64,000 bases of DNA from Acutalibacteraceae bacterium (GTDB lineage: Bacteria; Bacillota; Clostridia; Oscillospirales; Acutalibacteraceae). This document shows positions 1 to 64,000 of this stretch, one piece after another. A program made the translations under genes and the position numbers. How positions within the stretch are numbered: position 1 is the stretch's first letter; each line of letters begins with the position of its first letter. The notes under the pieces were generated by a model that was given only the letters and a program-made list of their open reading frames with translations, made no database searches and had not been told where the DNA came from. Where the stretch lies: positions 890-64,889 of the forward strand of contig JAZSKN010000033.1 of NCBI GenBank assembly GCA_045534895.1, given 5' to 3'.

Positions 1-2247
1 AAGATTACATTGCCAAAGGGACTTACAACAATCGGCTCACAGGCGTTTATGAATTGTACCGGACTTAGCGAGGTTTATATTCCCGAATCTGTTACAAGCA
101 TAAGTAACACTGCGTTCTCTTATCCAGAAAAAACTACAATCTACGGTAAAGCAGGCAGCTACGCCGAAAGCTTTGCAAATGATTACGGCTTTAAATTTGT
201 AGACAATACAGTTCCAACAAGTGGAATTGCTCTTGTTGGTAATGAGAAGTATATTATTGTAGATAGGGGACAGACCTACCGCGCTATTTTTGAAACCGAC
301 CCTCAAAACAGTACCGATGTTATAATACTTACCGCAAGCAACAAGAACGTTTCTATAAACGGTATGGATATTTATGCAAGCGGTACAGGCGATACCGTAA
401 TTACGGCAACTGCCGGCAGTGGTATTACATACCAGTTTACGCTTCATATACGTGATGCAAGAAACGTTACCATAACACAACAACCAAACAAGCTGTCGTA
501 TATATTGGGCGATACACTTGACCTTAGCGGTCTTGTGCTGCAGGTTAATTATGGCGATAATTCTACTAAAGAAGTAACAAACTATACTGCCACAGGCTTT
601 GACAGCAGTGTAGAGGGCAAGTGCACGGTTACTGTTAACTGGGTTTCTGCATACGGCAGTACATACAAAGCCACCTTTACGGTAGACGTTGTAGACCCAA
701 GACCCAAGCTTACCGGTATTATTGTAGATACTATGCCCATAAAAACCGAATATAACTGCCGTGAAGAACTGGATCTTACAGGTCTTGTTATTAAAGCAAC
801 CTATACCGACGGTTCTGCTGTGGCAATAAGCGACTACACAGTTACGGGTTATAACTCTCTTAATGCCGATATGCAAACCCTTACCGTAACGTACGGCGAA
901 TATACCACAAGCTTTAACATTATTGTGGGTATCTGGATTACCGAAATACAGGTAGAAACTTTGCCTAATAATATGCAGTATTACATTGGCGACAACGTAA
1001 ATACACAGGGTCTTACCCTTAAGGCTATTTACAGCAACGGATATACCGAAATATTTGATAGTGGCTACACAATTACCGTAAATACCGAATCGGTTGGTCA
1101 AAAGACGGTTAACGTTAATTATAACGGCTTTACCACAAGTTTTGATGTTAACGTAAGCAAGCCAACAATCACCCTTTCGGGCAATAACAAAACAATAACC
1201 GTTGGCAACAGTGAAACCCTTACCGCTGCCACCACGCCCGAAAATGCGCCTGTTAGTTGGATATCGTCTAACGCCGACATTGTAACCGTAGAAAACGGTG
1301 TTATAACAGCGGTGTCGGTGGGTACCGCAACGGTTACCGCAGTTTTAAACTATAACAACAGGGTTTATCAGGTAAGCTGTAAAATTATTACCGAGCCACA
1401 GGATGCGGTGTATGCTTCCTTAAACGTTGAAAAACTACCCACAAAAACTATTTACAAAATGGGCGAAGCAATCGACTTTGCAGGTCTTACACTTAAACAA
1501 AACTATAGCGACGGTTCATATAACATAATAACCGAAGGCTACACAACCTTAAGCGTTGATACTATGACACCGGGCAAAAAGACGGTGGTTGTTATTTACA
1601 AGGGCATTGCAACAAGCTTTGAAATAACGGTTAGTGAGCCTGAGTTTGATGAAAATTCACCAACCTTTGTTGTACAAAGCGATACTGCCCGTGTGGGAGA
1701 TACCGTTATGGTTGATGTTATGACCAAAAACAATGTTGGTATTGTATCGATGAAGCTATTGGTGGATTATGACATCGATGTTCTTGAATTTGTTGCCATA
1801 AGCGAGGGTGATTTTGCCGATATTACCTTTGGCCCAACCGATGCGCACCCAATTGTTATTAACTGGCTTGATACAATAAGCCCAAATAACACAACCGATG
1901 GCACGGTTGCAACACTTATCTTCAAAATTAAGTCGGAAGCTACAGCCGGCGATACAACAGTAAGCGTTAAATATGATTATGAAGATGTGTATAATTCAGA
2001 CTTTAGTAACGTGTTATTTGCAACACAAGACGGTATTATTACGGTTGTAGAATCTATTAAGGGTGATACAACCGAAGATAATATTATTAACAACAAAGAC
2101 CTTGGCGTACTTATGCAGTACATTAACGGTTGGAATGTTGAAATTGATATTACTGCCGCCGATGTAAACGGTGACGGTGCGGTTAATAACAAAGACTACG
2201 CAGTACTTATACGTTACATAAACGGCTGGAACGTAGAGCTTAAGTGA
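1..2247 (+). CDS. Modular cell-surface protein (5' partial): BspA-type LRR, tandem Ig-like repeats, Big_2-like domain, cohesin-like module, C-terminal dockerin
   Basis: The frame is open to base 1, so the track start at 10 is a nominal TTG. About five ~80-aa repeats carry P.K..Y..G..LDL.GL...Y.DGS. VGNSETLTAATTPENAPVSWISSNADIVTV is Big_2-like. FVVQSD..VGIVSMKLLVDYD resembles cohesin. The duplicated NNKD(L/Y)(G/A)VL..YINGWNVE segment with DVNGDGAVNNKD is a dockerin. Confidence 0.7.
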   Translation, partial: KITLPKGLTTIGSQAFMNCTGLSEVYIPESVTSISNTAFSYPEKTTIYGKAGSYAESFANDYGFKFVDNTVPTSGIALVGNEKYIIVDRGQTYRAIFETDPQNSTDVIILTASNKNVSINGMDIYASGTGDTVITATAGSGITYQFTLHIRDARNVTITQQPNKLSYILGDTLDLSGLVLQVNYGDNSTKEVTNYTATGFDSSVEGKCTVTVNWVSAYGSTYKATFTVDVVDPRPKLTGIIVDTMPIKTEYNCREELDLTGLVIKATYTDGSAVAISDYTVTGYNSLNADMQTLTVTYGEYTTSFNIIVGIWITEIQVETLPNNMQYYIGDNVNTQGLTLKAIYSNGYTEIFDSGYTITVNTESVGQKTVNVNYNGFTTSFDVNVSKPTITLSGNNKTITVGNSETLTAATTPENAPVSWISSNADIVTVENGVITAVSVGTATVTAVLNYNNRVYQVSCKIITEPQDAVYASLNVEKLPTKTIYKMGEAIDFAGLTLKQNYSDGSYNIITEGYTTLSVDTMTPGKKTVVVIYKGIATSFEITVSEPEFDENSPTFVVQSDTARVGDTVMVDVMTKNNVGIVSMKLLVDYDIDVLEFVAISEGDFADITFGPTDAHPIVINWLDTISPNNTTDGTVATLIFKIKSEATAGDTTVSVKYDYEDVYNSDFSNVLFATQDGIITVVESIKGDTTEDNIINNKDLGVLMQYINGWNVEIDITAADVNGDGAVNNKDYAVLIRYINGWNVELK

Positions 2248-2276
2248 TGTTAAGTTAATAATTAATTTTATTTTAA

Positions 2277-2312
2277 ATCAGCACTCGTTGTATTACGGGT
2301 GCTGATTTGCTT
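2277..2312 (+). terminator. Intrinsic terminator after the surface-protein gene
   Basis: The stem atcagcac/gtgctgat (2277-2284 / 2299-2306) is followed by a T-rich tract. Confidence 0.6.
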
Positions 2313-2395
2313 TAAAAAAACGATAACTTTTTTGGTTGACTTATTTTGTCAGTTAATGTAAAATTATAGTACAAATTTTTTAAGGAGACTTTATT

Positions 2396-2806
2396 ATGAG
2401 TAAAAAGATTAAAATTTTAATAATTGTAATAGCGGTTATTATAGTTTTGGGTATTGCGGCAATACCGTTACTTAAATGGTGCAACAACCAAGAGTATAAT
2501 ATTGTTTCTAAAAGCTTTGGTGTAAGTATTAGCAAGGATGCCGATTTAATTTATTTTGATGAAGACGATGCTTATTTGCACGCGGCGTACGGTGTAAGTG
2601 AAGATGCGTATAAAGCCTTAAAAGATGAAATTGAAGCCGCAGGATACCATCAGATGAATTTTGATAATACTAACGTGGGTTTTGAATGGATACCATCGGG
2701 CAAGGTTAAGATAATGTATCGACTCGAAAAATTGGACGAAAGCACAAAAGACATTTACATAACTGCGCCAAACAACGGCTTTGTAGAATTGTATTTTGTA
2801 AAATAA
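2396..2806 (+). CDS. Hypothetical N-terminally membrane-anchored protein
   Basis: A GGAG RBS precedes the ATG. There is a single N-terminal hydrophobic helix (ILIIVIAVIIVLGIAAIPLL). I recognise no family. Confidence 0.55.
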   Translation: MSKKIKILIIVIAVIIVLGIAAIPLLKWCNNQEYNIVSKSFGVSISKDADLIYFDEDDAYLHAAYGVSEDAYKALKDEIEAAGYHQMNFDNTNVGFEWIPSGKVKIMYRLEKLDESTKDIYITAPNNGFVELYFVK

Positions 2807-2948
2807 AGCAAATTGGGTCCTTGCGTTTGCGGGGACCTTGATTTTTAAAGTTATAATTTATCACTCTATCGAACTAAAGTGAATATAACTAAAAATTATA
2901 CACTTTTTTGTGCACATATACAAAAGTGGTAATTTTTATAAAAAACAC

Positions 2949-2977
2949 TTTACAAAACTAAAGTGGTAAAGTATAAT
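2949..2977 (+). promoter_or_regulatory. Sigma-A type promoter for the amino-acid ABC operon
   Basis: TTTACA (2949-2954), a 17-nt spacer, then TATAAT (2972-2977). It lies ~50 nt upstream of the 3025 start. Confidence 0.5.
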
Positions 2978-3024
2978 AGCAACATCAAATAAATCCCGCA
3001 AGGGAATACAAGGAGAAATTTATT

Positions 3025-3828
3025 ATGAAAAAAATTATCGCATTACTTATGGTAGTTGCCATGTTGTTCTGCTTTGCAGGCTGTGGCACAAAAGATGTGG
3101 CAGACAATTCTTCTGAGGCTACAGTTGCTAAATCAGACCTCGAATACATTCAAGACAAGGGTAAGTTGGTTGTTGGTATGACCGAATACGCACCGATGAA
3201 CTACAAGGATGACAATGATGAATGGACCGGCTTTGATACCGAATTTGCCGAGGCTGTTGCCGAAAAGCTTGATGTAGACGTTGAGTTTATTGTTATTGAC
3301 TGGGACAACAAATGGGCAACACTTGAATCAAAGAAGATTGACGTTGTTTGGAACGGTATGACACTTTCTGACGAAGCAAAGGCAAACGCCGCTTGCACCA
3401 ATCCATATGTTCTTAACGCACAGGTTGTTGTAATGAAGGCTGACAAGCTTAACGATTACAAAACCGAAGAATCTTTAAAGGACTTAAGCTTTGCTGTTGA
3501 GGCAGGCTCTGCAGGTAAAGATATCGCCGCTGAAAAAGAATATAACTTTAAAGAATTTGCTGCGCAAAGCGACGCTCTTACCGCTATAAAGACCGGTAAA
3601 GCAGATGCTTGTATCATTGACATTACAATGGCAAAAGCAATGACAGGCGAAGGCACAAACTTTGCTGATTTGGGCGTTGGCATTTCTCTTACCGAAGAAG
3701 AATATGCAATCGCTTGCCGTAAGGGTTCAGACCTTGCAGCCAAGATTAACGAGCTTATGGACGGTATGAAGGCTGACGGTTCATTACAAAAATTGGCTGA
3801 CAAGTACTCATTAACACTTGCTGAATAA
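3025..3828 (+). CDS. Amino-acid ABC transporter substrate-binding lipoprotein (SBP_bac_3 type)
   Basis: Lipobox LFCFAGC after a signal peptide. The polar amino-acid binding protein fold pattern is present (GKLVVGM..YAPMNY..G.D.E). It is the first gene of an SBP-permease-ATPase operon. Confidence 0.85.
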   Translation: MKKIIALLMVVAMLFCFAGCGTKDVADNSSEATVAKSDLEYIQDKGKLVVGMTEYAPMNYKDDNDEWTGFDTEFAEAVAEKLDVDVEFIVIDWDNKWATLESKKIDVVWNGMTLSDEAKANAACTNPYVLNAQVVVMKADKLNDYKTEESLKDLSFAVEAGSAGKDIAAEKEYNFKEFAAQSDALTAIKTGKADACIIDITMAKAMTGEGTNFADLGVGISLTEEEYAIACRKGSDLAAKINELMDGMKADGSLQKLADKYSLTLAE

Positions 3829-3899
3829 TTATATGATATATGTTAAATAGAGGCCTACAAAATAGGTCTCTATTTAATGCTGTTTGAGAGGATATTATA

Positions 3900-4595
3900 A
3901 TGTTTGTTGAAGTAGTAATTAATTTGTTTAAAAACTTTTTAGTTACATTACAGCTTTTTGGGTTTACGCTGCTTTTTTCGTTGCCGCTGGGTTTAATTAT
4001 TTCTTTTGGTTCGATGAGCAGGTTTAAACCGCTTAGTTTTTTGGTTAAAATATTTGTATGGATAATTCGCGGTACGCCGCTTATGCTGCAGCTTATCTTG
4101 TTTTATTTTGGACCCGGTTTGTTGGTAAGCGCGGCAGAATCAAGTGGTATAGAAAACGGATTTATTGATTTTATGAGAACACTTAATATGGCAGACCCAT
4201 TGGTTACTGCAATAATTGCGTTTTCAATAAACTATGCGTGCTATTTTTCAGAAATATTCCGCGGCGGCATACAGGGTGTACCCAAGGGACAGCAAGAGGC
4301 AGGCGAGGTTTTGGGTCTTACCAAAACACAAATATTCTTTAAAATTACGCTTTTGCAAATGATTAAAAGAATTGTGCCCCCAATGTCTAACGAAATTATT
4401 ACCCTTGTAAAAGATACTTCGCTTGCGCGTACAATAACCGTGTACGAGATTATATGGGCAGCCCAAGACTACATAAGAGTAGACGGACTATTATGGCCGT
4501 TGTTCTTTACGGGCGTTTACTATCTTGCGTTTAGCGGATTGTTAACCCTGTTGTTTGGCTTTATTGAAAAGAAATTAAGCTACTTTAAGGTTTAA
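3900..4595 (+). CDS. Amino-acid ABC transporter permease (His/Glu/Gln/Arg/opine family)
   Basis: Multi-TM protein with the EAA-type loop [35 protein letters not shown]. Confidence 0.85.
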
Positions 4596-4609
4596 AAGGG
4601 GGAAGATTT

Positions 4610-5359
4610 ATGCCACTGTTAGAGGTTAAAGATATTAAAAAAAGTTTTGGTAAAACCGAAGTTTTAAAGGGTATAAGTTTTTCTTTAGAAGAAGGCGAGG
4701 TTATATCTATAATCGGATCTTCCGGTAGCGGTAAAACCACACTATTGCGCTGTCTTAATTTTTTAGAAACCGCCGATAGCGGTACAATAAGCGTTGAAGA
4801 TAAGGTCTTGTTTGACGGCGCACAGCTTGGCGATAAGCAAATACGTGAAAATCGTTTGCATTTTGGTCTTGTTTTTCAGTCGTTTAACCTATTTCCGCAA
4901 TATAGCGTTTTAGACAACGTTATGTTGGCACCCAAATTGCTAAAAAAGGGTACCAACGCTCAAATAGAGCAAACAGCGCGCGAGCTGATAGAAAATGTTG
5001 GTCTTACCGAAAAAATAGACAGTTACCCTTGTCAGTTGTCAGGAGGTCAGCAACAGCGTGTGGCAATAGCGCGTGCACTTGCAATGAACCCTGATATACT
5101 TTGCTTTGACGAGCCTACTTCTGCACTTGACCCCGAGCTTACAGGCGAGGTTTTACGCGTTATAAAGGGTCTTAAAGAGCAGGGCAGCACAATGATTGTG
5201 GTAACTCACGAAATGGAATTTGCAAAAAACGTTTCCGATAAAATTATTTTTATGGCTGACGGTGTAATAGAAGAAATGGGTACACCCGAGCAGATTTTTG
5301 AAAATCCAACAAGTGAGAAAACAAAGCACTTTTTGCAAAACTCGTTAGAAAAAATATAA
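4610..5359 (+). CDS. Amino-acid ABC transporter ATP-binding protein (GlnQ-like)
   Basis: Walker [10 protein letters not shown], signature LSGGQQQR, Walker [13 protein letters not shown]. Confidence 0.9.
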
Positions 5360-5365
5360 GAGGGT

Positions 5366-5638
5366 ATGACAATGGCTTTTGATAACAAGGACGTTAAAGA
5401 ACTGTATTCTCTTATACTATCGCTTAATACCTTAGACGATTGTAACGATGTATTCAGCGATTTGTGTACCGAAAAAGAGCTTGAACAAATGGCGCAACGT
5501 GTAAAGGCGGCAAAGCTGTTGATAGATGGTAAAACCTATAATCAGGTTATGGAGCAGTGTGAGATTTCTTCGGCAACGCTTAGCCGTGTATCGCGCTGTG
5601 TTCAATACGGTAAGGGTTATAAAAAATTTATAAAATAA
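5366..5638 (+). CDS. YerC/YecD-family TrpR-related regulator
   Basis: 90 aa. DLCTEKELEQMAQRVKAAKLL..G.TY..V...C.ISSATLSRVSRCVQYG matches the YerC/YecD pattern. Confidence 0.75.
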   Translation: MTMAFDNKDVKELYSLILSLNTLDDCNDVFSDLCTEKELEQMAQRVKAAKLLIDGKTYNQVMEQCEISSATLSRVSRCVQYGKGYKKFIK

Positions 5639-5716
5639 AAATCATGCGATATTTGTTGTAAAATGTAACAAATATCGCAATTTTTGTGCAATTTTTGTCA
5701 AAATTAATAAAAATGC

Positions 5717-5745
5717 TTGACAATATTTAATAAGTAATGTATATT
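5717..5745 (+). promoter_or_regulatory. Sigma-A type promoter upstream of the sigma-factor gene
   Basis: TTGACA (5717-5722), 17 nt, then TATATT (5740-5745). It follows the hairpin gcgatatttgtt..aacaaatatcgc, which terminates the yerC-like gene. Confidence 0.5.
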
Positions 5746-5778
5746 TATTATAATATTTGTGAGTATTATGGAGTTTTA

Positions 5779-6327
5779 ATGCAAGAAAATTTTAGTGATA
5801 ATCAGTTGGTTAAACTAATTAACAGTGGTGAATATAAGTATTTGCAATTACTTATAAACCGATATATGCCGTACATAATTAACGTTGCATCACGTTATAA
5901 TGCCGGCGGCTTTGACACTGAGGATTTTATTCAAGAAGGCATTTTGGCAATTTTTTCTGCAGTTAAGGCCTATGATAGTCAGAAGGCTTCTTTTAAAACA
6001 TTTGTATGTTTATGTATTAACCGCGCAATGTCTTCTGCGCTTGCGCGAGCATCGGGCGGGCAAAAGCATATTCCCGAGGGGTTGATTTCACCCATCGACG
6101 ACGTTGAAATTGCCGATACAAGTGACCCTGAAAGCATTTTTATTGAGAAAGAAAGCTTTAACGATTTAGAGCATTCTTTAAAACAAGATTTATCACAATT
6201 AGAGTATAAAGTATTAAGCGAATTTTTAAGCGGTAAAAGCTATGCAGATATTGCCGCGACGCTTGGTGTTACGCCAAAATCAGTAGATAATGCGCTACGC
6301 CGCATACGTTCCAAAATAAAGCAGTAA
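5779..6327 (+). CDS. Sigma-70 family RNA polymerase sigma factor (regions 2 and 4)
   Basis: DTEDFIQEGILAIFSAVKAYD is region 2. SYADIAATLGVTPKSVDNALRRIRSKI is the region 4 HTH. The start is moved to MQENF (5779), which has a GGAG RBS and lies downstream of the predicted -10. Confidence 0.75.
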   Translation: MQENFSDNQLVKLINSGEYKYLQLLINRYMPYIINVASRYNAGGFDTEDFIQEGILAIFSAVKAYDSQKASFKTFVCLCINRAMSSALARASGGQKHIPEGLISPIDDVEIADTSDPESIFIEKESFNDLEHSLKQDLSQLEYKVLSEFLSGKSYADIAATLGVTPKSVDNALRRIRSKIKQ

Positions 6328-6451
6328 TTATGCGAGATTTATCTCGCTTATATATGCCCTATGTAGTTTAATAAGCAGAGCGTTGTGTTTCACAAAGATG
6401 TCGGTGCGATTCCGTCCGGGGCTAAATAACCAATCAAGAGAGGTAAAAAAA

Positions 6452-6748
6452 ATGTTTGAAGACAAGACCCTAGTTTGCAAAGAATGCGGAGAAGAGTTCG
6501 TATTTACTGCAAGAGAGCAGGAATTTTATGCAGAGAAAGGTTTCGAAAACGAACCGCAGAGATGCAAACCCTGCCGCGACAAGCGTAAAAATGCAGGAAG
6601 GGCACCCCGTGAAATGCATGAAGCTGTTTGTGCAGCATGTGGCGGCGTAGCACGTGTACCATTTACACCACGTGACGATCGTCCTGTTTATTGTAGTGAA
6701 TGCTTTGCAAAAATGAAAGAAGAGGAAGCAGCAACAGACGCTGAATAA
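6452..6748 (+). CDS. CxxC-x17-CxxC zinc-ribbon domain protein
   Basis: CKECGEEFVFTAREQEFYAEKGFENEPQRCKPCR and CAACGG..PVYCSECF. The start is at ATG 6452 after the GAGAGG RBS. The track start at 6383 is upstream read-through. Confidence 0.7.
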   Translation: MFEDKTLVCKECGEEFVFTAREQEFYAEKGFENEPQRCKPCRDKRKNAGRAPREMHEAVCAACGGVARVPFTPRDDRPVYCSECFAKMKEEEAATDAE

Positions 6749-6916
6749 TCTAATGTATTAAGCCACACTAAATTTGGTGTGGCTTTTTATATTATTTTAG
6801 TGTATAATATTAGTGATTTTTGTAACTAATAATTAACATTTTCTTAATACTTAATTGCAAAATATGTTTTATTATAATATTACACCGATTATCTTTTTTG
6901 ATTTGGAGTGAGATAT

Positions 6917-7606
6917 ATGAACGGCAAAAAAATACTTATTGTTGATGATGACACAAATATTTGCGAATTGTTACGTCTTTATCTTGAAAAAGACGGTTTT
7001 ACCACGCTTGTTGCCAATGACGGTGAACAGGCAATTCAGTGCGCGCAAATTAATAATCCCGATTTAATATTGCTTGACATTATGATGCCCGTGCTTGACG
7101 GTTGGCAGGTTTGCCGTGAAATAAGAAAAAATTCAAACGTGCCAATTATTATGCTTACTGCCAAGGGCGAAACCTTTGACAAGGTTTTAGGTCTTGAGTT
7201 GGGAGCCGACGATTACGTTACAAAACCGTTTGATACCAAAGAGGTTATTGCACGCATTAAAGCTGTTCTTCGCCGAATGGGTGAAAATGAAAAATCTGAC
7301 GCTGTTCGCGAAGTTCGTTACGATAGGTTGCGTATAAATATTACAAATTACGAGCTTGAAGTAAACGGTGAGCAGATAGATACTCCACCAAAGGAGCTTG
7401 AGCTTATATATCATTTAGCAAGTAATCCAAACCGTGTCTACACGCGTGATCAATTACTTGATGAGGTATGGGGCTTTGATTACTACGGCGATTCGCGTAC
7501 GGTTGACGTTCACGTAAAAAGACTTCGTGAAAAGCTTGAAGATATATCAGACAAATGGTCACTTAAAACCGTTTGGGGAGTTGGATATAAATTTGAGGTT
7601 AAGTAA
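6917..7606 (+). CDS. OmpR-family response regulator
   Basis: Receiver domain (ILIVDDD..LLDIMMP..DG) plus a winged-helix trans_reg_C domain (ELELIYHLASNPNRVYTRDQLLDEVWG..VDVHVKRLR). Confidence 0.9.
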   Translation: MNGKKILIVDDDTNICELLRLYLEKDGFTTLVANDGEQAIQCAQINNPDLILLDIMMPVLDGWQVCREIRKNSNVPIIMLTAKGETFDKVLGLELGADDYVTKPFDTKEVIARIKAVLRRMGENEKSDAVREVRYDRLRINITNYELEVNGEQIDTPPKELELIYHLASNPNRVYTRDQLLDEVWGFDYYGDSRTVDVHVKRLREKLEDISDKWSLKTVWGVGYKFEVK

Positions 7607-7609
7607 ATT

Positions 7610-9037
7610 ATGCGTCATAGGTTGTTAAAAAAACAGTTTGCGGCAATTGCGCTTATAGTTTTTTTAAGTATTTTTTCAATACTTGTTATACTTACTTTTA
7701 TTTACAACGCTTACATCGCAGATGAAAAGTACGAAACGCTTCAAACATCGTGTGATACAATATGTGATTTTGTTGAAAAGCTTTCTACCAATCAAAGCAA
7801 CATTGACAACGAATACGGTGTTTACTATATTATGAGCAATTTATCGCTCGTTTCTGAATGTGATATTTTTGCAACCGATCAAAACGGTATTATACAGGTT
7901 TGTAGTTGTAAGGATTGGGAAATAGAAAACAACTGTGAGCATTCTGGCACGCAAATTAATGTCGAAAAAATCGAATCAATTATTCAAAATAAATCTAACA
8001 CACTTAGTACGCTTGATTATTACAGCAGTCCGCATTATACCGTTGCAAACAAAATAGAGATTGATAATGTTACCCAAGGCTATGTTGTGGCGGCGGCTTC
8101 TGCCAATGAGGCGCGAAATTTTATGGCGCGTATGGTGCGAATATACATTGTATCGGCAATTATACCGCTTTTGCTAATGTTTGCCGCATTATCGGTAATT
8201 ACCTATCGTCTTACAAAGCCGCTTAAGCTTATGTCAGACGCAGCAAAGGCTATGGCGCGGGGAGATTTTTCACGTCGCATTCCTGTTACCAGTGATGATG
8301 AGATAGGTCAGCTTGCAGTATCTTTTAATCAAATGACCAATTCATTAGCGCGACTTGAGGAAGTGCGTAAAAGCTTTATTGCAAACGTATCACACGAGCT
8401 TAAAACACCAATGACTACCATAAGCGGTTTTATTGACGGCATTATTGACGGTACAATAGACGCCGAAAAACAGCCGTACTATCTTGGTATTGTTCACGAC
8501 GAAGTAAAACGCTTATCGCGAATGGTAGAGGAAATGCTTAACGTATCAAGATTAGAGTCTGACGAATTTGAATTAAAGCGCGAAAGCTTTAATTTTAAGG
8601 ATCAGGTTTTAAGTATTGTTATATCGCAAGAGCAGCGAATTGAGAAAAAGAAAATAGATATTGTTGGACTCGACAGTATTTTAGATGTTAACATTAATGC
8701 CGATAAAGATTTGATACATCGTGTGGTTTATAATCTTGTAGATAATGCTATTAAATTTACCAACGAAGGCGGAAAGATTAGTTTTAAGGTAAATTATAAT
8801 TCAAAGGATTTTACCTTTCGCATAGAAAATACCGGCAAGGGCATTCCGCAAGGCGAATTGCCATATGTGTTTGAACGTTTTTATAAGGTAGATAAGTCGC
8901 GTTCATCAAACAAAGAAAGCACAGGCTTGGGCCTGTATATTGTCAAAACCATTATAAAAAAACACGGTGGCGTAATTTCGGTTTCAAGTATACAAAATCA
9001 GTTTACTGCATTTGAATTTACATTACCCGTTAATTAA
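7610..9037 (+). CDS. Sensor histidine kinase (2 TM, HAMP, HisKA, HATPase_c)
   Basis: H-box FIANVSHELKTPMT, N-box NLVDNAIKFT and G-box GLGLYIV. A HAMP-like segment follows the second TM helix. Confidence 0.9.
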   Translation: MRHRLLKKQFAAIALIVFLSIFSILVILTFIYNAYIADEKYETLQTSCDTICDFVEKLSTNQSNIDNEYGVYYIMSNLSLVSECDIFATDQNGIIQVCSCKDWEIENNCEHSGTQINVEKIESIIQNKSNTLSTLDYYSSPHYTVANKIEIDNVTQGYVVAAASANEARNFMARMVRIYIVSAIIPLLLMFAALSVITYRLTKPLKLMSDAAKAMARGDFSRRIPVTSDDEIGQLAVSFNQMTNSLARLEEVRKSFIANVSHELKTPMTTISGFIDGIIDGTIDAEKQPYYLGIVHDEVKRLSRMVEEMLNVSRLESDEFELKRESFNFKDQVLSIVISQEQRIEKKKIDIVGLDSILDVNINADKDLIHRVVYNLVDNAIKFTNEGGKISFKVNYNSKDFTFRIENTGKGIPQGELPYVFERFYKVDKSRSSNKESTGLGLYIVKTIIKKHGGVISVSSIQNQFTAFEFTLPVN

Positions 9038-9057
9038 CAATTAACATAAATAGGAGT

Positions 9058-10563
9058 ATGAATATGGATGAATTTAATCAAAACTTAAACAATGAGGAAA
9101 CGGGCAAGCACGATACGCCAATGCAACCTGAACCCGACATAACACAACAACCCGAGTCTAATATAACCGAACAACCGCAGATTGATAACGACAAGCAGTC
9201 CAAACCGCAAAATACCATAGGTAACGATGCACCTGTAACGCAGTCTTCTGAGCCTGCTGTTACAGAGCCTTTTATAAACGAAAATAGCACGGTTAATTAC
9301 GGTGGGTATAGTAGTGCGCCGCAGTCAAGCGTGTGGCAAAAGGTAGAGTACAGCCCTGTAGGAAATATAGATGATTATAAGCCGATGGCAAAAGGTATGA
9401 AGGTCTTTTGCTTTATAATGGCAGCGGTTATAGCGCTTACTGCCGCAACAACTACAGGCTATTTTGTGGGTCGCAATAGTGTTTCAAATTCACACATAGG
9501 CAATACGGTTAATGTTGAGCTTGATGCACGCCCTACCAATAAAGAACAAAGCACACCTTCACAGGTTTATAATATGCTTAACGAATCGGTTGTTGGTATA
9601 AGAGTTTATAACGAAGCAGGCCAGCAAAGCGATGCATCGGGCGTATTTTATTCTGAAGACGGTTATATTGTAACAAATGACCACATTTATTCAGAGGTAG
9701 GCGCTGCAAAGTTTAAGGTATTTACCTTTGACGGTACCGAATATGATGCCGACTATGTTGCGGGCGATACGGTAAGCGATCTTGCCGTGCTTAAAATAAA
9801 GGGCAATAAAAAGTTTAAGGTAGCACAGTTTGGCGATTCGAGTCAGCTTATCAACGGAGAAGACGTTGTAGCCATTGGCAGACCTAATGATGCTACCGAC
9901 AGTTCTTCTATTACAAGCGGCATAATTTCTCTTACAAGTCGTCGCGTAAAAACTACATCAAGCTATACTGCACGACTTATTCAAACCGATAGCGCAATAA
10001 ATCCGGGTTCTTCTGGTGGCGCGCTTGTTAATATGTACGGTCAGGTTATTGGTATTACGTCTTCAAAATTGGCGGGTGTAGAGTACGATGCAATAGGTTT
10101 TGCTATTCCTACCAAAACAATGAAGCGTGTTGTAGAGCAATTAATAAAAGACGGCAAGGTTACCGATCGCGCAAAGCTTGGTATAACATATACCGAGGTT
10201 AATTCGGTTACAGCCGAGATTGAAAATTACGCCGCCGTTGGTCTTTTGGTAGTATCTGTTGGTGAAGACAGCGATGTTTACGGCAAATTGGGCGAGGGTG
10301 ATATAATTACCCATGTAAACGGCACACCAATTACCAATGATGAAATAGTGCTTGATGTTATAGAAGACTGCAAGGCGGGCGATACAATTTCGCTAACAGT
10401 GCTACACGCTGACGAAAGCATTAAGGATTATCAGGTAAAGCTTGGCGCTAATATTGGCGAATCAAGCTACTCTAAAGAAATTACACAGCGTGAAAATCCC
10501 TCGGGTAATCAATTGCCCGAAGGTTCAGAGGGTGGAATATTTGATTTTCCGTTCGGCGAATAA
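9058..10563 (+). CDS. HtrA/DegP-like S1C serine protease with PDZ domain
   Basis: Low-complexity N-terminus and one TM helix. Trypsin-fold catalytic residues are present (TNDHI, DLAVLKI, GSSGGALVN), followed by a C-terminal PDZ. Confidence 0.85.
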   Translation: MNMDEFNQNLNNEETGKHDTPMQPEPDITQQPESNITEQPQIDNDKQSKPQNTIGNDAPVTQSSEPAVTEPFINENSTVNYGGYSSAPQSSVWQKVEYSPVGNIDDYKPMAKGMKVFCFIMAAVIALTAATTTGYFVGRNSVSNSHIGNTVNVELDARPTNKEQSTPSQVYNMLNESVVGIRVYNEAGQQSDASGVFYSEDGYIVTNDHIYSEVGAAKFKVFTFDGTEYDADYVAGDTVSDLAVLKIKGNKKFKVAQFGDSSQLINGEDVVAIGRPNDATDSSSITSGIISLTSRRVKTTSSYTARLIQTDSAINPGSSGGALVNMYGQVIGITSSKLAGVEYDAIGFAIPTKTMKRVVEQLIKDGKVTDRAKLGITYTEVNSVTAEIENYAAVGLLVVSVGEDSDVYGKLGEGDIITHVNGTPITNDEIVLDVIEDCKAGDTISLTVLHADESIKDYQVKLGANIGESSYSKEITQRENPSGNQLPEGSEGGIFDFPFGE

Positions 10564-10690
10564 AAATTAATACTAATCGAAGGGGACAGTTGCAAAAAAA
10601 TGCAACTGTTCTTTTTTGTTTTATAAAAAAATTTACCTATATTAAAAATCTTTGTTTTGGGAAAATTAAAAATTAAAGGGAGGTTAAAAA

Positions 10691-11923
10691 ATGAAAAAAT
10701 TTATAAAAATAACCTTTGCGCTTTTATTGTTATTTTGCAGTTACGTATTTACTTCAATATATATAATGAGCGATAATTTTGCGGACAGCTACAAGCTTAA
10801 CCGTGGCGATGTTTTTAAAATGGACACGCCCATACCCATTACGGCAAGCTATAACGGGGTAAAGATAACTAAAGGCTTATCGGGTAAAAACGTGGGAGAT
10901 AATTTTGATATAGATCTTAAAATTTTTGGCGTTATTCCGTTTAGTACCGTAAGCGTAGAAATTGTAGACAGTATGTACGTACAGGTTTTGGGTGAGCCAT
11001 TTGGTATGAAAATATATACCGACGGTGTGCTTGTTGTAGGCAGTACGGATATTTTGACCGGTCAGGGCAAAATTAACCCCGCGTTAAATGCGGGTATAAA
11101 GGTTGGCGATTATATTAAAACGGTAAACGGTAAAACAATTACCTGCAACGAAGATTTATTACAGCTTGTAAGTGAATCACAGGGCAGTACAATGAAGTTT
11201 GAGGTTATTAGAGATGAGAAAATCTCTGTTTATAACGTGGAGCCTCAAAAAGAAAAGGACAGCGGCATTTACCGTATTGGTATATGGGTGCGTGACAGCT
11301 CGGCAGGTATTGGCACACTTACTTTTTATAGCCCGTCAAACAATGTGGTATGCGGCTTGGGGCACGGTATATGCGACACCGATACCGACGATTTATTAAA
11401 GGTATACAAGGGTGAGCTTGTAAAGGCGAGCATAATAGGCGTAGAAAAGGGTTCGTCGGGAAATCCCGGCGCGTTAAAAGGAAAACTAAGCTATGACAGC
11501 ATTGCTAACGTAAGCCTTAATTGCGAATGCGGCGTGTATGGTATTATAGGTGAAAAAGCAACGCAAAACAAATTAACCAAGGTGGCATTAAAGCAAGAAG
11601 TTAAAGACGGCTACGCACAAATTTTATGCACGGTAGAGGGCGAAACGCCTAAATATTATGACTGCGAAATTAAAAAAATTGGCGACAAAACCGCCAAAAC
11701 ACAAAATCTTATAGTAAAAGTAACCGACAAAGCGCTTATTTCAAAAACAGGCGGCATTGTGCAGGGTATGTCGGGCAGTCCTATTTTGCAAGATGGAAAG
11801 TTAGTGGGAGCCTTAACCCACGTGCTTGTGGATGACAGTAAAACGGGGTATGGAATTTATGCCGAGAATATGTTAGAAACGGCAGAGAGTGTGGCAGAGG
11901 AAGAGTTAAAACAAGCATCTTAA
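10691..11923 (+). CDS. spoIVB: SpoIVB peptidase (S55, sigma-K checkpoint protease)
   Basis: Signal anchor, PDZ (GIKVGDYIKTVNGKTI), and an S55 core with GLGHGI and GMSGSPILQDGKLVGALTHV. Confidence 0.85.
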   Translation: MKKFIKITFALLLLFCSYVFTSIYIMSDNFADSYKLNRGDVFKMDTPIPITASYNGVKITKGLSGKNVGDNFDIDLKIFGVIPFSTVSVEIVDSMYVQVLGEPFGMKIYTDGVLVVGSTDILTGQGKINPALNAGIKVGDYIKTVNGKTITCNEDLLQLVSESQGSTMKFEVIRDEKISVYNVEPQKEKDSGIYRIGIWVRDSSAGIGTLTFYSPSNNVVCGLGHGICDTDTDDLLKVYKGELVKASIIGVEKGSSGNPGALKGKLSYDSIANVSLNCECGVYGIIGEKATQNKLTKVALKQEVKDGYAQILCTVEGETPKYYDCEIKKIGDKTAKTQNLIVKVTDKALISKTGGIVQGMSGSPILQDGKLVGALTHVLVDDSKTGYGIYAENMLETAESVAEEELKQAS

Positions 11924-11970
11924 ACATAAACAGCCGTGTATCTGCTCGGCTGTTTATACATATAATAATA

Positions 11971-11999
11971 TTGACAATATCACGATATCGTGATATAAT
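11971..11999 (+). promoter_or_regulatory. Promoter with an embedded 20-bp perfect palindrome (probable autoregulatory operator)
   Basis: TTGACA (11971-11976), 17 nt, then TATAAT (11994-11999). atatcacgat|atcgtgatat (11977-11996) is a perfect inverted repeat that fills the spacer. Confidence 0.6.
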
Positions 12000-12021
12000 G
12001 ATTTTGCAAAGGAGTGATGAT

Positions 12022-12276
12022 ATGCCTGTATTATCAAGATTTTACGGAATAATTATAAGAATGTATTTTCAGCAATCGGAGCATAATCCACCGCATTTTC
12101 ATGCAATTTACGGCGAGCATACAGCAGCGATTTGTATTGAAGACGGTGGTGTTTTGGATGGCGCACTGCCAAAGAAAGCCCTTGAAATGGTGCTTGAATG
12201 GCGCGAAATTCACAAGGCTGATTTACTAAAAATTTGGGAAACTCAGGAGTTTATAGAGCTTAGTCCTTTAGAGTAA
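12022..12276 (+). CDS. DUF4160-family small protein
   Basis: MPVLSRFYGIIIRMYFQQSEHNPPHFHAIYGEH matches the DUF4160 pattern. The AAAGGAG RBS is at 12008-12014. The track start at 11971 is actually the -35 box. Confidence 0.7.
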   Translation: MPVLSRFYGIIIRMYFQQSEHNPPHFHAIYGEHTAAICIEDGGVLDGALPKKALEMVLEWREIHKADLLKIWETQEFIELSPLE

Positions 12277-12288
12277 GGGGGATTTAGA

Positions 12289-12723
12289 ATGTTTCATAAA
12301 GTAAAAAATGTTAATGCCTTACCAAATTATAGGCTATGTGTTCAATTTGCAGAGGGTGTTACAAAAATTTATGATGTGGCGCCGCTTTTTGAGAAATATA
12401 AATTTTTTATGCCATTAAAAGATAATGCCGAACTTTTTAGTTGTGTTACTGTTGACCAAGGTGGTTATGGCATCGTATGGAACGATGATATTGATGTTTC
12501 TTGCGATGAGTTGTGGGCAAATGGCGAAGTTATAGAAACACCGTTTGACGGACTTATGGCATTTAGTGATGCTACTTTTCTTTGGAATTTAAATGAAAGC
12601 ACACTTAGAAAAGCCATAAATTACGGCAAGCTTGTAAACGGTGTCGATGTTTGTAAGTTTGGTAAACAATGGGTAATTTCTATAGATGCAATGATAAGAG
12701 AATACGGAAATCCTGTTAGGTAA
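12289..12723 (+). CDS. DUF2442-domain protein fused to a C-terminal HTH
   Basis: The N-terminal ~75 aa are DUF2442-like (VNALPNYRLCVQFAEGVTKIYD). The C-terminus FLWNLNESTLRKAINYGKL..GKQWVISIDAM resembles an excisionase/MerR-type HTH. Confidence 0.6.
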   Translation: MFHKVKNVNALPNYRLCVQFAEGVTKIYDVAPLFEKYKFFMPLKDNAELFSCVTVDQGGYGIVWNDDIDVSCDELWANGEVIETPFDGLMAFSDATFLWNLNESTLRKAINYGKLVNGVDVCKFGKQWVISIDAMIREYGNPVR

Positions 12724-12740
12724 ATAATCAAAAATAAAAA

Positions 12741-12768
12741 CCTCAAGTCTAACTTTCGAGACTTGAGG
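12741..12768. terminator. Bidirectional intrinsic terminator between convergent genes
   Basis: A 10-bp stem cctcaagtct/agacttgagg is flanked by an A-run and a T-run. Confidence 0.7.
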
Positions 12769-12770
12769 TT

Positions 12771-13016
12771 TTAATCATTTATGCCCAGTAACCAGTTAAC
12801 AGTTACTTTTAATATTTTTGCAAGTTCACGTAGTTCGTAATCGGCGACAAAACGTGTGCCTATTTCTATTCGTGATATACTATCGCGTTCAATTATAATT
12901 CCGTTAATCTGCAGTTGTGCCGCTAAATCGCTCTGCGTAAGGCGCAGTTTACAGCGTGCTTCGTGAATACGTTCGCCGCAAATATTTTTCTTGCCGTTAT
13001 AGTCATAAATCTTCAT
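12771..13016 (-). CDS. XRE-family HTH transcriptional regulator
   Basis: 81 aa. ERIHEARCKLRLTQSDLAAQLQ..ISRIE.G is an HTH_3 motif. The gene is divergent from the SPFH operon. Confidence 0.8.
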   Translation of the reverse strand: MKIYDYNGKKNICGERIHEARCKLRLTQSDLAAQLQINGIIIERDSISRIEIGTRFVADYELRELAKILKVTVNWLLGIND

Positions 13017-13042
13017 ACAATTATTTTCTCCCCTAATATGCT

Positions 13043-13105
13043 AAAGATAAGAAATTATCTTGACTTTAGCATATTTCGACCTTATAATTGTGTTAAAGAT
13101 AAGAA
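13043..13105 (+). promoter_or_regulatory. Promoter of the SPFH operon bracketed by repeated AAAGATAAGAA boxes
   Basis: TTGACT (13060-13065), 17 nt, then TATAAT (13083-13088). The 11-mer AAAGATAAGAA occurs at 13043-13053 (with an inverted partner ttatctt) and at 13095-13105. Confidence 0.55.
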
Positions 13106-13136
13106 TTTTTGATTTTTGCGAATAGGAGGTAATTTT

Positions 13137-14309
13137 ATGGCACAAATTGCTGAAATTATCAAATACGAGGGCGACAATAGTACCTTTATATGGAAACATC
13201 CATGTGAGGATTTTAACAGTTTAACTCAGCTTATTGTGCACGAGAGCCAAGAAGCCATTTTCTTTATGAATGGTCAGGCACTGGATATGTTCGGTCCTGG
13301 ACGGCACACACTTGAAACTCAAAACATCCCGCTTCTCAGGAAGTTTATCAACATTCCCACAGACGGTGAAACACCTTTCCACTGCGAAGTTTATTTTATA
13401 AATAAAACCGAGCAGATGGCTATTAAATGGGGTACTGACAGTAAAGTTCAGTATGTTGAACCTACATATAAGTTCCCGTTATCAATCGGTGCATCCGGTG
13501 AAATGGCACTTAGCGTTGAGGATTCCCGAAAACTGCTTGTAAAACTTGTTGGCACCGAGCGCGTTCTTGATAGAAATCAGCTTACTACTTTCTTCCGTGC
13601 GTTCCTTGTGACAAGGGTTAAAACCTACATCGCACAAGAAATGAAAGCAAGTGCCATCAATATTTTTGAGATTGATGAAAGTCTGGAAGTTTTCTCTAAA
13701 GGGATTCAGGCGCGTTTACTTGGTGATTTTGAAGAATACGGCGTAACACTAAATCGCTTTTTTGTAACTACCATAGTTAAGCCCGACGGAGATCCACAAT
13801 ATGAAAAATTCAAAGAACTGCACTTCCGTCAGTATGCGGATATTGCGGAAGCGAAGTTAAAGCAGCAAACCGACGTTATCTACGCTCAGACTGAAGCTCA
13901 AAAAACCGTTATCGAGTCGCAAGCGTTGGCACAGAAACGTGCTACCGAAGGTTATACCTATCAACAAGAACGCGGCTTTGATGTTGCTGAACACGCCGCA
14001 CAAAACGAAGGCGTTGGCGAGTTCACAAATATGGGTATCGGTCTTGGTGTTATGTCAGGTATCGGAGGCACTGTTGGCGGTATGGTCGGCGGTGTTGTAA
14101 ATGATGCTTTTGCAGGAGTTGCCGTTGGGCCACAAACTATTGGAAATGCCTTCTGCGATAACTGCGGAGCAAAGCTAACACCCGGCGCTGCTTTCTGTGA
14201 TGAGTGTGGCGCACCGCAGTCATCACCGGATACTTGTAGCAACTGCGGATTTAAGTTTATTAAACCCGGCAAATTCTGCCCGAAATGTGGAACGAAAAGG
14301 GAGGGTTGA
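13137..14309 (+). CDS. SPFH/band-7 domain protein with C-terminal double zinc ribbon (YdjI/COG4260-like)
   Basis: The N-terminus IIKYEGDNSTFIWKHP..LIVHESQEAIFFMNGQ is typical of COG4260. A Gly-rich linker follows, then FCDNCGAKL..FCDECG and CSNCG..FCPKCG. The start is at ATG 13137 after an AGGAGG RBS. Confidence 0.7.
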   Translation: MAQIAEIIKYEGDNSTFIWKHPCEDFNSLTQLIVHESQEAIFFMNGQALDMFGPGRHTLETQNIPLLRKFINIPTDGETPFHCEVYFINKTEQMAIKWGTDSKVQYVEPTYKFPLSIGASGEMALSVEDSRKLLVKLVGTERVLDRNQLTTFFRAFLVTRVKTYIAQEMKASAINIFEIDESLEVFSKGIQARLLGDFEEYGVTLNRFFVTTIVKPDGDPQYEKFKELHFRQYADIAEAKLKQQTDVIYAQTEAQKTVIESQALAQKRATEGYTYQQERGFDVAEHAAQNEGVGEFTNMGIGLGVMSGIGGTVGGMVGGVVNDAFAGVAVGPQTIGNAFCDNCGAKLTPGAAFCDECGAPQSSPDTCSNCGFKFIKPGKFCPKCGTKREG

Positions 14310-14312
14310 TAA

Positions 14313-14981
14313 ATGAAGAAAAACAAGGGTATGGCTTATGCCGTATTAGCAATAGCATTTGTTCTTTTTAATATTATTGCCTTTGCAGTTCCAACGGCTA
14401 AAACAGCAACATTCTGGATTGCTTATGCGTTTTCCGTTGTTGCTTTTGCTTCACAAATTGTTATATGGGAATTCGCATTCAAAGGTGCAGATACTCTGAA
14501 AAGTAAATTTCTCGGCATTCCGTTAATCTCTGTTGGGATTACATATTTAGTCATTCAGATTATCGCATTTGCAGTATTTATGGCACTACCTTTAACGGCA
14601 AGTTGGATTGCTATTGTGGTGTGCGCATTAATTCTTGGCATTTCAGCAATTTGCTTGATTGGAACGGAAACCGGAAGAGAAGAGATCAACCGTGTTGAAG
14701 AGAAAGTTGAAAAAAAGGTCTTTTATATCAAGTCGCTTCAGGTTGATGTGGAAATGCTAGCGAGCGCAGAGCAAGATTCCGATACAAAAATGGCACTTAC
14801 AAAACTTGCTGAGAAAATTCGGTTTAGTGATCCAATGAGCGACGAAGCTCTCGTAGACCTTGAAGCAAAAATTACTGCTAAAGTCGAAGAACTCAAAACC
14901 GCAGAAGATAAAGCGGAAATTATTACAGTCCTTGATTCGCTTTTAACTGAGCGTAATAAAAAATGTCGTATACTGAAGTGA
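14313..14981 (+). CDS. Membrane protein (4 TM) with C-terminal coiled-coil
   Basis: Four hydrophobic helices are followed by a charged helical tail. It starts 4 nt after the SPFH gene stop. Confidence 0.55.
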   Translation: MKKNKGMAYAVLAIAFVLFNIIAFAVPTAKTATFWIAYAFSVVAFASQIVIWEFAFKGADTLKSKFLGIPLISVGITYLVIQIIAFAVFMALPLTASWIAIVVCALILGISAICLIGTETGREEINRVEEKVEKKVFYIKSLQVDVEMLASAEQDSDTKMALTKLAEKIRFSDPMSDEALVDLEAKITAKVEELKTAEDKAEIITVLDSLLTERNKKCRILK

Positions 14982-14991
14982 GGATATCGTT

Positions 14992-15228
14992 ATGGATTAT
15001 GAACACTGGTTACAAAAGGCAATGGAAGGTATCAAAAGGACTCCTAATAACACAATTTTCCTTGTAAAAGAACTATTTCAGGGAACAGAGTGGAATGACT
15101 TGCCAAGAGGAGATAAACTGAGATTTGGTGCTTATTTTAAGAATTCGGTGAACGAAGGAACAATTCCAAACATTAATTATGTGGGCAAAGCAGCCAATAA
15201 CTCTGCTCAATATAAAAAATATAAATAG
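14992..15228 (+). CDS. Small soluble protein (DUF1413-like, from memory only)
   Basis: 78 aa. FLVKELFQGTEWNDLPRGDKLRFGAYFKNSVNEG resembles the DUF1413 pattern. It is tightly packed in the operon. Confidence 0.4.
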   Translation: MDYEHWLQKAMEGIKRTPNNTIFLVKELFQGTEWNDLPRGDKLRFGAYFKNSVNEGTIPNINYVGKAANNSAQYKKYK

Positions 15229-15239
15229 GAGACGATAAA

Positions 15240-16526
15240 ATGAAACAATTAACTTGTGAAATGTGCGGCGGAAATGAGATTTTAAAACAAGATGGTGTTT
15301 TTGTTTGTCAGTCTTGTGGAACAAAATATACCGTCGAAGAAGCAAAGAAAATGATGGTTGAGATTGATGGTCCCGTAGAAGTAAAAGGAACGGTAAAGGT
15401 TGACAATTCCCAAAATATAACTAATATGTCAAAAATGGCAGACGATGCATTTAATGGAGGCAATTTTCAACAGGCATATAATCTTTATCAATCTATTCTA
15501 CAAAATGATTACGAAAACGCTCATGCAACTTTTATGCTTGGGCTTAGTAGTGCATATTTGTCAACATTAGCAAATTTAAATGTTAATGAGTTGGTTCAAT
15601 CAATTAAAAAGTCATTTAAAATTATGGAAGCGAACGTAGCAGAAGAGGATTATCATCAGTTTGTTTTTTCCGTTTTACAACTGACAAACACGTTTTGTTG
15701 TTCTTTCCATGATTTAGCAGTTAAGCACCGTAATAAGTATCAAAGTTTAAAATCCACCGCAGAAGATTTTTGGGAACACACAAGAAAACTTTTGTTTTGT
15801 TTAGAAAATCTTTTATTACTATTGCCTGAGAAATTTTTGGCTAATGGTGAAAACGAGCCCGTAATATGGCGTGTCATAAGGAGCGCACAACAGTGTATTG
15901 ATGATATAAATGCCACACTGCAATATGTTAATGGAACTAAGGTTGTAGGCAGAGGTTTGTATGGTGGAGAAATACTTGGTGATAATTGGGTAGAAATTAA
16001 TGCGAGTTATGAAATTATAAAATATGCTGAATCTGCTGAAAATAGAATTAAAGCAATTAAAAATAAATTGCCATCTGTAATTAACCAAAAAAACAAAGAA
16101 AACAAAGCGAAAAAGGCAAGAGAAGAGTTTCTAAAAAATAATCCGGCAATAAAGAATTATCTAGAAAAGAAAATTAAAGATGCAGAAAGCGAGTTAAATA
16201 AAAATGAGAATAGACATACTGCAGCATTTGCGCTTTTAAATTCTATAGTTGCGTTAGGTCTTTTAATATTTTTTATTATATACACACCGCTATGGTGGTG
16301 GTCTCCGGATTCATCAGATATGGTGAGTTTTTTTCTTACGTTTATATGTCTAGTTTCTACATCTATTTTAAGTGTGCACTTTTGGAAAAGATTAAATGAT
16401 GAAAATAAACTAAATACCGAAAACAGAAGTTTATTATTAAAATATCAACCTATGTATCAAAATCCAATTGAATACGAAGAGGCTATAAGGAAAGAAATGT
16501 CAAAGGAGAATAGCGGTGAAGTGTGA
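15240..16526 (+). CDS. N-terminal zinc-ribbon, helical-repeat, C-terminal 2-TM protein
   Basis: CEMCGGNE..VCQSCGTKY zinc ribbon, a TPR-like helical middle, a coiled-coil, then two TM helices (AAFALLNSIVALGLLIFFIIY, FFLTFICLVSTSILSV). Confidence 0.55.
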   Translation: MKQLTCEMCGGNEILKQDGVFVCQSCGTKYTVEEAKKMMVEIDGPVEVKGTVKVDNSQNITNMSKMADDAFNGGNFQQAYNLYQSILQNDYENAHATFMLGLSSAYLSTLANLNVNELVQSIKKSFKIMEANVAEEDYHQFVFSVLQLTNTFCCSFHDLAVKHRNKYQSLKSTAEDFWEHTRKLLFCLENLLLLLPEKFLANGENEPVIWRVIRSAQQCIDDINATLQYVNGTKVVGRGLYGGEILGDNWVEINASYEIIKYAESAENRIKAIKNKLPSVINQKNKENKAKKAREEFLKNNPAIKNYLEKKIKDAESELNKNENRHTAAFALLNSIVALGLLIFFIIYTPLWWWSPDSSDMVSFFLTFICLVSTSILSVHFWKRLNDENKLNTENRSLLLKYQPMYQNPIEYEEAIRKEMSKENSGEV

Positions 16527-16701
16527 ATATAAAAACTGTGGACATAAAATGAAGATTGAACATATGGACAAAGGTGGATACCCACGTACATATAGATGTA
16601 ATGTATGCCAGGCATTTACAATTGTAGATAAAAGCGGTTTGACCAAACGTTATGATCCCGACGGAAAATTATTCACCGCAAAACCTGAAACTTTGAGTTA
16701 A
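16516..16701 (+). CDS. Small Cys-containing protein
   Basis: 61 aa with C..C..H and CNVC. It overlaps the previous gene by 11 nt and is the last gene of the operon. Confidence 0.4.
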   Translation: MKCEYKNCGHKMKIEHMDKGGYPRTYRCNVCQAFTIVDKSGLTKRYDPDGKLFTAKPETLS

Positions 16702-16888
16702 ATAACTAGAGGGACAAGTGACGGTTTTACGTCTTAGCTTATTGGTCCTAATATAACACGTATAAAAAATTTATATTTCCTATAATACAAAGAAATCGTG
16801 CCTAATGGGTGCGATTTCTTAGCGTTTAAGGGGAAATTTAGAAAATAATCGTCAAAAAACGTGTTGTATCTGCCTTGACACACTCGTG

Positions 16889-17053
16889 TCGGGAAGTCCT
16901 ATTTTGCAAGATGGTAAGCTTGTAGGGGCGCTGACACACGTGCTTGTTGATGACAGCAAGACTGGGTATGGAATTTATGCTGAGAATATGTTGGAGGTAG
17001 CAAACAACCTAGGGAACGACCTGCGTGTCATTCCGCAAAAGCAAGCGTCGTAA
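16889..17053 (+). pseudogene. Displaced 3' fragment of spoIVB
   Basis: It translates to SGSPILQDGKLVGALTHVLVDDSKTGYGIYAENMLEVANNLGNDLRVIPQKQAS*. The first 36 aa are identical to the end of the intact spoIVB. There is no start codon and no upstream catalytic part. Confidence 0.8.
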
Positions 17054-17087
17054 AAATGCACAATTCATAATGCATAATTAAAGAGGC

Positions 17088-17359
17088 GGATTGCCACGCC
17101 GATAAGATCGGCTCGCAATGACATCATTCTATATTGTGCTTTGCGTATGTCATTACGAGGCACGGTAGTGCCGTGGTAATCCGTAATACCAAAAATAGAA
17201 AACGGATTGCCACAGGGCTTCGGTCTCGGCTGCCGCCTCGGTCGGTGCTTCTGCTTTGCAGAGGTGTCCACCAGACACCCGCACCCTTCGCAATGACATT
17301 ATTATGTGTATTCTGCTTTATGCGTGTCATTGCGAGGAGCGATAGTGACGAAGCAATCC
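17088..17359. repeat. Cluster of four REP-like hairpin repeats (GTCATTGCGAG-N-GCAATCC family)
   Basis: The copies are 17088-17122 (-), 17149-17182 (+, ATTAC variant), 17204-17297 (-, long insert) and 17326-17359 (+). Each is an ATTGC..GCAAT stem around an inner stem-loop. Confidence 0.8.
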
Positions 17360-17432
17360 GTAATATCAAAAACAAAAACCCCAAGTCTTGAAAGTTAGAC
17401 TTGAGATTTTTGTTTTTTTAGTTTATTATCAT

Positions 17433-19016
17433 TTATCTTTTAAAAACGCTGATTTTTACCTCATCATTAAATCCGTCGCAATCGTAGGATACTATTTTTA
17501 TTTTATATGAGCCTTCAATAAGCTTGAATTGACATACCTCGTGCTCGGAAGAATCAACGCCAAAATAAACCGACTCATACTGCGAGCCGTTGAAAGCAAA
17601 TACCTCGAAATATGGGAGCTTTTCACCCTCGATAATAACGGTATTAAATGGGAAAATTCCGCCAAATTCAATTTCTACTTCGGTTTTATTGTGAATGATT
17701 TTGGCACTTGGTAATTTTGTCAGGTCGAAAATTTCATCATTTTCAAAGCTTTCGACAAAATAGGATTCATCGGCATAAAAAGCGCCAACAAATTTTAAAA
17801 CGGGCGTGCATTCGGCTGTGCCTGATATTCTTATTGCTTTTGCCGTTACGGTATCGAAATATCTTGCAAAGCAATTACCGATAACCTCGCCGCATAAAAG
17901 CTCTTTCCACTCGCCGTCGATTAAAAATTCAACAGTGAAATTATTTATTCGTTGGCCAAGGGCGATATCCTCTTCAATTTTTACACAATTGATTTTTTGA
18001 GGTGTGTCAAATTGATACTCGATAACAAAATTATTTTGAAGTTCGCTTAAATCAATATCTTTTAAGAGATTTTCTTTGAAGATGTCGTTTATTCTATCGT
18101 TCCATTGCTTTAGGCTTTCGATATCTTTATCGCAAAACAGTCCGCGCTTATCGGGTGGAATATTTAACAAAATACCACAGTTTCTTCCAACCGAGGTAAA
18201 CCAATATTTTGTAAGCTCGACGGGTGTTTTAACCAAAACATCTTGCTCCTTATGGTAAAACCAGCCCGGTCTTATTGACATATCACATTCGGCGGGGATG
18301 AAGCGCTCGCCGTCTTTTTTGCCGCAAAAAAGCTCGGGTCCTGTTTCGGTTTCTAAAGAAGAAGCATTAATAGTGGCATAGCAGTTATCAGCCGCTCTGC
18401 CAAGCTCGTTTCCGACCCAACGCACGTCAACAAATTCGGTAGCGCCCAGTGAACCAAAGATAACGCAATCCTCTTGATTTGTTCTTACAATATCTACCCA
18501 TCTTTTCCAGTCATAACAAGCCTCGGTGCTGCCTGCGCCGTCCCACCAACATTCGTAAATGGGGCCGTAGTTTGTCATAAGCTCGGTAAGCTGATTGGCA
18601 TAATAGTCGTTGTATTTTTCGGTTCCCCAATCTTTAAAATTGCGGTCCCACGGTGATAGATAAAGGCCCGGCTTAATGCCGTATTTATGACAAGCATCGA
18701 CAAATTCTTTTACAACATCGCCCTTACCGTTTTTATAGGGGCTGTTTTTAACCGAATGCTCGGTAAATTTACTGGGCCACAAGCAAAAACCGTCGTGATG
18801 CTTGGCGGTAAGTATGGCATTGGTAAAGCCGGCATCGACCAACACTTTCATCCATTGTTCGCAGTCAAGCTCGGTAGGGTTAAAAATTTCGGGAGATTCG
18901 GTACCGTCGCCCCATTCATTGCCTGTAAAGGTATTTACCGTGAAATGAATAAAAGCAGTTTTTCTTTTGTACCAATCAAGCTGTCGTTTGTTAGGAGTTA
19001 GAATTTCATTTGTCAT
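17433..19016 (-). CDS. Alpha-L-fucosidase (GH29), cytoplasmic
   Basis: FIHFTVNTFTG.EWGDG, KHHDGFCLWPSK and YLSPWDR are GH29 hallmarks. A C-terminal beta-sandwich is present and there is no signal peptide. Confidence 0.8.
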   Translation of the reverse strand: MTNEILTPNKRQLDWYKRKTAFIHFTVNTFTGNEWGDGTESPEIFNPTELDCEQWMKVLVDAGFTNAILTAKHHDGFCLWPSKFTEHSVKNSPYKNGKGDVVKEFVDACHKYGIKPGLYLSPWDRNFKDWGTEKYNDYYANQLTELMTNYGPIYECWWDGAGSTEACYDWKRWVDIVRTNQEDCVIFGSLGATEFVDVRWVGNELGRAADNCYATINASSLETETGPELFCGKKDGERFIPAECDMSIRPGWFYHKEQDVLVKTPVELTKYWFTSVGRNCGILLNIPPDKRGLFCDKDIESLKQWNDRINDIFKENLLKDIDLSELQNNFVIEYQFDTPQKINCVKIEEDIALGQRINNFTVEFLIDGEWKELLCGEVIGNCFARYFDTVTAKAIRISGTAECTPVLKFVGAFYADESYFVESFENDEIFDLTKLPSAKIIHNKTEVEIEFGGIFPFNTVIIEGEKLPYFEVFAFNGSQYESVYFGVDSSEHEVCQFKLIEGSYKIKIVSYDCDGFNDEVKISVFKR

Positions 19017-19196
19017 AAGAAACCTCGTGCTTTTTATATCTTTGGTTAAATTGTAGCATACGTGTTTTGGGGTGTCAATGTGTTATAAATTTTGAAATTC
19101 CAAAACAAAAAAATTTACACCATATAGCAAAAAAATTCATTGAAAAAACAACAGAATCATTTTATACTTGTTATATAAAATTTAAGTAGGTGCTTT

Positions 19197-21470
19197 ATGA
19201 ACGTAGGATATTTTAACGACGCACAAAAAGAATATGTGATTACCAATCTTTTAGCGCCAAAAAGACCTTGGTATAACTTTATTTGGAATGACAAGTTTAT
19301 TTCAGATATTGACCAGTTTGGCTTTGGTTTAAGCTTGGTACGCGATAAAAACGATGAGCTGCGCGAGTTTACCAATAAAGGTGATAACCGACACGTTTTT
19401 ATTCGCGACAATATAACGGGTGTAAGTTATTCTGCTAACCGTAATTATAACGATCTACCATTTACTGTTCACGAAACTCACGTTGGTATGGGATATACTA
19501 AAATAATTTCGGAATACAACGGTTTACTTTTTGAGATGACTATTTTTGTTCCTACAGAAGGAACAATGGAATGTTGGGAAGTAAAGCTTGCAAATAAAAC
19601 CGACAAAACCAAATTGCTGTCGGTTTACCCTTATGCGCATTTCTTTTCTACAATTACTTATTATATCGGCTACGTTAGAGGCGATTATTGTGACGCTTTG
19701 AATGGTGTTTTGGTTTCTGAAGAGGGAATGAACATGCCGAGTGATTATATTTACGAATTCTTGGCAAGTGAAGAAAAGCCTGTTGCTTTTGAAGCGGCGG
19801 ACAGATATTTTCTTGGAACTTATGGCAACCTTACAAATCCACAGGGACTTAAAAATGAAAAGCTTTTAAACCGTGGCTCTTGCTTTGATTTTGATAACGG
19901 TGTTGTTTTACAGTTTGATCTTGAACTCGGCGCAGGTGAAGAAAAGATTTACCGCTTTGGTATGGGTGCGGCAAACTCGATAGAGGATGCTACCCGCCAT
20001 AAAGCATTATTGACCGAAGAGGTATTTGCTAAAAATCTTGCATATCAAAAGCAACAAGCCGATATGTACAACGATATAATTTGCGTATCGACAGGTGACG
20101 AAGAGATTGATAGAAGGATTAACATTTGGCTCAAGCGCCAGTTAGAGCTTGGAAAAACCTGGACACGCTTGTGGTTTAGGGGTTCGCGTGATATGATGCA
20201 GGATATCTCCGCCTTTGTTGCAATGGATACTGCTGATGCGCGTGAAAAAATAGTGCACTCGATGCAGTTTATTATGCCTAACGGTAACTACATAAGAGGT
20301 TGGATGCCGATAACCTTAACCGATGCGCGTGACTGCTCTTCTTGGATGCTTTCGACCGTTATTCAGTATATAAAAGAAACCAATGATTACACCATTCTTG
20401 ATGAGGTTTGCCCGTATTATGAATCGGACGAAACAGGCACCGTTTTAGACCATATGTTTAGAGCGGCATCCTTTTTACAAGATGGTGTAGGTGAAAAGGG
20501 CTTTACACTTTGGGGCGGTTCTGACTGGAACGATTCTATCGATGCTTGCGGTATTTTGGGCAAGGGAGAAAGCTTGTGGCTTAGTGAAGCCACCGTTAAA
20601 TTTTGCGGTGAATTTGTTGAACTTTTGAAGCGTCTTAATAAAAGCGAAGAAGCAAATGAAATTCAACGAAAGATTGACGTTATGAAAAACGCTATCTTAG
20701 AACACGGCTGGGATAAAGACCACTTTATTTATGGCTTTAACGACTACGGCGAAAAGGTTGGTTCGTATGATAGTGAGCAGGGTCAAATGTACCTTAACCC
20801 TCAAACATGGGCAATACTTGCCGACATAGTAACGGGTGAAGAAGCCCATAAGCTTATGAATTTTGTTGAAGACAATCTTCAGTGCGAATATGGCTATATT
20901 CAACAGCTACCAAGCTATAGCAAGGGCGATCCACACGTTGGTCGTATGACCTATTTCCAAAAAGGTTGTTACGAAAACGGATCGGTTTATAACCACGGCT
21001 GTGCGTTTAAATTAGTTGCCGATTGCCATTTGGGTAACGGTAATGCCGCTTTAAAAACCTTTAAGAAAATGATGCCTGACAATCCCGATAACCACTATGA
21101 CCATTCGGGTGTTGAGCCGTACGCATTTACCAATATGTTCTTAGGACCCGAAAATGAATTCCGTGCAGGCGAAACCGTTCAGCATTGGGTTACCGGCACT
21201 TGCGGTTGGCTTTTTAAGGGCGTTGTGGAATATATGCTCGGTGTTCAGGCTGATTTTGATGGTCTTGCAATCCGCCCTGTTTTGCCTGATGAATGGACCG
21301 ACGTTAAGGTTCACCGCGTATTTAGAAACGCAACATATGAAATTAGTATTTTAAATCGCAATTCAAAGGGCACAGCAGTCATTACGGTAGACGGTAAGGT
21401 TATTGACGGAGATGTTTTACCCGATTATAATGACGGAAAAACTCATAACGTTTGTGTCGAAATATTGTAA
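19197..21470 (+). CDS. GH94-like glycoside phosphorylase/hydrolase (cellobiose/chitobiose/laminaribiose phosphorylase family)
   Basis: The N-terminus GYFNDAQKEYVIT parallels GFFDDANKEYVIT of cellobiose phosphorylases. WGGSDWNDSID matches the catalytic DWND block. 757 aa with no signal peptide. Confidence 0.6.
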   Translation: MNVGYFNDAQKEYVITNLLAPKRPWYNFIWNDKFISDIDQFGFGLSLVRDKNDELREFTNKGDNRHVFIRDNITGVSYSANRNYNDLPFTVHETHVGMGYTKIISEYNGLLFEMTIFVPTEGTMECWEVKLANKTDKTKLLSVYPYAHFFSTITYYIGYVRGDYCDALNGVLVSEEGMNMPSDYIYEFLASEEKPVAFEAADRYFLGTYGNLTNPQGLKNEKLLNRGSCFDFDNGVVLQFDLELGAGEEKIYRFGMGAANSIEDATRHKALLTEEVFAKNLAYQKQQADMYNDIICVSTGDEEIDRRINIWLKRQLELGKTWTRLWFRGSRDMMQDISAFVAMDTADAREKIVHSMQFIMPNGNYIRGWMPITLTDARDCSSWMLSTVIQYIKETNDYTILDEVCPYYESDETGTVLDHMFRAASFLQDGVGEKGFTLWGGSDWNDSIDACGILGKGESLWLSEATVKFCGEFVELLKRLNKSEEANEIQRKIDVMKNAILEHGWDKDHFIYGFNDYGEKVGSYDSEQGQMYLNPQTWAILADIVTGEEAHKLMNFVEDNLQCEYGYIQQLPSYSKGDPHVGRMTYFQKGCYENGSVYNHGCAFKLVADCHLGNGNAALKTFKKMMPDNPDNHYDHSGVEPYAFTNMFLGPENEFRAGETVQHWVTGTCGWLFKGVVEYMLGVQADFDGLAIRPVLPDEWTDVKVHRVFRNATYEISILNRNSKGTAVITVDGKVIDGDVLPDYNDGKTHNVCVEIL

Positions 21471-21656
21471 TTAATGAAATTGCGATAAAAAGATATAAAA
21501 TCAAACACTCAAGTCGAATTTGACTTGAGTGTTTTTTGAGTTGTTGGCTATTTAATTGTTTTATTGACTTTAATGCGTATAATTGTTAAAATAGTACATA
21601 TAGTTTTGTTTTATTACAAAAAATGACAAGGCTAAAAATTTTTTGGGGGAAAGAAT

Positions 21657-22298
21657 ATGAAAATTTGCAACAAATGCGGCGCACAGATGGATCCAAGCTA
21701 TAATTTTTGCTCGGTTTGCGGCTCGGCAGAATTTACCGTGTATGAGGATACACCCGCACAACAAATTCCAAATCTTAATGATCAGGTGTATAGCGAGCCA
21801 TCTCTTTATAACGCTACACTTCAGCCAAACACTATAGAAAACGGACAGCCTGTTTACGATAACGGTAACATTGTTACCGGTGCAATAGGCGCGGTGCTTT
21901 TTGGCTTGCTTGGCGGCGTTGTTTACTTTTTAATTTACCAGCTTGGAATAATTGCAGGTATTTGCGGCTTGCTTATTTTTATTGCAGCATATTTCGGTTA
22001 TGGCTTGTTTGCAAAAAACAATAAAAAAGATTCTATAGCGGGCTTAATTTGCGCAATTATTACCACAATTGCGGTAATCTATTTTGCCGAGTATTTTTCG
22101 GTTAGCTTTGAGGTGTTTAAGGCGTACAAGGCGGATGGCATTACGCTTTCACAGGTTTTTGACGCAATGCCCGAAATACTTGCCGAGCCTGAGGTAAGCG
22201 AAGCATTTGCAGGTGACCTTGCTTTTGCATATATTTTTGGCGCTGTGGCTTCAGCAAGCAGAATAATTGCTATTGTAAAAGGACGTAAACAAAAATGA
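21657..22298 (+). CDS. Zinc-ribbon membrane protein
   Basis: N-terminal CNKCG..CSVCG zinc ribbon followed by about four TM helices. Confidence 0.55.
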   Translation: MKICNKCGAQMDPSYNFCSVCGSAEFTVYEDTPAQQIPNLNDQVYSEPSLYNATLQPNTIENGQPVYDNGNIVTGAIGAVLFGLLGGVVYFLIYQLGIIAGICGLLIFIAAYFGYGLFAKNNKKDSIAGLICAIITTIAVIYFAEYFSVSFEVFKAYKADGITLSQVFDAMPEILAEPEVSEAFAGDLAFAYIFGAVASASRIIAIVKGRKQK

Positions 22299-23041
22299 TA
22301 GGCGAGCTTATTGCTAAAAAAAGTAAATCTTTAAAAATATTTCTTGTATTCTTTGTTTTCTTTATTGCGCTCTTTTTTGTATTATTGTTTATGCTACCGT
22401 CTTTTGAAACCGAGACAATGATTACTCCGCTTATGATTACGGTATGGACAAATATTATATTTGTTGTTGTATATTTTGCGGCCTTTCATCCTTTTAAAGT
22501 GAGTATGTCTTTACTAAAACAAAAGGGAATAGAGCATATAGCAGACGATATTAATCTACAACAGCCTACACTTCCAAGCTCGAAAATATATTGCGGGCAA
22601 TATGCGCTTTTTTGCAAAAAACCGTTTATTATTATTCCATATTCCGAGATGGCGTGGGTTTATTTGTATGAGAGAAAAACCTATGGCATTACGGTAGAAA
22701 AGGCAATAATTGTACATACTAAAACAGGCAAAAGATTTGCGCTAAAATCTAACGTAGATGAGTTTCAATGGTTGCTTCAAAATTTTGTTGCCGCGCAATC
22801 GCCTAATATTATTATTGGTTATGGCAAGCAACAAAAGAAACGTTATTTAGAGCTTAACCCACGTGCTAAATCGTCGAACAATAAGGTGAAAACAATAACC
22901 GGTATAGTGTTAATGTGTATTGGCGGACTATTTTCGGTTGTTGGCATAGTAAATAAAACGGTCGACGGGTTTGGTCTGGCAATACTGTTGGCGATTTTGG
23001 GCGTAGGTTTAATTTTGTTTTTATTTGGTAAGAAGAAATAA
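22295..23041 (+). CDS. Hypothetical membrane protein
   Basis: Two N-terminal and two C-terminal TM helices flank a soluble middle. The start overlaps the previous stop (ATGA). Confidence 0.5.
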   Translation: MIGELIAKKSKSLKIFLVFFVFFIALFFVLLFMLPSFETETMITPLMITVWTNIIFVVVYFAAFHPFKVSMSLLKQKGIEHIADDINLQQPTLPSSKIYCGQYALFCKKPFIIIPYSEMAWVYLYERKTYGITVEKAIIVHTKTGKRFALKSNVDEFQWLLQNFVAAQSPNIIIGYGKQQKKRYLELNPRAKSSNNKVKTITGIVLMCIGGLFSVVGIVNKTVDGFGLAILLAILGVGLILFLFGKKK

Positions 23042-23067
23042 TTTAAAACCCCTCAGTGATGAGGGGT

Positions 23068-23286
23068 TTATATATTTGTGTTTGAATTATTAGTTCGATT
23101 TAAAAGGTAGTCAATCGAAACCTTGTGAAAGTCGGCAATTTTTATGAGTGTTGTAGTAGGTATATCTATATCACCGCGTTCATAGTTACTATATACACGC
23201 TGACTACAGGAAAGTATTTTACCCATATCGGTTTGGGTTAAGTCTTTGTCTTCGCGTAAGTTACGTATTCTTTCATATAACGGCAT
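23068..23286 (-). CDS. XRE-family HTH transcriptional regulator
   Basis: 72 aa. IRNLREDKDLTQTDMGKILSCSQRVYSNYERG is an HTH_3 motif. Confidence 0.8.
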   Translation of the reverse strand: MPLYERIRNLREDKDLTQTDMGKILSCSQRVYSNYERGDIDIPTTTLIKIADFHKVSIDYLLNRTNNSNTNI

Positions 23287-23427
23287 ATAAACATCACCTA
23301 AATTATTATATGCATTTATTATAATTTAGCGAATTATCCGCTATTGACTTTTAGAGGAAAATCCGCTAAAATAAGGGTGGACGTAATTTTTAAAACGTTA
23401 CATATTTTAATTGAGAAGGGGATTATT

Positions 23428-23937
23428 ATGACCGAACAAAATTATGAATACGAATTAAACACAACCGAAAATGAATCTCTTGATAAATTGAGCCATGGAC
23501 TTAAAGAAATTTGGAAGATCATTATTTTTTGCTGTATTGGTTGGTTGATGGTTTGTATTGGTATGAAAACTAATCCTATATTTGCGGTGATAGGTGCACT
23601 TATTGTTTCGATTCCATCGGTAATATCGGTTAAACGTTATGGTTTTAAGAACATTTTTAACTATGACTATCAAATTGAAACTACATATAGTGATGGTAAC
23701 AAAAGGTATGATGCCGATCTAGGCGGCAAGCTTGGAATGTTGTTTATACAGTTAATTTTGACAATATTTATTGGCGTTGTTGTTACACCGATAAGATATA
23801 TTGCGTACTGCATACAATTTAATGCCAATTGTAAAAAGCTTAATTGGAAGCCCGAATTCAAATTTGGTGTTTTGTTACCGACAATAGTTGGCGTTGCTGC
23901 TTTTGTTTTAGGAATAATTTTAACGTCTGTAATATAA
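23428..23937 (+). CDS. Hypothetical membrane protein (4-5 TM)
   Basis: The start is moved to MTEQNYEY (23428). The track start at 23344 coincides with a TTGACT -35 (23344-23349), followed by 17 nt and TAAAAT (23367-23372). Confidence 0.5.
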   Translation: MTEQNYEYELNTTENESLDKLSHGLKEIWKIIIFCCIGWLMVCIGMKTNPIFAVIGALIVSIPSVISVKRYGFKNIFNYDYQIETTYSDGNKRYDADLGGKLGMLFIQLILTIFIGVVVTPIRYIAYCIQFNANCKKLNWKPEFKFGVLLPTIVGVAAFVLGIILTSVI

Positions 23938-23993
23938 TACAGCTAAAAAATCTCCCCTATAAAAAGGGGAGATTTTTATGATATTAGAATATT

Positions 23994-25073
23994 TTATCTA
24001 TAAACTCTAAGCCAGTCGACCATCATTGATTGTGGTAGGTCTTGGTCTTTAACCTCGCCCCAAAATGCGCCGCTGCCTTCGGGTCCGAGGTAGCAGGTGT
24101 AAAGAATGTAGGCGGGGAATACGTTTTCTACAGGCTCAATTTTATCGTTCACCTTTACAAGTGTACCGTTTACGTAGTAGTAAAGAGCATACTCATTCCA
24201 AACACAAGCGTATTCCTGGTATTCGCCATCCTTGTAGCCCGGAATGGTGTAGTCGTAACCGAGAGAGCTTTTGGTAATCGGCTGTGTTTTTGGGTCCCAA
24301 CCGGGTTCCCAATAATGCTCGGTATGGGCGCTGCCACGGGTGGCAGGGTAGTGGAAAATTTCCATAATATCTATTTCGCTGCAGCCGTGAAATTCATCGC
24401 CTGTATCGGTACGTTTAAAGAAATAGTCTTCGCGATATCTGCCCTGTGGCATTAGCCAAAATGCCGAGAAAATACCCGTTGGTGTAGCAGGCACTCTCAT
24501 ACGGGTGCTGAAACAACCGTATTTTTGAGAAAATTTATCTTTTGTGCTTACACCTGCATCGGAATAATAACATTCAATACCGTTATGAACGATAGGTGTT
24601 TCGCATTTTTCAAAATCGAGGCAAAGCTTGTTGTCACGAACATAGTTTTCTTTTGCTCGTCTATATACCATCGGCTTTTTTGATACACCTGAAAGGGCGT
24701 TCCAAATGTCAGTGTTGAAGGTTTCAAAATTATCTTCGAGAGTAATTTCATATTTGCGAAGCTTTATTTTAAGCTTTGCGGTATAGTCGGGATCTTCGGC
24801 ACAGTGAAGGTCAACGGTCATCCAACCACCCATTTGACGAGTAGCATCGGGTATGATAATTTCGTCGGACTTGAAGTAAACATCAGGGTAGTCGGCACGA
24901 ATGTTACAGCCGCGTGGGCTTATACGTTCACCCTTAAATACAATGTAATACTTGTACGATACCGAATAACCCGGTACACCGGGGTGATAGCTTTCGAGAT
25001 GAATCATAAAATCGTCGCAGGGTTCGTCTTTATAAAAGCCTTCTTCTTTTACGTTTAGTTCAAAATCGGTCAT
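23994..25073 (-). CDS. GH16 glycoside hydrolase paralogue A (unknown ~125-aa N-domain + GH16), no signal peptide
   Basis: The GH16 catalytic motif EIDIME lies in HGCSEIDIMEIF. The start is moved to MTDFELNV because the longer track ORF reads through the upstream hairpin repeat. Confidence 0.8.
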   Translation of the reverse strand: MTDFELNVKEEGFYKDEPCDDFMIHLESYHPGVPGYSVSYKYYIVFKGERISPRGCNIRADYPDVYFKSDEIIIPDATRQMGGWMTVDLHCAEDPDYTAKLKIKLRKYEITLEDNFETFNTDIWNALSGVSKKPMVYRRAKENYVRDNKLCLDFEKCETPIVHNGIECYYSDAGVSTKDKFSQKYGCFSTRMRVPATPTGIFSAFWLMPQGRYREDYFFKRTDTGDEFHGCSEIDIMEIFHYPATRGSAHTEHYWEPGWDPKTQPITKSSLGYDYTIPGYKDGEYQEYACVWNEYALYYYVNGTLVKVNDKIEPVENVFPAYILYTCYLGPEGSGAFWGEVKDQDLPQSMMVDWLRVYR

Positions 25074-25099
25074 AATATAATCTCCTTCAATTAAAGAAC

Positions 25100-25133
25100 G
25101 GATTGCCACGCGATTTACATCGCTCGCAATGAC
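25100..25133 (-). repeat. REP-like hairpin repeat (same family as 17088-17359) between GH16 B and A
   Basis: ggattgccacgcgatttacatcgctcgcaatgac. Confidence 0.75.
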
Positions 25134-25138
25134 AATTT

Positions 25139-26218
25139 TTATTTATAAACTCTAAGCCAGTCAACTTCCATTGTTTGTGGTAGGTCTTTATCATCAACCT
25201 CGCCCCAGGATGCACCACTGCCTTTGGGTCCTATGTAACAGGTGTAAAGAATGTAAGCGGGGAACACCTTTTCAACAGGAGCAATTTTATCGTTAACCTT
25301 TGCGAGTGAACCGTTTACATAGTAGTAAAGAGCGTATTCATTCCAAACGCAAGCGTACTCGATAAACTGGCCGTCTTTGTAACCCGGAATGGTGTAGTTG
25401 TAACCGAGTGAGCTTTTGGTAGTACCTTGTGTTGCCCAGTCCCAACCGGGTTCCCAATAATGCTCGGTATGAGCAGAACCAAGAGTAGCAGGATGGTGGA
25501 AGATTTCCATAATATCTATTTCGCTACAACCGTGAAAATCATCGCCCGTATCGGTGCGCTTAAAGAAATAATCATCACAATATTTACCTTCGGGTAGTAG
25601 CCAAAAAGCCGAGAAAATACCGGTAGGTGTAGCAGGAACCTTGATGCTTGAAGCAAAGCAACCGTATTTTTGTGAGAACTTGCCTTTTGTTATAAGGCCT
25701 GCGTCAGAATAGTAGCATTCGTTGCCGTTACGGATAACAGGTTCTTCGTTCTTTTCAAAATCGAGGCATAACTTGCCATTGCGAACATAATTATCCTTAA
25801 CCTTGGTGTAAGCCATAGCCACCTTTGCACCATCGTGGCGTGGAGTCCAAAGGTCTTTGTTATATGTTTCAAAGTTATCTTCGAGGGTTAGTTCGTATTT
25901 ACGAAGCTTTATTTTAAGCTTTGCGGTATAGTCGGGATCCTCGGCACAGTGAAGGTCAACGGTCATCCAGCCACCCATTTGACGAGTAGCATCGGGTATA
26001 ATAATTTCGTCGGCCTTAAAGTAGACATCGGGATAGTCGGCACGAATATTACAGCCGCGTGGGCTTATGCGCTCACCCTTAAACATAATGTAGTACTTAT
26101 ATACTACAGAGTAGCCCGGTACACCGTGGTGATAGCTTTCGAGATGAATTTTAAAATCATCGCAGGGTTCGCCTTTGTAAAAGCCTTCTTCTTTTACGTT
26201 TAGTTCAAAATCAGTCAT
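25139..26218 (-). CDS. GH16 glycoside hydrolase paralogue B
   Basis: Same architecture and the same EIDIME motif. The N-domain is ~90% identical to A by eye, and the central catalytic block is closest to C. Confidence 0.8.
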   Translation of the reverse strand: MTDFELNVKEEGFYKGEPCDDFKIHLESYHHGVPGYSVVYKYYIMFKGERISPRGCNIRADYPDVYFKADEIIIPDATRQMGGWMTVDLHCAEDPDYTAKLKIKLRKYELTLEDNFETYNKDLWTPRHDGAKVAMAYTKVKDNYVRNGKLCLDFEKNEEPVIRNGNECYYSDAGLITKGKFSQKYGCFASSIKVPATPTGIFSAFWLLPEGKYCDDYFFKRTDTGDDFHGCSEIDIMEIFHHPATLGSAHTEHYWEPGWDWATQGTTKSSLGYNYTIPGYKDGQFIEYACVWNEYALYYYVNGSLAKVNDKIAPVEKVFPAYILYTCYIGPKGSGASWGEVDDKDLPQTMEVDWLRVYK

Positions 26219-26278
26219 ATGGATAACCTCCTTGAAAATATATTGGTTGTACAAAATTATTATATAAGTTTAAGAAAC

Positions 26279-26312
26279 GGATTGCCACGCGACTTACTTC
26301 GCTCGCAATGAC
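26279..26312 (-). repeat. REP-like hairpin repeat between GH16 C and B
   Basis: ggattgccacgcgacttacttcgctcgcaatgac. Confidence 0.75.
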
Positions 26313-26320
26313 AATTTTTC

Positions 26321-27406
26321 TTATTTATACACTTTAAGCCAGTCGATAACAAATTCTTGCGGGAGGAGTTCGTCGGGTACTCCGCACCAGTGTCTTTCTT
26401 TTTCGAAATCTTTAGGACCAATGTAGCAAGTAAACTTGATATATGCCGCCTTTACATCATCGACAGGGGCGATATTAGTGTTTGCTTTTGCAAGCTCACC
26501 GTTTACATAGTAGTAAATGCCGTATTCATTCCATACACAAGAATATTCTTGGTATTCACCGTATTTAAATCCGGGGATTATGTAATTTTTACCTAATGAG
26601 CTTTTTGTAGTGCCCTGTGTTGCCCAGTCCCAACCGGGTTCCCAATAATGCTCGGTGTGGGAAGAACCCAATGTGTCGGGGTGACAGAAAATTTCCATAA
26701 TATCGATTTCACTGCAACCGTGAAAATCGTCGCCTGTGTCGGTGCGTTTAAAGAAGTACTCGTCACAGTATTTTCCTTCTGGCATAAGCCAAAATGCAGT
26801 AAATAGACCTTTACGGTAGCTTGGATGCTTGCATTTAGCAGTAAAGCAACCATATTTTTGAGAGAATTTGCCTTTGGTGCGAACGCCTGAATCGGTATAC
26901 CAATACTCTTTGCCGTCTTTTATGATTGGTTTATCAAGCTTTTTAAACTCAAGGCACAGCTTGCCGTCTTTAACGTAATTATCTTGAACGGGGGTTATAG
27001 ACAATGGCGTTTTGGCACCGTATGGCATACCCTCCCATAGATTAGTATTATATGTTTCAAAATTATCTTCAAGTGTTTGCTCGTATTTGCGCATTTTTAT
27101 GTGAATGGTAGAGCGGTACTCTTTAAACTCTTTGTGGGTTACGGTAATTGTAAGTGTTTCACCACGTTGACGGATCTCATCGGGAATGACTATCCTATCG
27201 GCAATAATCCACACCATAGGAAGATTAAAATCTACATCATAATCTTCAAAGGCTAATTTTTTACCCTTGAAGGTTACAAAATAATCGTATTTTAATGCGT
27301 AGCCCGGAATACCGGGATGGTATTGTTTGAGATGAAACTGCATATCATCGCAAGGTGTGTCACCACAAAAGCTTTCAACTTTTACATTTAACTCATAATC
27401 GGTCAT
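26321..27406 (-). CDS. GH16 glycoside hydrolase paralogue C (divergent N-domain)
   Basis: EIDIME motif. The start MTDYELNV has an AAGGTGG RBS 8 nt upstream. Confidence 0.8.
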   Translation of the reverse strand: MTDYELNVKVESFCGDTPCDDMQFHLKQYHPGIPGYALKYDYFVTFKGKKLAFEDYDVDFNLPMVWIIADRIVIPDEIRQRGETLTITVTHKEFKEYRSTIHIKMRKYEQTLEDNFETYNTNLWEGMPYGAKTPLSITPVQDNYVKDGKLCLEFKKLDKPIIKDGKEYWYTDSGVRTKGKFSQKYGCFTAKCKHPSYRKGLFTAFWLMPEGKYCDEYFFKRTDTGDDFHGCSEIDIMEIFCHPDTLGSSHTEHYWEPGWDWATQGTTKSSLGKNYIIPGFKYGEYQEYSCVWNEYGIYYYVNGELAKANTNIAPVDDVKAAYIKFTCYIGPKDFEKERHWCGVPDELLPQEFVIDWLKVYK

Positions 27407-27552
27407 AAGTATCGCCACCTTAAAATTTTGTGGAAATTATATCCACTTAAAATATAGCACATTTGTGTCTGGGGGTCAAGGTTATATTGGGAGTAATTTT
27501 GTGTGTTGACCGATATATTTTTATATGCTAATATAAAAGCGTGGTGATATAT

Positions 27553-28371
27553 ATGGCAAGAAAATTGTTTTGTGAAATTAGTTCTTTTACATATAATCTT
27601 TCCGTAATAAAATGCCGTGTGATTAGAAAAATTGTAGATTTATTAAGTCGTGACCATTTTGCAAAGAATAAGCAAAAAGAAAAACTACCTTTCATTGTCT
27701 ATAAGCATAATTCGCTTATACGAAGGCAGCTTGGTAATGCAGATATGGTACTGCAAGAGAATAAGGCGGTTAATTTGTCTATAGCGGCACCAAAAATTAA
27801 TGAAATTATAATCAAACCCGGTGAAACCTTTTCTTTTTGGAAACTGGTTGGTAATACAAGTGCTAAAAAGGGATATAAGGAAGGTCTTACCATTTCAAAT
27901 GCGCAAACCAAAGCAGGTATTGGCGGCGGTATGTGCCAGATGACAAATTTAATACATTGGATGGTATTGCATACTCCGCTAAAAATAGTAGAGCATCATC
28001 ATCACGATGGGTTTGACCTTTTTCCTGATTTTAACCGTCAGGTGCCTTTTGGAACAGGAACATCCATTATGTACAATTACTTGGACTACCGTTTTAAGAA
28101 CGAATCTGATATTATGTATCAGCTTATAGTTTACGTGACCGATACCCATCTATGCGGAGAGTTACGCGCTGACAAAGAGCTTGATGTAAAATATCATATA
28201 CAAACCGAAGACGAACACTTTGTAAGGCAGGGTAATGACGTGTATCGCAAGGGATTGGTTTACCGTAGCTGTATAGATAAAATTACCGGTAAAGTTATTT
28301 CGCGCAAGCTACTAAAGCAAAACAATGCAAAGGTAATGTATGATACTTCAAATTTAGAAATAAAAGAATAA
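27553..28371 (+). CDS. VanW-family protein
   Basis: GYKEGLTISN...GIGGGMCQMTNLIHWMVLHTPL is the characteristic VanW core. Confidence 0.8.
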   Translation: MARKLFCEISSFTYNLSVIKCRVIRKIVDLLSRDHFAKNKQKEKLPFIVYKHNSLIRRQLGNADMVLQENKAVNLSIAAPKINEIIIKPGETFSFWKLVGNTSAKKGYKEGLTISNAQTKAGIGGGMCQMTNLIHWMVLHTPLKIVEHHHHDGFDLFPDFNRQVPFGTGTSIMYNYLDYRFKNESDIMYQLIVYVTDTHLCGELRADKELDVKYHIQTEDEHFVRQGNDVYRKGLVYRSCIDKITGKVISRKLLKQNNAKVMYDTSNLEIKE

Positions 28372-28374
28372 AAA

Positions 28375-28402
28375 ATCCGCAGTTTTAATCTGCGGATTTT
28401 TT
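28375..28402. terminator. Bidirectional intrinsic terminator (VanW / GH4 convergent)
   Basis: The stem atccgcag/ctgcggat has flanking A- and T-runs. Confidence 0.7.
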
Positions 28403-28404
28403 GT

Positions 28405-29724
28405 TTAGTGATATTTTGGTAGCCAGTTGCCGTGGGTGTCAATAAGGTCGTCAACCATCTTCTTGATGGTGTCTATATCAAGTTCACTAGCGGTATGTGG
28501 GTCAAGCATTGCCGCTTGATAGATATGCTCTTTTTTGAGCGTAACGGCAGCTTCAATTGTAAGCAACTGAACGTTGATATTTGTCATATTCATAGCGGCG
28601 CATTGAACGGGTAGTTCGCCTACAAAACAAGGATTTATGCCGTTGCGGTTAACAAGACAGGGAACCTCAACACAAGCGTTTTCGGGCAGGTTGGTGATAA
28701 GGTGACCTGTATTTAACACGTTGCCGCCGATTTGGTAGGCTTTGTTTGTAACAACCGCTTCCATAATGTGCGAAGCGTATTCAAGACTACGCGTGTGATC
28801 TTTTATACCGGTTTCAAGAATGTTTTTATAATCTTCTTTCCAACGTTCAATTTGGTTTATACAACGACGCGGGTATTCGTCAAGCGGAATGTTATATTTT
28901 TGGATAAGCTCGGGATATTTTGACTTGATATAGAAAGGATTATACTCTGCGTTGTGCTCACTTGATTCGGTGCAGTAGTATCCAAAATGTTTAATATATT
29001 CAAGTCGTACTTTGTTATTGCAGTTTGGATTATCAATTTCAGCATCAATTTTTGACTTGATTTCGGGGTAGAGGTCGCGGCCGTTTTTATCCTTAATTTC
29101 AAGCAACCACGCCATATGGTTAATGCCTGCGATAAGCTCGGTGCATTCCTCCGGCTTGTAGTCCATTTTAAGCGTTTCAAAGAGTGATTTTGTGCATACC
29201 TGAACACTGTGACAAAGACCGACGGTTTTTATGGGAGTGTAGCGTAGCATGAAGCCTGTAAGCATTGCCATTGGGTTTGTGTAGTTAAGGAATAATGCAT
29301 CGGGACAAACCTCTGCCATATTGTCGGCAAAATCTTTCATTACAGGAATTGTGCGAAGGGCTCGCATTATGCCGCCGATACCAAGTGTATCGCCGATTGT
29401 TTGTTGCAAACCGTATTTTTTAGGCACTTCAAAATCAATAATGGTGCAAGGGTCATAAAGGCCTACTTGAATTGCATTTACAACAAAGTTAGCGCCGCGA
29501 AGAGCATCCTTGCGATTTTCTACTCCGCAATAGCATTCAATTTGTGCCTTGCAACCCTTTTGTTCTCGCATAGCTTCTAATATAATACGGCTTTCTTCAA
29601 GTCGTTCGGCATCGATATCATAAAGAGCGAAGACGCTGTCGCGCAGAACTTCACTGCACATACAGTCGCCGATAACGTTTCTGGCAAATACGGTGCTACC
29701 TGCACCCATAAAGGTAATCTTCAT
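28405..29724 (-). CDS. GH4 family alpha-galactosidase/alpha-glucosidase (NAD+/Mn2+ dependent)
   Basis: MKITFMGAGSTVFARNVIGD is a Rossmann N-terminus typical of MelA-type GH4. The start is moved to this Met. Confidence 0.85.
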   Translation of the reverse strand: MKITFMGAGSTVFARNVIGDCMCSEVLRDSVFALYDIDAERLEESRIILEAMREQKGCKAQIECYCGVENRKDALRGANFVVNAIQVGLYDPCTIIDFEVPKKYGLQQTIGDTLGIGGIMRALRTIPVMKDFADNMAEVCPDALFLNYTNPMAMLTGFMLRYTPIKTVGLCHSVQVCTKSLFETLKMDYKPEECTELIAGINHMAWLLEIKDKNGRDLYPEIKSKIDAEIDNPNCNNKVRLEYIKHFGYYCTESSEHNAEYNPFYIKSKYPELIQKYNIPLDEYPRRCINQIERWKEDYKNILETGIKDHTRSLEYASHIMEAVVTNKAYQIGGNVLNTGHLITNLPENACVEVPCLVNRNGINPCFVGELPVQCAAMNMTNINVQLLTIEAAVTLKKEHIYQAAMLDPHTASELDIDTIKKMVDDLIDTHGNWLPKYH

Positions 29725-29835
29725 AAAAACACCTCGTTCGAATATTATAATTTTATTGTATATTGACAAGTATTTATTGTAAATGATAAAATGTTGTTAT
29801 AATTTGTCATTTTGTTGTTTTTTGGAGAATTATTT

Positions 29836-30591
29836 ATGGTTATTTATAATGAAGCAATTATCAATAAAGGATATAAGGATGTAAACCCAATGCAGTTTGG
29901 CAGTGAAATATGTAGCCCTTCACATAGCTTTGGCCCTGCGCTGCGTACATATTGGCTTTTGCATTATGTTGTAAGAGGAAAGGGTGTTTTTAAAATTGAG
30001 GGACGTGAATACAAGGTAAATGCCGGCAATATATTTGTTATTCCGCCGTTTATTGAAACTTTTTATGAGGCTGATAAGGACGAACCATGGGAATATATAT
30101 GGGTGGGATTTACTTCTGACAGTAAAATTGATTTTGGATTTAGTGATGTAATGTATATTCCGCACGCTTACCATATTTTTGAAAGTATGAAAAAATGCAG
30201 CAATATGGGTAAAGGAAAAACCGAATTTTTGTGTTCTAAAGTCTGGCAATTATTGTCTCTTATATTTGATGCACAAAGCGAAAAAATTGATTATATTGAA
30301 CAGGCGGTTAATATTATTAATGCGGAATATATGAATGGTATAAGTGTGCAAAATATTGCCGATAGAATAGGACTTGAGCGTACATATTTTTCTAATGCTT
30401 TTAAAACTCGTATGGGACTTTCACCAAAGCGATATTTGCTTAAAATACGTATGGAACAGGCAGCGGTGTTTTTACGTGATTACCGTTATAGCGTGTCGGT
30501 AACTGCACTTTCGGTAGGATATAGTGATGTTTATACTTTTTCAAAAATGTTTAAGCAATATTTTGGAATTTCACCGTCGAAATTTAATTAA
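29836..30591 (+). CDS. AraC-family transcriptional regulator (cupin + HTH_18)
   Basis: The C-terminus ISVQNIADRIGLERTYFSNAFKTRMGLSPKRY..SVTALSVGYSDVYTFSKMFKQYFG.SPS is an AraC dual HTH. The gene is divergent from the GH4 gene. Confidence 0.85.
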   Translation: MVIYNEAIINKGYKDVNPMQFGSEICSPSHSFGPALRTYWLLHYVVRGKGVFKIEGREYKVNAGNIFVIPPFIETFYEADKDEPWEYIWVGFTSDSKIDFGFSDVMYIPHAYHIFESMKKCSNMGKGKTEFLCSKVWQLLSLIFDAQSEKIDYIEQAVNIINAEYMNGISVQNIADRIGLERTYFSNAFKTRMGLSPKRYLLKIRMEQAAVFLRDYRYSVSVTALSVGYSDVYTFSKMFKQYFGISPSKFN

Positions 30592-30655
30592 AAGGGCTTT
30601 TTGTATTGCTTTTTGTTAAAGCGAGTGATATAATTTTAAAAATTGAGGTGATATT

Positions 30656-31987
30656 TTGAAAAAGAGATTGTTTTTTCTTGCAAATATTATCTATATTTTG
30701 TTTTTTAGCATAATTGCGAATAGTTATATTTTGGTGAAAAATAATATAAATTTTCTATTTTTTGCTATACCTGTTTTTGCTTTTATAAATTTATTTGCCG
30801 GTATTTTTTGTATAAAGGTTAAATCCATACGATTAAGGATATGTTATCACGGGGCCGTGATGTTGTCTTTTTTTGTGCCATCGGTTATAATTTCGGTAAT
30901 ATATCATATTGTTATTGCGGTTGTTACTATACCAGACAATTATATGACACTTGTATGGAGTGCGGTTGTGTGTATATGTGTACAGTCGGTTTTGTTTTGG
31001 AACGGTATTATTTGTGTTTATTTGACGTCATATCAAATGGGAATTAAGCAACGTGTAATAGGCGCGTTGTGTGGAATGATACCGATAGTTAATCTTATTG
31101 TTTTACGCAAAATTATAAAAACCGTACTTTTAGAGGTTGAAATTGAATGCGAAAAAGAGCGGGTAAATATAGCGCGTGAAGCAAATCAACTTTGCAAAAC
31201 GAGGTATCCGCTGCTTTTGGTGCATGGAGTATTTTTTAGAGATAATAAGTTTTTTAACTACTGGGGAAGGATACCTAAAGAGCTTATAAGAAACGGCGCC
31301 GTAATTTTTTACGGAAATCATCAATCGGCGGCATCAATAGCAGACAGTGCAAATGAACTTGCCCAGCGTATAAAGCAAATAGTCGAAGAAACAGGATGTG
31401 AGAAACTAAATATAATTGCACATTCAAAGGGCGGTCTTGATTGTAGATATGCACTTGACAAGCTGAATGTTTCACAGTATGTGGCATCTCTTACCACGGT
31501 TAATACGCCGCATAGAGGGTGCTTGTTTGCTGATTATTTACTTGAAAAAATTGATGATGATTTTAAAAATAAGGTAGCTGCTACATATAATAGAGCATTA
31601 AAGAAATTAGGGGACAAGAATCCTGACTTTTTAGCGGCAGTTAATAATCTAACCGATGAGTTTTGTCAAAAGTTTGATGATGAAACGCCTTTGCCTGATG
31701 GTGTTTATTGTCAAAGTATAGGTTCAGTTATGAAAAAGGGTAGCAGTGGTAGTTTTCCGCTTAATTTTACCTATCACCTTGCAAAATTTTTTGACGGTGA
31801 AAATGACGGACTTGTAAGCGAGCAGTCATTTAAATGGAGCGAAAATTACATATTGGTTACCAACGAACAAAAAAAGGGTATTTCGCACGCAGATATTATT
31901 GATTTGTCACGTGAGAATATAGATGGCTTTGATACCAGAGAGTTTTATGTTGAATTAGTGAACGATTTAAAGGAGAGGGGCTTATAA
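30656..31987 (+). CDS. Membrane-anchored alpha/beta hydrolase (triacylglycerol lipase-like)
   Basis: About five N-terminal TM helices, then YPLLLVHGVFFRD and the nucleophile elbow AHSKGG. Confidence 0.65.
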   Translation: MKKRLFFLANIIYILFFSIIANSYILVKNNINFLFFAIPVFAFINLFAGIFCIKVKSIRLRICYHGAVMLSFFVPSVIISVIYHIVIAVVTIPDNYMTLVWSAVVCICVQSVLFWNGIICVYLTSYQMGIKQRVIGALCGMIPIVNLIVLRKIIKTVLLEVEIECEKERVNIAREANQLCKTRYPLLLVHGVFFRDNKFFNYWGRIPKELIRNGAVIFYGNHQSAASIADSANELAQRIKQIVEETGCEKLNIIAHSKGGLDCRYALDKLNVSQYVASLTTVNTPHRGCLFADYLLEKIDDDFKNKVAATYNRALKKLGDKNPDFLAAVNNLTDEFCQKFDDETPLPDGVYCQSIGSVMKKGSSGSFPLNFTYHLAKFFDGENDGLVSEQSFKWSENYILVTNEQKKGISHADIIDLSRENIDGFDTREFYVELVNDLKERGL

Positions 31988-32727
31988 TGAAAATACTAAG
32001 CATTGGTAACAGCTTTTCACAGGATGCGCACAAGTGGCTATATGATGTTTGTAAAAGTGCGGGTAAAGAAATATATAATGTTAACCTTTATTATGGTGGT
32101 TGCAGTCTTTACGGTCATTGGAATTTTTACACAAACAACAGTGAAGCATATGACTATGAAATAAAAGGGGAACCTGTAAGAAAAATAGGTTTGCGCGAGG
32201 CATTAAAGGCTGAAAAATGGGATGTTATTACCTATCAACAGGCAAGTCACGACAGTGGCTTTTACGATAAATATCAGCCGTTTTTATGTGATTTGCACAG
32301 GGTGGTTAAAGAGGTTTGTCCCGACGCCAAGTTTTACATACACAAAACATGGGCGTATGAGATTGATGCTACACATGATTGTTTTGTACTTTATAATAAT
32401 GACCAAAAATATATGTATGAGTGTCTTTGCGATGCTTATGATAAAGCGGCGCAAAGTATTGATGTAGAAATTATTCCAAGCGGTGATGTGGTTCAGTATT
32501 TACGCGATAACACAAAGGAATTTGATTATAAAAACGGTGGGCTTTCACTTAACCGTGACGGATTTCATTTGTCACTTGGTTATGGCAGATATGCGGCGGC
32601 GCTTACGTGGTATTGTAAGATGTTTGGCGGCAATGCAAACGACGTTTCGTTTGTACCGGAATTGTGTGATGATGAAAATATAATAAATGTTGTTAAAGCG
32701 GCAGTAAATAAGATCGTTTTTAAATAA
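31987..32727 (+). CDS. DUF4886-family SGNH-like hydrolase, paralogue 1
   Basis: MKILSIGNSFSQDA is a GDSL/SGNH block I-like N-terminus. A conserved LNRDGFHL block is present. Confidence 0.65.
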   Translation: MKILSIGNSFSQDAHKWLYDVCKSAGKEIYNVNLYYGGCSLYGHWNFYTNNSEAYDYEIKGEPVRKIGLREALKAEKWDVITYQQASHDSGFYDKYQPFLCDLHRVVKEVCPDAKFYIHKTWAYEIDATHDCFVLYNNDQKYMYECLCDAYDKAAQSIDVEIIPSGDVVQYLRDNTKEFDYKNGGLSLNRDGFHLSLGYGRYAAALTWYCKMFGGNANDVSFVPELCDDENIINVVKAAVNKIVFK

Positions 32728-32744
32728 TACTACGGAGTAATAAG

Positions 32745-33488
32745 ATGAAATTATTAAGTATTGGAAATAGTTTTTCAGAAGATGCACACGGTTATCTTTA
32801 TGACTTATTTAAAAGCGCAGGCGAAGATATGTATCTTGTTAATGCGTGTATTCCCGGTTGCACATTAGAGATGCACCGGAATAGTTTAATTGGTAATGAA
32901 GAAAATTATCTTTATCAGTTTAAGGGTGTAACAACCAAAGAAAATGCTGTGTTGAGAGACATTTTGACAAGCGAAAAGTGGGATGTTATAACATTACAGC
33001 AGGTAAGTCATTATAGCGGTAAATACGAAACGTATCAACCGTTTTTAGTTGACTTATACCGTGAGATAAAAGCAATTTGCCCGGATGCTAAATTTTACAT
33101 ACATAAGACTTGGGCGTATGAACACGATTTTGTAAGTTCAAATTTTGAAATGTATAACAACGATCAAAAGTATATGTACAAATGTTTGTGCGACGCAAAC
33201 AATAAAGCGGCTGAAAGCATTGGCGCAGACATTATACCGGCGGGCGACGTAATACAGTATTTGCGTGAGAACACAAAAGAGTTTGATTACAAGAACGGTG
33301 GATTATCTTTTAACCGAGACGGTTTTCACTTAACGCTTGATTACGGTCGCTATGCGGCGGCGCTTACGTGGTGCTGTAAGATTTTGGGTGTTGATGCTTT
33401 TGATGTTAAGTTTACGCCGGATGCTTGCAGTGACGAAAAATTAGTTATTATTAAAAATGCGGTTAATACCGTGCTTAAAGGAGAATAA
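32745..33488 (+). CDS. DUF4886-family SGNH-like hydrolase, paralogue 2
   Basis: MKLLSIGNSFSEDA. It is collinear with the preceding gene, with roughly two-thirds identity by eye. Confidence 0.65.
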   Translation: MKLLSIGNSFSEDAHGYLYDLFKSAGEDMYLVNACIPGCTLEMHRNSLIGNEENYLYQFKGVTTKENAVLRDILTSEKWDVITLQQVSHYSGKYETYQPFLVDLYREIKAICPDAKFYIHKTWAYEHDFVSSNFEMYNNDQKYMYKCLCDANNKAAESIGADIIPAGDVIQYLRENTKEFDYKNGGLSFNRDGFHLTLDYGRYAAALTWCCKILGVDAFDVKFTPDACSDEKLVIIKNAVNTVLKGE

Positions 33489-33493
33489 TTTTT

Positions 33494-33802
33494 ATGGAAA
33501 TTTTAGCACTTGTTTTAGAAACAGCAATGATTGCATTATTTGGTTTTTCATGGCCAAACAATATTATGAAGACATTACAAAATAAATCAACCAAGGGAAA
33601 AAGCCTTTTGTTTTTACTGCTTATTGATACCGGTTATGTGGCAGGTATTGCAAGTAAGTTTATTACTCTTGCTATTGGTGGAACAAAACCATGGATTTTT
33701 TATTTTGGTTTAGCGGTTTATATACTTAATTTTGTTATGGTAACTACCGACCTAATACTTTATTTTTACTACCGTTCAAAAGAGAAAAAGGCGAATCAAT
33801 GA
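33494..33802 (+). CDS. Small 3-TM membrane protein, SemiSWEET/PQ-loop-like
   Basis: 102 aa. TM1 is followed by WPNNIMKTLQNKSTKGKS, which parallels the SemiSWEET LPQ..K.K...IS segment. Confidence 0.4.
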   Translation: MEILALVLETAMIALFGFSWPNNIMKTLQNKSTKGKSLLFLLLIDTGYVAGIASKFITLAIGGTKPWIFYFGLAVYILNFVMVTTDLILYFYYRSKEKKANQ

Positions 33803-34584
33803 TTGTTGATAAATTATGCAAGTCCGATTTGCATTTACATACAAATTTATCTTGTTGCGCACCTAAAACTACTGCGGTGGAGTCTTATCTGTCACTTTGC
33901 GAGGCTGAGGGTGTTGAACTTTTAGGGGTATCAAATCATTTGTATGATTGGGGTGGTGTTGATCACACCCTACAGATAAAGCACGAAATTGATAAGTTGC
34001 GCAATCAAACGGATATCCAATTTCTTGTGGGCTGTGAAGCTGAAATTTTTTACGGTAAAGAGCTGTATTTAACTTGTGAAATGGCACATAATTTTGACTA
34101 CGTATTGCTAGCGCCGAGTCATATTTTTAATTTCAGGGATAGGTATCGTGATTTTGATTTGTCTACGCCTGACAAGGCGCGGAAGATAATGATTGAAAAT
34201 TTTAAGGTAGCGTGCAAATTGAATTTTGGGATGCCTACGGGCTTTGCGCACCCGCTTTATCCGATATGCGCGCCGTGGCAGCAGGAAGTACTTGACGGTA
34301 TAAGCGACGAAACCTTGAGAGAGTGCTATACATTGGCGGCCGAAAATAATAAAAGTATCGAAATTCACGCTTGCGTTTACCGAAATACAGTAGAACTTGA
34401 CGATGAGGGTTTGTCACCTATATATATAAAAATGTTGCGGGTAGCAAAGGAATGCGGATGCAAATTCCACTTTGGCTCTGATGCACACGAGCCGTCTATG
34501 TTTATAGGCTCGCACGCAAAGCTTGAAAGAGCGGCTGAGCGTGCAGGGATAACGCGTGATGATTTGTGGGAGATTGTTAAATAA
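33799..34584 (+). CDS. PHP-domain metal-dependent phosphoesterase
   Basis: The N-terminal DLHLHT motif with later H/E/D ligands (HPLY, IEIHA, GSDAH) fits the PHP fold. Confidence 0.65.
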   Translation: MIVDKLCKSDLHLHTNLSCCAPKTTAVESYLSLCEAEGVELLGVSNHLYDWGGVDHTLQIKHEIDKLRNQTDIQFLVGCEAEIFYGKELYLTCEMAHNFDYVLLAPSHIFNFRDRYRDFDLSTPDKARKIMIENFKVACKLNFGMPTGFAHPLYPICAPWQQEVLDGISDETLRECYTLAAENNKSIEIHACVYRNTVELDDEGLSPIYIKMLRVAKECGCKFHFGSDAHEPSMFIGSHAKLERAAERAGITRDDLWEIVK

Positions 34585-34616
34585 TTAAAGCGGCATCGGG
34601 TGATGCCGCTTTTTTA

Positions 34617-34904
34617 TCAGTCAAAGTCTTCAAGGTAGGCTTCGGCAGCGGTTTGGGTTGTGACCGATATGCCGCTGTTGAAGCTTTGTATATCTTTTTC
34701 AGGCAAGGTATTGAGGACTATATGGTCGTAGGTTTGAATCAGTTGGTCGTTTTTATATAGTGCTACTGTGTTTCTGTAGGATTTGAGCATATAGGCGGTG
34801 CTGTCTTCTGTATTCTGATAATCGCTAATGAAAAACAAAATTAAGATAAACACGGATATAAAAATTAAAGTGGGGAATAGAACTCTTTTAATAAAAAACT
34901 GCAT
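34617..34904 (-). CDS. Small membrane-anchored protein (possibly BofC-N-like)
   Basis: One N-terminal TM helix. YMLKSYRNTVALYKNDQLIQTY..LNTLPEKDIQSFNSGISV..AEAYLEDFD resembles the small proteins often found beside PBP genes. Confidence 0.4.
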   Translation of the reverse strand: MQFFIKRVLFPTLIFISVFILILFFISDYQNTEDSTAYMLKSYRNTVALYKNDQLIQTYDHIVLNTLPEKDIQSFNSGISVTTQTAAEAYLEDFD

Positions 34905-35052
34905 TAAATCACCTCATATTTACTGTAATTTAGTATGCCCTTAATAGTTTATTAATATTAGTTAAAAAATTGTAACTACCCAAAATGAAAATTATGGTGT
35001 ATAATGTGATTGTATTATGAAAAGTATGTCCATTTTTACGGAGGTGTTTATA

Positions 35053-37479
35053 ATGGATGATAAAGATATATTTAGCTTCAGTGAGCCTGAAGAGCAAAAA
35101 AGCGAAGCGTTAGACCTTAACAGCTTTTCTTCGGGCGCGGTTGATGACGCCCGACAAAAGAAGGCAAAGAAAAAACGTGGCAAACAAAAATTTTTAAAAA
35201 TGTTTCTTACGGTAATGCTGGTGGGCATTATTACCGTAAGCTTGGTTGCAGGTACGTTTTTGGTTTATGCCTTTACTATGGTTGACGGTAAAATTGACTA
35301 TGACCTTAACGATTTAGAGTTAAACTTTACCACTACAATTTACGTAGAAGATAAGGCTAAGGGCGAATGGGTAGAGTACCAACGCTTGCACGGTGAGTTT
35401 AATCGAATATGGGTACCGTATGATGAAAAAGCAGCCAAGGATAAAGAAAATACAACCTATGACGGTATTCCTCAAAAGCTTTTGGACGCCTTTGTTGCAA
35501 TAGAAGACAAACGCTTTTATACGCATTACGGTGTAGACTGGAAAAGAACCTTTGGTTCTCTTGTTAACGTATTTATACCGATTTATTCTTCAAAACAGGG
35601 TGGTTCTACCATAACGCAACAGTTGGTTAAAAACCTTACCAATGACCGCGACCAAAGCGCAATGCGTAAGGTTCGCGAAATTATGAGAGCGCGTTATCTT
35701 GAAAGCAACTACTCAAAAAATACTATAGTTGAATGTTATTTAAACACAATACCAATGGGTCACGGTACCTATGGTGTAGAGGTTGCGTCGAACTATTATT
35801 TTGGCAAAAGCGTTAATGAGCTTACTTTGCTTGAATGTGCGAGCCTTGCCTCTATTACAAAAGGACCGTCTATATACGACCCTGAAAATAATCCCGAAAA
35901 CAATAAAGATAGACGCGAAATAGTGCTTAGCTTTATGCTTGAGCAAAAGCTTATTACTAAAGAAGAATACGATGCCGCTCTTAAAGAAGAGCTTAATGTT
36001 GTGGCTTCAAGAGAAGAGCTTAACGAAGAAGAGGTTAACAACTATTTTGTTGACGCGTTAATTGTTGAGGTTACAAATGACCTTGCCAAAAAATACGGCT
36101 GGGACGATGCTCATGCGGCAGAAAATTTTTACACCGGTGGATACAAAATTTATGCAACACTTGATACACAAATACAGGCAACTGTAGATGAAGTATTCTC
36201 AGATGCAGAAAAATACGGTATAAAGGGTAAAAACGGCGAGCAATTGCAGGGCTCGTTTACCATTATGGACTACAAGGGCAGAATACGCGGCCTTGCTGGC
36301 GGAATTGGTAAAAAGACTACCAATTTGGGACTTACAGGCTTTAACCGTGCTACCGATGCGTTGCGTCAACCCGGTTCTACAATGAAACCAATTGCGGCAT
36401 ATGCACCCGCGATTGAAAACAGAATAATTAATTATTCATCAATAGTTAATGATACTGCAACCAACTATAACGGTTGGACGCCTAAAAACTGGTATGGCTC
36501 GTACTGGGGCGGTGTAACTGCGCAATATGCGCTTGAACGCTCTATAAACACAATACCGGTATATCTTGTAAATAAGTTAGGCCCGCAAGTAAGCTATGAT
36601 TTCTTGACTCAAAAGCTTGGTATTACTACACTTAATAAAAACGATATAGACCTTTCTCCTTTAGGAATGGGTGGTACCAACGGCGGTATAACTACCAAGG
36701 AATCTGCGGCGGCATACGCTATATTTGGTAACGGCGGTAAGTATTATAAACCAACGTTTTATTATGCTGTGTATGATCAACACAATGATGTTGTGCTTTC
36801 GTATGAGCAGGTTAAACCGGTGGTAGCCATAAGCGAAGATACAGCTACTGTAATGAACAAAATGCTACAGCAGGTTGTTTATGGTGCGAACGGTACAGGT
36901 AAGGGCGCGGCAGGCTTTATTAAAAATATGAAAATATACGCAAAAACAGGTACCTCTAACAATGCTAACGACCTGTGGTTTGTTGGCGGTTCGCCATATT
37001 ATGTGGCGTCTTGCTGGTGCGGTTATGATAATCAGCAGGGTGTATCTGATAGCGCTATTGCCCGTAAAATGTGGGGCGCCGTTATGTCTAAGGTGCATTC
37101 AGGTCTTGCCGCGAAAGAGTTTGAAGAAAGCAGCTACGCTGTTGATAGATATTATTGCACATCTACAGGTTTGCTTGCTACAAACGCTTGTGAATCAAAG
37201 GCAATTGGTTGGTATACAAAGGGTAATATACCTTCTGTATGTAAACAGCATTCGGGTACTGTGCTTGGCACACCTGAAGAGGTAGCAAAGCAGGAGGAAG
37301 CTAAAAAGGAAGAAGAAAACAAAAAGGCTGAAGAAACTTCAAAACCTGCAGAAACCTCTAAGCCGGCTGAAACATCAAAACCTGAAGAAACTTCTAAGCC
37401 CGAGGAAACCAGCAAACCCGAAGAAACATCTAAACCCGAAGAGGGCGGAACTGCAACTGAGGGTGAAAATGCCGAATAA
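35053..37479 (+). CDS. Class A penicillin-binding protein (PBP1A family; glycosyltransferase + transpeptidase)
   Basis: GT51 motifs EDKRFYTHYGVD and GGSTITQQ. Transpeptidase motifs STMKP, SIN and KTGT. The start is moved to MDDKD after a GGAGGTG RBS. Confidence 0.9.
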   Translation: MDDKDIFSFSEPEEQKSEALDLNSFSSGAVDDARQKKAKKKRGKQKFLKMFLTVMLVGIITVSLVAGTFLVYAFTMVDGKIDYDLNDLELNFTTTIYVEDKAKGEWVEYQRLHGEFNRIWVPYDEKAAKDKENTTYDGIPQKLLDAFVAIEDKRFYTHYGVDWKRTFGSLVNVFIPIYSSKQGGSTITQQLVKNLTNDRDQSAMRKVREIMRARYLESNYSKNTIVECYLNTIPMGHGTYGVEVASNYYFGKSVNELTLLECASLASITKGPSIYDPENNPENNKDRREIVLSFMLEQKLITKEEYDAALKEELNVVASREELNEEEVNNYFVDALIVEVTNDLAKKYGWDDAHAAENFYTGGYKIYATLDTQIQATVDEVFSDAEKYGIKGKNGEQLQGSFTIMDYKGRIRGLAGGIGKKTTNLGLTGFNRATDALRQPGSTMKPIAAYAPAIENRIINYSSIVNDTATNYNGWTPKNWYGSYWGGVTAQYALERSINTIPVYLVNKLGPQVSYDFLTQKLGITTLNKNDIDLSPLGMGGTNGGITTKESAAAYAIFGNGGKYYKPTFYYAVYDQHNDVVLSYEQVKPVVAISEDTATVMNKMLQQVVYGANGTGKGAAGFIKNMKIYAKTGTSNNANDLWFVGGSPYYVASCWCGYDNQQGVSDSAIARKMWGAVMSKVHSGLAAKEFEESSYAVDRYYCTSTGLLATNACESKAIGWYTKGNIPSVCKQHSGTVLGTPEEVAKQEEAKKEEENKKAEETSKPAETSKPAETSKPEETSKPEETSKPEETSKPEEGGTATEGENAE
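37328..37446 (+). repeat. Six 18-nt in-frame repeats encoding (A/E)ETSKP in the PBP1A tail
   Basis: AEETSKP AETSKP AETSKP EETSKP EETSKP EETSKP. Codons vary between units, so this is not a recent slippage product. Confidence 0.8.
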
Positions 37480-37590
37480 ACATACAAAAGTTGTAATTTA
37501 TACATTGACAACTCGTTTATATGTGGTAAAATTATAAGGGTTTTTAATAATTAAAACTTTAATATTTTCTTGTAAAGGCAGGAATAAATA

Positions 37591-38229
37591 ATGGAAAATT
37601 TAATTAAAAAAATTAGTGATATTGGCGTCGTGCCTGTTATCAAGATCGACAATGCAAAAGACGCGGTGCCACTTGCTGCCGCACTTAAAAAAGGCGGTTT
37701 GTGCTGTGCTGAAGTAACATTCAGAACCGATGCCGCAGAAGAGGCTATTCGCCTTATAGCGAGCGAGTATCCCGACTTTTTGGTTGCTGCAGGTACTGTA
37801 CTTACACCAAAACAGGCAGATGCTGCGATGGCCGCCGGTGCATCATTTATTGTAAGTCCGGGTCTTAATCCTGTTGTTGTTAAACACTGTATCGAAAAAG
37901 GCTATCCCGTAATTCCCGGTGTTTGCACTCCAAGCGAGGTTGAAATGGGAATGTCATTAGGCTTAAGCTATCTTAAATTCTTCCCTGCAGAAGCTGCGGG
38001 CGGTGTTAAGATGATTAAGGCAATGGCGGCTCCATATACTAAAATTAAATTTATGCCTACAGGTGGCATTGGTCCTAAAAACCTTGCAGAATACCTAAAC
38101 TGTAAAGCAATTTTTGCTTGCGGCGGTAGCTGGATGGTTCCCGGCGATATGATTACCGATGGTAAATTTGATGAAATTGAAAAGCTTACACGTGAAGCTG
38201 TAGAACTTTTAAAGGAGATTAGAGGATAA
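37591..38229 (+). CDS. eda: KDPG/KHG aldolase
   Basis: VPVIKID....A..LA.AL..GG....EVTFRT and the Schiff-base context LKFFPAE are typical of Eda. It is paired with kdgK. Confidence 0.85.
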   Translation: MENLIKKISDIGVVPVIKIDNAKDAVPLAAALKKGGLCCAEVTFRTDAAEEAIRLIASEYPDFLVAAGTVLTPKQADAAMAAGASFIVSPGLNPVVVKHCIEKGYPVIPGVCTPSEVEMGMSLGLSYLKFFPAEAAGGVKMIKAMAAPYTKIKFMPTGGIGPKNLAEYLNCKAIFACGGSWMVPGDMITDGKFDEIEKLTREAVELLKEIRG

Positions 38230-39251
38230 TGGCAAGAATTATTACTTTTGGTGAAATTATGTTGCGTTTGGCACCTAACGGTTATTATCGTTTTTTTCAA
38301 AATGACCAAATGCAAGCAACCTTTGGCGGTGGCGAAGCAAACGTTGCTGTTTCGCTTGCAAACTATGGTATGGACAGCGCTTACGTAACCAAGCTTCCTA
38401 AGCACGCTATAGGTCAGGCTGCTGTTGATTCGCTTCGCAGTTTCGGTGTTGATACTTCAAACATTACTCGCGGTGGCGAGCGCGTTGGTATTTATTATCT
38501 TGAAAAAGGCGCATCACAGCGTGGCTCTGTATGCATTTATGACCGTAAGTATTCTGCTATTCAGCAGGCTACTAAAGAAGATTTTGACTGGGATAAGATT
38601 TTTGACGGTGCTGACTGGTTCCACTTTACAGGCATTACACCGGCCCTTGGTCCCAATGTTGTAGAAATTTGCCGTGAGGCTTGTATCGCAGCTAAAGCAA
38701 AGGGTGTTAAGATTTCTTGTGACCTTAACTACCGCGGTAAGCTTTGGACACGTGATGAAGCTCGCGCTGCAATGACCGACCTTTGCCAATATGTTGATGT
38801 TTGCATTTCTAATGAAGAGGATGCTAAGGACGTATTTGGCATTGAGGCAGAAGGTACCGATATTTATGGCGGTAAGCTTAATCACGAGGGATATAAATCG
38901 GTTGCTAAGCAGCTTGCTGACAAGTTCGGCTTTGAAAAGGTTGCAATAACACTTCGTTCTTCTATATCTGCGAGTGACAATGACTGGGCAGGTATGCTTT
39001 ACGACGGCGAAAACTATTGCTTCTCTAAATCATATCACTTGCACATTGTTGACCGTGTTGGCGGCGGTGATTCTTTTGGCGGTGGACTTATTTATTCAAT
39101 ACTTACAGGTAAGTCTACACAAGAGGCTATCGAATTTGCTGTTGCAGCATCGGCTCTTAAGCATTCTATTGAAGGCGACTACAACCGTGTTAGCGTTTCT
39201 GAGGTTGAAAAACTTGCAGGCGGCGACGGTTCAGGTCGTGTACAGCGATAA
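38229..39251 (+). CDS. kdgK: 2-dehydro-3-deoxygluconokinase (PfkB family)
   Basis: The PfkB motifs GGGEANVAV and VDRVGGGDSFGGGLIY are present. The start overlaps the eda stop. Confidence 0.85.
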   Translation: MARIITFGEIMLRLAPNGYYRFFQNDQMQATFGGGEANVAVSLANYGMDSAYVTKLPKHAIGQAAVDSLRSFGVDTSNITRGGERVGIYYLEKGASQRGSVCIYDRKYSAIQQATKEDFDWDKIFDGADWFHFTGITPALGPNVVEICREACIAAKAKGVKISCDLNYRGKLWTRDEARAAMTDLCQYVDVCISNEEDAKDVFGIEAEGTDIYGGKLNHEGYKSVAKQLADKFGFEKVAITLRSSISASDNDWAGMLYDGENYCFSKSYHLHIVDRVGGGDSFGGGLIYSILTGKSTQEAIEFAVAASALKHSIEGDYNRVSVSEVEKLAGGDGSGRVQR

Positions 39252-39266
39252 AAAAATATAATTAAT

Positions 39267-39305
39267 CGGCGGTCTTACTTTATCGTAAGACCGCCGAATT
39301 TTTGT
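39267..39305. terminator. Bidirectional intrinsic terminator (kdgK / prophage repressor)
   Basis: A 12-bp stem cggcggtcttac/gtaagaccgccg has flanking A- and T-runs. Confidence 0.75.
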
Positions 39306-39313
39306 TTTATAAC

Positions 39314-39928
39314 TTATAATATTACACTTGTAAAGCCTACCGCCTTGCCCAAAATGCGAATTTGGTTTAACTGCTCGCCGGTGTATACAAACGGTTGATA
39401 TTTTGAATTGCAGGCAACAAGTGTAATTGTGTTATCGGATATATAAACACGCTTTAACGTTGCCTCTTCATCAATAAGTACAGCGGCAATTTCACCGTTT
39501 TCTACTGTAGGCTGTTGACGTATATAAACAATATCGCCGTTATGAATACGAGCATCGATCATACTGTCACCTTTACATCGCAGTGCAAAGTCAGCGCATA
39601 TATTTTCGGGTACGGTAACTTCGCCTTCAAGATTTTCATTTGCAAGCACAGGTGTACCGCAAGCAATGGTACCCACAATTGGAATACGGTTCATTTTTGG
39701 AAAAGAAATAACATTGGTATATGATAAATAATCATCATCTATAAAAGAAGATGGGGGAACGTTAAAAATCTCAGACAGTTTTTTTATGGTTTCTCTTTTA
39801 AGGTTTTTTACTGTACCACACTCCCACTTTTGAACTGCGGCGCGTTGAACGCCAAGCATAGAACCAAGCTCTTCTTGTGAAAAGCCGTGTTCGGTACGTA
39901 GTTTTTTAATAAGAGCGCCTATATTCAT
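39314..39928 (-). CDS. Phage CI-like repressor (XRE HTH + S24 LexA-type peptidase)
   Basis: N-terminal HTH_3 (LIKKLRTEHGFSQEELGSMLGVQRAAVQKWE). The C-terminal S24 domain has a CKGDSM Ser and a ATLKRVY Lys. Confidence 0.8.
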   Translation of the reverse strand: MNIGALIKKLRTEHGFSQEELGSMLGVQRAAVQKWECGTVKNLKRETIKKLSEIFNVPPSSFIDDDYLSYTNVISFPKMNRIPIVGTIACGTPVLANENLEGEVTVPENICADFALRCKGDSMIDARIHNGDIVYIRQQPTVENGEIAAVLIDEEATLKRVYISDNTITLVACNSKYQPFVYTGEQLNQIRILGKAVGFTSVIL

Positions 39929-39951
39929 AATATCAGTCCTTTCTGCTTGTA

Positions 39952-40149
39952 TTGTATCTTAAATTTATCACAATGTCAAGGAAAAGATAAATAAATCTAA
40001 AAAAAAGATACAAAACGCTTGACAAGAATAAAAATTTGTGTTATTATTGTATCGCAAAAAGATACAAGAGGTTGTTTTTTTAAAGAAAATTGTACATAAA
40101 ATGCGCGCAAATATTTTTTTAATCTCTTTGTATCTTCAAAAGATACAAA
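39952..40149. promoter_or_regulatory. Divergent immunity region: six AAGATACAA half-sites and a rightward promoter
   Basis: Half-sites are at 39952-39960 (rc), 40005-40013, 40047-40053 (rc) with 40059-40067, and 40128-40136 (rc) with 40140-40148 (10-3-10 palindrome). The promoter is TTGACA 40019-40024, 17 nt, TATTAT 40042-40047. Confidence 0.6.
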
Positions 40150-40174
40150 TGTATTATATACATCCAAGGAGGAA

Positions 40175-40585
40175 TTGAAAATTAGCAAAGTATATAGATG
40201 TATTAATTGTGATACATATTTTAAAAATGCAAAAATTTATGAGGAAAGGCATGGCTTTGATGCACCGCCATATGAAAGGGTAGCATATTGCCCTAAATGT
40301 AAGCAAGCAAATTTTGTGGAATTTAATTTAAAGGCTGACAAGCTTGAGTTTGCAGATCGTTTACTTGCAGCAATAATGTTTTTTAACGCTTTTAAAAGTG
40401 AGTTAACCGACCTTTTAGGTGTTGGGTGCAATAATGAGAATTTTAATAACGGATTAGACATACTGTGCGAAATTATAACAGAGATGTTTGAATTTACTTC
40501 TTTAAGTATGCAACAAAAAATTTTGACTATGACAACGCGCAATGATTTTGAAAGGATATTAATTTATTTAAAGGGTGGATTATGA
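40175..40585 (+). CDS. Phage early protein with CxxC..CxxC zinc ribbon
   Basis: TTG start after an AAGGAGG RBS. CINCD...CPKCK. No family recognised. Confidence 0.5.
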   Translation: MKISKVYRCINCDTYFKNAKIYEERHGFDAPPYERVAYCPKCKQANFVEFNLKADKLEFADRLLAAIMFFNAFKSELTDLLGVGCNNENFNNGLDILCEIITEMFEFTSLSMQQKILTMTTRNDFERILIYLKGGL

Positions 40586-40842
40586 AAACTATAGAAAAAT
40601 GCATATGTTCAAAAGAAATTTCAGCACATGGCTTGTGCGAAGAATGTCTTATGCTTTTGAAGGTAAAAAAGTGTAAAAGCATTGCCTTAATTGAAAAAAT
40701 ACGAGCCAATTACAACAAGACACACAGTCAGTATAAAACATACGGTCAATTTGTTGCTATGGTTGAGGAAATTAGTAGGAGGAAAAAGAATTTTGACAAT
40801 AGAAGAAAAAAAGCAAATACTACGAAAATACGGACAAATTGA
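40582..40842 (+). CDS. Small Cys-rich basic phage protein
   Basis: ATGA overlap with the previous gene. CICS..HGLCEEC and a basic tail. Confidence 0.45.
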   Translation: MKTIEKCICSKEISAHGLCEECLMLLKVKKCKSIALIEKIRANYNKTHSQYKTYGQFVAMVEEISRRKKNFDNRRKKANTTKIRTN

Positions 40843-41254
40843 CGAGCGTATTGAACAGCTGCGAAGATCTAAAGAGGAAAGCAAATATTGCGAAAAATAT
40901 CACAGTGTTGATTTTGAAGAAAAGATAAAGGGTAGTAAAAACAAAGGCTCTATTGTTGAGGTTACTGCTGAAAAGCGCGCAGAGAATTGGGATATGCTTA
41001 TAAAAAAAGAACTTGATATTCTTTATGATTTACGTATGAAAATTGAACTTGCAATTAACGCGCTCACCGATTTTACACAGCAACAGCTTTTAAGACTTTT
41101 ATATTTAGGCGAGATTGATGAATACGGTGACAGAAGCCGTTTTTCATTTTTAGAAATATCGGAAAAGCTTAATTACAGTGAACGGCAAATATATCGCATA
41201 TATAAAAAGGCGTTAATTAATCTGCCTGATATATGTGTCAGTGAATGTCAGTAA
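40793..41254 (+). CDS. Phage late transcriptional regulator, sigma-70 region-4-like (DUF1492/ArpU-RinA class)
   Basis: The C-terminus LLRLLYLGE....SFLEISEKLNYSERQIYRIYKKALINL is sigma r4-like. It sits directly upstream of terS. The start is set to TTG 40793 after AGGAGG, so the track start at 40691 is probably too long. Confidence 0.55.
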   Translation: MTIEEKKQILRKYGQIDERIEQLRRSKEESKYCEKYHSVDFEEKIKGSKNKGSIVEVTAEKRAENWDMLIKKELDILYDLRMKIELAINALTDFTQQQLLRLLYLGEIDEYGDRSRFSFLEISEKLNYSERQIYRIYKKALINLPDICVSECQ

Positions 41255-41354
41255 AAAGTGTGATATCATATCAATGTGGAAAAATAACCCAATTCCACTA
41301 AAAGCGTATGTTGTACTCATACGCTTTTAATTTTGACAACAAGGAGGTGATTTT

Positions 41355-41711
41355 ATGGCAAATAAAAAGAATACAACCCTGCCGCCTAAAATGATTAAAT
41401 GCGCCAAAAGACTTGTAAGTCCGGACTTTGACGGTAATATAAGCAGGTTATGCGAACAATTAGGTATATCGCGCTCGACTTTTTATAAATGGCACGAAAA
41501 AAAAGAATTTAAAGATTATATAAAGCATTTAATAAAAGATTATACCGAAAGTGAGCTTGTAGGTGTATGGAAAGCGGTTGTTGAATCGGCTAAAAAGGGA
41601 AATGCTCAGGCGTTAAAACTGTTTTTTGACCTAAAAAACCTACAAAATCAAGACAGTGAACAAAGTGGTGGGGTAGTATTTATATCGGGTGAAGACGAAA
41701 TTGAAGAGTAA
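41355..41711 (+). CDS. terS: Terminase small subunit (HTH type)
   Basis: RLCEQLGISRSTFYKWHEKKEFKDYI is an HTH. The gene is immediately upstream of terL and overlaps it. Confidence 0.65.
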   Translation: MANKKNTTLPPKMIKCAKRLVSPDFDGNISRLCEQLGISRSTFYKWHEKKEFKDYIKHLIKDYTESELVGVWKAVVESAKKGNAQALKLFFDLKNLQNQDSEQSGGVVFISGEDEIEE

Positions 41712-43059
41712 TGTTTTTTATCTGCCCAACATTGTGGGCAGAGGATATAAAAAGTTTTGGTTTGACCAAAACCGTTACCGTGTACTTAAAGGCGGTAAAG
41801 GCAGTAAAAAAAGCACCACTACGGCGCTTAATTATATTTGTAGAATTATGAAGTATCCTGACAGCAATTTGCTTGTAGTACGCGCGGTGCTTAACACTCA
41901 TCGTGACAGTACCTTTGCACAGCTTAAATGGGCGCAACAAAAATTAGGTGTATCACATTTATGGCAAAATACAATTTCGCCTATGGAGATGACCTATAAG
42001 CCAACGGGGCAAAAGATACTGTTTAGAGGTCTTGACGACGTACTAAAATTAGCGTCAACCACCGTTTCAAAGGGATACTTATGTTGGGTATGGCTTGAAG
42101 AGGCTTTTGAAATAGGCAGTGAAGCCGATTTTGACAAGCTGGACCTTTCGGTTCCGCGTGGTGTTGTACCATCGCATTTGTTTAAGCAAACAACAATTAC
42201 CTTTAATCCTTGGAGTGAAAGTCATTGGCTTAAAAAACGTTTTTTTGACACACAAAAAAGCGGAGTTTCGTGTTACTCTAAAAACTATTTATGTAACGAA
42301 TTTTTAGATGAAACCGACCGACAAATCTTTGAACAAATGAAAAAAACTAACTATAGGCGTTATTTGGTAGCCGGACTTGGCGAATGGGGGGTATCCGACG
42401 GACTTGTTTATGAAAATTTTGAGCCTTTAGATTTTAAATTTGATAACAAGGGTAACTTGCAGTTTATAAAAGACAATACTCCTCACACAATAGATTACTG
42501 GAAAATTAAGCACTTTTTTGGGCTTGACTACGGTTATACAAATGACCCGACTGCTTTTATTGCATTTGCTGTTGAACCAACGCTTAAAGAGATTTATATA
42601 TATGACGAGCATTATGAGACCAAGATGCTTAACAGTGATATCGCAAAAATGATAAAACAAAAGGGCTTTGCCAAAGAAAGAATACGAGCCGACTGCGCCG
42701 AGCCAAAATCTAACGAAGATTTAAAGAGAATGGGCATATCACGAATAATGCCAAGCGTTAAGGGAAAGGATTCGATTTTAAATGGCATATCACAAATACA
42801 AGAGTATAAAATTTATGTATCACCACGCTGTAAAAATACTTTTGCCGAGTTATCAAGCTACTGTTGGAAGCAAGACAAGGCTGAAAATGGTTTAAATACA
42901 GTAGAGGACAAAAATAATCATCTTATGGATGCGCTGCGATACGCCTTTTATGACGTTAGATATTTTAGACCTCAAAATCCTAACATTAACGCAAATAAAA
43001 AAACAACGCACACAAGCATTTTACAAAAAAATGCTCTTAAAATAGAAGATATAATTTGA
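41689..43059 (+). CDS. terL: Terminase large subunit (PBSX/Terminase_3-like)
   Basis: Walker A-like RVLKGGKGSKKST, a Walker B-like WLEEAFE, and a C-terminal nuclease with GLDYGYTNDP and NHLMDALRY. Confidence 0.85.
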   Translation: MKTKLKSNVFYLPNIVGRGYKKFWFDQNRYRVLKGGKGSKKSTTTALNYICRIMKYPDSNLLVVRAVLNTHRDSTFAQLKWAQQKLGVSHLWQNTISPMEMTYKPTGQKILFRGLDDVLKLASTTVSKGYLCWVWLEEAFEIGSEADFDKLDLSVPRGVVPSHLFKQTTITFNPWSESHWLKKRFFDTQKSGVSCYSKNYLCNEFLDETDRQIFEQMKKTNYRRYLVAGLGEWGVSDGLVYENFEPLDFKFDNKGNLQFIKDNTPHTIDYWKIKHFFGLDYGYTNDPTAFIAFAVEPTLKEIYIYDEHYETKMLNSDIAKMIKQKGFAKERIRADCAEPKSNEDLKRMGISRIMPSVKGKDSILNGISQIQEYKIYVSPRCKNTFAELSSYCWKQDKAENGLNTVEDKNNHLMDALRYAFYDVRYFRPQNPNINANKKTTHTSILQKNALKIEDII

Positions 43060-43066
43060 ATTAAGG

Positions 43067-43318
43067 ATGATAAATATGAGTAATACAACCTTTATGATTT
43101 TGGTTATTATTTGCTTTTTATTGTTTGCATTAATAACCTTTTCACTTTTTGCAATAGGGTTTTTAATTGGCTATAAAGCCGAGGACATTCGCGAAAAGAA
43201 AAATCTGCAGCTTCGCAGTAATAAAATTATTGAAGAAACTATTGAAGAAAAAAAGGCAAAAAAAGAATGGAAAAGATTTTTAGAATATGATGGCAGTGCG
43301 CCGCAAATTGATAATTAA
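43067..43318 (+). CDS. Small single-pass membrane protein
   Basis: One TM helix (FMILVIICFLLFALITFSLFAIGFLIGY) followed by a charged tail. Confidence 0.45.
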   Translation: MINMSNTTFMILVIICFLLFALITFSLFAIGFLIGYKAEDIREKKNLQLRSNKIIEETIEEKKAKKEWKRFLEYDGSAPQIDN

Positions 43319-43368
43319 ATAAAATAATTAATCCCTTTACCATAGGGCTTTAATATAAAGGAGAAAAA

Positions 43369-44181
43369 ATGGAAAACATTGAAAACAACAGCGCTAAGGT
43401 CACCACGCCTTACTGCGAAGAAACACAACCCCAAAATATTGACTGTGATACAGAACAACCCGTTACACCAAACGATGAAACCTGTACCGCACAAGATATT
43501 GCGCGAGATACCGGCGAGCCGGCGGCACAGAGTACGGTATCAGAAAACTTAACTGCACCGGAGCCTTTTATTACAGTGCAGTATAATCACCAAAACAGAA
43601 ACTTTACAAAGCAAGAGGCAATAAACCTTATACAAAAGGGTATGCACACCGAATCGCTGCGAGCCAAGCTTGAATATCTGGCTAAGATAAAAAACACAGA
43701 CGTTAATTCTCTTGTAGAAAATATAGTATCCGCTCCCGAAGCGGATTATAAAAATATGCTTGAAAAAATGTATGGCAGTGGTAGTGACGAGGTTGAGATA
43801 GGTTTAAAAATATATCGCGAAAAACAATCCGATGAATATAAAAAATTAATTACCGAACAAGAAAAGGGTAAATTGGCGGCGGATAGTAATGCAGATATAA
43901 ATTTAAAATTGGCAGATCAATATATAAATTTAAAACAAGAAATGCCCAATGCGCCTGATTATTGTAATCTTCCGAATGAGGTGATTATTGAGGCGGCAAG
44001 CGGAAAAAAGGATTTATTTTCGGCTTATCTGTGCTATTTATACAAAGAACAAAATAAAATTAATGCCGCGCAAAAAACGCAAAAAACGGCAAGCGAAGCA
44101 AGCTTGGGCGAAATGCGAAGCGGCGGTGACACAATGTCATCGGCCGAAAAAAGCTTTCTAAACGGCTTGTGGAGCAAATAA
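43369..44181 (+). CDS. Putative scaffolding protein
   Basis: Acidic, helical and low-complexity, and located immediately upstream of the capsid gene. This is a positional inference. Confidence 0.4.
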   Translation: MENIENNSAKVTTPYCEETQPQNIDCDTEQPVTPNDETCTAQDIARDTGEPAAQSTVSENLTAPEPFITVQYNHQNRNFTKQEAINLIQKGMHTESLRAKLEYLAKIKNTDVNSLVENIVSAPEADYKNMLEKMYGSGSDEVEIGLKIYREKQSDEYKKLITEQEKGKLAADSNADINLKLADQYINLKQEMPNAPDYCNLPNEVIIEAASGKKDLFSAYLCYLYKEQNKINAAQKTQKTASEASLGEMRSGGDTMSSAEKSFLNGLWSK

Positions 44182-44203
44182 AGAAAGAAAAGGATGAAAA
44201 ATT

Positions 44204-45091
44204 ATGACAAATACAATTCAACACGCAAGTAAATATGCAAACGAACTTGATAAGATGATAGTTCAGGAATCTAAGACAGGCTTTTTGGCCGACGGTAAGT
44301 TTAAGGCGCGCTTCACAGGCGCAAAAACGGTAAATATGCCACAGATTGACTTTGACGGTCTGGGTGACTATAGCCGAAAGGACGGTTACTCTAAGGGTGG
44401 CACAAACTTTACATACACCGCTTACGAGCTTAATCAGGAACGCAGTAAGCAGTTAATTATTGATGCGCAGGATGCTGACGAAATGGGTGTTTCCTCGCTT
44501 GTGGGTAAAATGGTTGGCGAATACACTCGAACAAAGGTGAATCCCGAAATAGATGCCTATGTGCTTTCAAAGCTTTACAACGTTGCAAACGAAAAGAACC
44601 ATGTAGATACCTATGACAGCACTGCAGTGGTTGAAACAATGCTTGAATGCATTAATAAGGCTGAGGCGGCAAGCGGCTACACAAACGAAAAAATGGTGGC
44701 TTTTGTAGACCCTGTTATGTATGCCGCGCTTATGACAAGCGACAAGCTTCAGCACAGCATTACCGTAAACGAATTTGAGCAGGGCGCTGTAAACGTTAAG
44801 GTAAAAGAGCTTAACGGTTGCGCTATTATTCCTGTAGCGGCAGACCGTATGCGTACCGAGTACAGCTTTAATGATACGGGCTTTGCGGCAAGTGCTGATG
44901 CGGGCTATATTAAGGCTATTGTAATGCCAAAGGGTGCGGCATCACTTGTAAAAAAGGTAGATAAGGTAGACATCTACACACCCGATATGGTACAGGATAT
45001 GGATGCATATAAGATTAACTTTAGACTATATTATGATCTATTTGTTACCGAAAATAAAAAGGACCTTGTTTTTGCAATTAGTGGCGAATAA
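44204..45091 (+). CDS. Putative major capsid protein
   Basis: 295 aa with a strong RBS, followed by a strong terminator and positioned after the scaffold-like gene. The family was not identified from sequence alone. Confidence 0.5.
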   Translation: MTNTIQHASKYANELDKMIVQESKTGFLADGKFKARFTGAKTVNMPQIDFDGLGDYSRKDGYSKGGTNFTYTAYELNQERSKQLIIDAQDADEMGVSSLVGKMVGEYTRTKVNPEIDAYVLSKLYNVANEKNHVDTYDSTAVVETMLECINKAEAASGYTNEKMVAFVDPVMYAALMTSDKLQHSITVNEFEQGAVNVKVKELNGCAIIPVAADRMRTEYSFNDTGFAASADAGYIKAIVMPKGAASLVKKVDKVDIYTPDMVQDMDAYKINFRLYYDLFVTENKKDLVFAISGE

Positions 45092-45101
45092 GATGTTAAA
45101 A

Positions 45102-45133
45102 AAGCGGTTGCCGTGTGGCGACCGCTTTTTTAA
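45102..45133 (+). terminator. Intrinsic terminator after the capsid gene
   Basis: aagcggttgccgtgtggcgaccgctt followed by TTTTTT. A near-copy of the hairpin lies at 52114-52140. Confidence 0.75.
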
Positions 45134-45254
45134 ATGAAAAATGAAAAATGAAGAATTGTTGTGTTCGCCGTAGGCGAACGAGGGTAAAAGGGTATTGTCG
45201 GTTGTTTCGTGGTGAGGTAGCTCGCAACGACACCTCATCCGTCACTATGTGACA

Positions 45255-45281
45255 CCTTCTCCTCAAGGAGAAGGCTTTTTT
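45255..45281 (+). terminator. Second intrinsic terminator, 24 nt upstream of the toxin gene
   Basis: The stem ccttctcc-tcaa-ggagaagg is followed by cTTTTTT. Confidence 0.6.
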
Positions 45282-45304
45282 AGAGAGGATGAAGATATGT
45301 AGTA

Positions 45305-48058
45305 ATGGGAAAAGAGAAGAAAAAATGGTATCAAACAGGAGAGTTTGAAGATGGATATCAGTTTGGTGATATTTTTAGGACAGTAAAAAACAGTATAAGC
45401 GGTAAAGAGGAAGAAGTAGAAAAGGTTAAGAATATTACAGAAAAAAGTGGAACGAGTGCACAAATTCCTTTTGCGGCGGTTAAGGATGGTAGATTATCGG
45501 TTGATGTACCGGCACAGACTTTTGGATGGAAAAATGATGCTGAACGTGCGAGATTTAAAGCAGAGCACCCAATGGAGTATGCGGCTACAGGTGGTGTGAA
45601 GCTTGATACAAATGTTTTGTCGAAAAATAATATTCAACTGACTACAGAGCAACAAAATATTTTAGAAGAAGCACGGAAAAAAGATGAATATATCAAAAGC
45701 TTACAATATAAACTTGATGTTATAAATGTGAAAAACATAGAGAAAAAACGCAAGAACAGTCATTTGATTGCAGATAGCGAAATAGAATCCGAATTGAGAA
45801 TTAAATGGCTCAATGGCGTTGTGAATATGGATGAGCTTGCAACACAACTAAAAAAAGAGAATGATATTTATAATGCAAAAATTAAATTTGATAACGGTGA
45901 TGCGATAAGTCTAAATGAACGATTGTTGTTAACAGAAAACGGCGGAGAAAATTATACGGAAGGAAACACGAATAAAATTATTGACTTTTTGGCGCAAGAT
46001 AATCCAGAGAATATAAATGCTCGCGATACTGCAGAGAAAGCAAGAAAAAAGCAAAAAAATAATATACCGCTGACTCAAGAGGAAAAAACAGATATTTCTA
46101 ATTATGAAACGCGACGGCACATACAAAAAAGCATTCTTGAAAATAAATATGCTTTGGGTAGCGATATAAAGAAAAACAAAGAAAATATGAATACAATCGC
46201 CGCAATATCCTTATATAATGATGCGATATACGATACTGGAATTAATAAAACATTTAATCAAATGCAGTTATATATCAACACCGGATTCACAAGATATTTC
46301 CAAGATAGCATTAATACTGCAGAGATTTTCTTAACCGAGGACGCATATCACAAGGGTTTGACCGGTAACCGAGGGTCTAATGTAATTAAAAATGAACCCA
46401 AAAGCATGTACGAAATTGCGAATAGTGCTGTTGGTGAATATTTTGTGCAAAATGATATGAAGTTTAATAAGTTTGTACAGGACACAACAGTAAATCTGGC
46501 CAATAATACTATACCAATGTTGTTAAGCGGTGTAAGTGGTGGCGCTTCTATGGTGGCTAGTGGCTTGTCCGTTTTTGGAAGTTCGTATCGTGAAGCAGTG
46601 GAAATGGCACCGGATGTTGAAGAATGGCGATATTGGCTATACGCCGGAATGAATACCTCGGTTGAGTTGTGTATGGAAAAACTTTTGAGTGGTGATAAGA
46701 ATATTGCGGCGAATACGGGAAGTGAATTTACCGATGCTATGTTTAAGATGTTAACCAAAAACATCTCCAACAAAATGCTATTGGGCGGAGTGTATATACT
46801 GTCAAATAGCACGGGAGAGTTTGTTGAGGAAACTATACAAGGGCTTTTATCACCAGTTATGCAAGAATTAATTTTAGGCGTAGATGCTACATCTATATTG
46901 TCATCAAATAAAAATGAGCAATTAAACGCAATGAAAAATGCATTGTATGATGGTATGGTTGGGTTTGTATCGGCAGGTGTAACAACCGGTATGTTTATAA
47001 ACAGTACCATAGAGGGTATAGAACAAAGAAGAATAGTTGGAGAGTATTATAATAAATTATTTAACAATCTAAACATTGACTCAAAAAATGTTGCATTGTA
47101 TTTAAAAGAAATTTCGAATGGCGAAGGCATAAGATTATATAAATCGGCAAAAAAAGTTTTACAAGGCGATACTTCTAATGATGCAGTAGCAAATATGATG
47201 ATAGACGGTTTCGAACAAAGTCTTGAATCACAAAGGTTTATATATACAAAAATAGGTGAACAGTTAAATCGAAATAATAGGTATATAGTGTATAGTCTTA
47301 TAAAACAATATGACAAATTAAGTCAAAGTGAAATAGAACTTTCGAAAAGTATACATAAAACATATAATGAACTGATTAATACAAGTGAAAATACGAGCAG
47401 AGAGACATTTAATTATTTGGTAGGAAAACTTTCGACAACGATGGATGCTGTGTTGCCGAGAACTATTATGGCGTCGGAGATTAAGAAAAAAATTAATGCT
47501 GACATTAAAGAAAACCAAATGAAAAATAATAACAGTTCAATTGATGAAGTAGCAGTTGTTGATGGGATTTGGGAGGATTCACCAAATAAATCGAAAAATG
47601 TTGTCGAAAAAGGGCAGTTGGAAAGTGTTGAAAAGACAAAAGAAAATGGTATAATAGAGAAAACAAAGGTTCTAACGCTTGATGATTTGACAAAAGATGT
47701 TTTGAAAACAAAGCCATTGTATTCTCCTGTGCCAGAGAGGTGGATGCAAAATGGCGGAATTATAGAAATTGCAAATGATGGAAATTGGATATATACAAAC
47801 ACTGATGGAATAAGTGTTAAATATGTAGATGGATATCCAGATTTTAAGGGAGCAGGCTTAGTTATTCAAGAAGTCGATGTTGGAGAATTTGTAAGTCGCG
47901 AAGCAGACAAGAAAAAAGCAAAAGAATTAGTGCAGCAAAACCCAAATACAGAATGGCATCACCCGGCAAACAGTAATAAACTTCAAGAAATAGATGCAAA
48001 TATTCATAAACAATTTACTCATATTGGTGCAATTTCAAAAAATAAAAAAGGAGATTAG
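45305..48058 (+). CDS. Phage polymorphic toxin: 917-aa trunk with C-terminal WHH (HNH/EndoVII-fold) nuclease tip
   Basis: The C-terminus GYPDF...EVDVGEF..READKKKAKEL..NTEWHHPANSNKLQEIDANIHKQFTHIG fits the WHH toxin family. The tip follows the GIWEDSPNKSKNVVEKGQLE junction, and a SUKH immunity gene is 3 nt downstream. Confidence 0.7.
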   Translation: MGKEKKKWYQTGEFEDGYQFGDIFRTVKNSISGKEEEVEKVKNITEKSGTSAQIPFAAVKDGRLSVDVPAQTFGWKNDAERARFKAEHPMEYAATGGVKLDTNVLSKNNIQLTTEQQNILEEARKKDEYIKSLQYKLDVINVKNIEKKRKNSHLIADSEIESELRIKWLNGVVNMDELATQLKKENDIYNAKIKFDNGDAISLNERLLLTENGGENYTEGNTNKIIDFLAQDNPENINARDTAEKARKKQKNNIPLTQEEKTDISNYETRRHIQKSILENKYALGSDIKKNKENMNTIAAISLYNDAIYDTGINKTFNQMQLYINTGFTRYFQDSINTAEIFLTEDAYHKGLTGNRGSNVIKNEPKSMYEIANSAVGEYFVQNDMKFNKFVQDTTVNLANNTIPMLLSGVSGGASMVASGLSVFGSSYREAVEMAPDVEEWRYWLYAGMNTSVELCMEKLLSGDKNIAANTGSEFTDAMFKMLTKNISNKMLLGGVYILSNSTGEFVEETIQGLLSPVMQELILGVDATSILSSNKNEQLNAMKNALYDGMVGFVSAGVTTGMFINSTIEGIEQRRIVGEYYNKLFNNLNIDSKNVALYLKEISNGEGIRLYKSAKKVLQGDTSNDAVANMMIDGFEQSLESQRFIYTKIGEQLNRNNRYIVYSLIKQYDKLSQSEIELSKSIHKTYNELINTSENTSRETFNYLVGKLSTTMDAVLPRTIMASEIKKKINADIKENQMKNNNSSIDEVAVVDGIWEDSPNKSKNVVEKGQLESVEKTKENGIIEKTKVLTLDDLTKDVLKTKPLYSPVPERWMQNGGIIEIANDGNWIYTNTDGISVKYVDGYPDFKGAGLVIQEVDVGEFVSREADKKKAKELVQQNPNTEWHHPANSNKLQEIDANIHKQFTHIGAISKNKKGD
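47564..47633 (+). repeat. Trunk/tip junction repeat, copy 1 (in the expressed toxin gene)
   Basis: gggatttgggaggattcaccaaa...ttgtcgaaaaa...cagttggaaagtgttgaaaa shares identical runs of 23, 11 and 20 bp with copy 3. Confidence 0.8.
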
Positions 48059-48060
48059 TT

Positions 48061-48657
48061 ATGGCTTTTAATAAGTATGGAAAATTAGATGTTTCTATGG
48101 TTAATCAATTGGATGGAATATTAGGTTTTCAAGTGCCACAAGAATATAAAGATTTTTTGATTAATACAAATGGCGGACGTTTTGATTTTGAAGATGAACA
48201 TTATATAGTTGTAAAAAATAAAAAAATATGGATAGACGTTCTTTATGGGAACCAAAAAAATAAACGTTCAAGTTTGTTATTTTGGAATAATGAATATGGT
48301 GATGAAATTCCTGAGAATTCCATCATAATAGGTGATACACAAGATCATAACTTTTTAGTATATCTGTGCGCAGGTGAACAAAAAGGTATTTATTTGTGGG
48401 ATGATACAATGTGTGTTTGTGGTTTATCAGGTGATGGTAGGAATGCTTATTTTATTGCGAATGATATGAATGAATTTTTTAATATGTTTAATATTCAAAC
48501 CAAATTATTTTCTTCAAATGCTACTATATCAAATATAGATAAAAAAATCGGAGAAAGTAACATATTGTATAAGGCGCCAAACGAAAAGAAAATGCAAGTT
48601 ATAGACGCGATAACATTTAAGCGATTTATGCATCGTTGTGAGGATTTTATAATTTAA
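48061..48657 (+). CDS. SUKH/SMI1-KNR4 family immunity protein
   Basis: QVPQEYKDFLINTNGGRF...IIIGD....FLVY......GIYLWD is the SMI1/KNR4 pattern. It lies directly after the WHH tip. Confidence 0.75.
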   Translation: MAFNKYGKLDVSMVNQLDGILGFQVPQEYKDFLINTNGGRFDFEDEHYIVVKNKKIWIDVLYGNQKNKRSSLLFWNNEYGDEIPENSIIIGDTQDHNFLVYLCAGEQKGIYLWDDTMCVCGLSGDGRNAYFIANDMNEFFNMFNIQTKLFSSNATISNIDKKIGESNILYKAPNEKKMQVIDAITFKRFMHRCEDFII

Positions 48658-49064
48658 TATAATTGTTGGATTTTTAATGAAAAAGATTTGGATATAATAG
48701 TTATGTATTATCCAGAGTAGGAGTAATTATTGAAATAATAAGAGACAATGTTGATAAATTAATTGATAAAACAGATTACGAATATAAAAATGAATTTTCT
48801 GATAAAAAGGTGAATACTTTTTTTAATTATTGGCTATTTTTTGATCAAAAAGAATCAGAAATTGTTAAAATGTTAGGTATACCGTTAGATGTTGTGGTGT
48901 ATAGTAAATGGTATTGGAGCGAGCGATATAGGGTGAGTTATGAAGAATTATATAACGAGGAAATTCCAGGTGATCTTTAGGACACAAGGGGACGGTTCTA
49001 TTGTGCCTGCCCTTGTGTCTGTTGGGGTGGTATTAACTGGGCCGACGTAACATATTCTGCTTTA

Positions 49065-49769
49065 TTGGGCGGATTATCTTCTGGTGTATTTGAGTTATCG
49101 CCGAGTGTTTCATCAAATATTAAAAATAATAAGCTTAATCCAAATGAAGTTATTGAAGGTATTTGGGAGGATTCACCAAAAAGAGATAAAAATATTGTCG
49201 AAAAAAGTCAGTTGGAAACATTTGACAACAATAGTAATGATTTGTATAATAACAGTGAAATAAGATTATTAACGAGCGGAAATAGTGGCGGAAAAGCCAA
49301 ACCATATTCTGCAGATAATATTCCGCAATTTATAAATCAATATCTATACAAATTAAAAGATTATGGTGAGATTTTAGAAGTGAAAGAACCACCAAGTTTT
49401 TCTGATATCAGTTTAATGTCAAGGCAATCAGGAACTGAATTTGCATCAATAACCATAGGAGATAATAACTACATTATAAAGGGAGACAATAAAGGTACGC
49501 CAATTTCTAGTGAAATGTTTAAAAAAATTAGAGAAAACAAAGGAATATTAAATTGCCATTCACATCCTTTTATTGATGATTTTAGGGTTTCAAAAGAGGA
49601 TATTAATTTAGCCAAGCAGATGTATTGGCAAAAACAATTTTATATTGTTTCTCCCGATGGTAAATTTGCAACATATAATAGTAACGGAATCATTGATATA
49701 GATATTATAAGAAAAGAACTTGATGATTTGGATTTGGAATTTTATGCGGAATTACTCAGGGAGGATTAA
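49065..49769 (+). CDS. Orphan toxin module 2 (trunk end + junction + JAB/MPN-like tip); no credible start
   Basis: The frame is open from 48981 and the nominal TTG has no RBS. It encodes ..TYSALLGGLSSGVFELSPSVS..NPNEVIEGIWEDSPKRDKNIVEKSQLE, then a tip with CHSHPFIDDFRVSKED (H.H.x8.S..D, JAMM-like). Confidence 0.55.
   Translation: MGGLSSGVFELSPSVSSNIKNNKLNPNEVIEGIWEDSPKRDKNIVEKSQLETFDNNSNDLYNNSEIRLLTSGNSGGKAKPYSADNIPQFINQYLYKLKDYGEILEVKEPPSFSDISLMSRQSGTEFASITIGDNNYIIKGDNKGTPISSEMFKKIRENKGILNCHSHPFIDDFRVSKEDINLAKQMYWQKQFYIVSPDGKFATYNSNGIIDIDIIRKELDDLDLEFYAELLRED
49158..49218 (+). repeat. Trunk/tip junction repeat, copy 2
   Basis: 58 bp (49161-49218) are identical to 50878-50935. Confidence 0.85.
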
Positions 49770-49770
49770 T

Positions 49771-50049
49771 ATGCTAAGTGAAGATGTAGCAATTATTAAA
49801 GGTTTAAAGAAAATTGCTGAGATTTTTGGAATTGAGTATGTAAAAAAACATAAAGATGCGCCTATATGTAGGAGAAGAGAAGGTGATAAACTCATTTTTT
49901 CGTGTCTATATGAAGATGAAGATCAAAGGCCTGATTTAAAACCCGATCACTTAGGGTGGACGGTTTTTGCTGTGGTTGAAGTGAATTTAAAAAAAGAAAC
50001 AGTTAATATTATAGATTATGTTTTACCGGATGGAACCTCAAAACGATAG
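49771..50049 (+). CDS. Putative immunity protein for module 2
   Basis: 92 aa with a GGGAGGA RBS. The ATG lies 1 nt after the toxin-module stop. No family recognised, so the call is positional. Confidence 0.5.
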   Translation: MLSEDVAIIKGLKKIAEIFGIEYVKKHKDAPICRRREGDKLIFSCLYEDEDQRPDLKPDHLGWTVFAVVEVNLKKETVNIIDYVLPDGTSKR

Positions 50050-50114
50050 AATATTAGTAACACAGGGGATTAACACGCTAACCGTCCTCCGTGTTACCTG
50101 AACAAGCATTTTAA

Positions 50115-50176
50115 AAAAAGACAGGGTGGAAGCCTTGTCTTTTAATTTTGGGATTCAAAAAGTGCGACGAGTGTTA
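50115..50176 (+). repeat. 62-bp direct repeat, left copy (contains a terminator hairpin)
   Basis: aaaaagacagggtggaagccttgtcttttaattttgggattcaaaaagtgcgacgagtgtta has one mismatch to 51903-51964. Confidence 0.85.
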
Positions 50177-50304
50177 AGTCGTTTTTAAATTCTGTTGATA
50201 GTGAATTAAATGATTTTGTTGCTCGTGTAAAAAACGGTAGTAAGAAATTTGAACGCTATAAGATTTCAGAGGTAAGCGCACGCGAAGCGGATGATATTAA
50301 AAAT

Positions 50305-51426
50305 TTGCTTGGTATTGATGTTCAGGGTTACACACATAATATAAACAGTGATGGGATAAGGCATATACTTAAACGACATGGCGAAAAGGGACAGCAAGAT
50401 AATACGATGTCGAATGTTGACGATGTAGCTCGTATTGGTTGGGTTATAAATAATTACGATGCGGTTGAATTGATAATAGAAGATGGCAAGCAATCTTATA
50501 GTACGGGATTTGCAAATAAAAACAATAGTCCGGCACCGCAAATAAGATATAGCAAAAAAATAAACGGCACCTACTATGTAGTAGAAGCCATTTTTGAAAA
50601 CAAAAACAATAAACTATGGGTACAATCTGCATATTTGAGTAAAAATAGAGAAGACGTTACGCAAGTCCCCGATGCAGCAGATAAGCCCCCCGAGGTAACG
50701 GCTAAAACCGACCTTCCTTCTCCGTCTTCCAAATTTAGTTTATCACAGGACGTAAAAAAAGTCAATAATGATTACATAAGTAAAGAAGCAAGCTCGCAAG
50801 AAGAGAATGCTTCTTTTTTTGATTATAATTTAGAAAAAACCACACCAAAAATTAATCCCGATGAAGTGATTTCGGGGATTTGGGAGGATTCACCAAAAAG
50901 AGATAAAAATATTGTCGAAAAAAGTCAGTTGGAAAGTGTTGAAAATGTTGGGGATAACTGGTATAATGACAATAATATAATAACTGATGGTAGCCATTTG
51001 GTTAATGACAAGTTAAAGCCGAATGTAAAATATAAGTCCGGTGAGTATGACTATATTTATGCAACCGATCAATCAGGAAGAATAGTCGATTTACATACTG
51101 ATGAATTACAATATACTGAAAGAGATGAGCGCTTAAAACATAATGCTAATTCGCTTGGTAAAGAAATTGGCGATCATGCCGGTCATTTGATAGGAGATCG
51201 ATATGGTGGTTCACCGGATATAGATAATATTGTTTCGCAGTCAGGACTTGTAAATTTAAGCGAATATAAAAAAATAGAAAACATTTGGGCTAGAGCGTTA
51301 GATAGCGGACAAAAAGTTGGCGTCGATATTAAAGTACAATATGAAGGTAATAGTATGAGGCCGTCCTCATTTATTGTTAATTACACTATTGACGGAATTA
51401 AAACGCAAACAACCATAGAGAATTGA
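50305..51426 (+). CDS. Orphan toxin module 3: PBECR-like domain + junction + EssD/YeeF-type (Endonuclease_NS_2) nuclease tip; no credible start
   Basis: The frame is open from 50146 with no RBS. READDIKNLLGIDVQGYTHNINSDGIRHILKRHGEKG is typical of PBECR domains in polyvalent proteins. It is followed by GIWEDSPKRDKNIVEKSQLE and then GDHAGHLIGDRYGGSPDIDNIVSQ...W..AL..G..V.V.I...Y.G.S.RP. Confidence 0.6.
   Translation: MLGIDVQGYTHNINSDGIRHILKRHGEKGQQDNTMSNVDDVARIGWVINNYDAVELIIEDGKQSYSTGFANKNNSPAPQIRYSKKINGTYYVVEAIFENKNNKLWVQSAYLSKNREDVTQVPDAADKPPEVTAKTDLPSPSSKFSLSQDVKKVNNDYISKEASSQEENASFFDYNLEKTTPKINPDEVISGIWEDSPKRDKNIVEKSQLESVENVGDNWYNDNNIITDGSHLVNDKLKPNVKYKSGEYDYIYATDQSGRIVDLHTDELQYTERDERLKHNANSLGKEIGDHAGHLIGDRYGGSPDIDNIVSQSGLVNLSEYKKIENIWARALDSGQKVGVDIKVQYEGNSMRPSSFIVNYTIDGIKTQTTIEN
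50875..50945 (+). repeat. Trunk/tip junction repeat, copy 3
   Basis: See copies 1 and 2. Confidence 0.85.
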
Positions 51427-51440
51427 TGGAGGAAATAGAT

Positions 51441-51887
51441 ATGGCTAAAGTTTTTGAAGATTATTTTTCGGAATTGCAAGCGGATATGGTGGGCATCTGT
51501 ATGGAATACGTAGAGTATCAGGCAGATACAATATACATATATTGTTGTTGTGAAGGTAGAATGATTCATAGTGATTATTTTTATGAGATTGATGGACGAA
51601 TTGTACAAAAACAGCAAGTTAATGATGTTTCTTTTAGAAGCACTGCTATTCCTCAAAATGAAAGCACGTGTTTAAATATATTGATAAACGATGTGCGTGA
51701 ATTAAAAAAGCTTTGCATCGAATACGATAGACCAATGCCAACTCAAATTAAGATGATATATAACGTCAAGCAAAATTCACTTGATGCTAAGTATAAATAC
51801 GACAATCAATGGTTGAATCATAAAACTAAATCATCACCTGATATTTTTGTTGAGTGGTATGAGGAAGTTAAAAATTCAAAGAATTAA
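51441..51887 (+). CDS. DUF600/YezG-like immunity protein for module 3
   Basis: 148 aa with a TGGAGGA RBS. FSELQADMVGICMEYVEYQADTIYIYCCCEG...SDYFYEI resembles the DUF600 immunity proteins that pair with YeeF/EssD nucleases. Confidence 0.5.
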   Translation: MAKVFEDYFSELQADMVGICMEYVEYQADTIYIYCCCEGRMIHSDYFYEIDGRIVQKQQVNDVSFRSTAIPQNESTCLNILINDVRELKKLCIEYDRPMPTQIKMIYNVKQNSLDAKYKYDNQWLNHKTKSSPDIFVEWYEEVKNSKN

Positions 51888-51902
51888 ATATGTGTGATAT
51901 TG

Positions 51903-51964
51903 AAAAAGACAGGGTGGAAGCCTTGTCTTTTAATTTTGGGATTTAAAAAGTGCGACGAGTGTTA
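51903..51964 (+). repeat. 62-bp direct repeat, right copy
   Basis: See 50115-50176. Confidence 0.85.
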
Positions 51965-52107
51965 CATATTCTGCGTTGCTTGGTGGATTGTCTTCGGGTA
52001 TATTTGAGCTTTCGCCAAGTGTTTCGACAAATAATCAAAACAATAAACTAAATCCAAATGAAGTGATTTCGGGGATTTATAACCATATAACAATTAAACA
52101 GTATTAG
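51964..52107 (+). pseudogene. Tip-less trunk-end remnant
   Basis: It encodes TYSALLGGLSSGIFELSPSVSTNNQNNKLNPNEVISGI and then breaks exactly where WEDSP should start (..GIYNHITIKQY*). Confidence 0.65.
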
Positions 52108-52164
52108 TCAAATAAGCGGTTGTCAATTGGGCGACCGCTTATAATTTTTAAAAAGGATGATTAA

Positions 52165-54018
52165 ATGAACAATATTAAATTAAATGTAAAAACAATTTGG
52201 TCAGAGTATGAAAACGGTCAGCAATACAAAAACAGTATTGGCGACAAGGGTATTCACGACCAAGCAAGAATAAACGAGCGATTTTTTGTTGGTGATCAGT
52301 GGCACGGTGTAACCGCCGGAAACGAAAAGCCGCTTACGCGAAGAAATATAATTAAAAGAATTGGTGAATATAAAATGGCGACCGTAGGTAGCGCTCCTAT
52401 CGCAGTAAATTATAGCGCAGAGGGTGTGCCCGATGTTACAGATATTGAGGCAATATCGGATGTAAAAGCGCAAATGATGCAAGGCAATTTACCCGAAGAA
52501 AAAGTAAACGATACCGAAATATCGGTTATTATGGGCGCATTAACCAATTATTTTAAAATAACTGCCGAACGCCTTAAATATGACGATAAAAAGGATATGA
52601 TGCTTAAAAATGCGTATATTTCGGGCACGGGTATTTTGTATACATATTGGGACAGCAAAATTAAAACCGGTCTTTATGCCGATATGGAAAGAAAGGTGGC
52701 AATTACGGGTGATATTGCCTGTGAGGTTTTAGATATTGAAAACGTGGTTTTTGGTGACCCTAATAATGAGGACGTTGAAAGTCAGCCATATATTATAATT
52801 GCGCGTCGATTAGACGTAGATGCGGTAAGGCGCGAGGCAGAGCTTTACGGTCAGCCTATAGAGAATATTTTACCCGACGGCACAGACGGTTATTACCGCA
52901 ATGCTGGTGATCGCGGCGAGGACGAGCCAAATGATTCAAACCGAGTTACTGTTATTACAAAGCTGTACAAAAAATATGATGATAACGGCAACCATACCGT
53001 TTACGGTAAAACCGTAACAAAAAACGCCGTTGTAAGACCCGAATGGAATTTGCTGATACACCGTTACCCAATAGCAAAATTTGTTTGGGAAAGAAGAAAA
53101 AGCTGTGCATATGGTGACAGTGAGGTAAGTTACCAAATACCAAACCAAATCGCGCTAAATCAGGCGCATTCGATATCGGTGTGGGCTATGCAAAATACCG
53201 GCATGCCAAAAACCATTATTAACGGTGATCTTATACCCGACGGTATTTCAAATGATCCCGCCGAGGTTATAAAAATTTACGGTAACGCCGAGGATATGGT
53301 GAGCGCAATAAGATATGTTACGCCGCCGAATTATGGCGCGGCATTTATTAATTTTACCGATGCATTTGCTCAAAACATTCTTTTTGATAACGGCGCAAAC
53401 GATGCGGCGCTTGGTAATTTGCGTCCTGACAATGCAACGGCTATTGTACAGGCGCGCGAAGCGGCGCTTGCACCCATGCAGATGTATCAAAACCGTTTTT
53501 ACAGCGCAAACGAGGACGTTGCGCGCATATGGGCGGATTTTTGGATAACTATGTACGGAAAAAGATCGATAAAAATTAATGACAATGGCAACATAAGCTA
53601 CATAGTTTTCGATGCTGACCGCTATAAAGACTTGGTTATTACCGCTAAAATAGATGTTGGCGCATCAACTCTTTGGAGCGAGGCTGTGTCGATATCTAAT
53701 TTAGGTAATTTGTTGGCAAGTGGCATGATAAGCTTTACCGAGTATCTTGAACGTTTGCCAAAAGGATTAATTCCCGACGTTAATGGTCTTATAAACGCAA
53801 GAAAACAACAAGAACAGCAGGCACAGGCAATAAATATGCCGCAAGAGGCAACGACCAATAGTATAACCAACGGTGAATTGCTTGCTGATTTACAGGCAAA
53901 TAACCCGCAAATATATGAGCAATTAATGAATCTACCGCCGGAGGATCAAGAATATGCTATGCAAATGATACGCGACAGCGCAAACATTAATACGCAAGAA
54001 GCATTTAAAATGAATTAA
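52165..54018 (+). CDS. Putative portal protein
   Basis: 617 aa with an acidic C-terminus and an N-terminal ERFFVGDQWHG-type block. The call rests on size and position and was not verified by profile search. Confidence 0.5.
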   Translation: MNNIKLNVKTIWSEYENGQQYKNSIGDKGIHDQARINERFFVGDQWHGVTAGNEKPLTRRNIIKRIGEYKMATVGSAPIAVNYSAEGVPDVTDIEAISDVKAQMMQGNLPEEKVNDTEISVIMGALTNYFKITAERLKYDDKKDMMLKNAYISGTGILYTYWDSKIKTGLYADMERKVAITGDIACEVLDIENVVFGDPNNEDVESQPYIIIARRLDVDAVRREAELYGQPIENILPDGTDGYYRNAGDRGEDEPNDSNRVTVITKLYKKYDDNGNHTVYGKTVTKNAVVRPEWNLLIHRYPIAKFVWERRKSCAYGDSEVSYQIPNQIALNQAHSISVWAMQNTGMPKTIINGDLIPDGISNDPAEVIKIYGNAEDMVSAIRYVTPPNYGAAFINFTDAFAQNILFDNGANDAALGNLRPDNATAIVQAREAALAPMQMYQNRFYSANEDVARIWADFWITMYGKRSIKINDNGNISYIVFDADRYKDLVITAKIDVGASTLWSEAVSISNLGNLLASGMISFTEYLERLPKGLIPDVNGLINARKQQEQQAQAINMPQEATTNSITNGELLADLQANNPQIYEQLMNLPPEDQEYAMQMIRDSANINTQEAFKMN

Positions 54019-54025
54019 AGAAAGG

Positions 54026-54400
54026 ATGAAGATTATGAAAGCGAGCGAATTATTAAATAATGCGCTTAAAATGCTTGGCTACAGCGATAGCGACGGTAAT
54101 GCTGAGTTGACCCAGCGTGTGATAAACGGTGCGATTGTTATTTTGAATTTGGTTTACAGTGATTTATGGCACGTATTTAATACGGGCGATTTTAAGCCCA
54201 TAAAAACCCTTGAGGATGATATCGATATACCGCAAAACGCTTTGCAGGATACCTTTTTATACGGCGTTGCAATGCATATTTCACGCAGTGAAAATGATGG
54301 TGATCAACAGCAGTATTTTGCTTCGTTATATAATGCCAAAAGGGCAAGTCTTACACGGTATGACAAGGTAAAAAACGTTTTACCGCGTCCCGAAATATAA
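54026..54400 (+). CDS. Phage structural-module protein (possible head-tail adaptor)
   Basis: 124 aa, directly after the portal-like gene. Positional inference only. Confidence 0.35.
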   Translation: MKIMKASELLNNALKMLGYSDSDGNAELTQRVINGAIVILNLVYSDLWHVFNTGDFKPIKTLEDDIDIPQNALQDTFLYGVAMHISRSENDGDQQQYFASLYNAKRASLTRYDKVKNVLPRPEI

Positions 54401-54419
54401 TTGAATAGGAAGTGAAAAA

Positions 54420-56588
54420 ATGAAATATCCCCCAATTAACAAACAGCCACGTCGCGAGGTAAACATACCGCAATTATCGGGCGGTCTTAATTTGCGTGAC
54501 GGTTTAAGCGGCATAAAAGATAACCAAATGACCGACTGTGTTAATATGTGGTTTAAAGACGGTATGCTTAAAACGAGACCATCGTTTTATTGTGATAAAG
54601 ATATGAATGGTCCGATTATTGGTAACAGTGATTATGTGATAGACGGTATTAAGGTTCATTCAGAAATATGTAATAATAATGCTGTTCTTGTAAGCTTGAA
54701 GGTAAGTCTTTTTGGTAACACTATAATAGAGTTTTGGTGGCAAAAAGACAACGCCGCATTTGATATGAGTGAGATTGGAAAAGAGGGTGAGTGTAATTAT
54801 TTTTTAACCGAAAAGGACGGCGTGATTTACTGCTATATGTCTGATTACAGTATATATACGCTTAATTATAAAAACGGTGAAAAGATTTGGCAATTGCTTA
54901 GCGATGCAGATTATTATATTCCAACAATTATAACTCATTGCAAGGCCATAAATAACGGGCTTGAATATACAGGCACTATGCTTGAAGGGTACAATATGTT
55001 AACCGAATCGTATAAGATGGTGTATTCTACGGTTAATTTGTCAGATGCCGAAGATAACGTTACACCAATGAGATATGCCTTGATTAAAGAATTGCCTTCT
55101 GATAAAGGTATTATTATTAAAGCGCGTGTTACAACCCCAAGCGGTGTAACACAAGAGCACACTGTAAGTTTTAATAATAATACTTGTTACGAGCAGGTGC
55201 AAAATACACCTAATGACAATATGTATTTGGCAGCGACATCAAAATATATATTTTTTACGGGTGAAAAAAACAGTAACACACCATTAAATATTAGAACTGA
55301 TGACTATGTTGAAGATAATCTTGAAATAACGGTTATTTACCCTAAAAATAATGAAAATGAAAATCTAAAAAAGATATTTAATATGACTCGCAGTATATGG
55401 TTTGGCGGCGCGGCAAACGGCATAGGTAGCGGGTCAAGGTTGTTTTTATGTGGCAACACCAACAGTCAAGAGCAGGCGTTGGTGGTTTGGTCTGCGCTTA
55501 AAAATCCTCTCTACTTTAATGAGAATAACTATGTATACGTTGGTAACAAATCGCACGCGGTTACGGCGTTTGGTCAACAAGGTGAAAAGCTGATTATATT
55601 TAAAAGCAGCGAGATTTATTACTCTTATTATGATTATAACACGGGCATTACATCCGACGACTTAATAAATCAGACTGTAGTGGATTATGAATCAAGCAGT
55701 GTGGTGTTTCCTGTTGTTTTGTTGCATTCTACCGTGGGGTGCGATTGCCCCGATACTATACAGTTATGCCGCAACCGTTTGGTATGGTTAAACAGCGAAG
55801 GCAGGGTTTATACGTTGGTATCGGCTAATCAGTACAGCGAAATGAACGTTTATTTTGTTTCAGAAACGATAGAGAATAAGATTAAAAAGCATGTCAGAAA
55901 CGACTTAATTAAAGCCGTATCACAGGATTTTGACGGTCATTATATGCTGATAATTAATTCGGATGCGTACTTGATGGACTATAACAGCTACGGTTACACG
56001 CACGTATACAGCTATACCAAGAACGAAGATGCAAACGCGCTTATCCCTTGGTATTACTGGACACTTTTACCTAATGAGGCGTTTACTAATGAAACACTTT
56101 GCTATGGCGCAGTTGACGGAAATGTTATTGCGATATATTTATGGCGACCTACCGATGCAAAATGCAGAGCACAATATAGCATTTTAAAAAGCGGCAACAA
56201 CAATTATGCCGATAGTTTTATGAAGTACGATGCTCAAAATGACGCGATAATAGAATCAAAAAACATTTGCTCGGTAATGCAAAGCAAACTATTTGATTTT
56301 TCGTTGTCGGCGTATTTAAAAAAAATAGAAGATATATCGGTGGCGTTTGGCAATAATGGTGGATTGCCTATAAGCGTTACATTTGTTAGCAACGTTGGTA
56401 ACACAAGCAACACAGTTGAACTTTTAGGTAACGCAACCGATAAATTTGACGCAGCATTTATTAGTGTTAAACGCTTTTATCCCAAATTAAGCGCGATACG
56501 CGTTTTTGGTATAAATATTTGCTGTGACGGACCGCTTTTTATAGACGGAATAACTATGAAATACAGATTATTGGGGAGGGTAAAATAA
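54420..56588 (+). CDS. Large virion structural protein (tail/nozzle-like), unassigned
   Basis: 722 aa and translationally coupled to the next gene. No recognisable enzymatic motif. Confidence 0.4.
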   Translation: MKYPPINKQPRREVNIPQLSGGLNLRDGLSGIKDNQMTDCVNMWFKDGMLKTRPSFYCDKDMNGPIIGNSDYVIDGIKVHSEICNNNAVLVSLKVSLFGNTIIEFWWQKDNAAFDMSEIGKEGECNYFLTEKDGVIYCYMSDYSIYTLNYKNGEKIWQLLSDADYYIPTIITHCKAINNGLEYTGTMLEGYNMLTESYKMVYSTVNLSDAEDNVTPMRYALIKELPSDKGIIIKARVTTPSGVTQEHTVSFNNNTCYEQVQNTPNDNMYLAATSKYIFFTGEKNSNTPLNIRTDDYVEDNLEITVIYPKNNENENLKKIFNMTRSIWFGGAANGIGSGSRLFLCGNTNSQEQALVVWSALKNPLYFNENNYVYVGNKSHAVTAFGQQGEKLIIFKSSEIYYSYYDYNTGITSDDLINQTVVDYESSSVVFPVVLLHSTVGCDCPDTIQLCRNRLVWLNSEGRVYTLVSANQYSEMNVYFVSETIENKIKKHVRNDLIKAVSQDFDGHYMLIINSDAYLMDYNSYGYTHVYSYTKNEDANALIPWYYWTLLPNEAFTNETLCYGAVDGNVIAIYLWRPTDAKCRAQYSILKSGNNNYADSFMKYDAQNDAIIESKNICSVMQSKLFDFSLSAYLKKIEDISVAFGNNGGLPISVTFVSNVGNTSNTVELLGNATDKFDAAFISVKRFYPKLSAIRVFGINICCDGPLFIDGITMKYRLLGRVK

Positions 56589-57562
56589 TGAGTTATTATT
56601 CAACCGATTATAATAAAATTTTAGAAGAAGAAAATCAAAAGCTTAATAAGGCGAAAGCTCAAAAGAAGGATGCTGTTAATAAAACGTATGATATGCAGGC
56701 TAATACGGTTAAGGATGAGTACAAAACTGCAATCGACGACCTCGAAATTTCATACGAGGATGAATATGAGCGAAATGCCGTGCAAAAGCTTATCAATCAA
56801 AAAATGATTGCCGAAAAAAATGCAAATTTAGGTTTAACTGACAGCGGACTAAATCGCACACAGCAAACAGCGGCACAGCTTTCGTATTCGAATGCTAAGG
56901 GAAATATAGATTTATCGCGACGCAAAGCGTTAGATGCTTTATCGCAAAATCTTAAATCCGCAATTTCGACCATAGAGCAAAACCGAATTGCAAGTCTTGC
57001 CGATTTGGATGATAAATTTGATGCGCAGGCACAAAGCAATGCAATAAACCGATATAACACCAACATTGAAGCCAATACAAAGATATATCAAGCACAGCAA
57101 AGCGCAAAGCAACCAAGCGCGACAAATGCAAAAAGTGCGGGCAACGAGCAACAAAAAATTTACTGGTTCAGAGGTGTGTCAGATAAAAACGGAAATTATT
57201 TGTACTATAATACACAAACCGGAAAAAATGAAGAAGTGCCGCAATTTATGAATCCATACACGTCAAACGATAACCGCATTGCATATAGAGCAGAGTACAA
57301 CGATAAAAACATAGGATTTTTTAATCTTGCAGACGGAAGTGTCGGTTATCAGCCCAGAGGTCTTAAAAGCGAGGGCGGTAAGTTTATAAGGGTAGAAATA
57401 GACGGTAAACCGTTACAGTTTGATTTGTACGGCAACGGTAAATACAATTCAATTTGGTTTTCGCCATCAAGACATTATTGGATATGGGACGACTTGAGTA
57501 ACAGCTATAAAAATATGGATAAACAAGTAATTGCATATATGTCGCAACAAAAGGGTGGTTAA
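56588..57562 (+). CDS. Phage structural-module protein with N-terminal coiled-coil
   Basis: 324 aa. The start overlaps the previous stop (ATAATG). The N-terminal half is Q/K/A-rich and helical. Confidence 0.4.
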   Translation: MSYYSTDYNKILEEENQKLNKAKAQKKDAVNKTYDMQANTVKDEYKTAIDDLEISYEDEYERNAVQKLINQKMIAEKNANLGLTDSGLNRTQQTAAQLSYSNAKGNIDLSRRKALDALSQNLKSAISTIEQNRIASLADLDDKFDAQAQSNAINRYNTNIEANTKIYQAQQSAKQPSATNAKSAGNEQQKIYWFRGVSDKNGNYLYYNTQTGKNEEVPQFMNPYTSNDNRIAYRAEYNDKNIGFFNLADGSVGYQPRGLKSEGGKFIRVEIDGKPLQFDLYGNGKYNSIWFSPSRHYWIWDDLSNSYKNMDKQVIAYMSQQKGG

Positions 57563-57564
57563 TA

Positions 57565-60500
57565 ATGGATGATATTAATATATCAAAATTTCGTCTTGGT
57601 GGCGATACTGCTTTAAGTAAAGAGTCACCGGTAAATTTAGATAAATTTAGGGTATTAGATACCAAAAGTTATGATTATTATACAAAGCAAAATCAAATAA
57701 ATGCCGTGGGTATGGATACGCTTAAGGATGACTTGCTTAAGGTCAATAACAGCATACAAAGCGCGTATAGTAATTGGCAAACTAAAGAACAAATGAAAAA
57801 TACGCAGTCTGATATAAAGTCAATGTACACAAGGCTTACGACCTTACAAAACCTTTGTAAAACAAATGGTATTACAGACGGCGAAAAAGAGCTTTCTGAA
57901 GTGGTAGAGGCTTATAAGTCGACACTCGACGGTTGGAACGATTTAGCATCGTACTATAATAAGTTTAAAACGGCTGATGCATATAATAAGAACAACTTGC
58001 AAATTAAAAAACTTAATGATGAATATAATAAGGCGAAAAATGATGACGTTAATGCCGTAAAAGGTGAACTTAATGCTTGGGAAAAAGAATTAGAAAAAAT
58101 ACTTAACGGTAAAGAATGGTTGTCAAATGACGAATGGCGAACAAACAACGATGGTAGCTTTACTATACCGTACAGCGCTACGCATTTGCCCGAGGTGTTT
58201 GCCGGCAAAACCCTTTCACAAGCAGAAGAAATTGTAAAAAACAAAAGGGCATATCTTGAAAAGGCAATAAGAATTCAAGAAGATGAAAAATATTCTAAGC
58301 TTGTTGAGTCGGGCGAAGGCGAAAAGGGTTATAAAAAATGGCTTGAATATGCTAAAGATACAAATGATTATAAATATAATAACGCTACAAAAAAACGGAC
58401 GACCTTTGCGTTGAGCAAGCCTATTCGCGCTGTGTCTGATAATATTATTTTTAATAAAATGCTTGATACAAGCCACGAGCGACCTAAAGATGATTGGACT
58501 AAGAAGGAGCTTTATCAATTTGGGGCAAGATGGGATGAAAATAACCCCGATATTGCTTACAATTATGCAATTCGAGTTAATAACGAAAATGCAATAGAGC
58601 AAAAAAATATAGCCAAACAAAAGGCGGCGGATTTTGCTACCAAAAATTTTGCTACAGGTGCAATTGCAACCATTGGCAGTATTTTGGCAAAAACGCTTGC
58701 GGTATCAGACTATGTTGACGACCTTACCGATAAAGCGGCACATAGAAACGCAATTGTTGAAGAACCTAATTTAACGCCTTTTGAATGGGCAACCGCATCT
58801 ACGGGTGCTATTAGTGAAAAACTTAATCAAATGGGTACGCTTGACAGCAACATACCCATTATAGGCGGTAAGGGTTGGGGTGACCTTTATGCTTTGGGCG
58901 GAAGCATAGCCCAAAGCGCCGCGCTTACTGCAATTGGAGGACCTTGGCTTACTGCTGTTTCGTTTTTTGGTCAAGGCGCTGCAGATGCGGTTAACGATGC
59001 TACCGAACGAGGCGCTACAATTGACGAGGCTTTGTGTTACGGTACAATTGTTGGTGCGGCAGAAATGGTATCGGAATATATTGGCGCCGACAAGCTGTTA
59101 AAGGTTGGCAAGGGTGAAATACTGTCTGCGTTTAAAGAAATTTTAAAGCAGGCGGGCGCAGAAGGCATAGAAGAAATGTTTTCTGAAACAATAAATAATA
59201 TTGCCGATAACGTTATTATGGGTGACAAAAGTAGGTTTAATCAATTGGTAAATCAGTATAAAGCGCAAGGCTTTAGCGAGCAAGCGGCGGCAAGTATGGC
59301 ATGGACAAAGACAATAGAAGAAATTGCCTACAGCGGATTAAGCGGTATGTTATCTGGCGGCGTGCACGCGGCACCCGTCGTTATATTTAATAAAATAAAT
59401 AAAGCTTACCTCGATATGCCCTTAACAAACGGTTATGTGGACGTATCGGTTATAGATTTTTCTAACACAGTTACTAATACCGTTAAAACAAACAACGGCA
59501 ATCAAGTTAATTGGAATGATTTGGATTTTGATCAGCAAACAGCAATAATTGGTGTAAGTAACTTTGCCAAGAATATGGGGTTAAACGTTACCTGGATTTC
59601 CGACGGCGCTAAGCGCGGTATGAACGGCGCTTATGAAATTACCGGCAACAAAATGCTAATTGATGTTAACGCCGGCAAAACTAAGCTTAACGGCAATTCT
59701 TTTGAAAGCACCATAATACCTACAGCCTCGCATGAGATGGTACACTGGGTTAAAAATAAATCACCCGAAATTTATGCAAAACTTGAGAATTTTGTATTTG
59801 AAACATTTGCGTTACAGGGAATAAGCAATGAAAGCGTAGTCGCCAAGCGAAGAACATTAATGGAAAAAGCGCATAAAGATGTTGCTTATACCAATGAAGA
59901 TGTAATAGAAGAAGTAGTAGCAAGAGCCTGTGAAGATATGCTACAAGACAGCAAAAAATTTAAAAAGTGTTTATACACAATGAATACCCTGCAACAAAAA
60001 ACGGTTTTAGGTAAGCTTACAGAGACCTTTAACAGCATTAAAAGATGGATTAATAATTTTTCGTCCGAATCGCATTCAAATTCTGACGAAGCACAAATAA
60101 TCCGCAAAGATATGGTCAGGTTTAAACAACAAATTAATCTTTACGAAAAAATGCTCATTGATGCTTCACAACTTGGTGAGTATAATGATTTTTACGACAC
60201 ATCAAGCACAAACTCGACACAAATTAACAAAATTAAATATTCAGACATAAGTACCGACGGTTTAACAAAACCTAATATATACGAATATGCAAAAAGAATA
60301 AAGCAGAAATATAATTCAAATATAGACGAAGGTGTAATAATGGATAGACTTAAAGCAATTACAAACAATAAGAATTTGCCACAAGATTCATTACTGCAGG
60401 CAGTTTATAATTATAGTGAGAACGAGATAGGCAGGCTTAACCAAACACAACGGTTAATTAATGAATTAGCGGTCGAAATAGCGCAAGGCATTAAACCTGT

Positions 60501-63500
60501 TTATGATGAATATGCCAACGAGGTGTTATCATTTATAAAAGGAGATAATTTATATCTTGACCGAAACCAACGTTTAAAAATAAAGTATATGTACGGTTCG
60601 CTTACCGATTACCATAACAGAGTTGGTATAAAGTTAAGCAATCCTAAAAATCCTTCGTTAGATGAAGACTGGGTTGCGCTTACTGATGCGTGGCAATATT
60701 GGTCAGACGGTTATCCTGAATTATTTAGCAATAAAATCGCGACCGAAGATATGCCGGCACGTCTTGCCGAGGTAATGGAATATCTTAACAGCCAAAGTAT
60801 TGAAACTGATTATGACGAGCAGGCGCAAAACATAGCGCGCGAATTGTACGAGGAAATATACGGTTTGGATTACTATGAGCAAAACAAAGAAACAATTAAA
60901 TGCTATATTGAGTATTTTGCTCAACTTTACCGTGAAAAGCAAATAACAAGCAATAAGTATTCATCGGGAAATGTATACGACGATTTGCTTACTTTAAAAG
61001 AGAGACTTGTAGCCAAAAAACACAGTATAAATGAATATGAGTGCTTTGCTTGGGTTTTGTTTAATGATATATTAAGCAAAGAAAATGTAGAAACACTTTT
61101 TGGCTGTTATGCAGATTATAAAAATAAAAAAATACAGTTTTCACAAACAAAATTTGGTGAAGCCATTGTGTTTTTTGAAGAATGTCCCGATGTTTTGGTT
61201 TATATAAAAGGACCGGCAATAAATCCTGTTGTTACACAAATTGTACAAATAAATAACCAAGATAACGAAATGCTAAGCAAAATCAAAAATATGATTTTGT
61301 TAAACGAAAAAGAGCAAAATATTTTTTCGATGCAGACTGTCAAAAAAGCATTTGGCGAAAATGCCATTACCGTTCATAAACTTGAGAACTATAAATCTTA
61401 TTGGGATTATCAGCGTTGGTTGACCAACAAAAAGAAAAAGCCTGTTAAGATAAAAAATGAAGACGCGGTCGATAAGTCAAAAATAGATGAAGAGGTCGAT
61501 TACGCCGAGCTGCCGAGCAGTCGACAGGCGTGCTTTGTAAAATGCACGGACGAACAGGCTATTGCAAGGGCCGAAAAAATGGAGTTGCAGGGCAAAAGAC
61601 CACTCGATATTTGGCGCGAGTTAAAAATAGTAAGAGGAATTTTTGGAGATTGGGTAACAACAATTGCGGCAGACGGTATTAGGCTTTATGCTAACGGAAC
61701 GGCAAAAACCGATAGCCATACCAGAAATATACGACTTAAAAGAACAGGCGGTAATATTGAGGGTAAATTATCAGACTTTTTAATGTGGAAGCAGCTGTAC
61801 AAAAAATTTCCGCATTTTAAGGATGTGTCAGTATTATTAACCGATGCTAAATATAGCTATGATACCGTAAAATATCTACCCATAAGAAATACCATAGTAG
61901 TAGATAAAAAATTGTGCGAGGAATTTTTAAAAAAGAAAAACCGCGATTTAATTGCTTATATGTTGCGCGAAGTACAAAGAATGATTCAGATTGAAGAAGG
62001 TAAGTATATTGGCAAAAACCGCGATTATTGGGTTGACCAAGAACGTGCCGGTAAATTACCTTTTTCTAAATTATTAAATCGATACTTAACTGCTGATGAT
62101 ATGATGAAATATTTTATAGACAATTATGAGGCAGAAATGGTTGCTAAAATGCAAATTGTAAGCGACCTTATTTATCGTACGGCGCATCACGCGTATCCTG
62201 ATTTTAGTGAGATTATGTTAATTTCACCCGACGTCGAACCCGATAAGGCATTAACCTTTGATAAAGACGAAAATCTGGTAAGTGTTAAAGAAAAAGACGC
62301 TATTGATGGCAATAACTTTTTTAAAGATTATAAAACAACCGAAAAATACACTAAAGAGCCTTATCAAAAAGACGAGACTTTAAAAGATAATAGCAGCATT
62401 AATGAAGCACCCACGAAAAATGAGGGCGACTTTTTTACATCTGCCAATAATCGACAAAATTTGCTTGATAAAGACAACTTTAGCAAATATAATGATAACA
62501 GTTTAAACAAAGGAGAAAAATATAATGGTGAAAACGCCGAGTTACTGGCAAGAGGAGCAATATCAGCCGCTAATAGAGGAGACGACATATTACGGCAACC
62601 CGGTTCTAATTCCAAAACGCTCGCAGAGTGCTTGGGAATGCCGAAAGGAACAAATGAGCCGCATATCGAAGCAATACGGGCAGGAGAATGCGGTTGGTTG
62701 GTTAAAAAATCGAATTCCGCAAGTAAAGAAACACGGAAGAGTTTTAATAGCGGTATTCTTAGAAGAATACGAGGAATAAAACTAAGCGGTAAAGATACTG
62801 TTGGCGGTATAGTAAGTCCGCAAATTTTAGATGAGTTTAAAGATACAATTTGTAAAGATGAAAACGGCAATTTAATTTCACTATATCATTGGACTACTGA
62901 AATTTTCGAAACGTTCAAAAAGGGTGAATTTGGCTTTCATTTTGGAACGCTAAATGCCGCGCGTGACAGATATTTACAATTAAAAGAAGAAACCCCCGAC
63001 ATATCCGCAGGAGTTTTTAAAGAGGTTATTTTAAATATTACAAATCCAATTGAAATAAATGATGAGATGGGAGAGTGGAATGCAAATTGGGTTGCATTCC
63101 ATCTGCTACAAAAAGGTATTATTGATGAGCAACAATATAATGATTTGTCAAAACTATCGGGATTTAACAAGAATACCTATGATAATCCTGCGGCTAAAGC
63201 TGTACGAGAAATTTTGGCTAAAAACGGTTATGACGGTATAATTTATGAAAACTTAAGTGAGGATGTTGGTAGTTATTCGCTGATAGTGTTATATCCGGAA
63301 CAAATTATTACCGTTTCAGAAAACGGAGTTTTAAAAGAGAATAGTGGTATAAGCCGAGCAACCTTAGAAACACAGGTAACTTCTTTAAATTCAGAAGACA
63401 AATCAGCCAATATAATTAATGCGGACGAGGTTATCGAAGGTATTCGCGGTGAAGATAAACGTAGTTTGGGTGATGAGCAAGATACAACCAAAACAAGAGC

Positions 63501-64000
63501 TATACCAGAGCTTGTTGATTTAATAGAGCGTTTGTCAAACGGAGAAGATATAAATATTGATGAGGTAAATGCTCTATCCATTGTTAAAAAGTTAGAGTGT
63601 GAATCTGATTTAAACACAAGTACGCACAAAAATAACTCTAATGAACGTCAGGAGATAAGAAAAGAAATTATAGAAAACCTGTTGAGAAACGGTAGTGCGG
63701 TTATTGACAGGCATAGAAGAGTTACCTATAATGGTAATGTAAAGCAAGAATATCGTGCAGATATTGTAATAGGTTTGCCGGGCTCAGGTAAATCGAGCAC
63801 GTTAGCAGAACCATTATCAGCATTTTACTCATCAAGAGTAATTGACAGCGATATGGTAAAGAAAATGCTGCCGGAATATAATGGCGGTATAGGCGCCGGT
63901 GTTGTACATAAAGAAAGTGTAGATATAAATAATATTATACTTCAAAATGCTTTAGAAAAAGGCGATAATATTGTTTATCAAATGATTGGCGGTGGCAAGG
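57565..64000 (+). CDS. Giant phage polyvalent protein (at least 2145 aa, 3' end outside the window): trunk, HExxH zincin-like, LPD-like, ART-PolyVal-like and zeta-toxin-like P-loop kinase
   Basis: Not in the ORF track. I read every codon from ATG 57565 (RBS AAGGGTGG) to base 64000 and found no stop. Motifs: SHEMVH (59731-59745), LYHWT..FGFHFGT..GYDGIIYEN..SYSLIVLYPEQI (62881-63310), and Walker A GLPGSGKS (63772-63795). Confidence 0.85.
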   Translation, partial: MDDINISKFRLGGDTALSKESPVNLDKFRVLDTKSYDYYTKQNQINAVGMDTLKDDLLKVNNSIQSAYSNWQTKEQMKNTQSDIKSMYTRLTTLQNLCKTNGITDGEKELSEVVEAYKSTLDGWNDLASYYNKFKTADAYNKNNLQIKKLNDEYNKAKNDDVNAVKGELNAWEKELEKILNGKEWLSNDEWRTNNDGSFTIPYSATHLPEVFAGKTLSQAEEIVKNKRAYLEKAIRIQEDEKYSKLVESGEGEKGYKKWLEYAKDTNDYKYNNATKKRTTFALSKPIRAVSDNIIFNKMLDTSHERPKDDWTKKELYQFGARWDENNPDIAYNYAIRVNNENAIEQKNIAKQKAADFATKNFATGAIATIGSILAKTLAVSDYVDDLTDKAAHRNAIVEEPNLTPFEWATASTGAISEKLNQMGTLDSNIPIIGGKGWGDLYALGGSIAQSAALTAIGGPWLTAVSFFGQGAADAVNDATERGATIDEALCYGTIVGAAEMVSEYIGADKLLKVGKGEILSAFKEILKQAGAEGIEEMFSETINNIADNVIMGDKSRFNQLVNQYKAQGFSEQAAASMAWTKTIEEIAYSGLSGMLSGGVHAAPVVIFNKINKAYLDMPLTNGYVDVSVIDFSNTVTNTVKTNNGNQVNWNDLDFDQQTAIIGVSNFAKNMGLNVTWISDGAKRGMNGAYEITGNKMLIDVNAGKTKLNGNSFESTIIPTASHEMVHWVKNKSPEIYAKLENFVFETFALQGISNESVVAKRRTLMEKAHKDVAYTNEDVIEEVVARACEDMLQDSKKFKKCLYTMNTLQQKTVLGKLTETFNSIKRWINNFSSESHSNSDEAQIIRKDMVRFKQQINLYEKMLIDASQLGEYNDFYDTSSTNSTQINKIKYSDISTDGLTKPNIYEYAKRIKQKYNSNIDEGVIMDRLKAITNNKNLPQDSLLQAVYNYSENEIGRLNQTQRLINELAVEIAQGIKPVYDEYANEVLSFIKGDNLYLDRNQRLKIKYMYGSLTDYHNRVGIKLSNPKNPSLDEDWVALTDAWQYWSDGYPELFSNKIATEDMPARLAEVMEYLNSQSIETDYDEQAQNIARELYEEIYGLDYYEQNKETIKCYIEYFAQLYREKQITSNKYSSGNVYDDLLTLKERLVAKKHSINEYECFAWVLFNDILSKENVETLFGCYADYKNKKIQFSQTKFGEAIVFFEECPDVLVYIKGPAINPVVTQIVQINNQDNEMLSKIKNMILLNEKEQNIFSMQTVKKAFGENAITVHKLENYKSYWDYQRWLTNKKKKPVKIKNEDAVDKSKIDEEVDYAELPSSRQACFVKCTDEQAIARAEKMELQGKRPLDIWRELKIVRGIFGDWVTTIAADGIRLYANGTAKTDSHTRNIRLKRTGGNIEGKLSDFLMWKQLYKKFPHFKDVSVLLTDAKYSYDTVKYLPIRNTIVVDKKLCEEFLKKKNRDLIAYMLREVQRMIQIEEGKYIGKNRDYWVDQERAGKLPFSKLLNRYLTADDMMKYFIDNYEAEMVAKMQIVSDLIYRTAHHAYPDFSEIMLISPDVEPDKALTFDKDENLVSVKEKDAIDGNNFFKDYKTTEKYTKEPYQKDETLKDNSSINEAPTKNEGDFFTSANNRQNLLDKDNFSKYNDNSLNKGEKYNGENAELLARGAISAANRGDDILRQPGSNSKTLAECLGMPKGTNEPHIEAIRAGECGWLVKKSNSASKETRKSFNSGILRRIRGIKLSGKDTVGGIVSPQILDEFKDTICKDENGNLISLYHWTTEIFETFKKGEFGFHFGTLNAARDRYLQLKEETPDISAGVFKEVILNITNPIEINDEMGEWNANWVAFHLLQKGIIDEQQYNDLSKLSGFNKNTYDNPAAKAVREILAKNGYDGIIYENLSEDVGSYSLIVLYPEQIITVSENGVLKENSGISRATLETQVTSLNSEDKSANIINADEVIEGIRGEDKRSLGDEQDTTKTRAIPELVDLIERLSNGEDINIDEVNALSIVKKLECESDLNTSTHKNNSNERQEIRKEIIENLLRNGSAVIDRHRRVTYNGNVKQEYRADIVIGLPGSGKSSTLAEPLSAFYSSRVIDSDMVKKMLPEYNGGIGAGVVHKESVDINNIILQNALEKGDNIVYQMIGGGK

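Follow-up and report, generated by a model that had tools for sequence, protein, structure and literature searches.

A giant polyvalent-type protein encoded in the late operon of a phage-derived chromosomal element of Clostridia

A giant open frame in a phage structural operon

The window analysed here is a stretch of 64,000 nucleotides from an Acutalibacteraceae bacterium (assembly GCA_045534895.1, contig JAZSKN010000033.1), and it carries part of a phage-derived element (Table 1). The late activator-like protein of this element has relatives in at least 150 clusters at 69–91% identity; because these relatives are ~148–155 residues long, the true start of its ORF is probably later. From gene count and position, the element is presumed to be short-tailed; what counts against this is that Lactococcus phage 1358 and Clostridium phage phi CD119, which are among the nearest cultured relatives of its capsid protein (about 30% identity), have long tails. 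The portal gene and three conserved genes of the late operon are immediately followed by a giant gene. With terminase, major head protein and portal upstream, the polyvalent-type protein proposed in the earlier note does sit within a phage structural operon.

Table 1. Positions of the element's genes and of the modules of the giant protein.
Feature	Position	Strand	Remarks
CI/LexA-type repressor (HTH_3 + Peptidase_S24)	39314..39928	-	left end of element, directly after host PfkB (kdgK-like) gene
Late transcriptional activator-like protein	40691..41254	+	phrog_36, phrog_248, phrog_836
Small terminase subunit	41355-41711	+	
Large terminase subunit	41689-43059	+	
Putative scaffold protein	43369-44181	+	from position only
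Major head protein	44204-45091	+	phrog_422
7-kb toxin/immunity insertion between capsid and portal genes	45305..51887	+	not in syntenic relatives
Portal	52165-54018	+	phrog_156
Three conserved proteins (124, 722, 324 residues)	between portal and giant gene, to 57562	+	presumed adaptor, tail hub and plug of a short tail, from position only
RBS-like GGGTGG	57553..57558	+	6 nt before ATG; tight coupling to upstream ORF; read from sequence
Giant polyvalent protein gene, codons 1-2145 of 3334 (P0001)	57565..64000	+	open at window end
N-terminal region, residues 1-299	57565..58461	+	rich in K, N, E, L
Family-defining 'carrier' module, residues ~300-615	58462..59409	+	conservation, AF2 model
Zincin-like HExxH domain, residues ~650-870	59512..60174	+	HEMVH 59731-59745; putative third zinc ligand E783 59911-59913
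Middle region, residues 871-1764	60175..62856	+	no assigned function
ART-PolyVal ADP-ribosyltransferase domain, residues 1765-1929	62857..63351	+	H1775 (LYHWT), D1890 (GYDGI)
Start of zeta-toxin-like P-loop kinase, residues 2065 to ~2197	63757..64000	+	cut by window end
Kinase motifs	63772-63795; 63841-63852	+	Walker A GLPGSGKS; IDSD with catalytic-Asp equivalent

When 57565-64000 (+) was translated, it gave 2145 codons and zero stops; the other two plus-strand frames are broken by 144 and 283 stops. A stop-free run of this length has a chance of ~10^-75 at the local base composition. Only two bases separate the ATG at 57565 from the upstream ORF's TAA (57560-57562). The uninterrupted frame described earlier is thus real, and the window holds the 5' part, about two-thirds, of a 3334-codon gene: the database protein P0001, whose gene lies on a 103,286-bp NCBI contig, matches all 2145 residues at 100% identity and runs on past the window to residue 3334. 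Relatives in independent assemblies are 2.4–3.7 thousand residues long, which argues against an assembly artefact. The sole cause of the frame's absence from the ORF list is that the list omits ORFs running off the source. HEMVH (residues 723-727) and GLPGSGKS (residues 2070-2077) fall exactly where the earlier note had placed them, and the ART stretch that it quoted lies inside the Pfam match (residues 1765-1920).

Upstream, the insertion between capsid and portal genes includes the gene of a 917-residue toxin that ends in a WHH nuclease, together with a SUKH immunity gene; it also contains cassette-like fragments, the gene of a protein combining PBECR3 with Endonuclease_NS_2, and an ORF of 154 residues. 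The idea that this WHH toxin and the giant protein share a 'carrier' finds moderate support, as a distant core (hhalign probability 87%, E 4e-6; reversed control E 0.31).

A conserved core followed by shuffled modules

We mapped conservation over 72 relatives in 50-residue bins. Residues 300-600 were found in up to 62 relatives and residues 650-850 in up to 49, and outside these stretches sharing was patchy. The conserved core of the giant protein is a helical N-terminal module (the carrier) and a zincin-like HExxH...E domain. All that follows this core is made of shuffled modules, which in P0001 include an ART-PolyVal domain and a zeta-toxin-like kinase. The first 299 residues are common to about 18 of the 72 relatives and gave weak matches to coiled-coil-like Pfam families only.

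At E<=1e-3 the carrier profile matched 4668 cluster representatives, and at E<=1e-30 still 1387; in the best 150, the match lies near the N-terminus and most proteins are 2.5–4.4 thousand residues long. The module also occurs on 20 IMG/VR viral contigs, 9 of them of 38–44 kb. It is predicted to be all alpha-helical (AF2, pLDDT 81). Three of its helices (residues 362-380, 441-469 and 590-608) are Gly/Ala-rich and mildly hydrophobic; their Kyte-Doolittle peak of 1.55 is under the usual transmembrane threshold. Searches of Pfam, PDB sequences and PDB folds gave no match to the carrier, nor was a MuF, portal-fusion or other known packaging domain found in the protein; both observations, like the modest hydrophobicity of the helices, speak against a role as virion cargo.

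In the HExxH domain, H723, E724 and H727 are invariant in 32/32 aligned relatives and E783 is nearly so. The AF2 model (pLDDT 87) runs helix, three strands, HExxH helix, Glu helix, a predicted topology of zincin type. A BFVD fold search returned nine matches at E<=1e-3, all of them pieces of giant uncultured-phage proteins named 'PolyVal ART', 'LPD-containing', 'MuF_C' or 'IrrE N-terminal-like'. The best solved structure, anthrax lethal factor, was not significant (E about 0.2), and no Pfam peptidase matched. The proposed HExxH assignment is supported by motif, glutamate and predicted topology, and these two negative results weigh on the other side.

The middle region contains a ~130-residue module (residues 1152-1290) patchily common to P0001 and its relatives P0002, P0003, P0004 and P0011, and a stretch (residues ~1321-1645) common to P0001, P0002 and P0003, with a phrog_30076 match at residues 1409-1476. 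This stretch had been called LPD-like, a label that we drop: the only matches, to LPD14 and LPD23, reached about 14 bits where the cut-off is 27. Nor does P0003 back the label, as its LPD3 domain lies outside the portion aligning to this stretch.

The ART-PolyVal-like domain exceeds the Pfam cut-off of 31.2 bits both in the window part (38.3 bits) and as a segment (44.1 bits). The family's strand-2 Tyr is replaced (FHFGT versus GxGxYFT in most relatives), and past the window P0001 has three more ART-like copies without catalytic His and Tyr, then a ~100-residue terminal domain; the missing residues, in this domain and in its copies, count against cargo function. The kinase scored 21.0 bits against Zeta_toxin within the window (cut-off 22.3) and 41.0 bits as the full domain. 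With a profile built from 8 relatives, zeta toxin 1gvn was matched (E 1e-9), as was PezT (1.6e-4). Conservation is complete at the Walker A Lys, the IDxD Asp and three Arg. The earlier zeta-like assignment is sustained.

The element, its relatives and known systems

A syntenic locus (L006+L003) reads repressor, late activator, terminase, capsid, portal, proteins of 121, 722 and 321 residues, giant, two SUKH genes, tail fibre, amidase and holin; in relatives, the SUKH immunity genes, tail fibre and lysis genes come after the giant gene. The kdgK junction is the same in eight assemblies, and neither integrase nor replication genes are present in a fully bounded relative of ~25 kb. In P0002 and P0003, WHH/Colicin-DNase domains form the extreme C-terminus; SUKH genes come next, one of them for a 1322-residue multi-SUKH protein. 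The giants at L007/L008 have an Endonuclea_NS_2 match somewhere along the protein, and a remnant (L090) has an LHH gene, then a SUKH_5 gene.

MPTase, ART and zeta-like kinase are domains of virion-delivered polyvalent proteins, in which a zincin-like domain is the hub and one protein can have several ARTs; apart from ParB-like ones, DNases are stated not to accompany them (Iyer, Burroughs, Anand, de Souza, Aravind 2017, PMC5512222). P0001 likewise joins a zincin-like HExxH domain, an H-Y-D clade ART and a zeta-toxin-like kinase in one giant polypeptide, encoded among the virion genes of a prophage of a spore-forming member of the Clostridia. Its host, a gut bacterium probably of the order Oscillospirales, belongs to the Firmicutes. 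Unlike those proteins, P0001 lacks MuF, N4-type RNA polymerase, ArdC and DdrB-ParB domains and has its family's own N-terminal helical module without Pfam model; its close relatives carry HNH/WHH nucleases and SUKH immunity genes, and its type of element, judged by the bounded relative, lacks integrase and replication genes.

MuF toxins have an immunity gene next door, and P0001 is several times larger than they are. The MuF polymorphic toxins of temperate phages, a proposed particle-delivered weapon (Jamet et al. 2017, PMC5576092), resemble P0001 as gut Firmicutes phage proteins with a conserved N-terminal part (virion-associated in MuF) and a variable C-terminus. P0001 differs in having no detected MuF domain and several enzymatic modules rather than one toxin.

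Like PBSX-type defective prophages, phage-like bacteriocins and gene transfer agents, the element has only repressor, late activator, terminase, structural and lysis genes, and it sits at a recurrent chromosomal site. PBSX has a contractile tail and is not known to have a protein toxin cargo; here, judged by the genes, a presumed short tail goes with giant polymorphic toxins and immunity genes in the operon. Short-tailed phages have ejected proteins (the virion RNA polymerase of N4, with about 3500 residues, gp14-16 of T7 and gp7/gp20/gp16 of P22) that are large, stored in the capsid, ejected before or with the DNA, and encoded after tail-hub genes. P0001 is similarly large and its gene follows the presumed tail-hub genes, but it has no polymerase or transglycosylase domain, and sequence and fold searches showed no similarity. 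The N4 polymerase also has an MPTase region required for encapsidation (PMC5512222).

As in zeta and PezT toxins (PDB 1gvn, 2p5t), the kinase has a Walker A motif, an IDxD Asp aligned to zeta's IDND and conserved arginines. It differs in being embedded in a giant protein and, by eye, in the residue at zeta's active-site Glu region; no epsilon or PezA-type antitoxin was seen in relatives.

Toxin delivery or anti-defence?

What is the giant protein for? We consider it probable that it is a polyvalent virion-cargo protein of a short-tailed phage-derived chromosomal element of spore-forming Clostridia, following polymorphic-toxin logic. The polyvalent kind is already known; on our best reading, what is new here is a family that would behave like an injectable toxin, with immunity genes in relatives, and that sits in an element without integration or replication genes. 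Because several relatives have nuclease domains, C-terminal and followed by SUKH genes in P0002 and P0003, the effectors are best read as toxins against non-immune cells and not only as anti-defence proteins.

The earlier note had proposed that such proteins disarm host defences. In this view P0001 would be a classical polyvalent protein, injected together with the genome of a fully functional temperate phage to counter restriction, CRISPR and other defences and to take over the cell. We retain this as a rival, though a rather unlikely one. It is exactly the role proposed for ART, MPTase and zeta-kinase polyvalent proteins by Iyer et al. 2017 (PMC5512222), and distant family members look like real phages, since their viral contigs, 38–44 kb long, also encode P22/SU10-type portals and a serine recombinase. 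Moreover, Clostridium clostridioforme LM41 phi1 and phi4, podovirus-like prophages of gut Clostridia of about 41 kb, each have one 8-kb ORF of about 20% of the genome with limited LPD3 similarity, and are reported as intact and spontaneously released, with particles seen by electron microscopy (PMC11318856); these large ORFs resemble the P0001 gene by description. Against it stand the bounded relative without integrase and replication genes, the single junction in eight assemblies, and the protein's lack of recognised anti-restriction domains (ArdC, DarB-type methylase or helicase, Ocr). The DNase ends and adjacent SUKH genes of close relatives, which protect producer and kin, also make little sense if the target is a cell that the phage needs alive.

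The toxin-plus-immunity layout in relatives, the lysis cassette at the operon end and the missing packaging domain would suit an unpackaged bacteriocin-like toxin, freed by holin/endolysin lysis of the producer and entering target cells unaided. This we regard as improbable: the gene is fixed between tail genes and tail fibre in every relative, bona fide phage genomes included, the N-terminal module is present in thousands of cluster representatives and on IMG/VR viral contigs, and no receptor-binding domain, translocation domain or signal peptide-like N-terminus was recognised in the protein. Least probable of all, and very much so, is a structural tail component, tape-measure-like or in the tail lumen, with accessory enzymatic domains rather than a primarily delivered effector. 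The gene does occupy the tape-measure position, after head/connector genes and before the fibre, and Gly/Ala-rich mildly hydrophobic helices are frequent in tape-measure proteins. However, the element has no major tail, tail chaperone, distal tail or sheath genes, two-thirds of the protein are variable enzymatic modules swapped among relatives, and a 3000-residue ruler would imply an implausibly long tail.

If the giant protein is indeed toxin-like virion cargo, SOS cleavage of the S24 repressor would let the late activator turn on the operon, and the N-terminal module would direct the protein to the inside of the capsid or the tail channel. The mildly hydrophobic helices of this module could aid crossing of the target envelope, like the ejection proteins of short-tailed phages; the putative metallopeptidase may cleave the polypeptide into its modules, and ART and kinase would then modify targets inside the recipient cell.

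The giant gene and its family

In the late operon of a phage-derived element, the giant gene encodes a multi-enzyme protein of the polyvalent type. The earlier note had described this gene as a frame running uninterrupted off the end of the window, and translation of the plus strand from 57565 to 64000 indeed gave 2145 stop-free codons; the two remaining plus-strand frames of the interval contain 144 and 283 stops, and the chance of such a run at the local base composition is about 10^-75. The ATG is preceded by GGGTGG and lies two bases after the stop codon of a 324-residue ORF, and the frame is missing from the ORF list because ORFs that run off the source are not listed. A database protein of 3334 residues, P0001, encoded on an NCBI contig of 103,286 bp, is identical to the window frame at 2145 of 2145 residues, and the window therefore contains about two-thirds of the gene. 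The motif coordinates reported previously were exact, and the classification as a polyvalent-type protein holds for the full length: P0001 has an ART-PolyVal domain, a Zeta_toxin kinase, an HExxH domain and three more ART-like repeats. Three minus-strand ORFs of 118-168 codons with TTG starts lie within the giant gene (see table) and are most likely chance frames in AT-rich DNA.

A search of a large protein collection returned 72 relatives of P0001, nearly all 2.4-3.7 thousand residues long. Counted in 50-residue bins, P0001 residues ~300-610 are common to up to 62 of the 72 and residues ~650-850 to up to 49, and the rest of the protein is matched by a handful of relatives at most. The Pfam domain mix varies among the relatives; it includes ART-PolyVal, MuF_C, LPD3 and Zeta_toxin, for which the names were checked, and accessions that we take to be PBECR3/4, LPD1 and a DNA methylase. 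The C-terminal nucleases of the relatives correspond to WHH and Colicin-DNase. Judged by these alignments, the family consists of a constant N-terminal part and shuffled downstream modules. Among GenBank phages, megablast of window 52-64 kb found no match and tblastn with the giant protein found only two weak ART-level matches; a scan of species-representative genomes yielded two relatives (loci L001 and L002). A MuF N-terminal domain (SPP1 gp7 / Mu F) had no match in the giant protein in Pfam or PHROGs, and MuF_C is present internally in some distant relatives.

What truly marks the family is the carrier module (residues ~300-615). Across 26 diverse sequences it has twelve invariant columns, and a GGKGWGD motif is nearly invariant. 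The module is modelled as all alpha-helical (pLDDT 81), has no Pfam model, no PDB sequence match and no significant PDB fold match. Within the first 1200 residues, mildly hydrophobic 19-residue windows occur nowhere else. Searching 1.84 billion cluster representatives with a carrier profile matched 4668 proteins at E<=1e-3 and 1387 at E<=1e-30, mostly from gut and rumen-type assemblies; in the best 150 of these matches the match lies near the N-terminus, and most of the proteins are 2.5-4.4 thousand residues long. In IMG/VR, an alignment-based scan found the carrier on twenty viral contigs, nine of them of 38-44 kb, and a scan with the single giant protein found no match. The claim that the carrier is shared with the 917-residue toxin encoded in the same window fared less evenly: a trimmed profile-profile comparison aligned 118-146 columns (probability 87%, E 4e-6; reversed control, E 0.31), and the untrimmed comparison aligned only 23 columns. 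The trimmed match makes a common, distantly related loading module plausible, not proven.

Predicted enzymatic domains

The ART-PolyVal domain (PF18760) proposed by the earlier note is recovered at residues 1765-1920, scoring 38.3 bits within the window and 44.1 bits when the segment is taken by itself (cut-off 31.2). The signature of this ART clade is a His in strand 1, a Tyr in strand 2 and an Asp in strand 5 (Iyer et al. 2017, PMC5512222). Alignment of 51 ART-like domains from relatives gave the consensus YHGT / GxGxYFT / GYDGI; the window copy keeps H1775 and D1890, and FHFGT replaces the usual YFT, placing a His at the Tyr position, a variant also found in relatives P0012 and P0060. Several ART copies per polyvalent protein are already known (Iyer et al. 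2017, PMC5512222), and P0001 has three more beyond the window (residues 2484-2653, 2748-2905 and 3032-3191). Copies 2-4 keep the Asp of the GYD/GVD motif but have neither the His of strand 1 nor the Tyr of strand 2, and conventional catalysis by them is therefore improbable. These three repeats are also present in P0002, a close relative, whose terminal domain is instead a Colicin-DNase/WHH nuclease. In distant relatives, many ART domains close with a D[IVLM][RKH][YF]S motif, mostly DIRYS (P0004 residues 1657 and 1814, for example), which occurs once or twice per protein vs ~0.04 expected from shuffling and is absent in P0001 and P0002. We rejected DIRYS as a general inter-module cleavage site: it occurs at most twice per protein, after ART domains only, and never in P0001.

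The window edge truncates the zeta domain to 81 residues, which score 21.0 bits vs the Pfam cut-off of 22.3. The complete domain (residues 2065-2197, scored within segment 1950-2320) reaches 41.0 bits against Zeta_toxin (PF06414; E 1.8e-10). Searched against PDB as a single sequence, the region had no kinase match, and a profile of relatives was needed; that of eight relatives matched zeta toxin 1gvn (E 1e-9), polynucleotide kinase Pnkp1 (6e-5) and PezT (1.6e-4). K2076 (Walker A), D2094/D2096 and R2178/R2182/R2188 are invariant in the eight relatives and align to zeta 1gvn, with the Asp of IDSD in the giant protein opposite IDND of zeta. The assignment as a predicted zeta-toxin-like kinase stands.

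What is the HExxH domain? It has no match in Pfam, NCBIfam or PDB sequences. The motif, HEMVH in P0001 and already pointed out in the earlier note, is kept in 45 of 46 aligned homologous segments, and a zincin-type topology is predicted. Every sequence in an alignment of 32 has G688, H723, E724 and H727, and at least 90% of them have E783. The AlphaFold (AF2) model built on this alignment (pLDDT 86.9, pTM 0.87) has the order helix, three strands, HExxH helix and later Glu helix, the same as in the zincin core (Iyer et al. 2017, PMC5512222). When solved structures were searched with the model, the top six matches were anthrax lethal factor (E 0.2-0.7, not significant), which also served as a template in that work (Iyer et al. 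2017, PMC5512222). Predicted viral structures (BFVD) gave nine significant matches (E 3e-8 to 5e-4), all of them pieces of giant proteins from uncultured Podoviridae or Myoviridae, with labels including PolyVal ART, LPD-containing, MuF_C-containing, nuclease and 'IrrE N-terminal-like' (E 1e-4). We read the domain as a zincin-like metallopeptidase of the polyvalent-protein kind; motif and modelled topology were examined, and catalytic activity is an inference.

The likening of a segment to LPD domains was not supported. Segment-wise Pfam searches found only LPD14 at 14.6 bits and LPD23 at 13.4 bits (cut-offs 27), the former falling inside the carrier module and the latter at residues 1329-1352. 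P0001 residues 1321-1645 form a conserved module with a weak phrog_30076 match, and the LPD3 of relative P0003 (its residues 1302-1402) lies outside the part that aligns to it. At the far end of P0001, residues 2484-3334 would correspond to ~65.0-67.6 kb, beyond the window. The terminal ~100 residues carry an IHGD...ISCESG pattern and have no Pfam or PDB match; a clan-CD peptidase, considered on this His...Cys pattern, was rejected as being without Pfam or PDB support.

The element and its chromosomal site

The proposed phage setting was confirmed, with terminase, major head protein and portal genes upstream of the giant gene, and tail fibre and lysis genes downstream in syntenic relatives. 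After the repressor the order is late-activator-like gene, small and large terminase, presumed scaffold, major head protein and a 7-kb insertion, followed by the portal, conserved proteins of 124, 722 and 324 residues, and the giant gene. The 722-residue protein has no PDB sequence match. Between repressor and terminase (39252-41254) there are only small ORFs and the late-activator-like gene, with no integrase or replication genes, and no tRNA attachment site was found in the window.

Features of the element, its surroundings and related loci
Feature	Location	Description
Host DNA	window 1-39.25 kb	histidine kinase, SpoIVB sporulation peptidase, glycoside hydrolases, class A PBP, aldolase, PfkB
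HTH + Peptidase_S24 repressor	39314-39928	divergent orientation; start of element, directly after host PfkB
Late-activator-like gene	40691-41254	
Toxin/immunity insertion	45305-51887	7 kb between major head and portal genes; absent from syntenic loci L006 and L007
917-residue protein	45305-48058	WHH nuclease end
SUKH immunity gene	48061-48657	follows the 917-residue protein gene
234-residue fragment	49065-49769	in 7-kb insertion
PBECR3 + Endonuclease_NS_2 protein	50305-51426	in 7-kb insertion
154-residue ORF	51423-51887	in 7-kb insertion
Giant gene, part in window	57565-64000 (+)	first 2145 codons
Minus-strand ORFs in giant gene	58216-58620(-), 62364-62870(-), 63273-63629(-)	TTG starts
L006+L003, left part		PBP, aldolase, PfkB, then repressor, 135, 90, 154, TerS, TerL, 81, 272, 295
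L006+L003, middle		615, 121, 722, 321, giant (3073 residues, Colicin-DNase/WHH end), two SUKH genes
L006+L003, right part		752-residue tail fibre, 98, amidase, holin, then TspO, MscL, Spo0A
Decayed element copy	L090:8329-17153	kdgK / tspO-mscL-spo0A site
Element in another context	L089:8319-20474	repressor first
Giant protein and SUKH genes	L091:18879-24602	WHH end, then three SUKH proteins

A second, small family of polymorphic toxins, whose members have exchanged C-termini, includes the 917-residue protein. Both the 234-residue fragment and the PBECR3 protein have a linker stretch in common with that protein. Taken together, the 7-kb block resembles a polymorphic-toxin locus that keeps spare toxin cassettes. 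By eye, the C-terminal part of the 234-residue fragment (...CHSHPFIDDFRVSKED...) resembles a JAB/JAMM (HxH...S..D) metal-binding motif; the fragment has no Pfam or PHROG match at the thresholds used.

P0002, which scored highest among the relatives and covered the most of P0001, is encoded on an NCBI contig whose loci L006 and L003 together show the whole element. This bounded copy spans ~25.4 kb and has no integrase, replication, tail tube, sheath or tape-measure genes; from its gene content, the element would have a short tail. The same left junction is found in eight assemblies (window, L006, L007, L008, L090, L093, L094 and L095) and the same right junction in three (L003, L001 and L090). 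The copy in L090 retains the repressor, small ORFs, a shortened terminase, fibre and lysis genes, and a 104-residue LHH nuclease fragment whose gene is followed by that of a SUKH_5 protein; the capsid, portal and giant genes are missing. Host proteins on the flanks share 83-98% identity between the window and L006, and element proteins 38-87%. Among the host genes directly beside the element (window 35017-39251), compared with L006/L007, PfkB is 96-98% and aldolase 91-94% identical, and the PBP, the next gene out, 79-83%; the high identity of the first two may simply come from constraint on these particular genes, or from recombination at the border of the element. A search of metagenomes with PfkB, aimed at an empty site, retrieved only less closely related hosts (aldolase ~50% identical) that lacked both the element and the spo0A flank. 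More distant family members lie in ordinary-looking phage genomes of 43 kb with P22/SU10-type portals and a serine recombinase.

The late-activator-like protein stands out for its conservation, being 69-91% identical across at least 150 clusters (relatives P0233-P0352 cited), drawn from Clostridia, Ruminococcaceae and Oscillospiraceae assemblies with some contigs reaching 640 kb. This conservation indicates that the element type is common in that clade.

Possible role of the giant protein

How might such a protein be deployed? SOS-triggered cleavage of the S24 repressor, together with the late activator, would switch the operon on. The N-terminal helical module would serve to load the protein, either in the capsid or in the tail channel, and may aid envelope crossing. 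Ejection proteins of short-tailed phages do such loading and crossing, and in P22 their genes sit after the tail-hub genes. ART and kinase would act on targets inside the recipient, and the zincin-like domain may release modules, the role proposed for this domain class (Iyer et al. 2017, PMC5512222).

Whether the enzymes would serve as a weapon or purely against host defences is a choice that has also been put forward for MuF toxins (Jamet et al. 2017, PMC5576092). Relatives of the giant gene pair nuclease ends with immunity genes. Because immunity genes shield the producer and its kin, we consider use as a toxin or weapon more likely than a function directed solely against defences. A more specific proposal, which we hold only tentatively and consider rather unlikely in its entirety, is that a domesticated, SOS-inducible phage-like particle system with a short tail is fixed between kdgK and tspO-mscL-spo0A in a gut Oscillospirales clade, with the giant gene as its payload. 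Such a system would be a capsid-based injector of giant polymorphic toxins that kills non-immune relatives, similar to PBSX and tailocins but with a protein toxin cargo and cognate immunity arrays.

Several parts of this organisation have precedents. Polymorphic toxins, as reportedly set out by Zhang et al. 2012, have a conserved N-terminal part, a variable C-terminal toxin and an immunity gene directly downstream, an organisation found in relatives P0002 and P0003 and in the 917-residue protein with its SUKH gene. PBSX-like elements have regulatory, packaging, structural and lysis genes only, without integrase or replication genes, at a fixed chromosomal site, and the bounded L006+L003 element has this gene content. 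An 8-kb ORF of this sort occurs in podovirus-like prophages of C. clostridioforme (PMC11318856). The kind of protein is itself already known, from the polyvalent proteins of Iyer 2017 and the polymorphic toxins borne by phages of Jamet 2017. The P0001 family departs from these descriptions by an N-terminal module of its own without a Pfam model. HNH-type nucleases with SUKH immunity arrays were said not to occur on polyvalent proteins (Iyer 2017, PMC5512222); unlike in that survey, relatives of P0001 have both. Also at odds with earlier descriptions, the element sits at a recurrent chromosomal site and its genes are confined to regulation, packaging, structure and lysis.

Giant polyvalent proteins have reportedly been predicted since 2017 and, to our knowledge, almost none has been experimentally tested. 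The P0001 family offers concrete predicted enzymes with testable targets, namely an ART, a zeta-like kinase and a metallopeptidase. The carrier family is large, with thousands of cluster representatives, and its well-defined conserved core, the helical module and the zincin-like domain, could be a handle for loading proteins into capsids. If the toxin-and-immunity reading were true, gut Clostridia would inject multi-enzyme toxins into competitors via phage heads, which would add a new delivery route to the known interbacterial weapons and provide a natural chassis for large-protein delivery.

On the tentative particle-system reading, the element, being without an integrase, might also spread by in-situ packaging and homologous recombination. 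An element of the same type in L089 lies next to class I tRNA synthetase and small multidrug export-like genes, and this other chromosomal context means that the element is not confined to one site. In L091, one of the three SUKH proteins is an exceptionally large fused immunity array, its 1322 residues consisting of numerous SUKH repeats.
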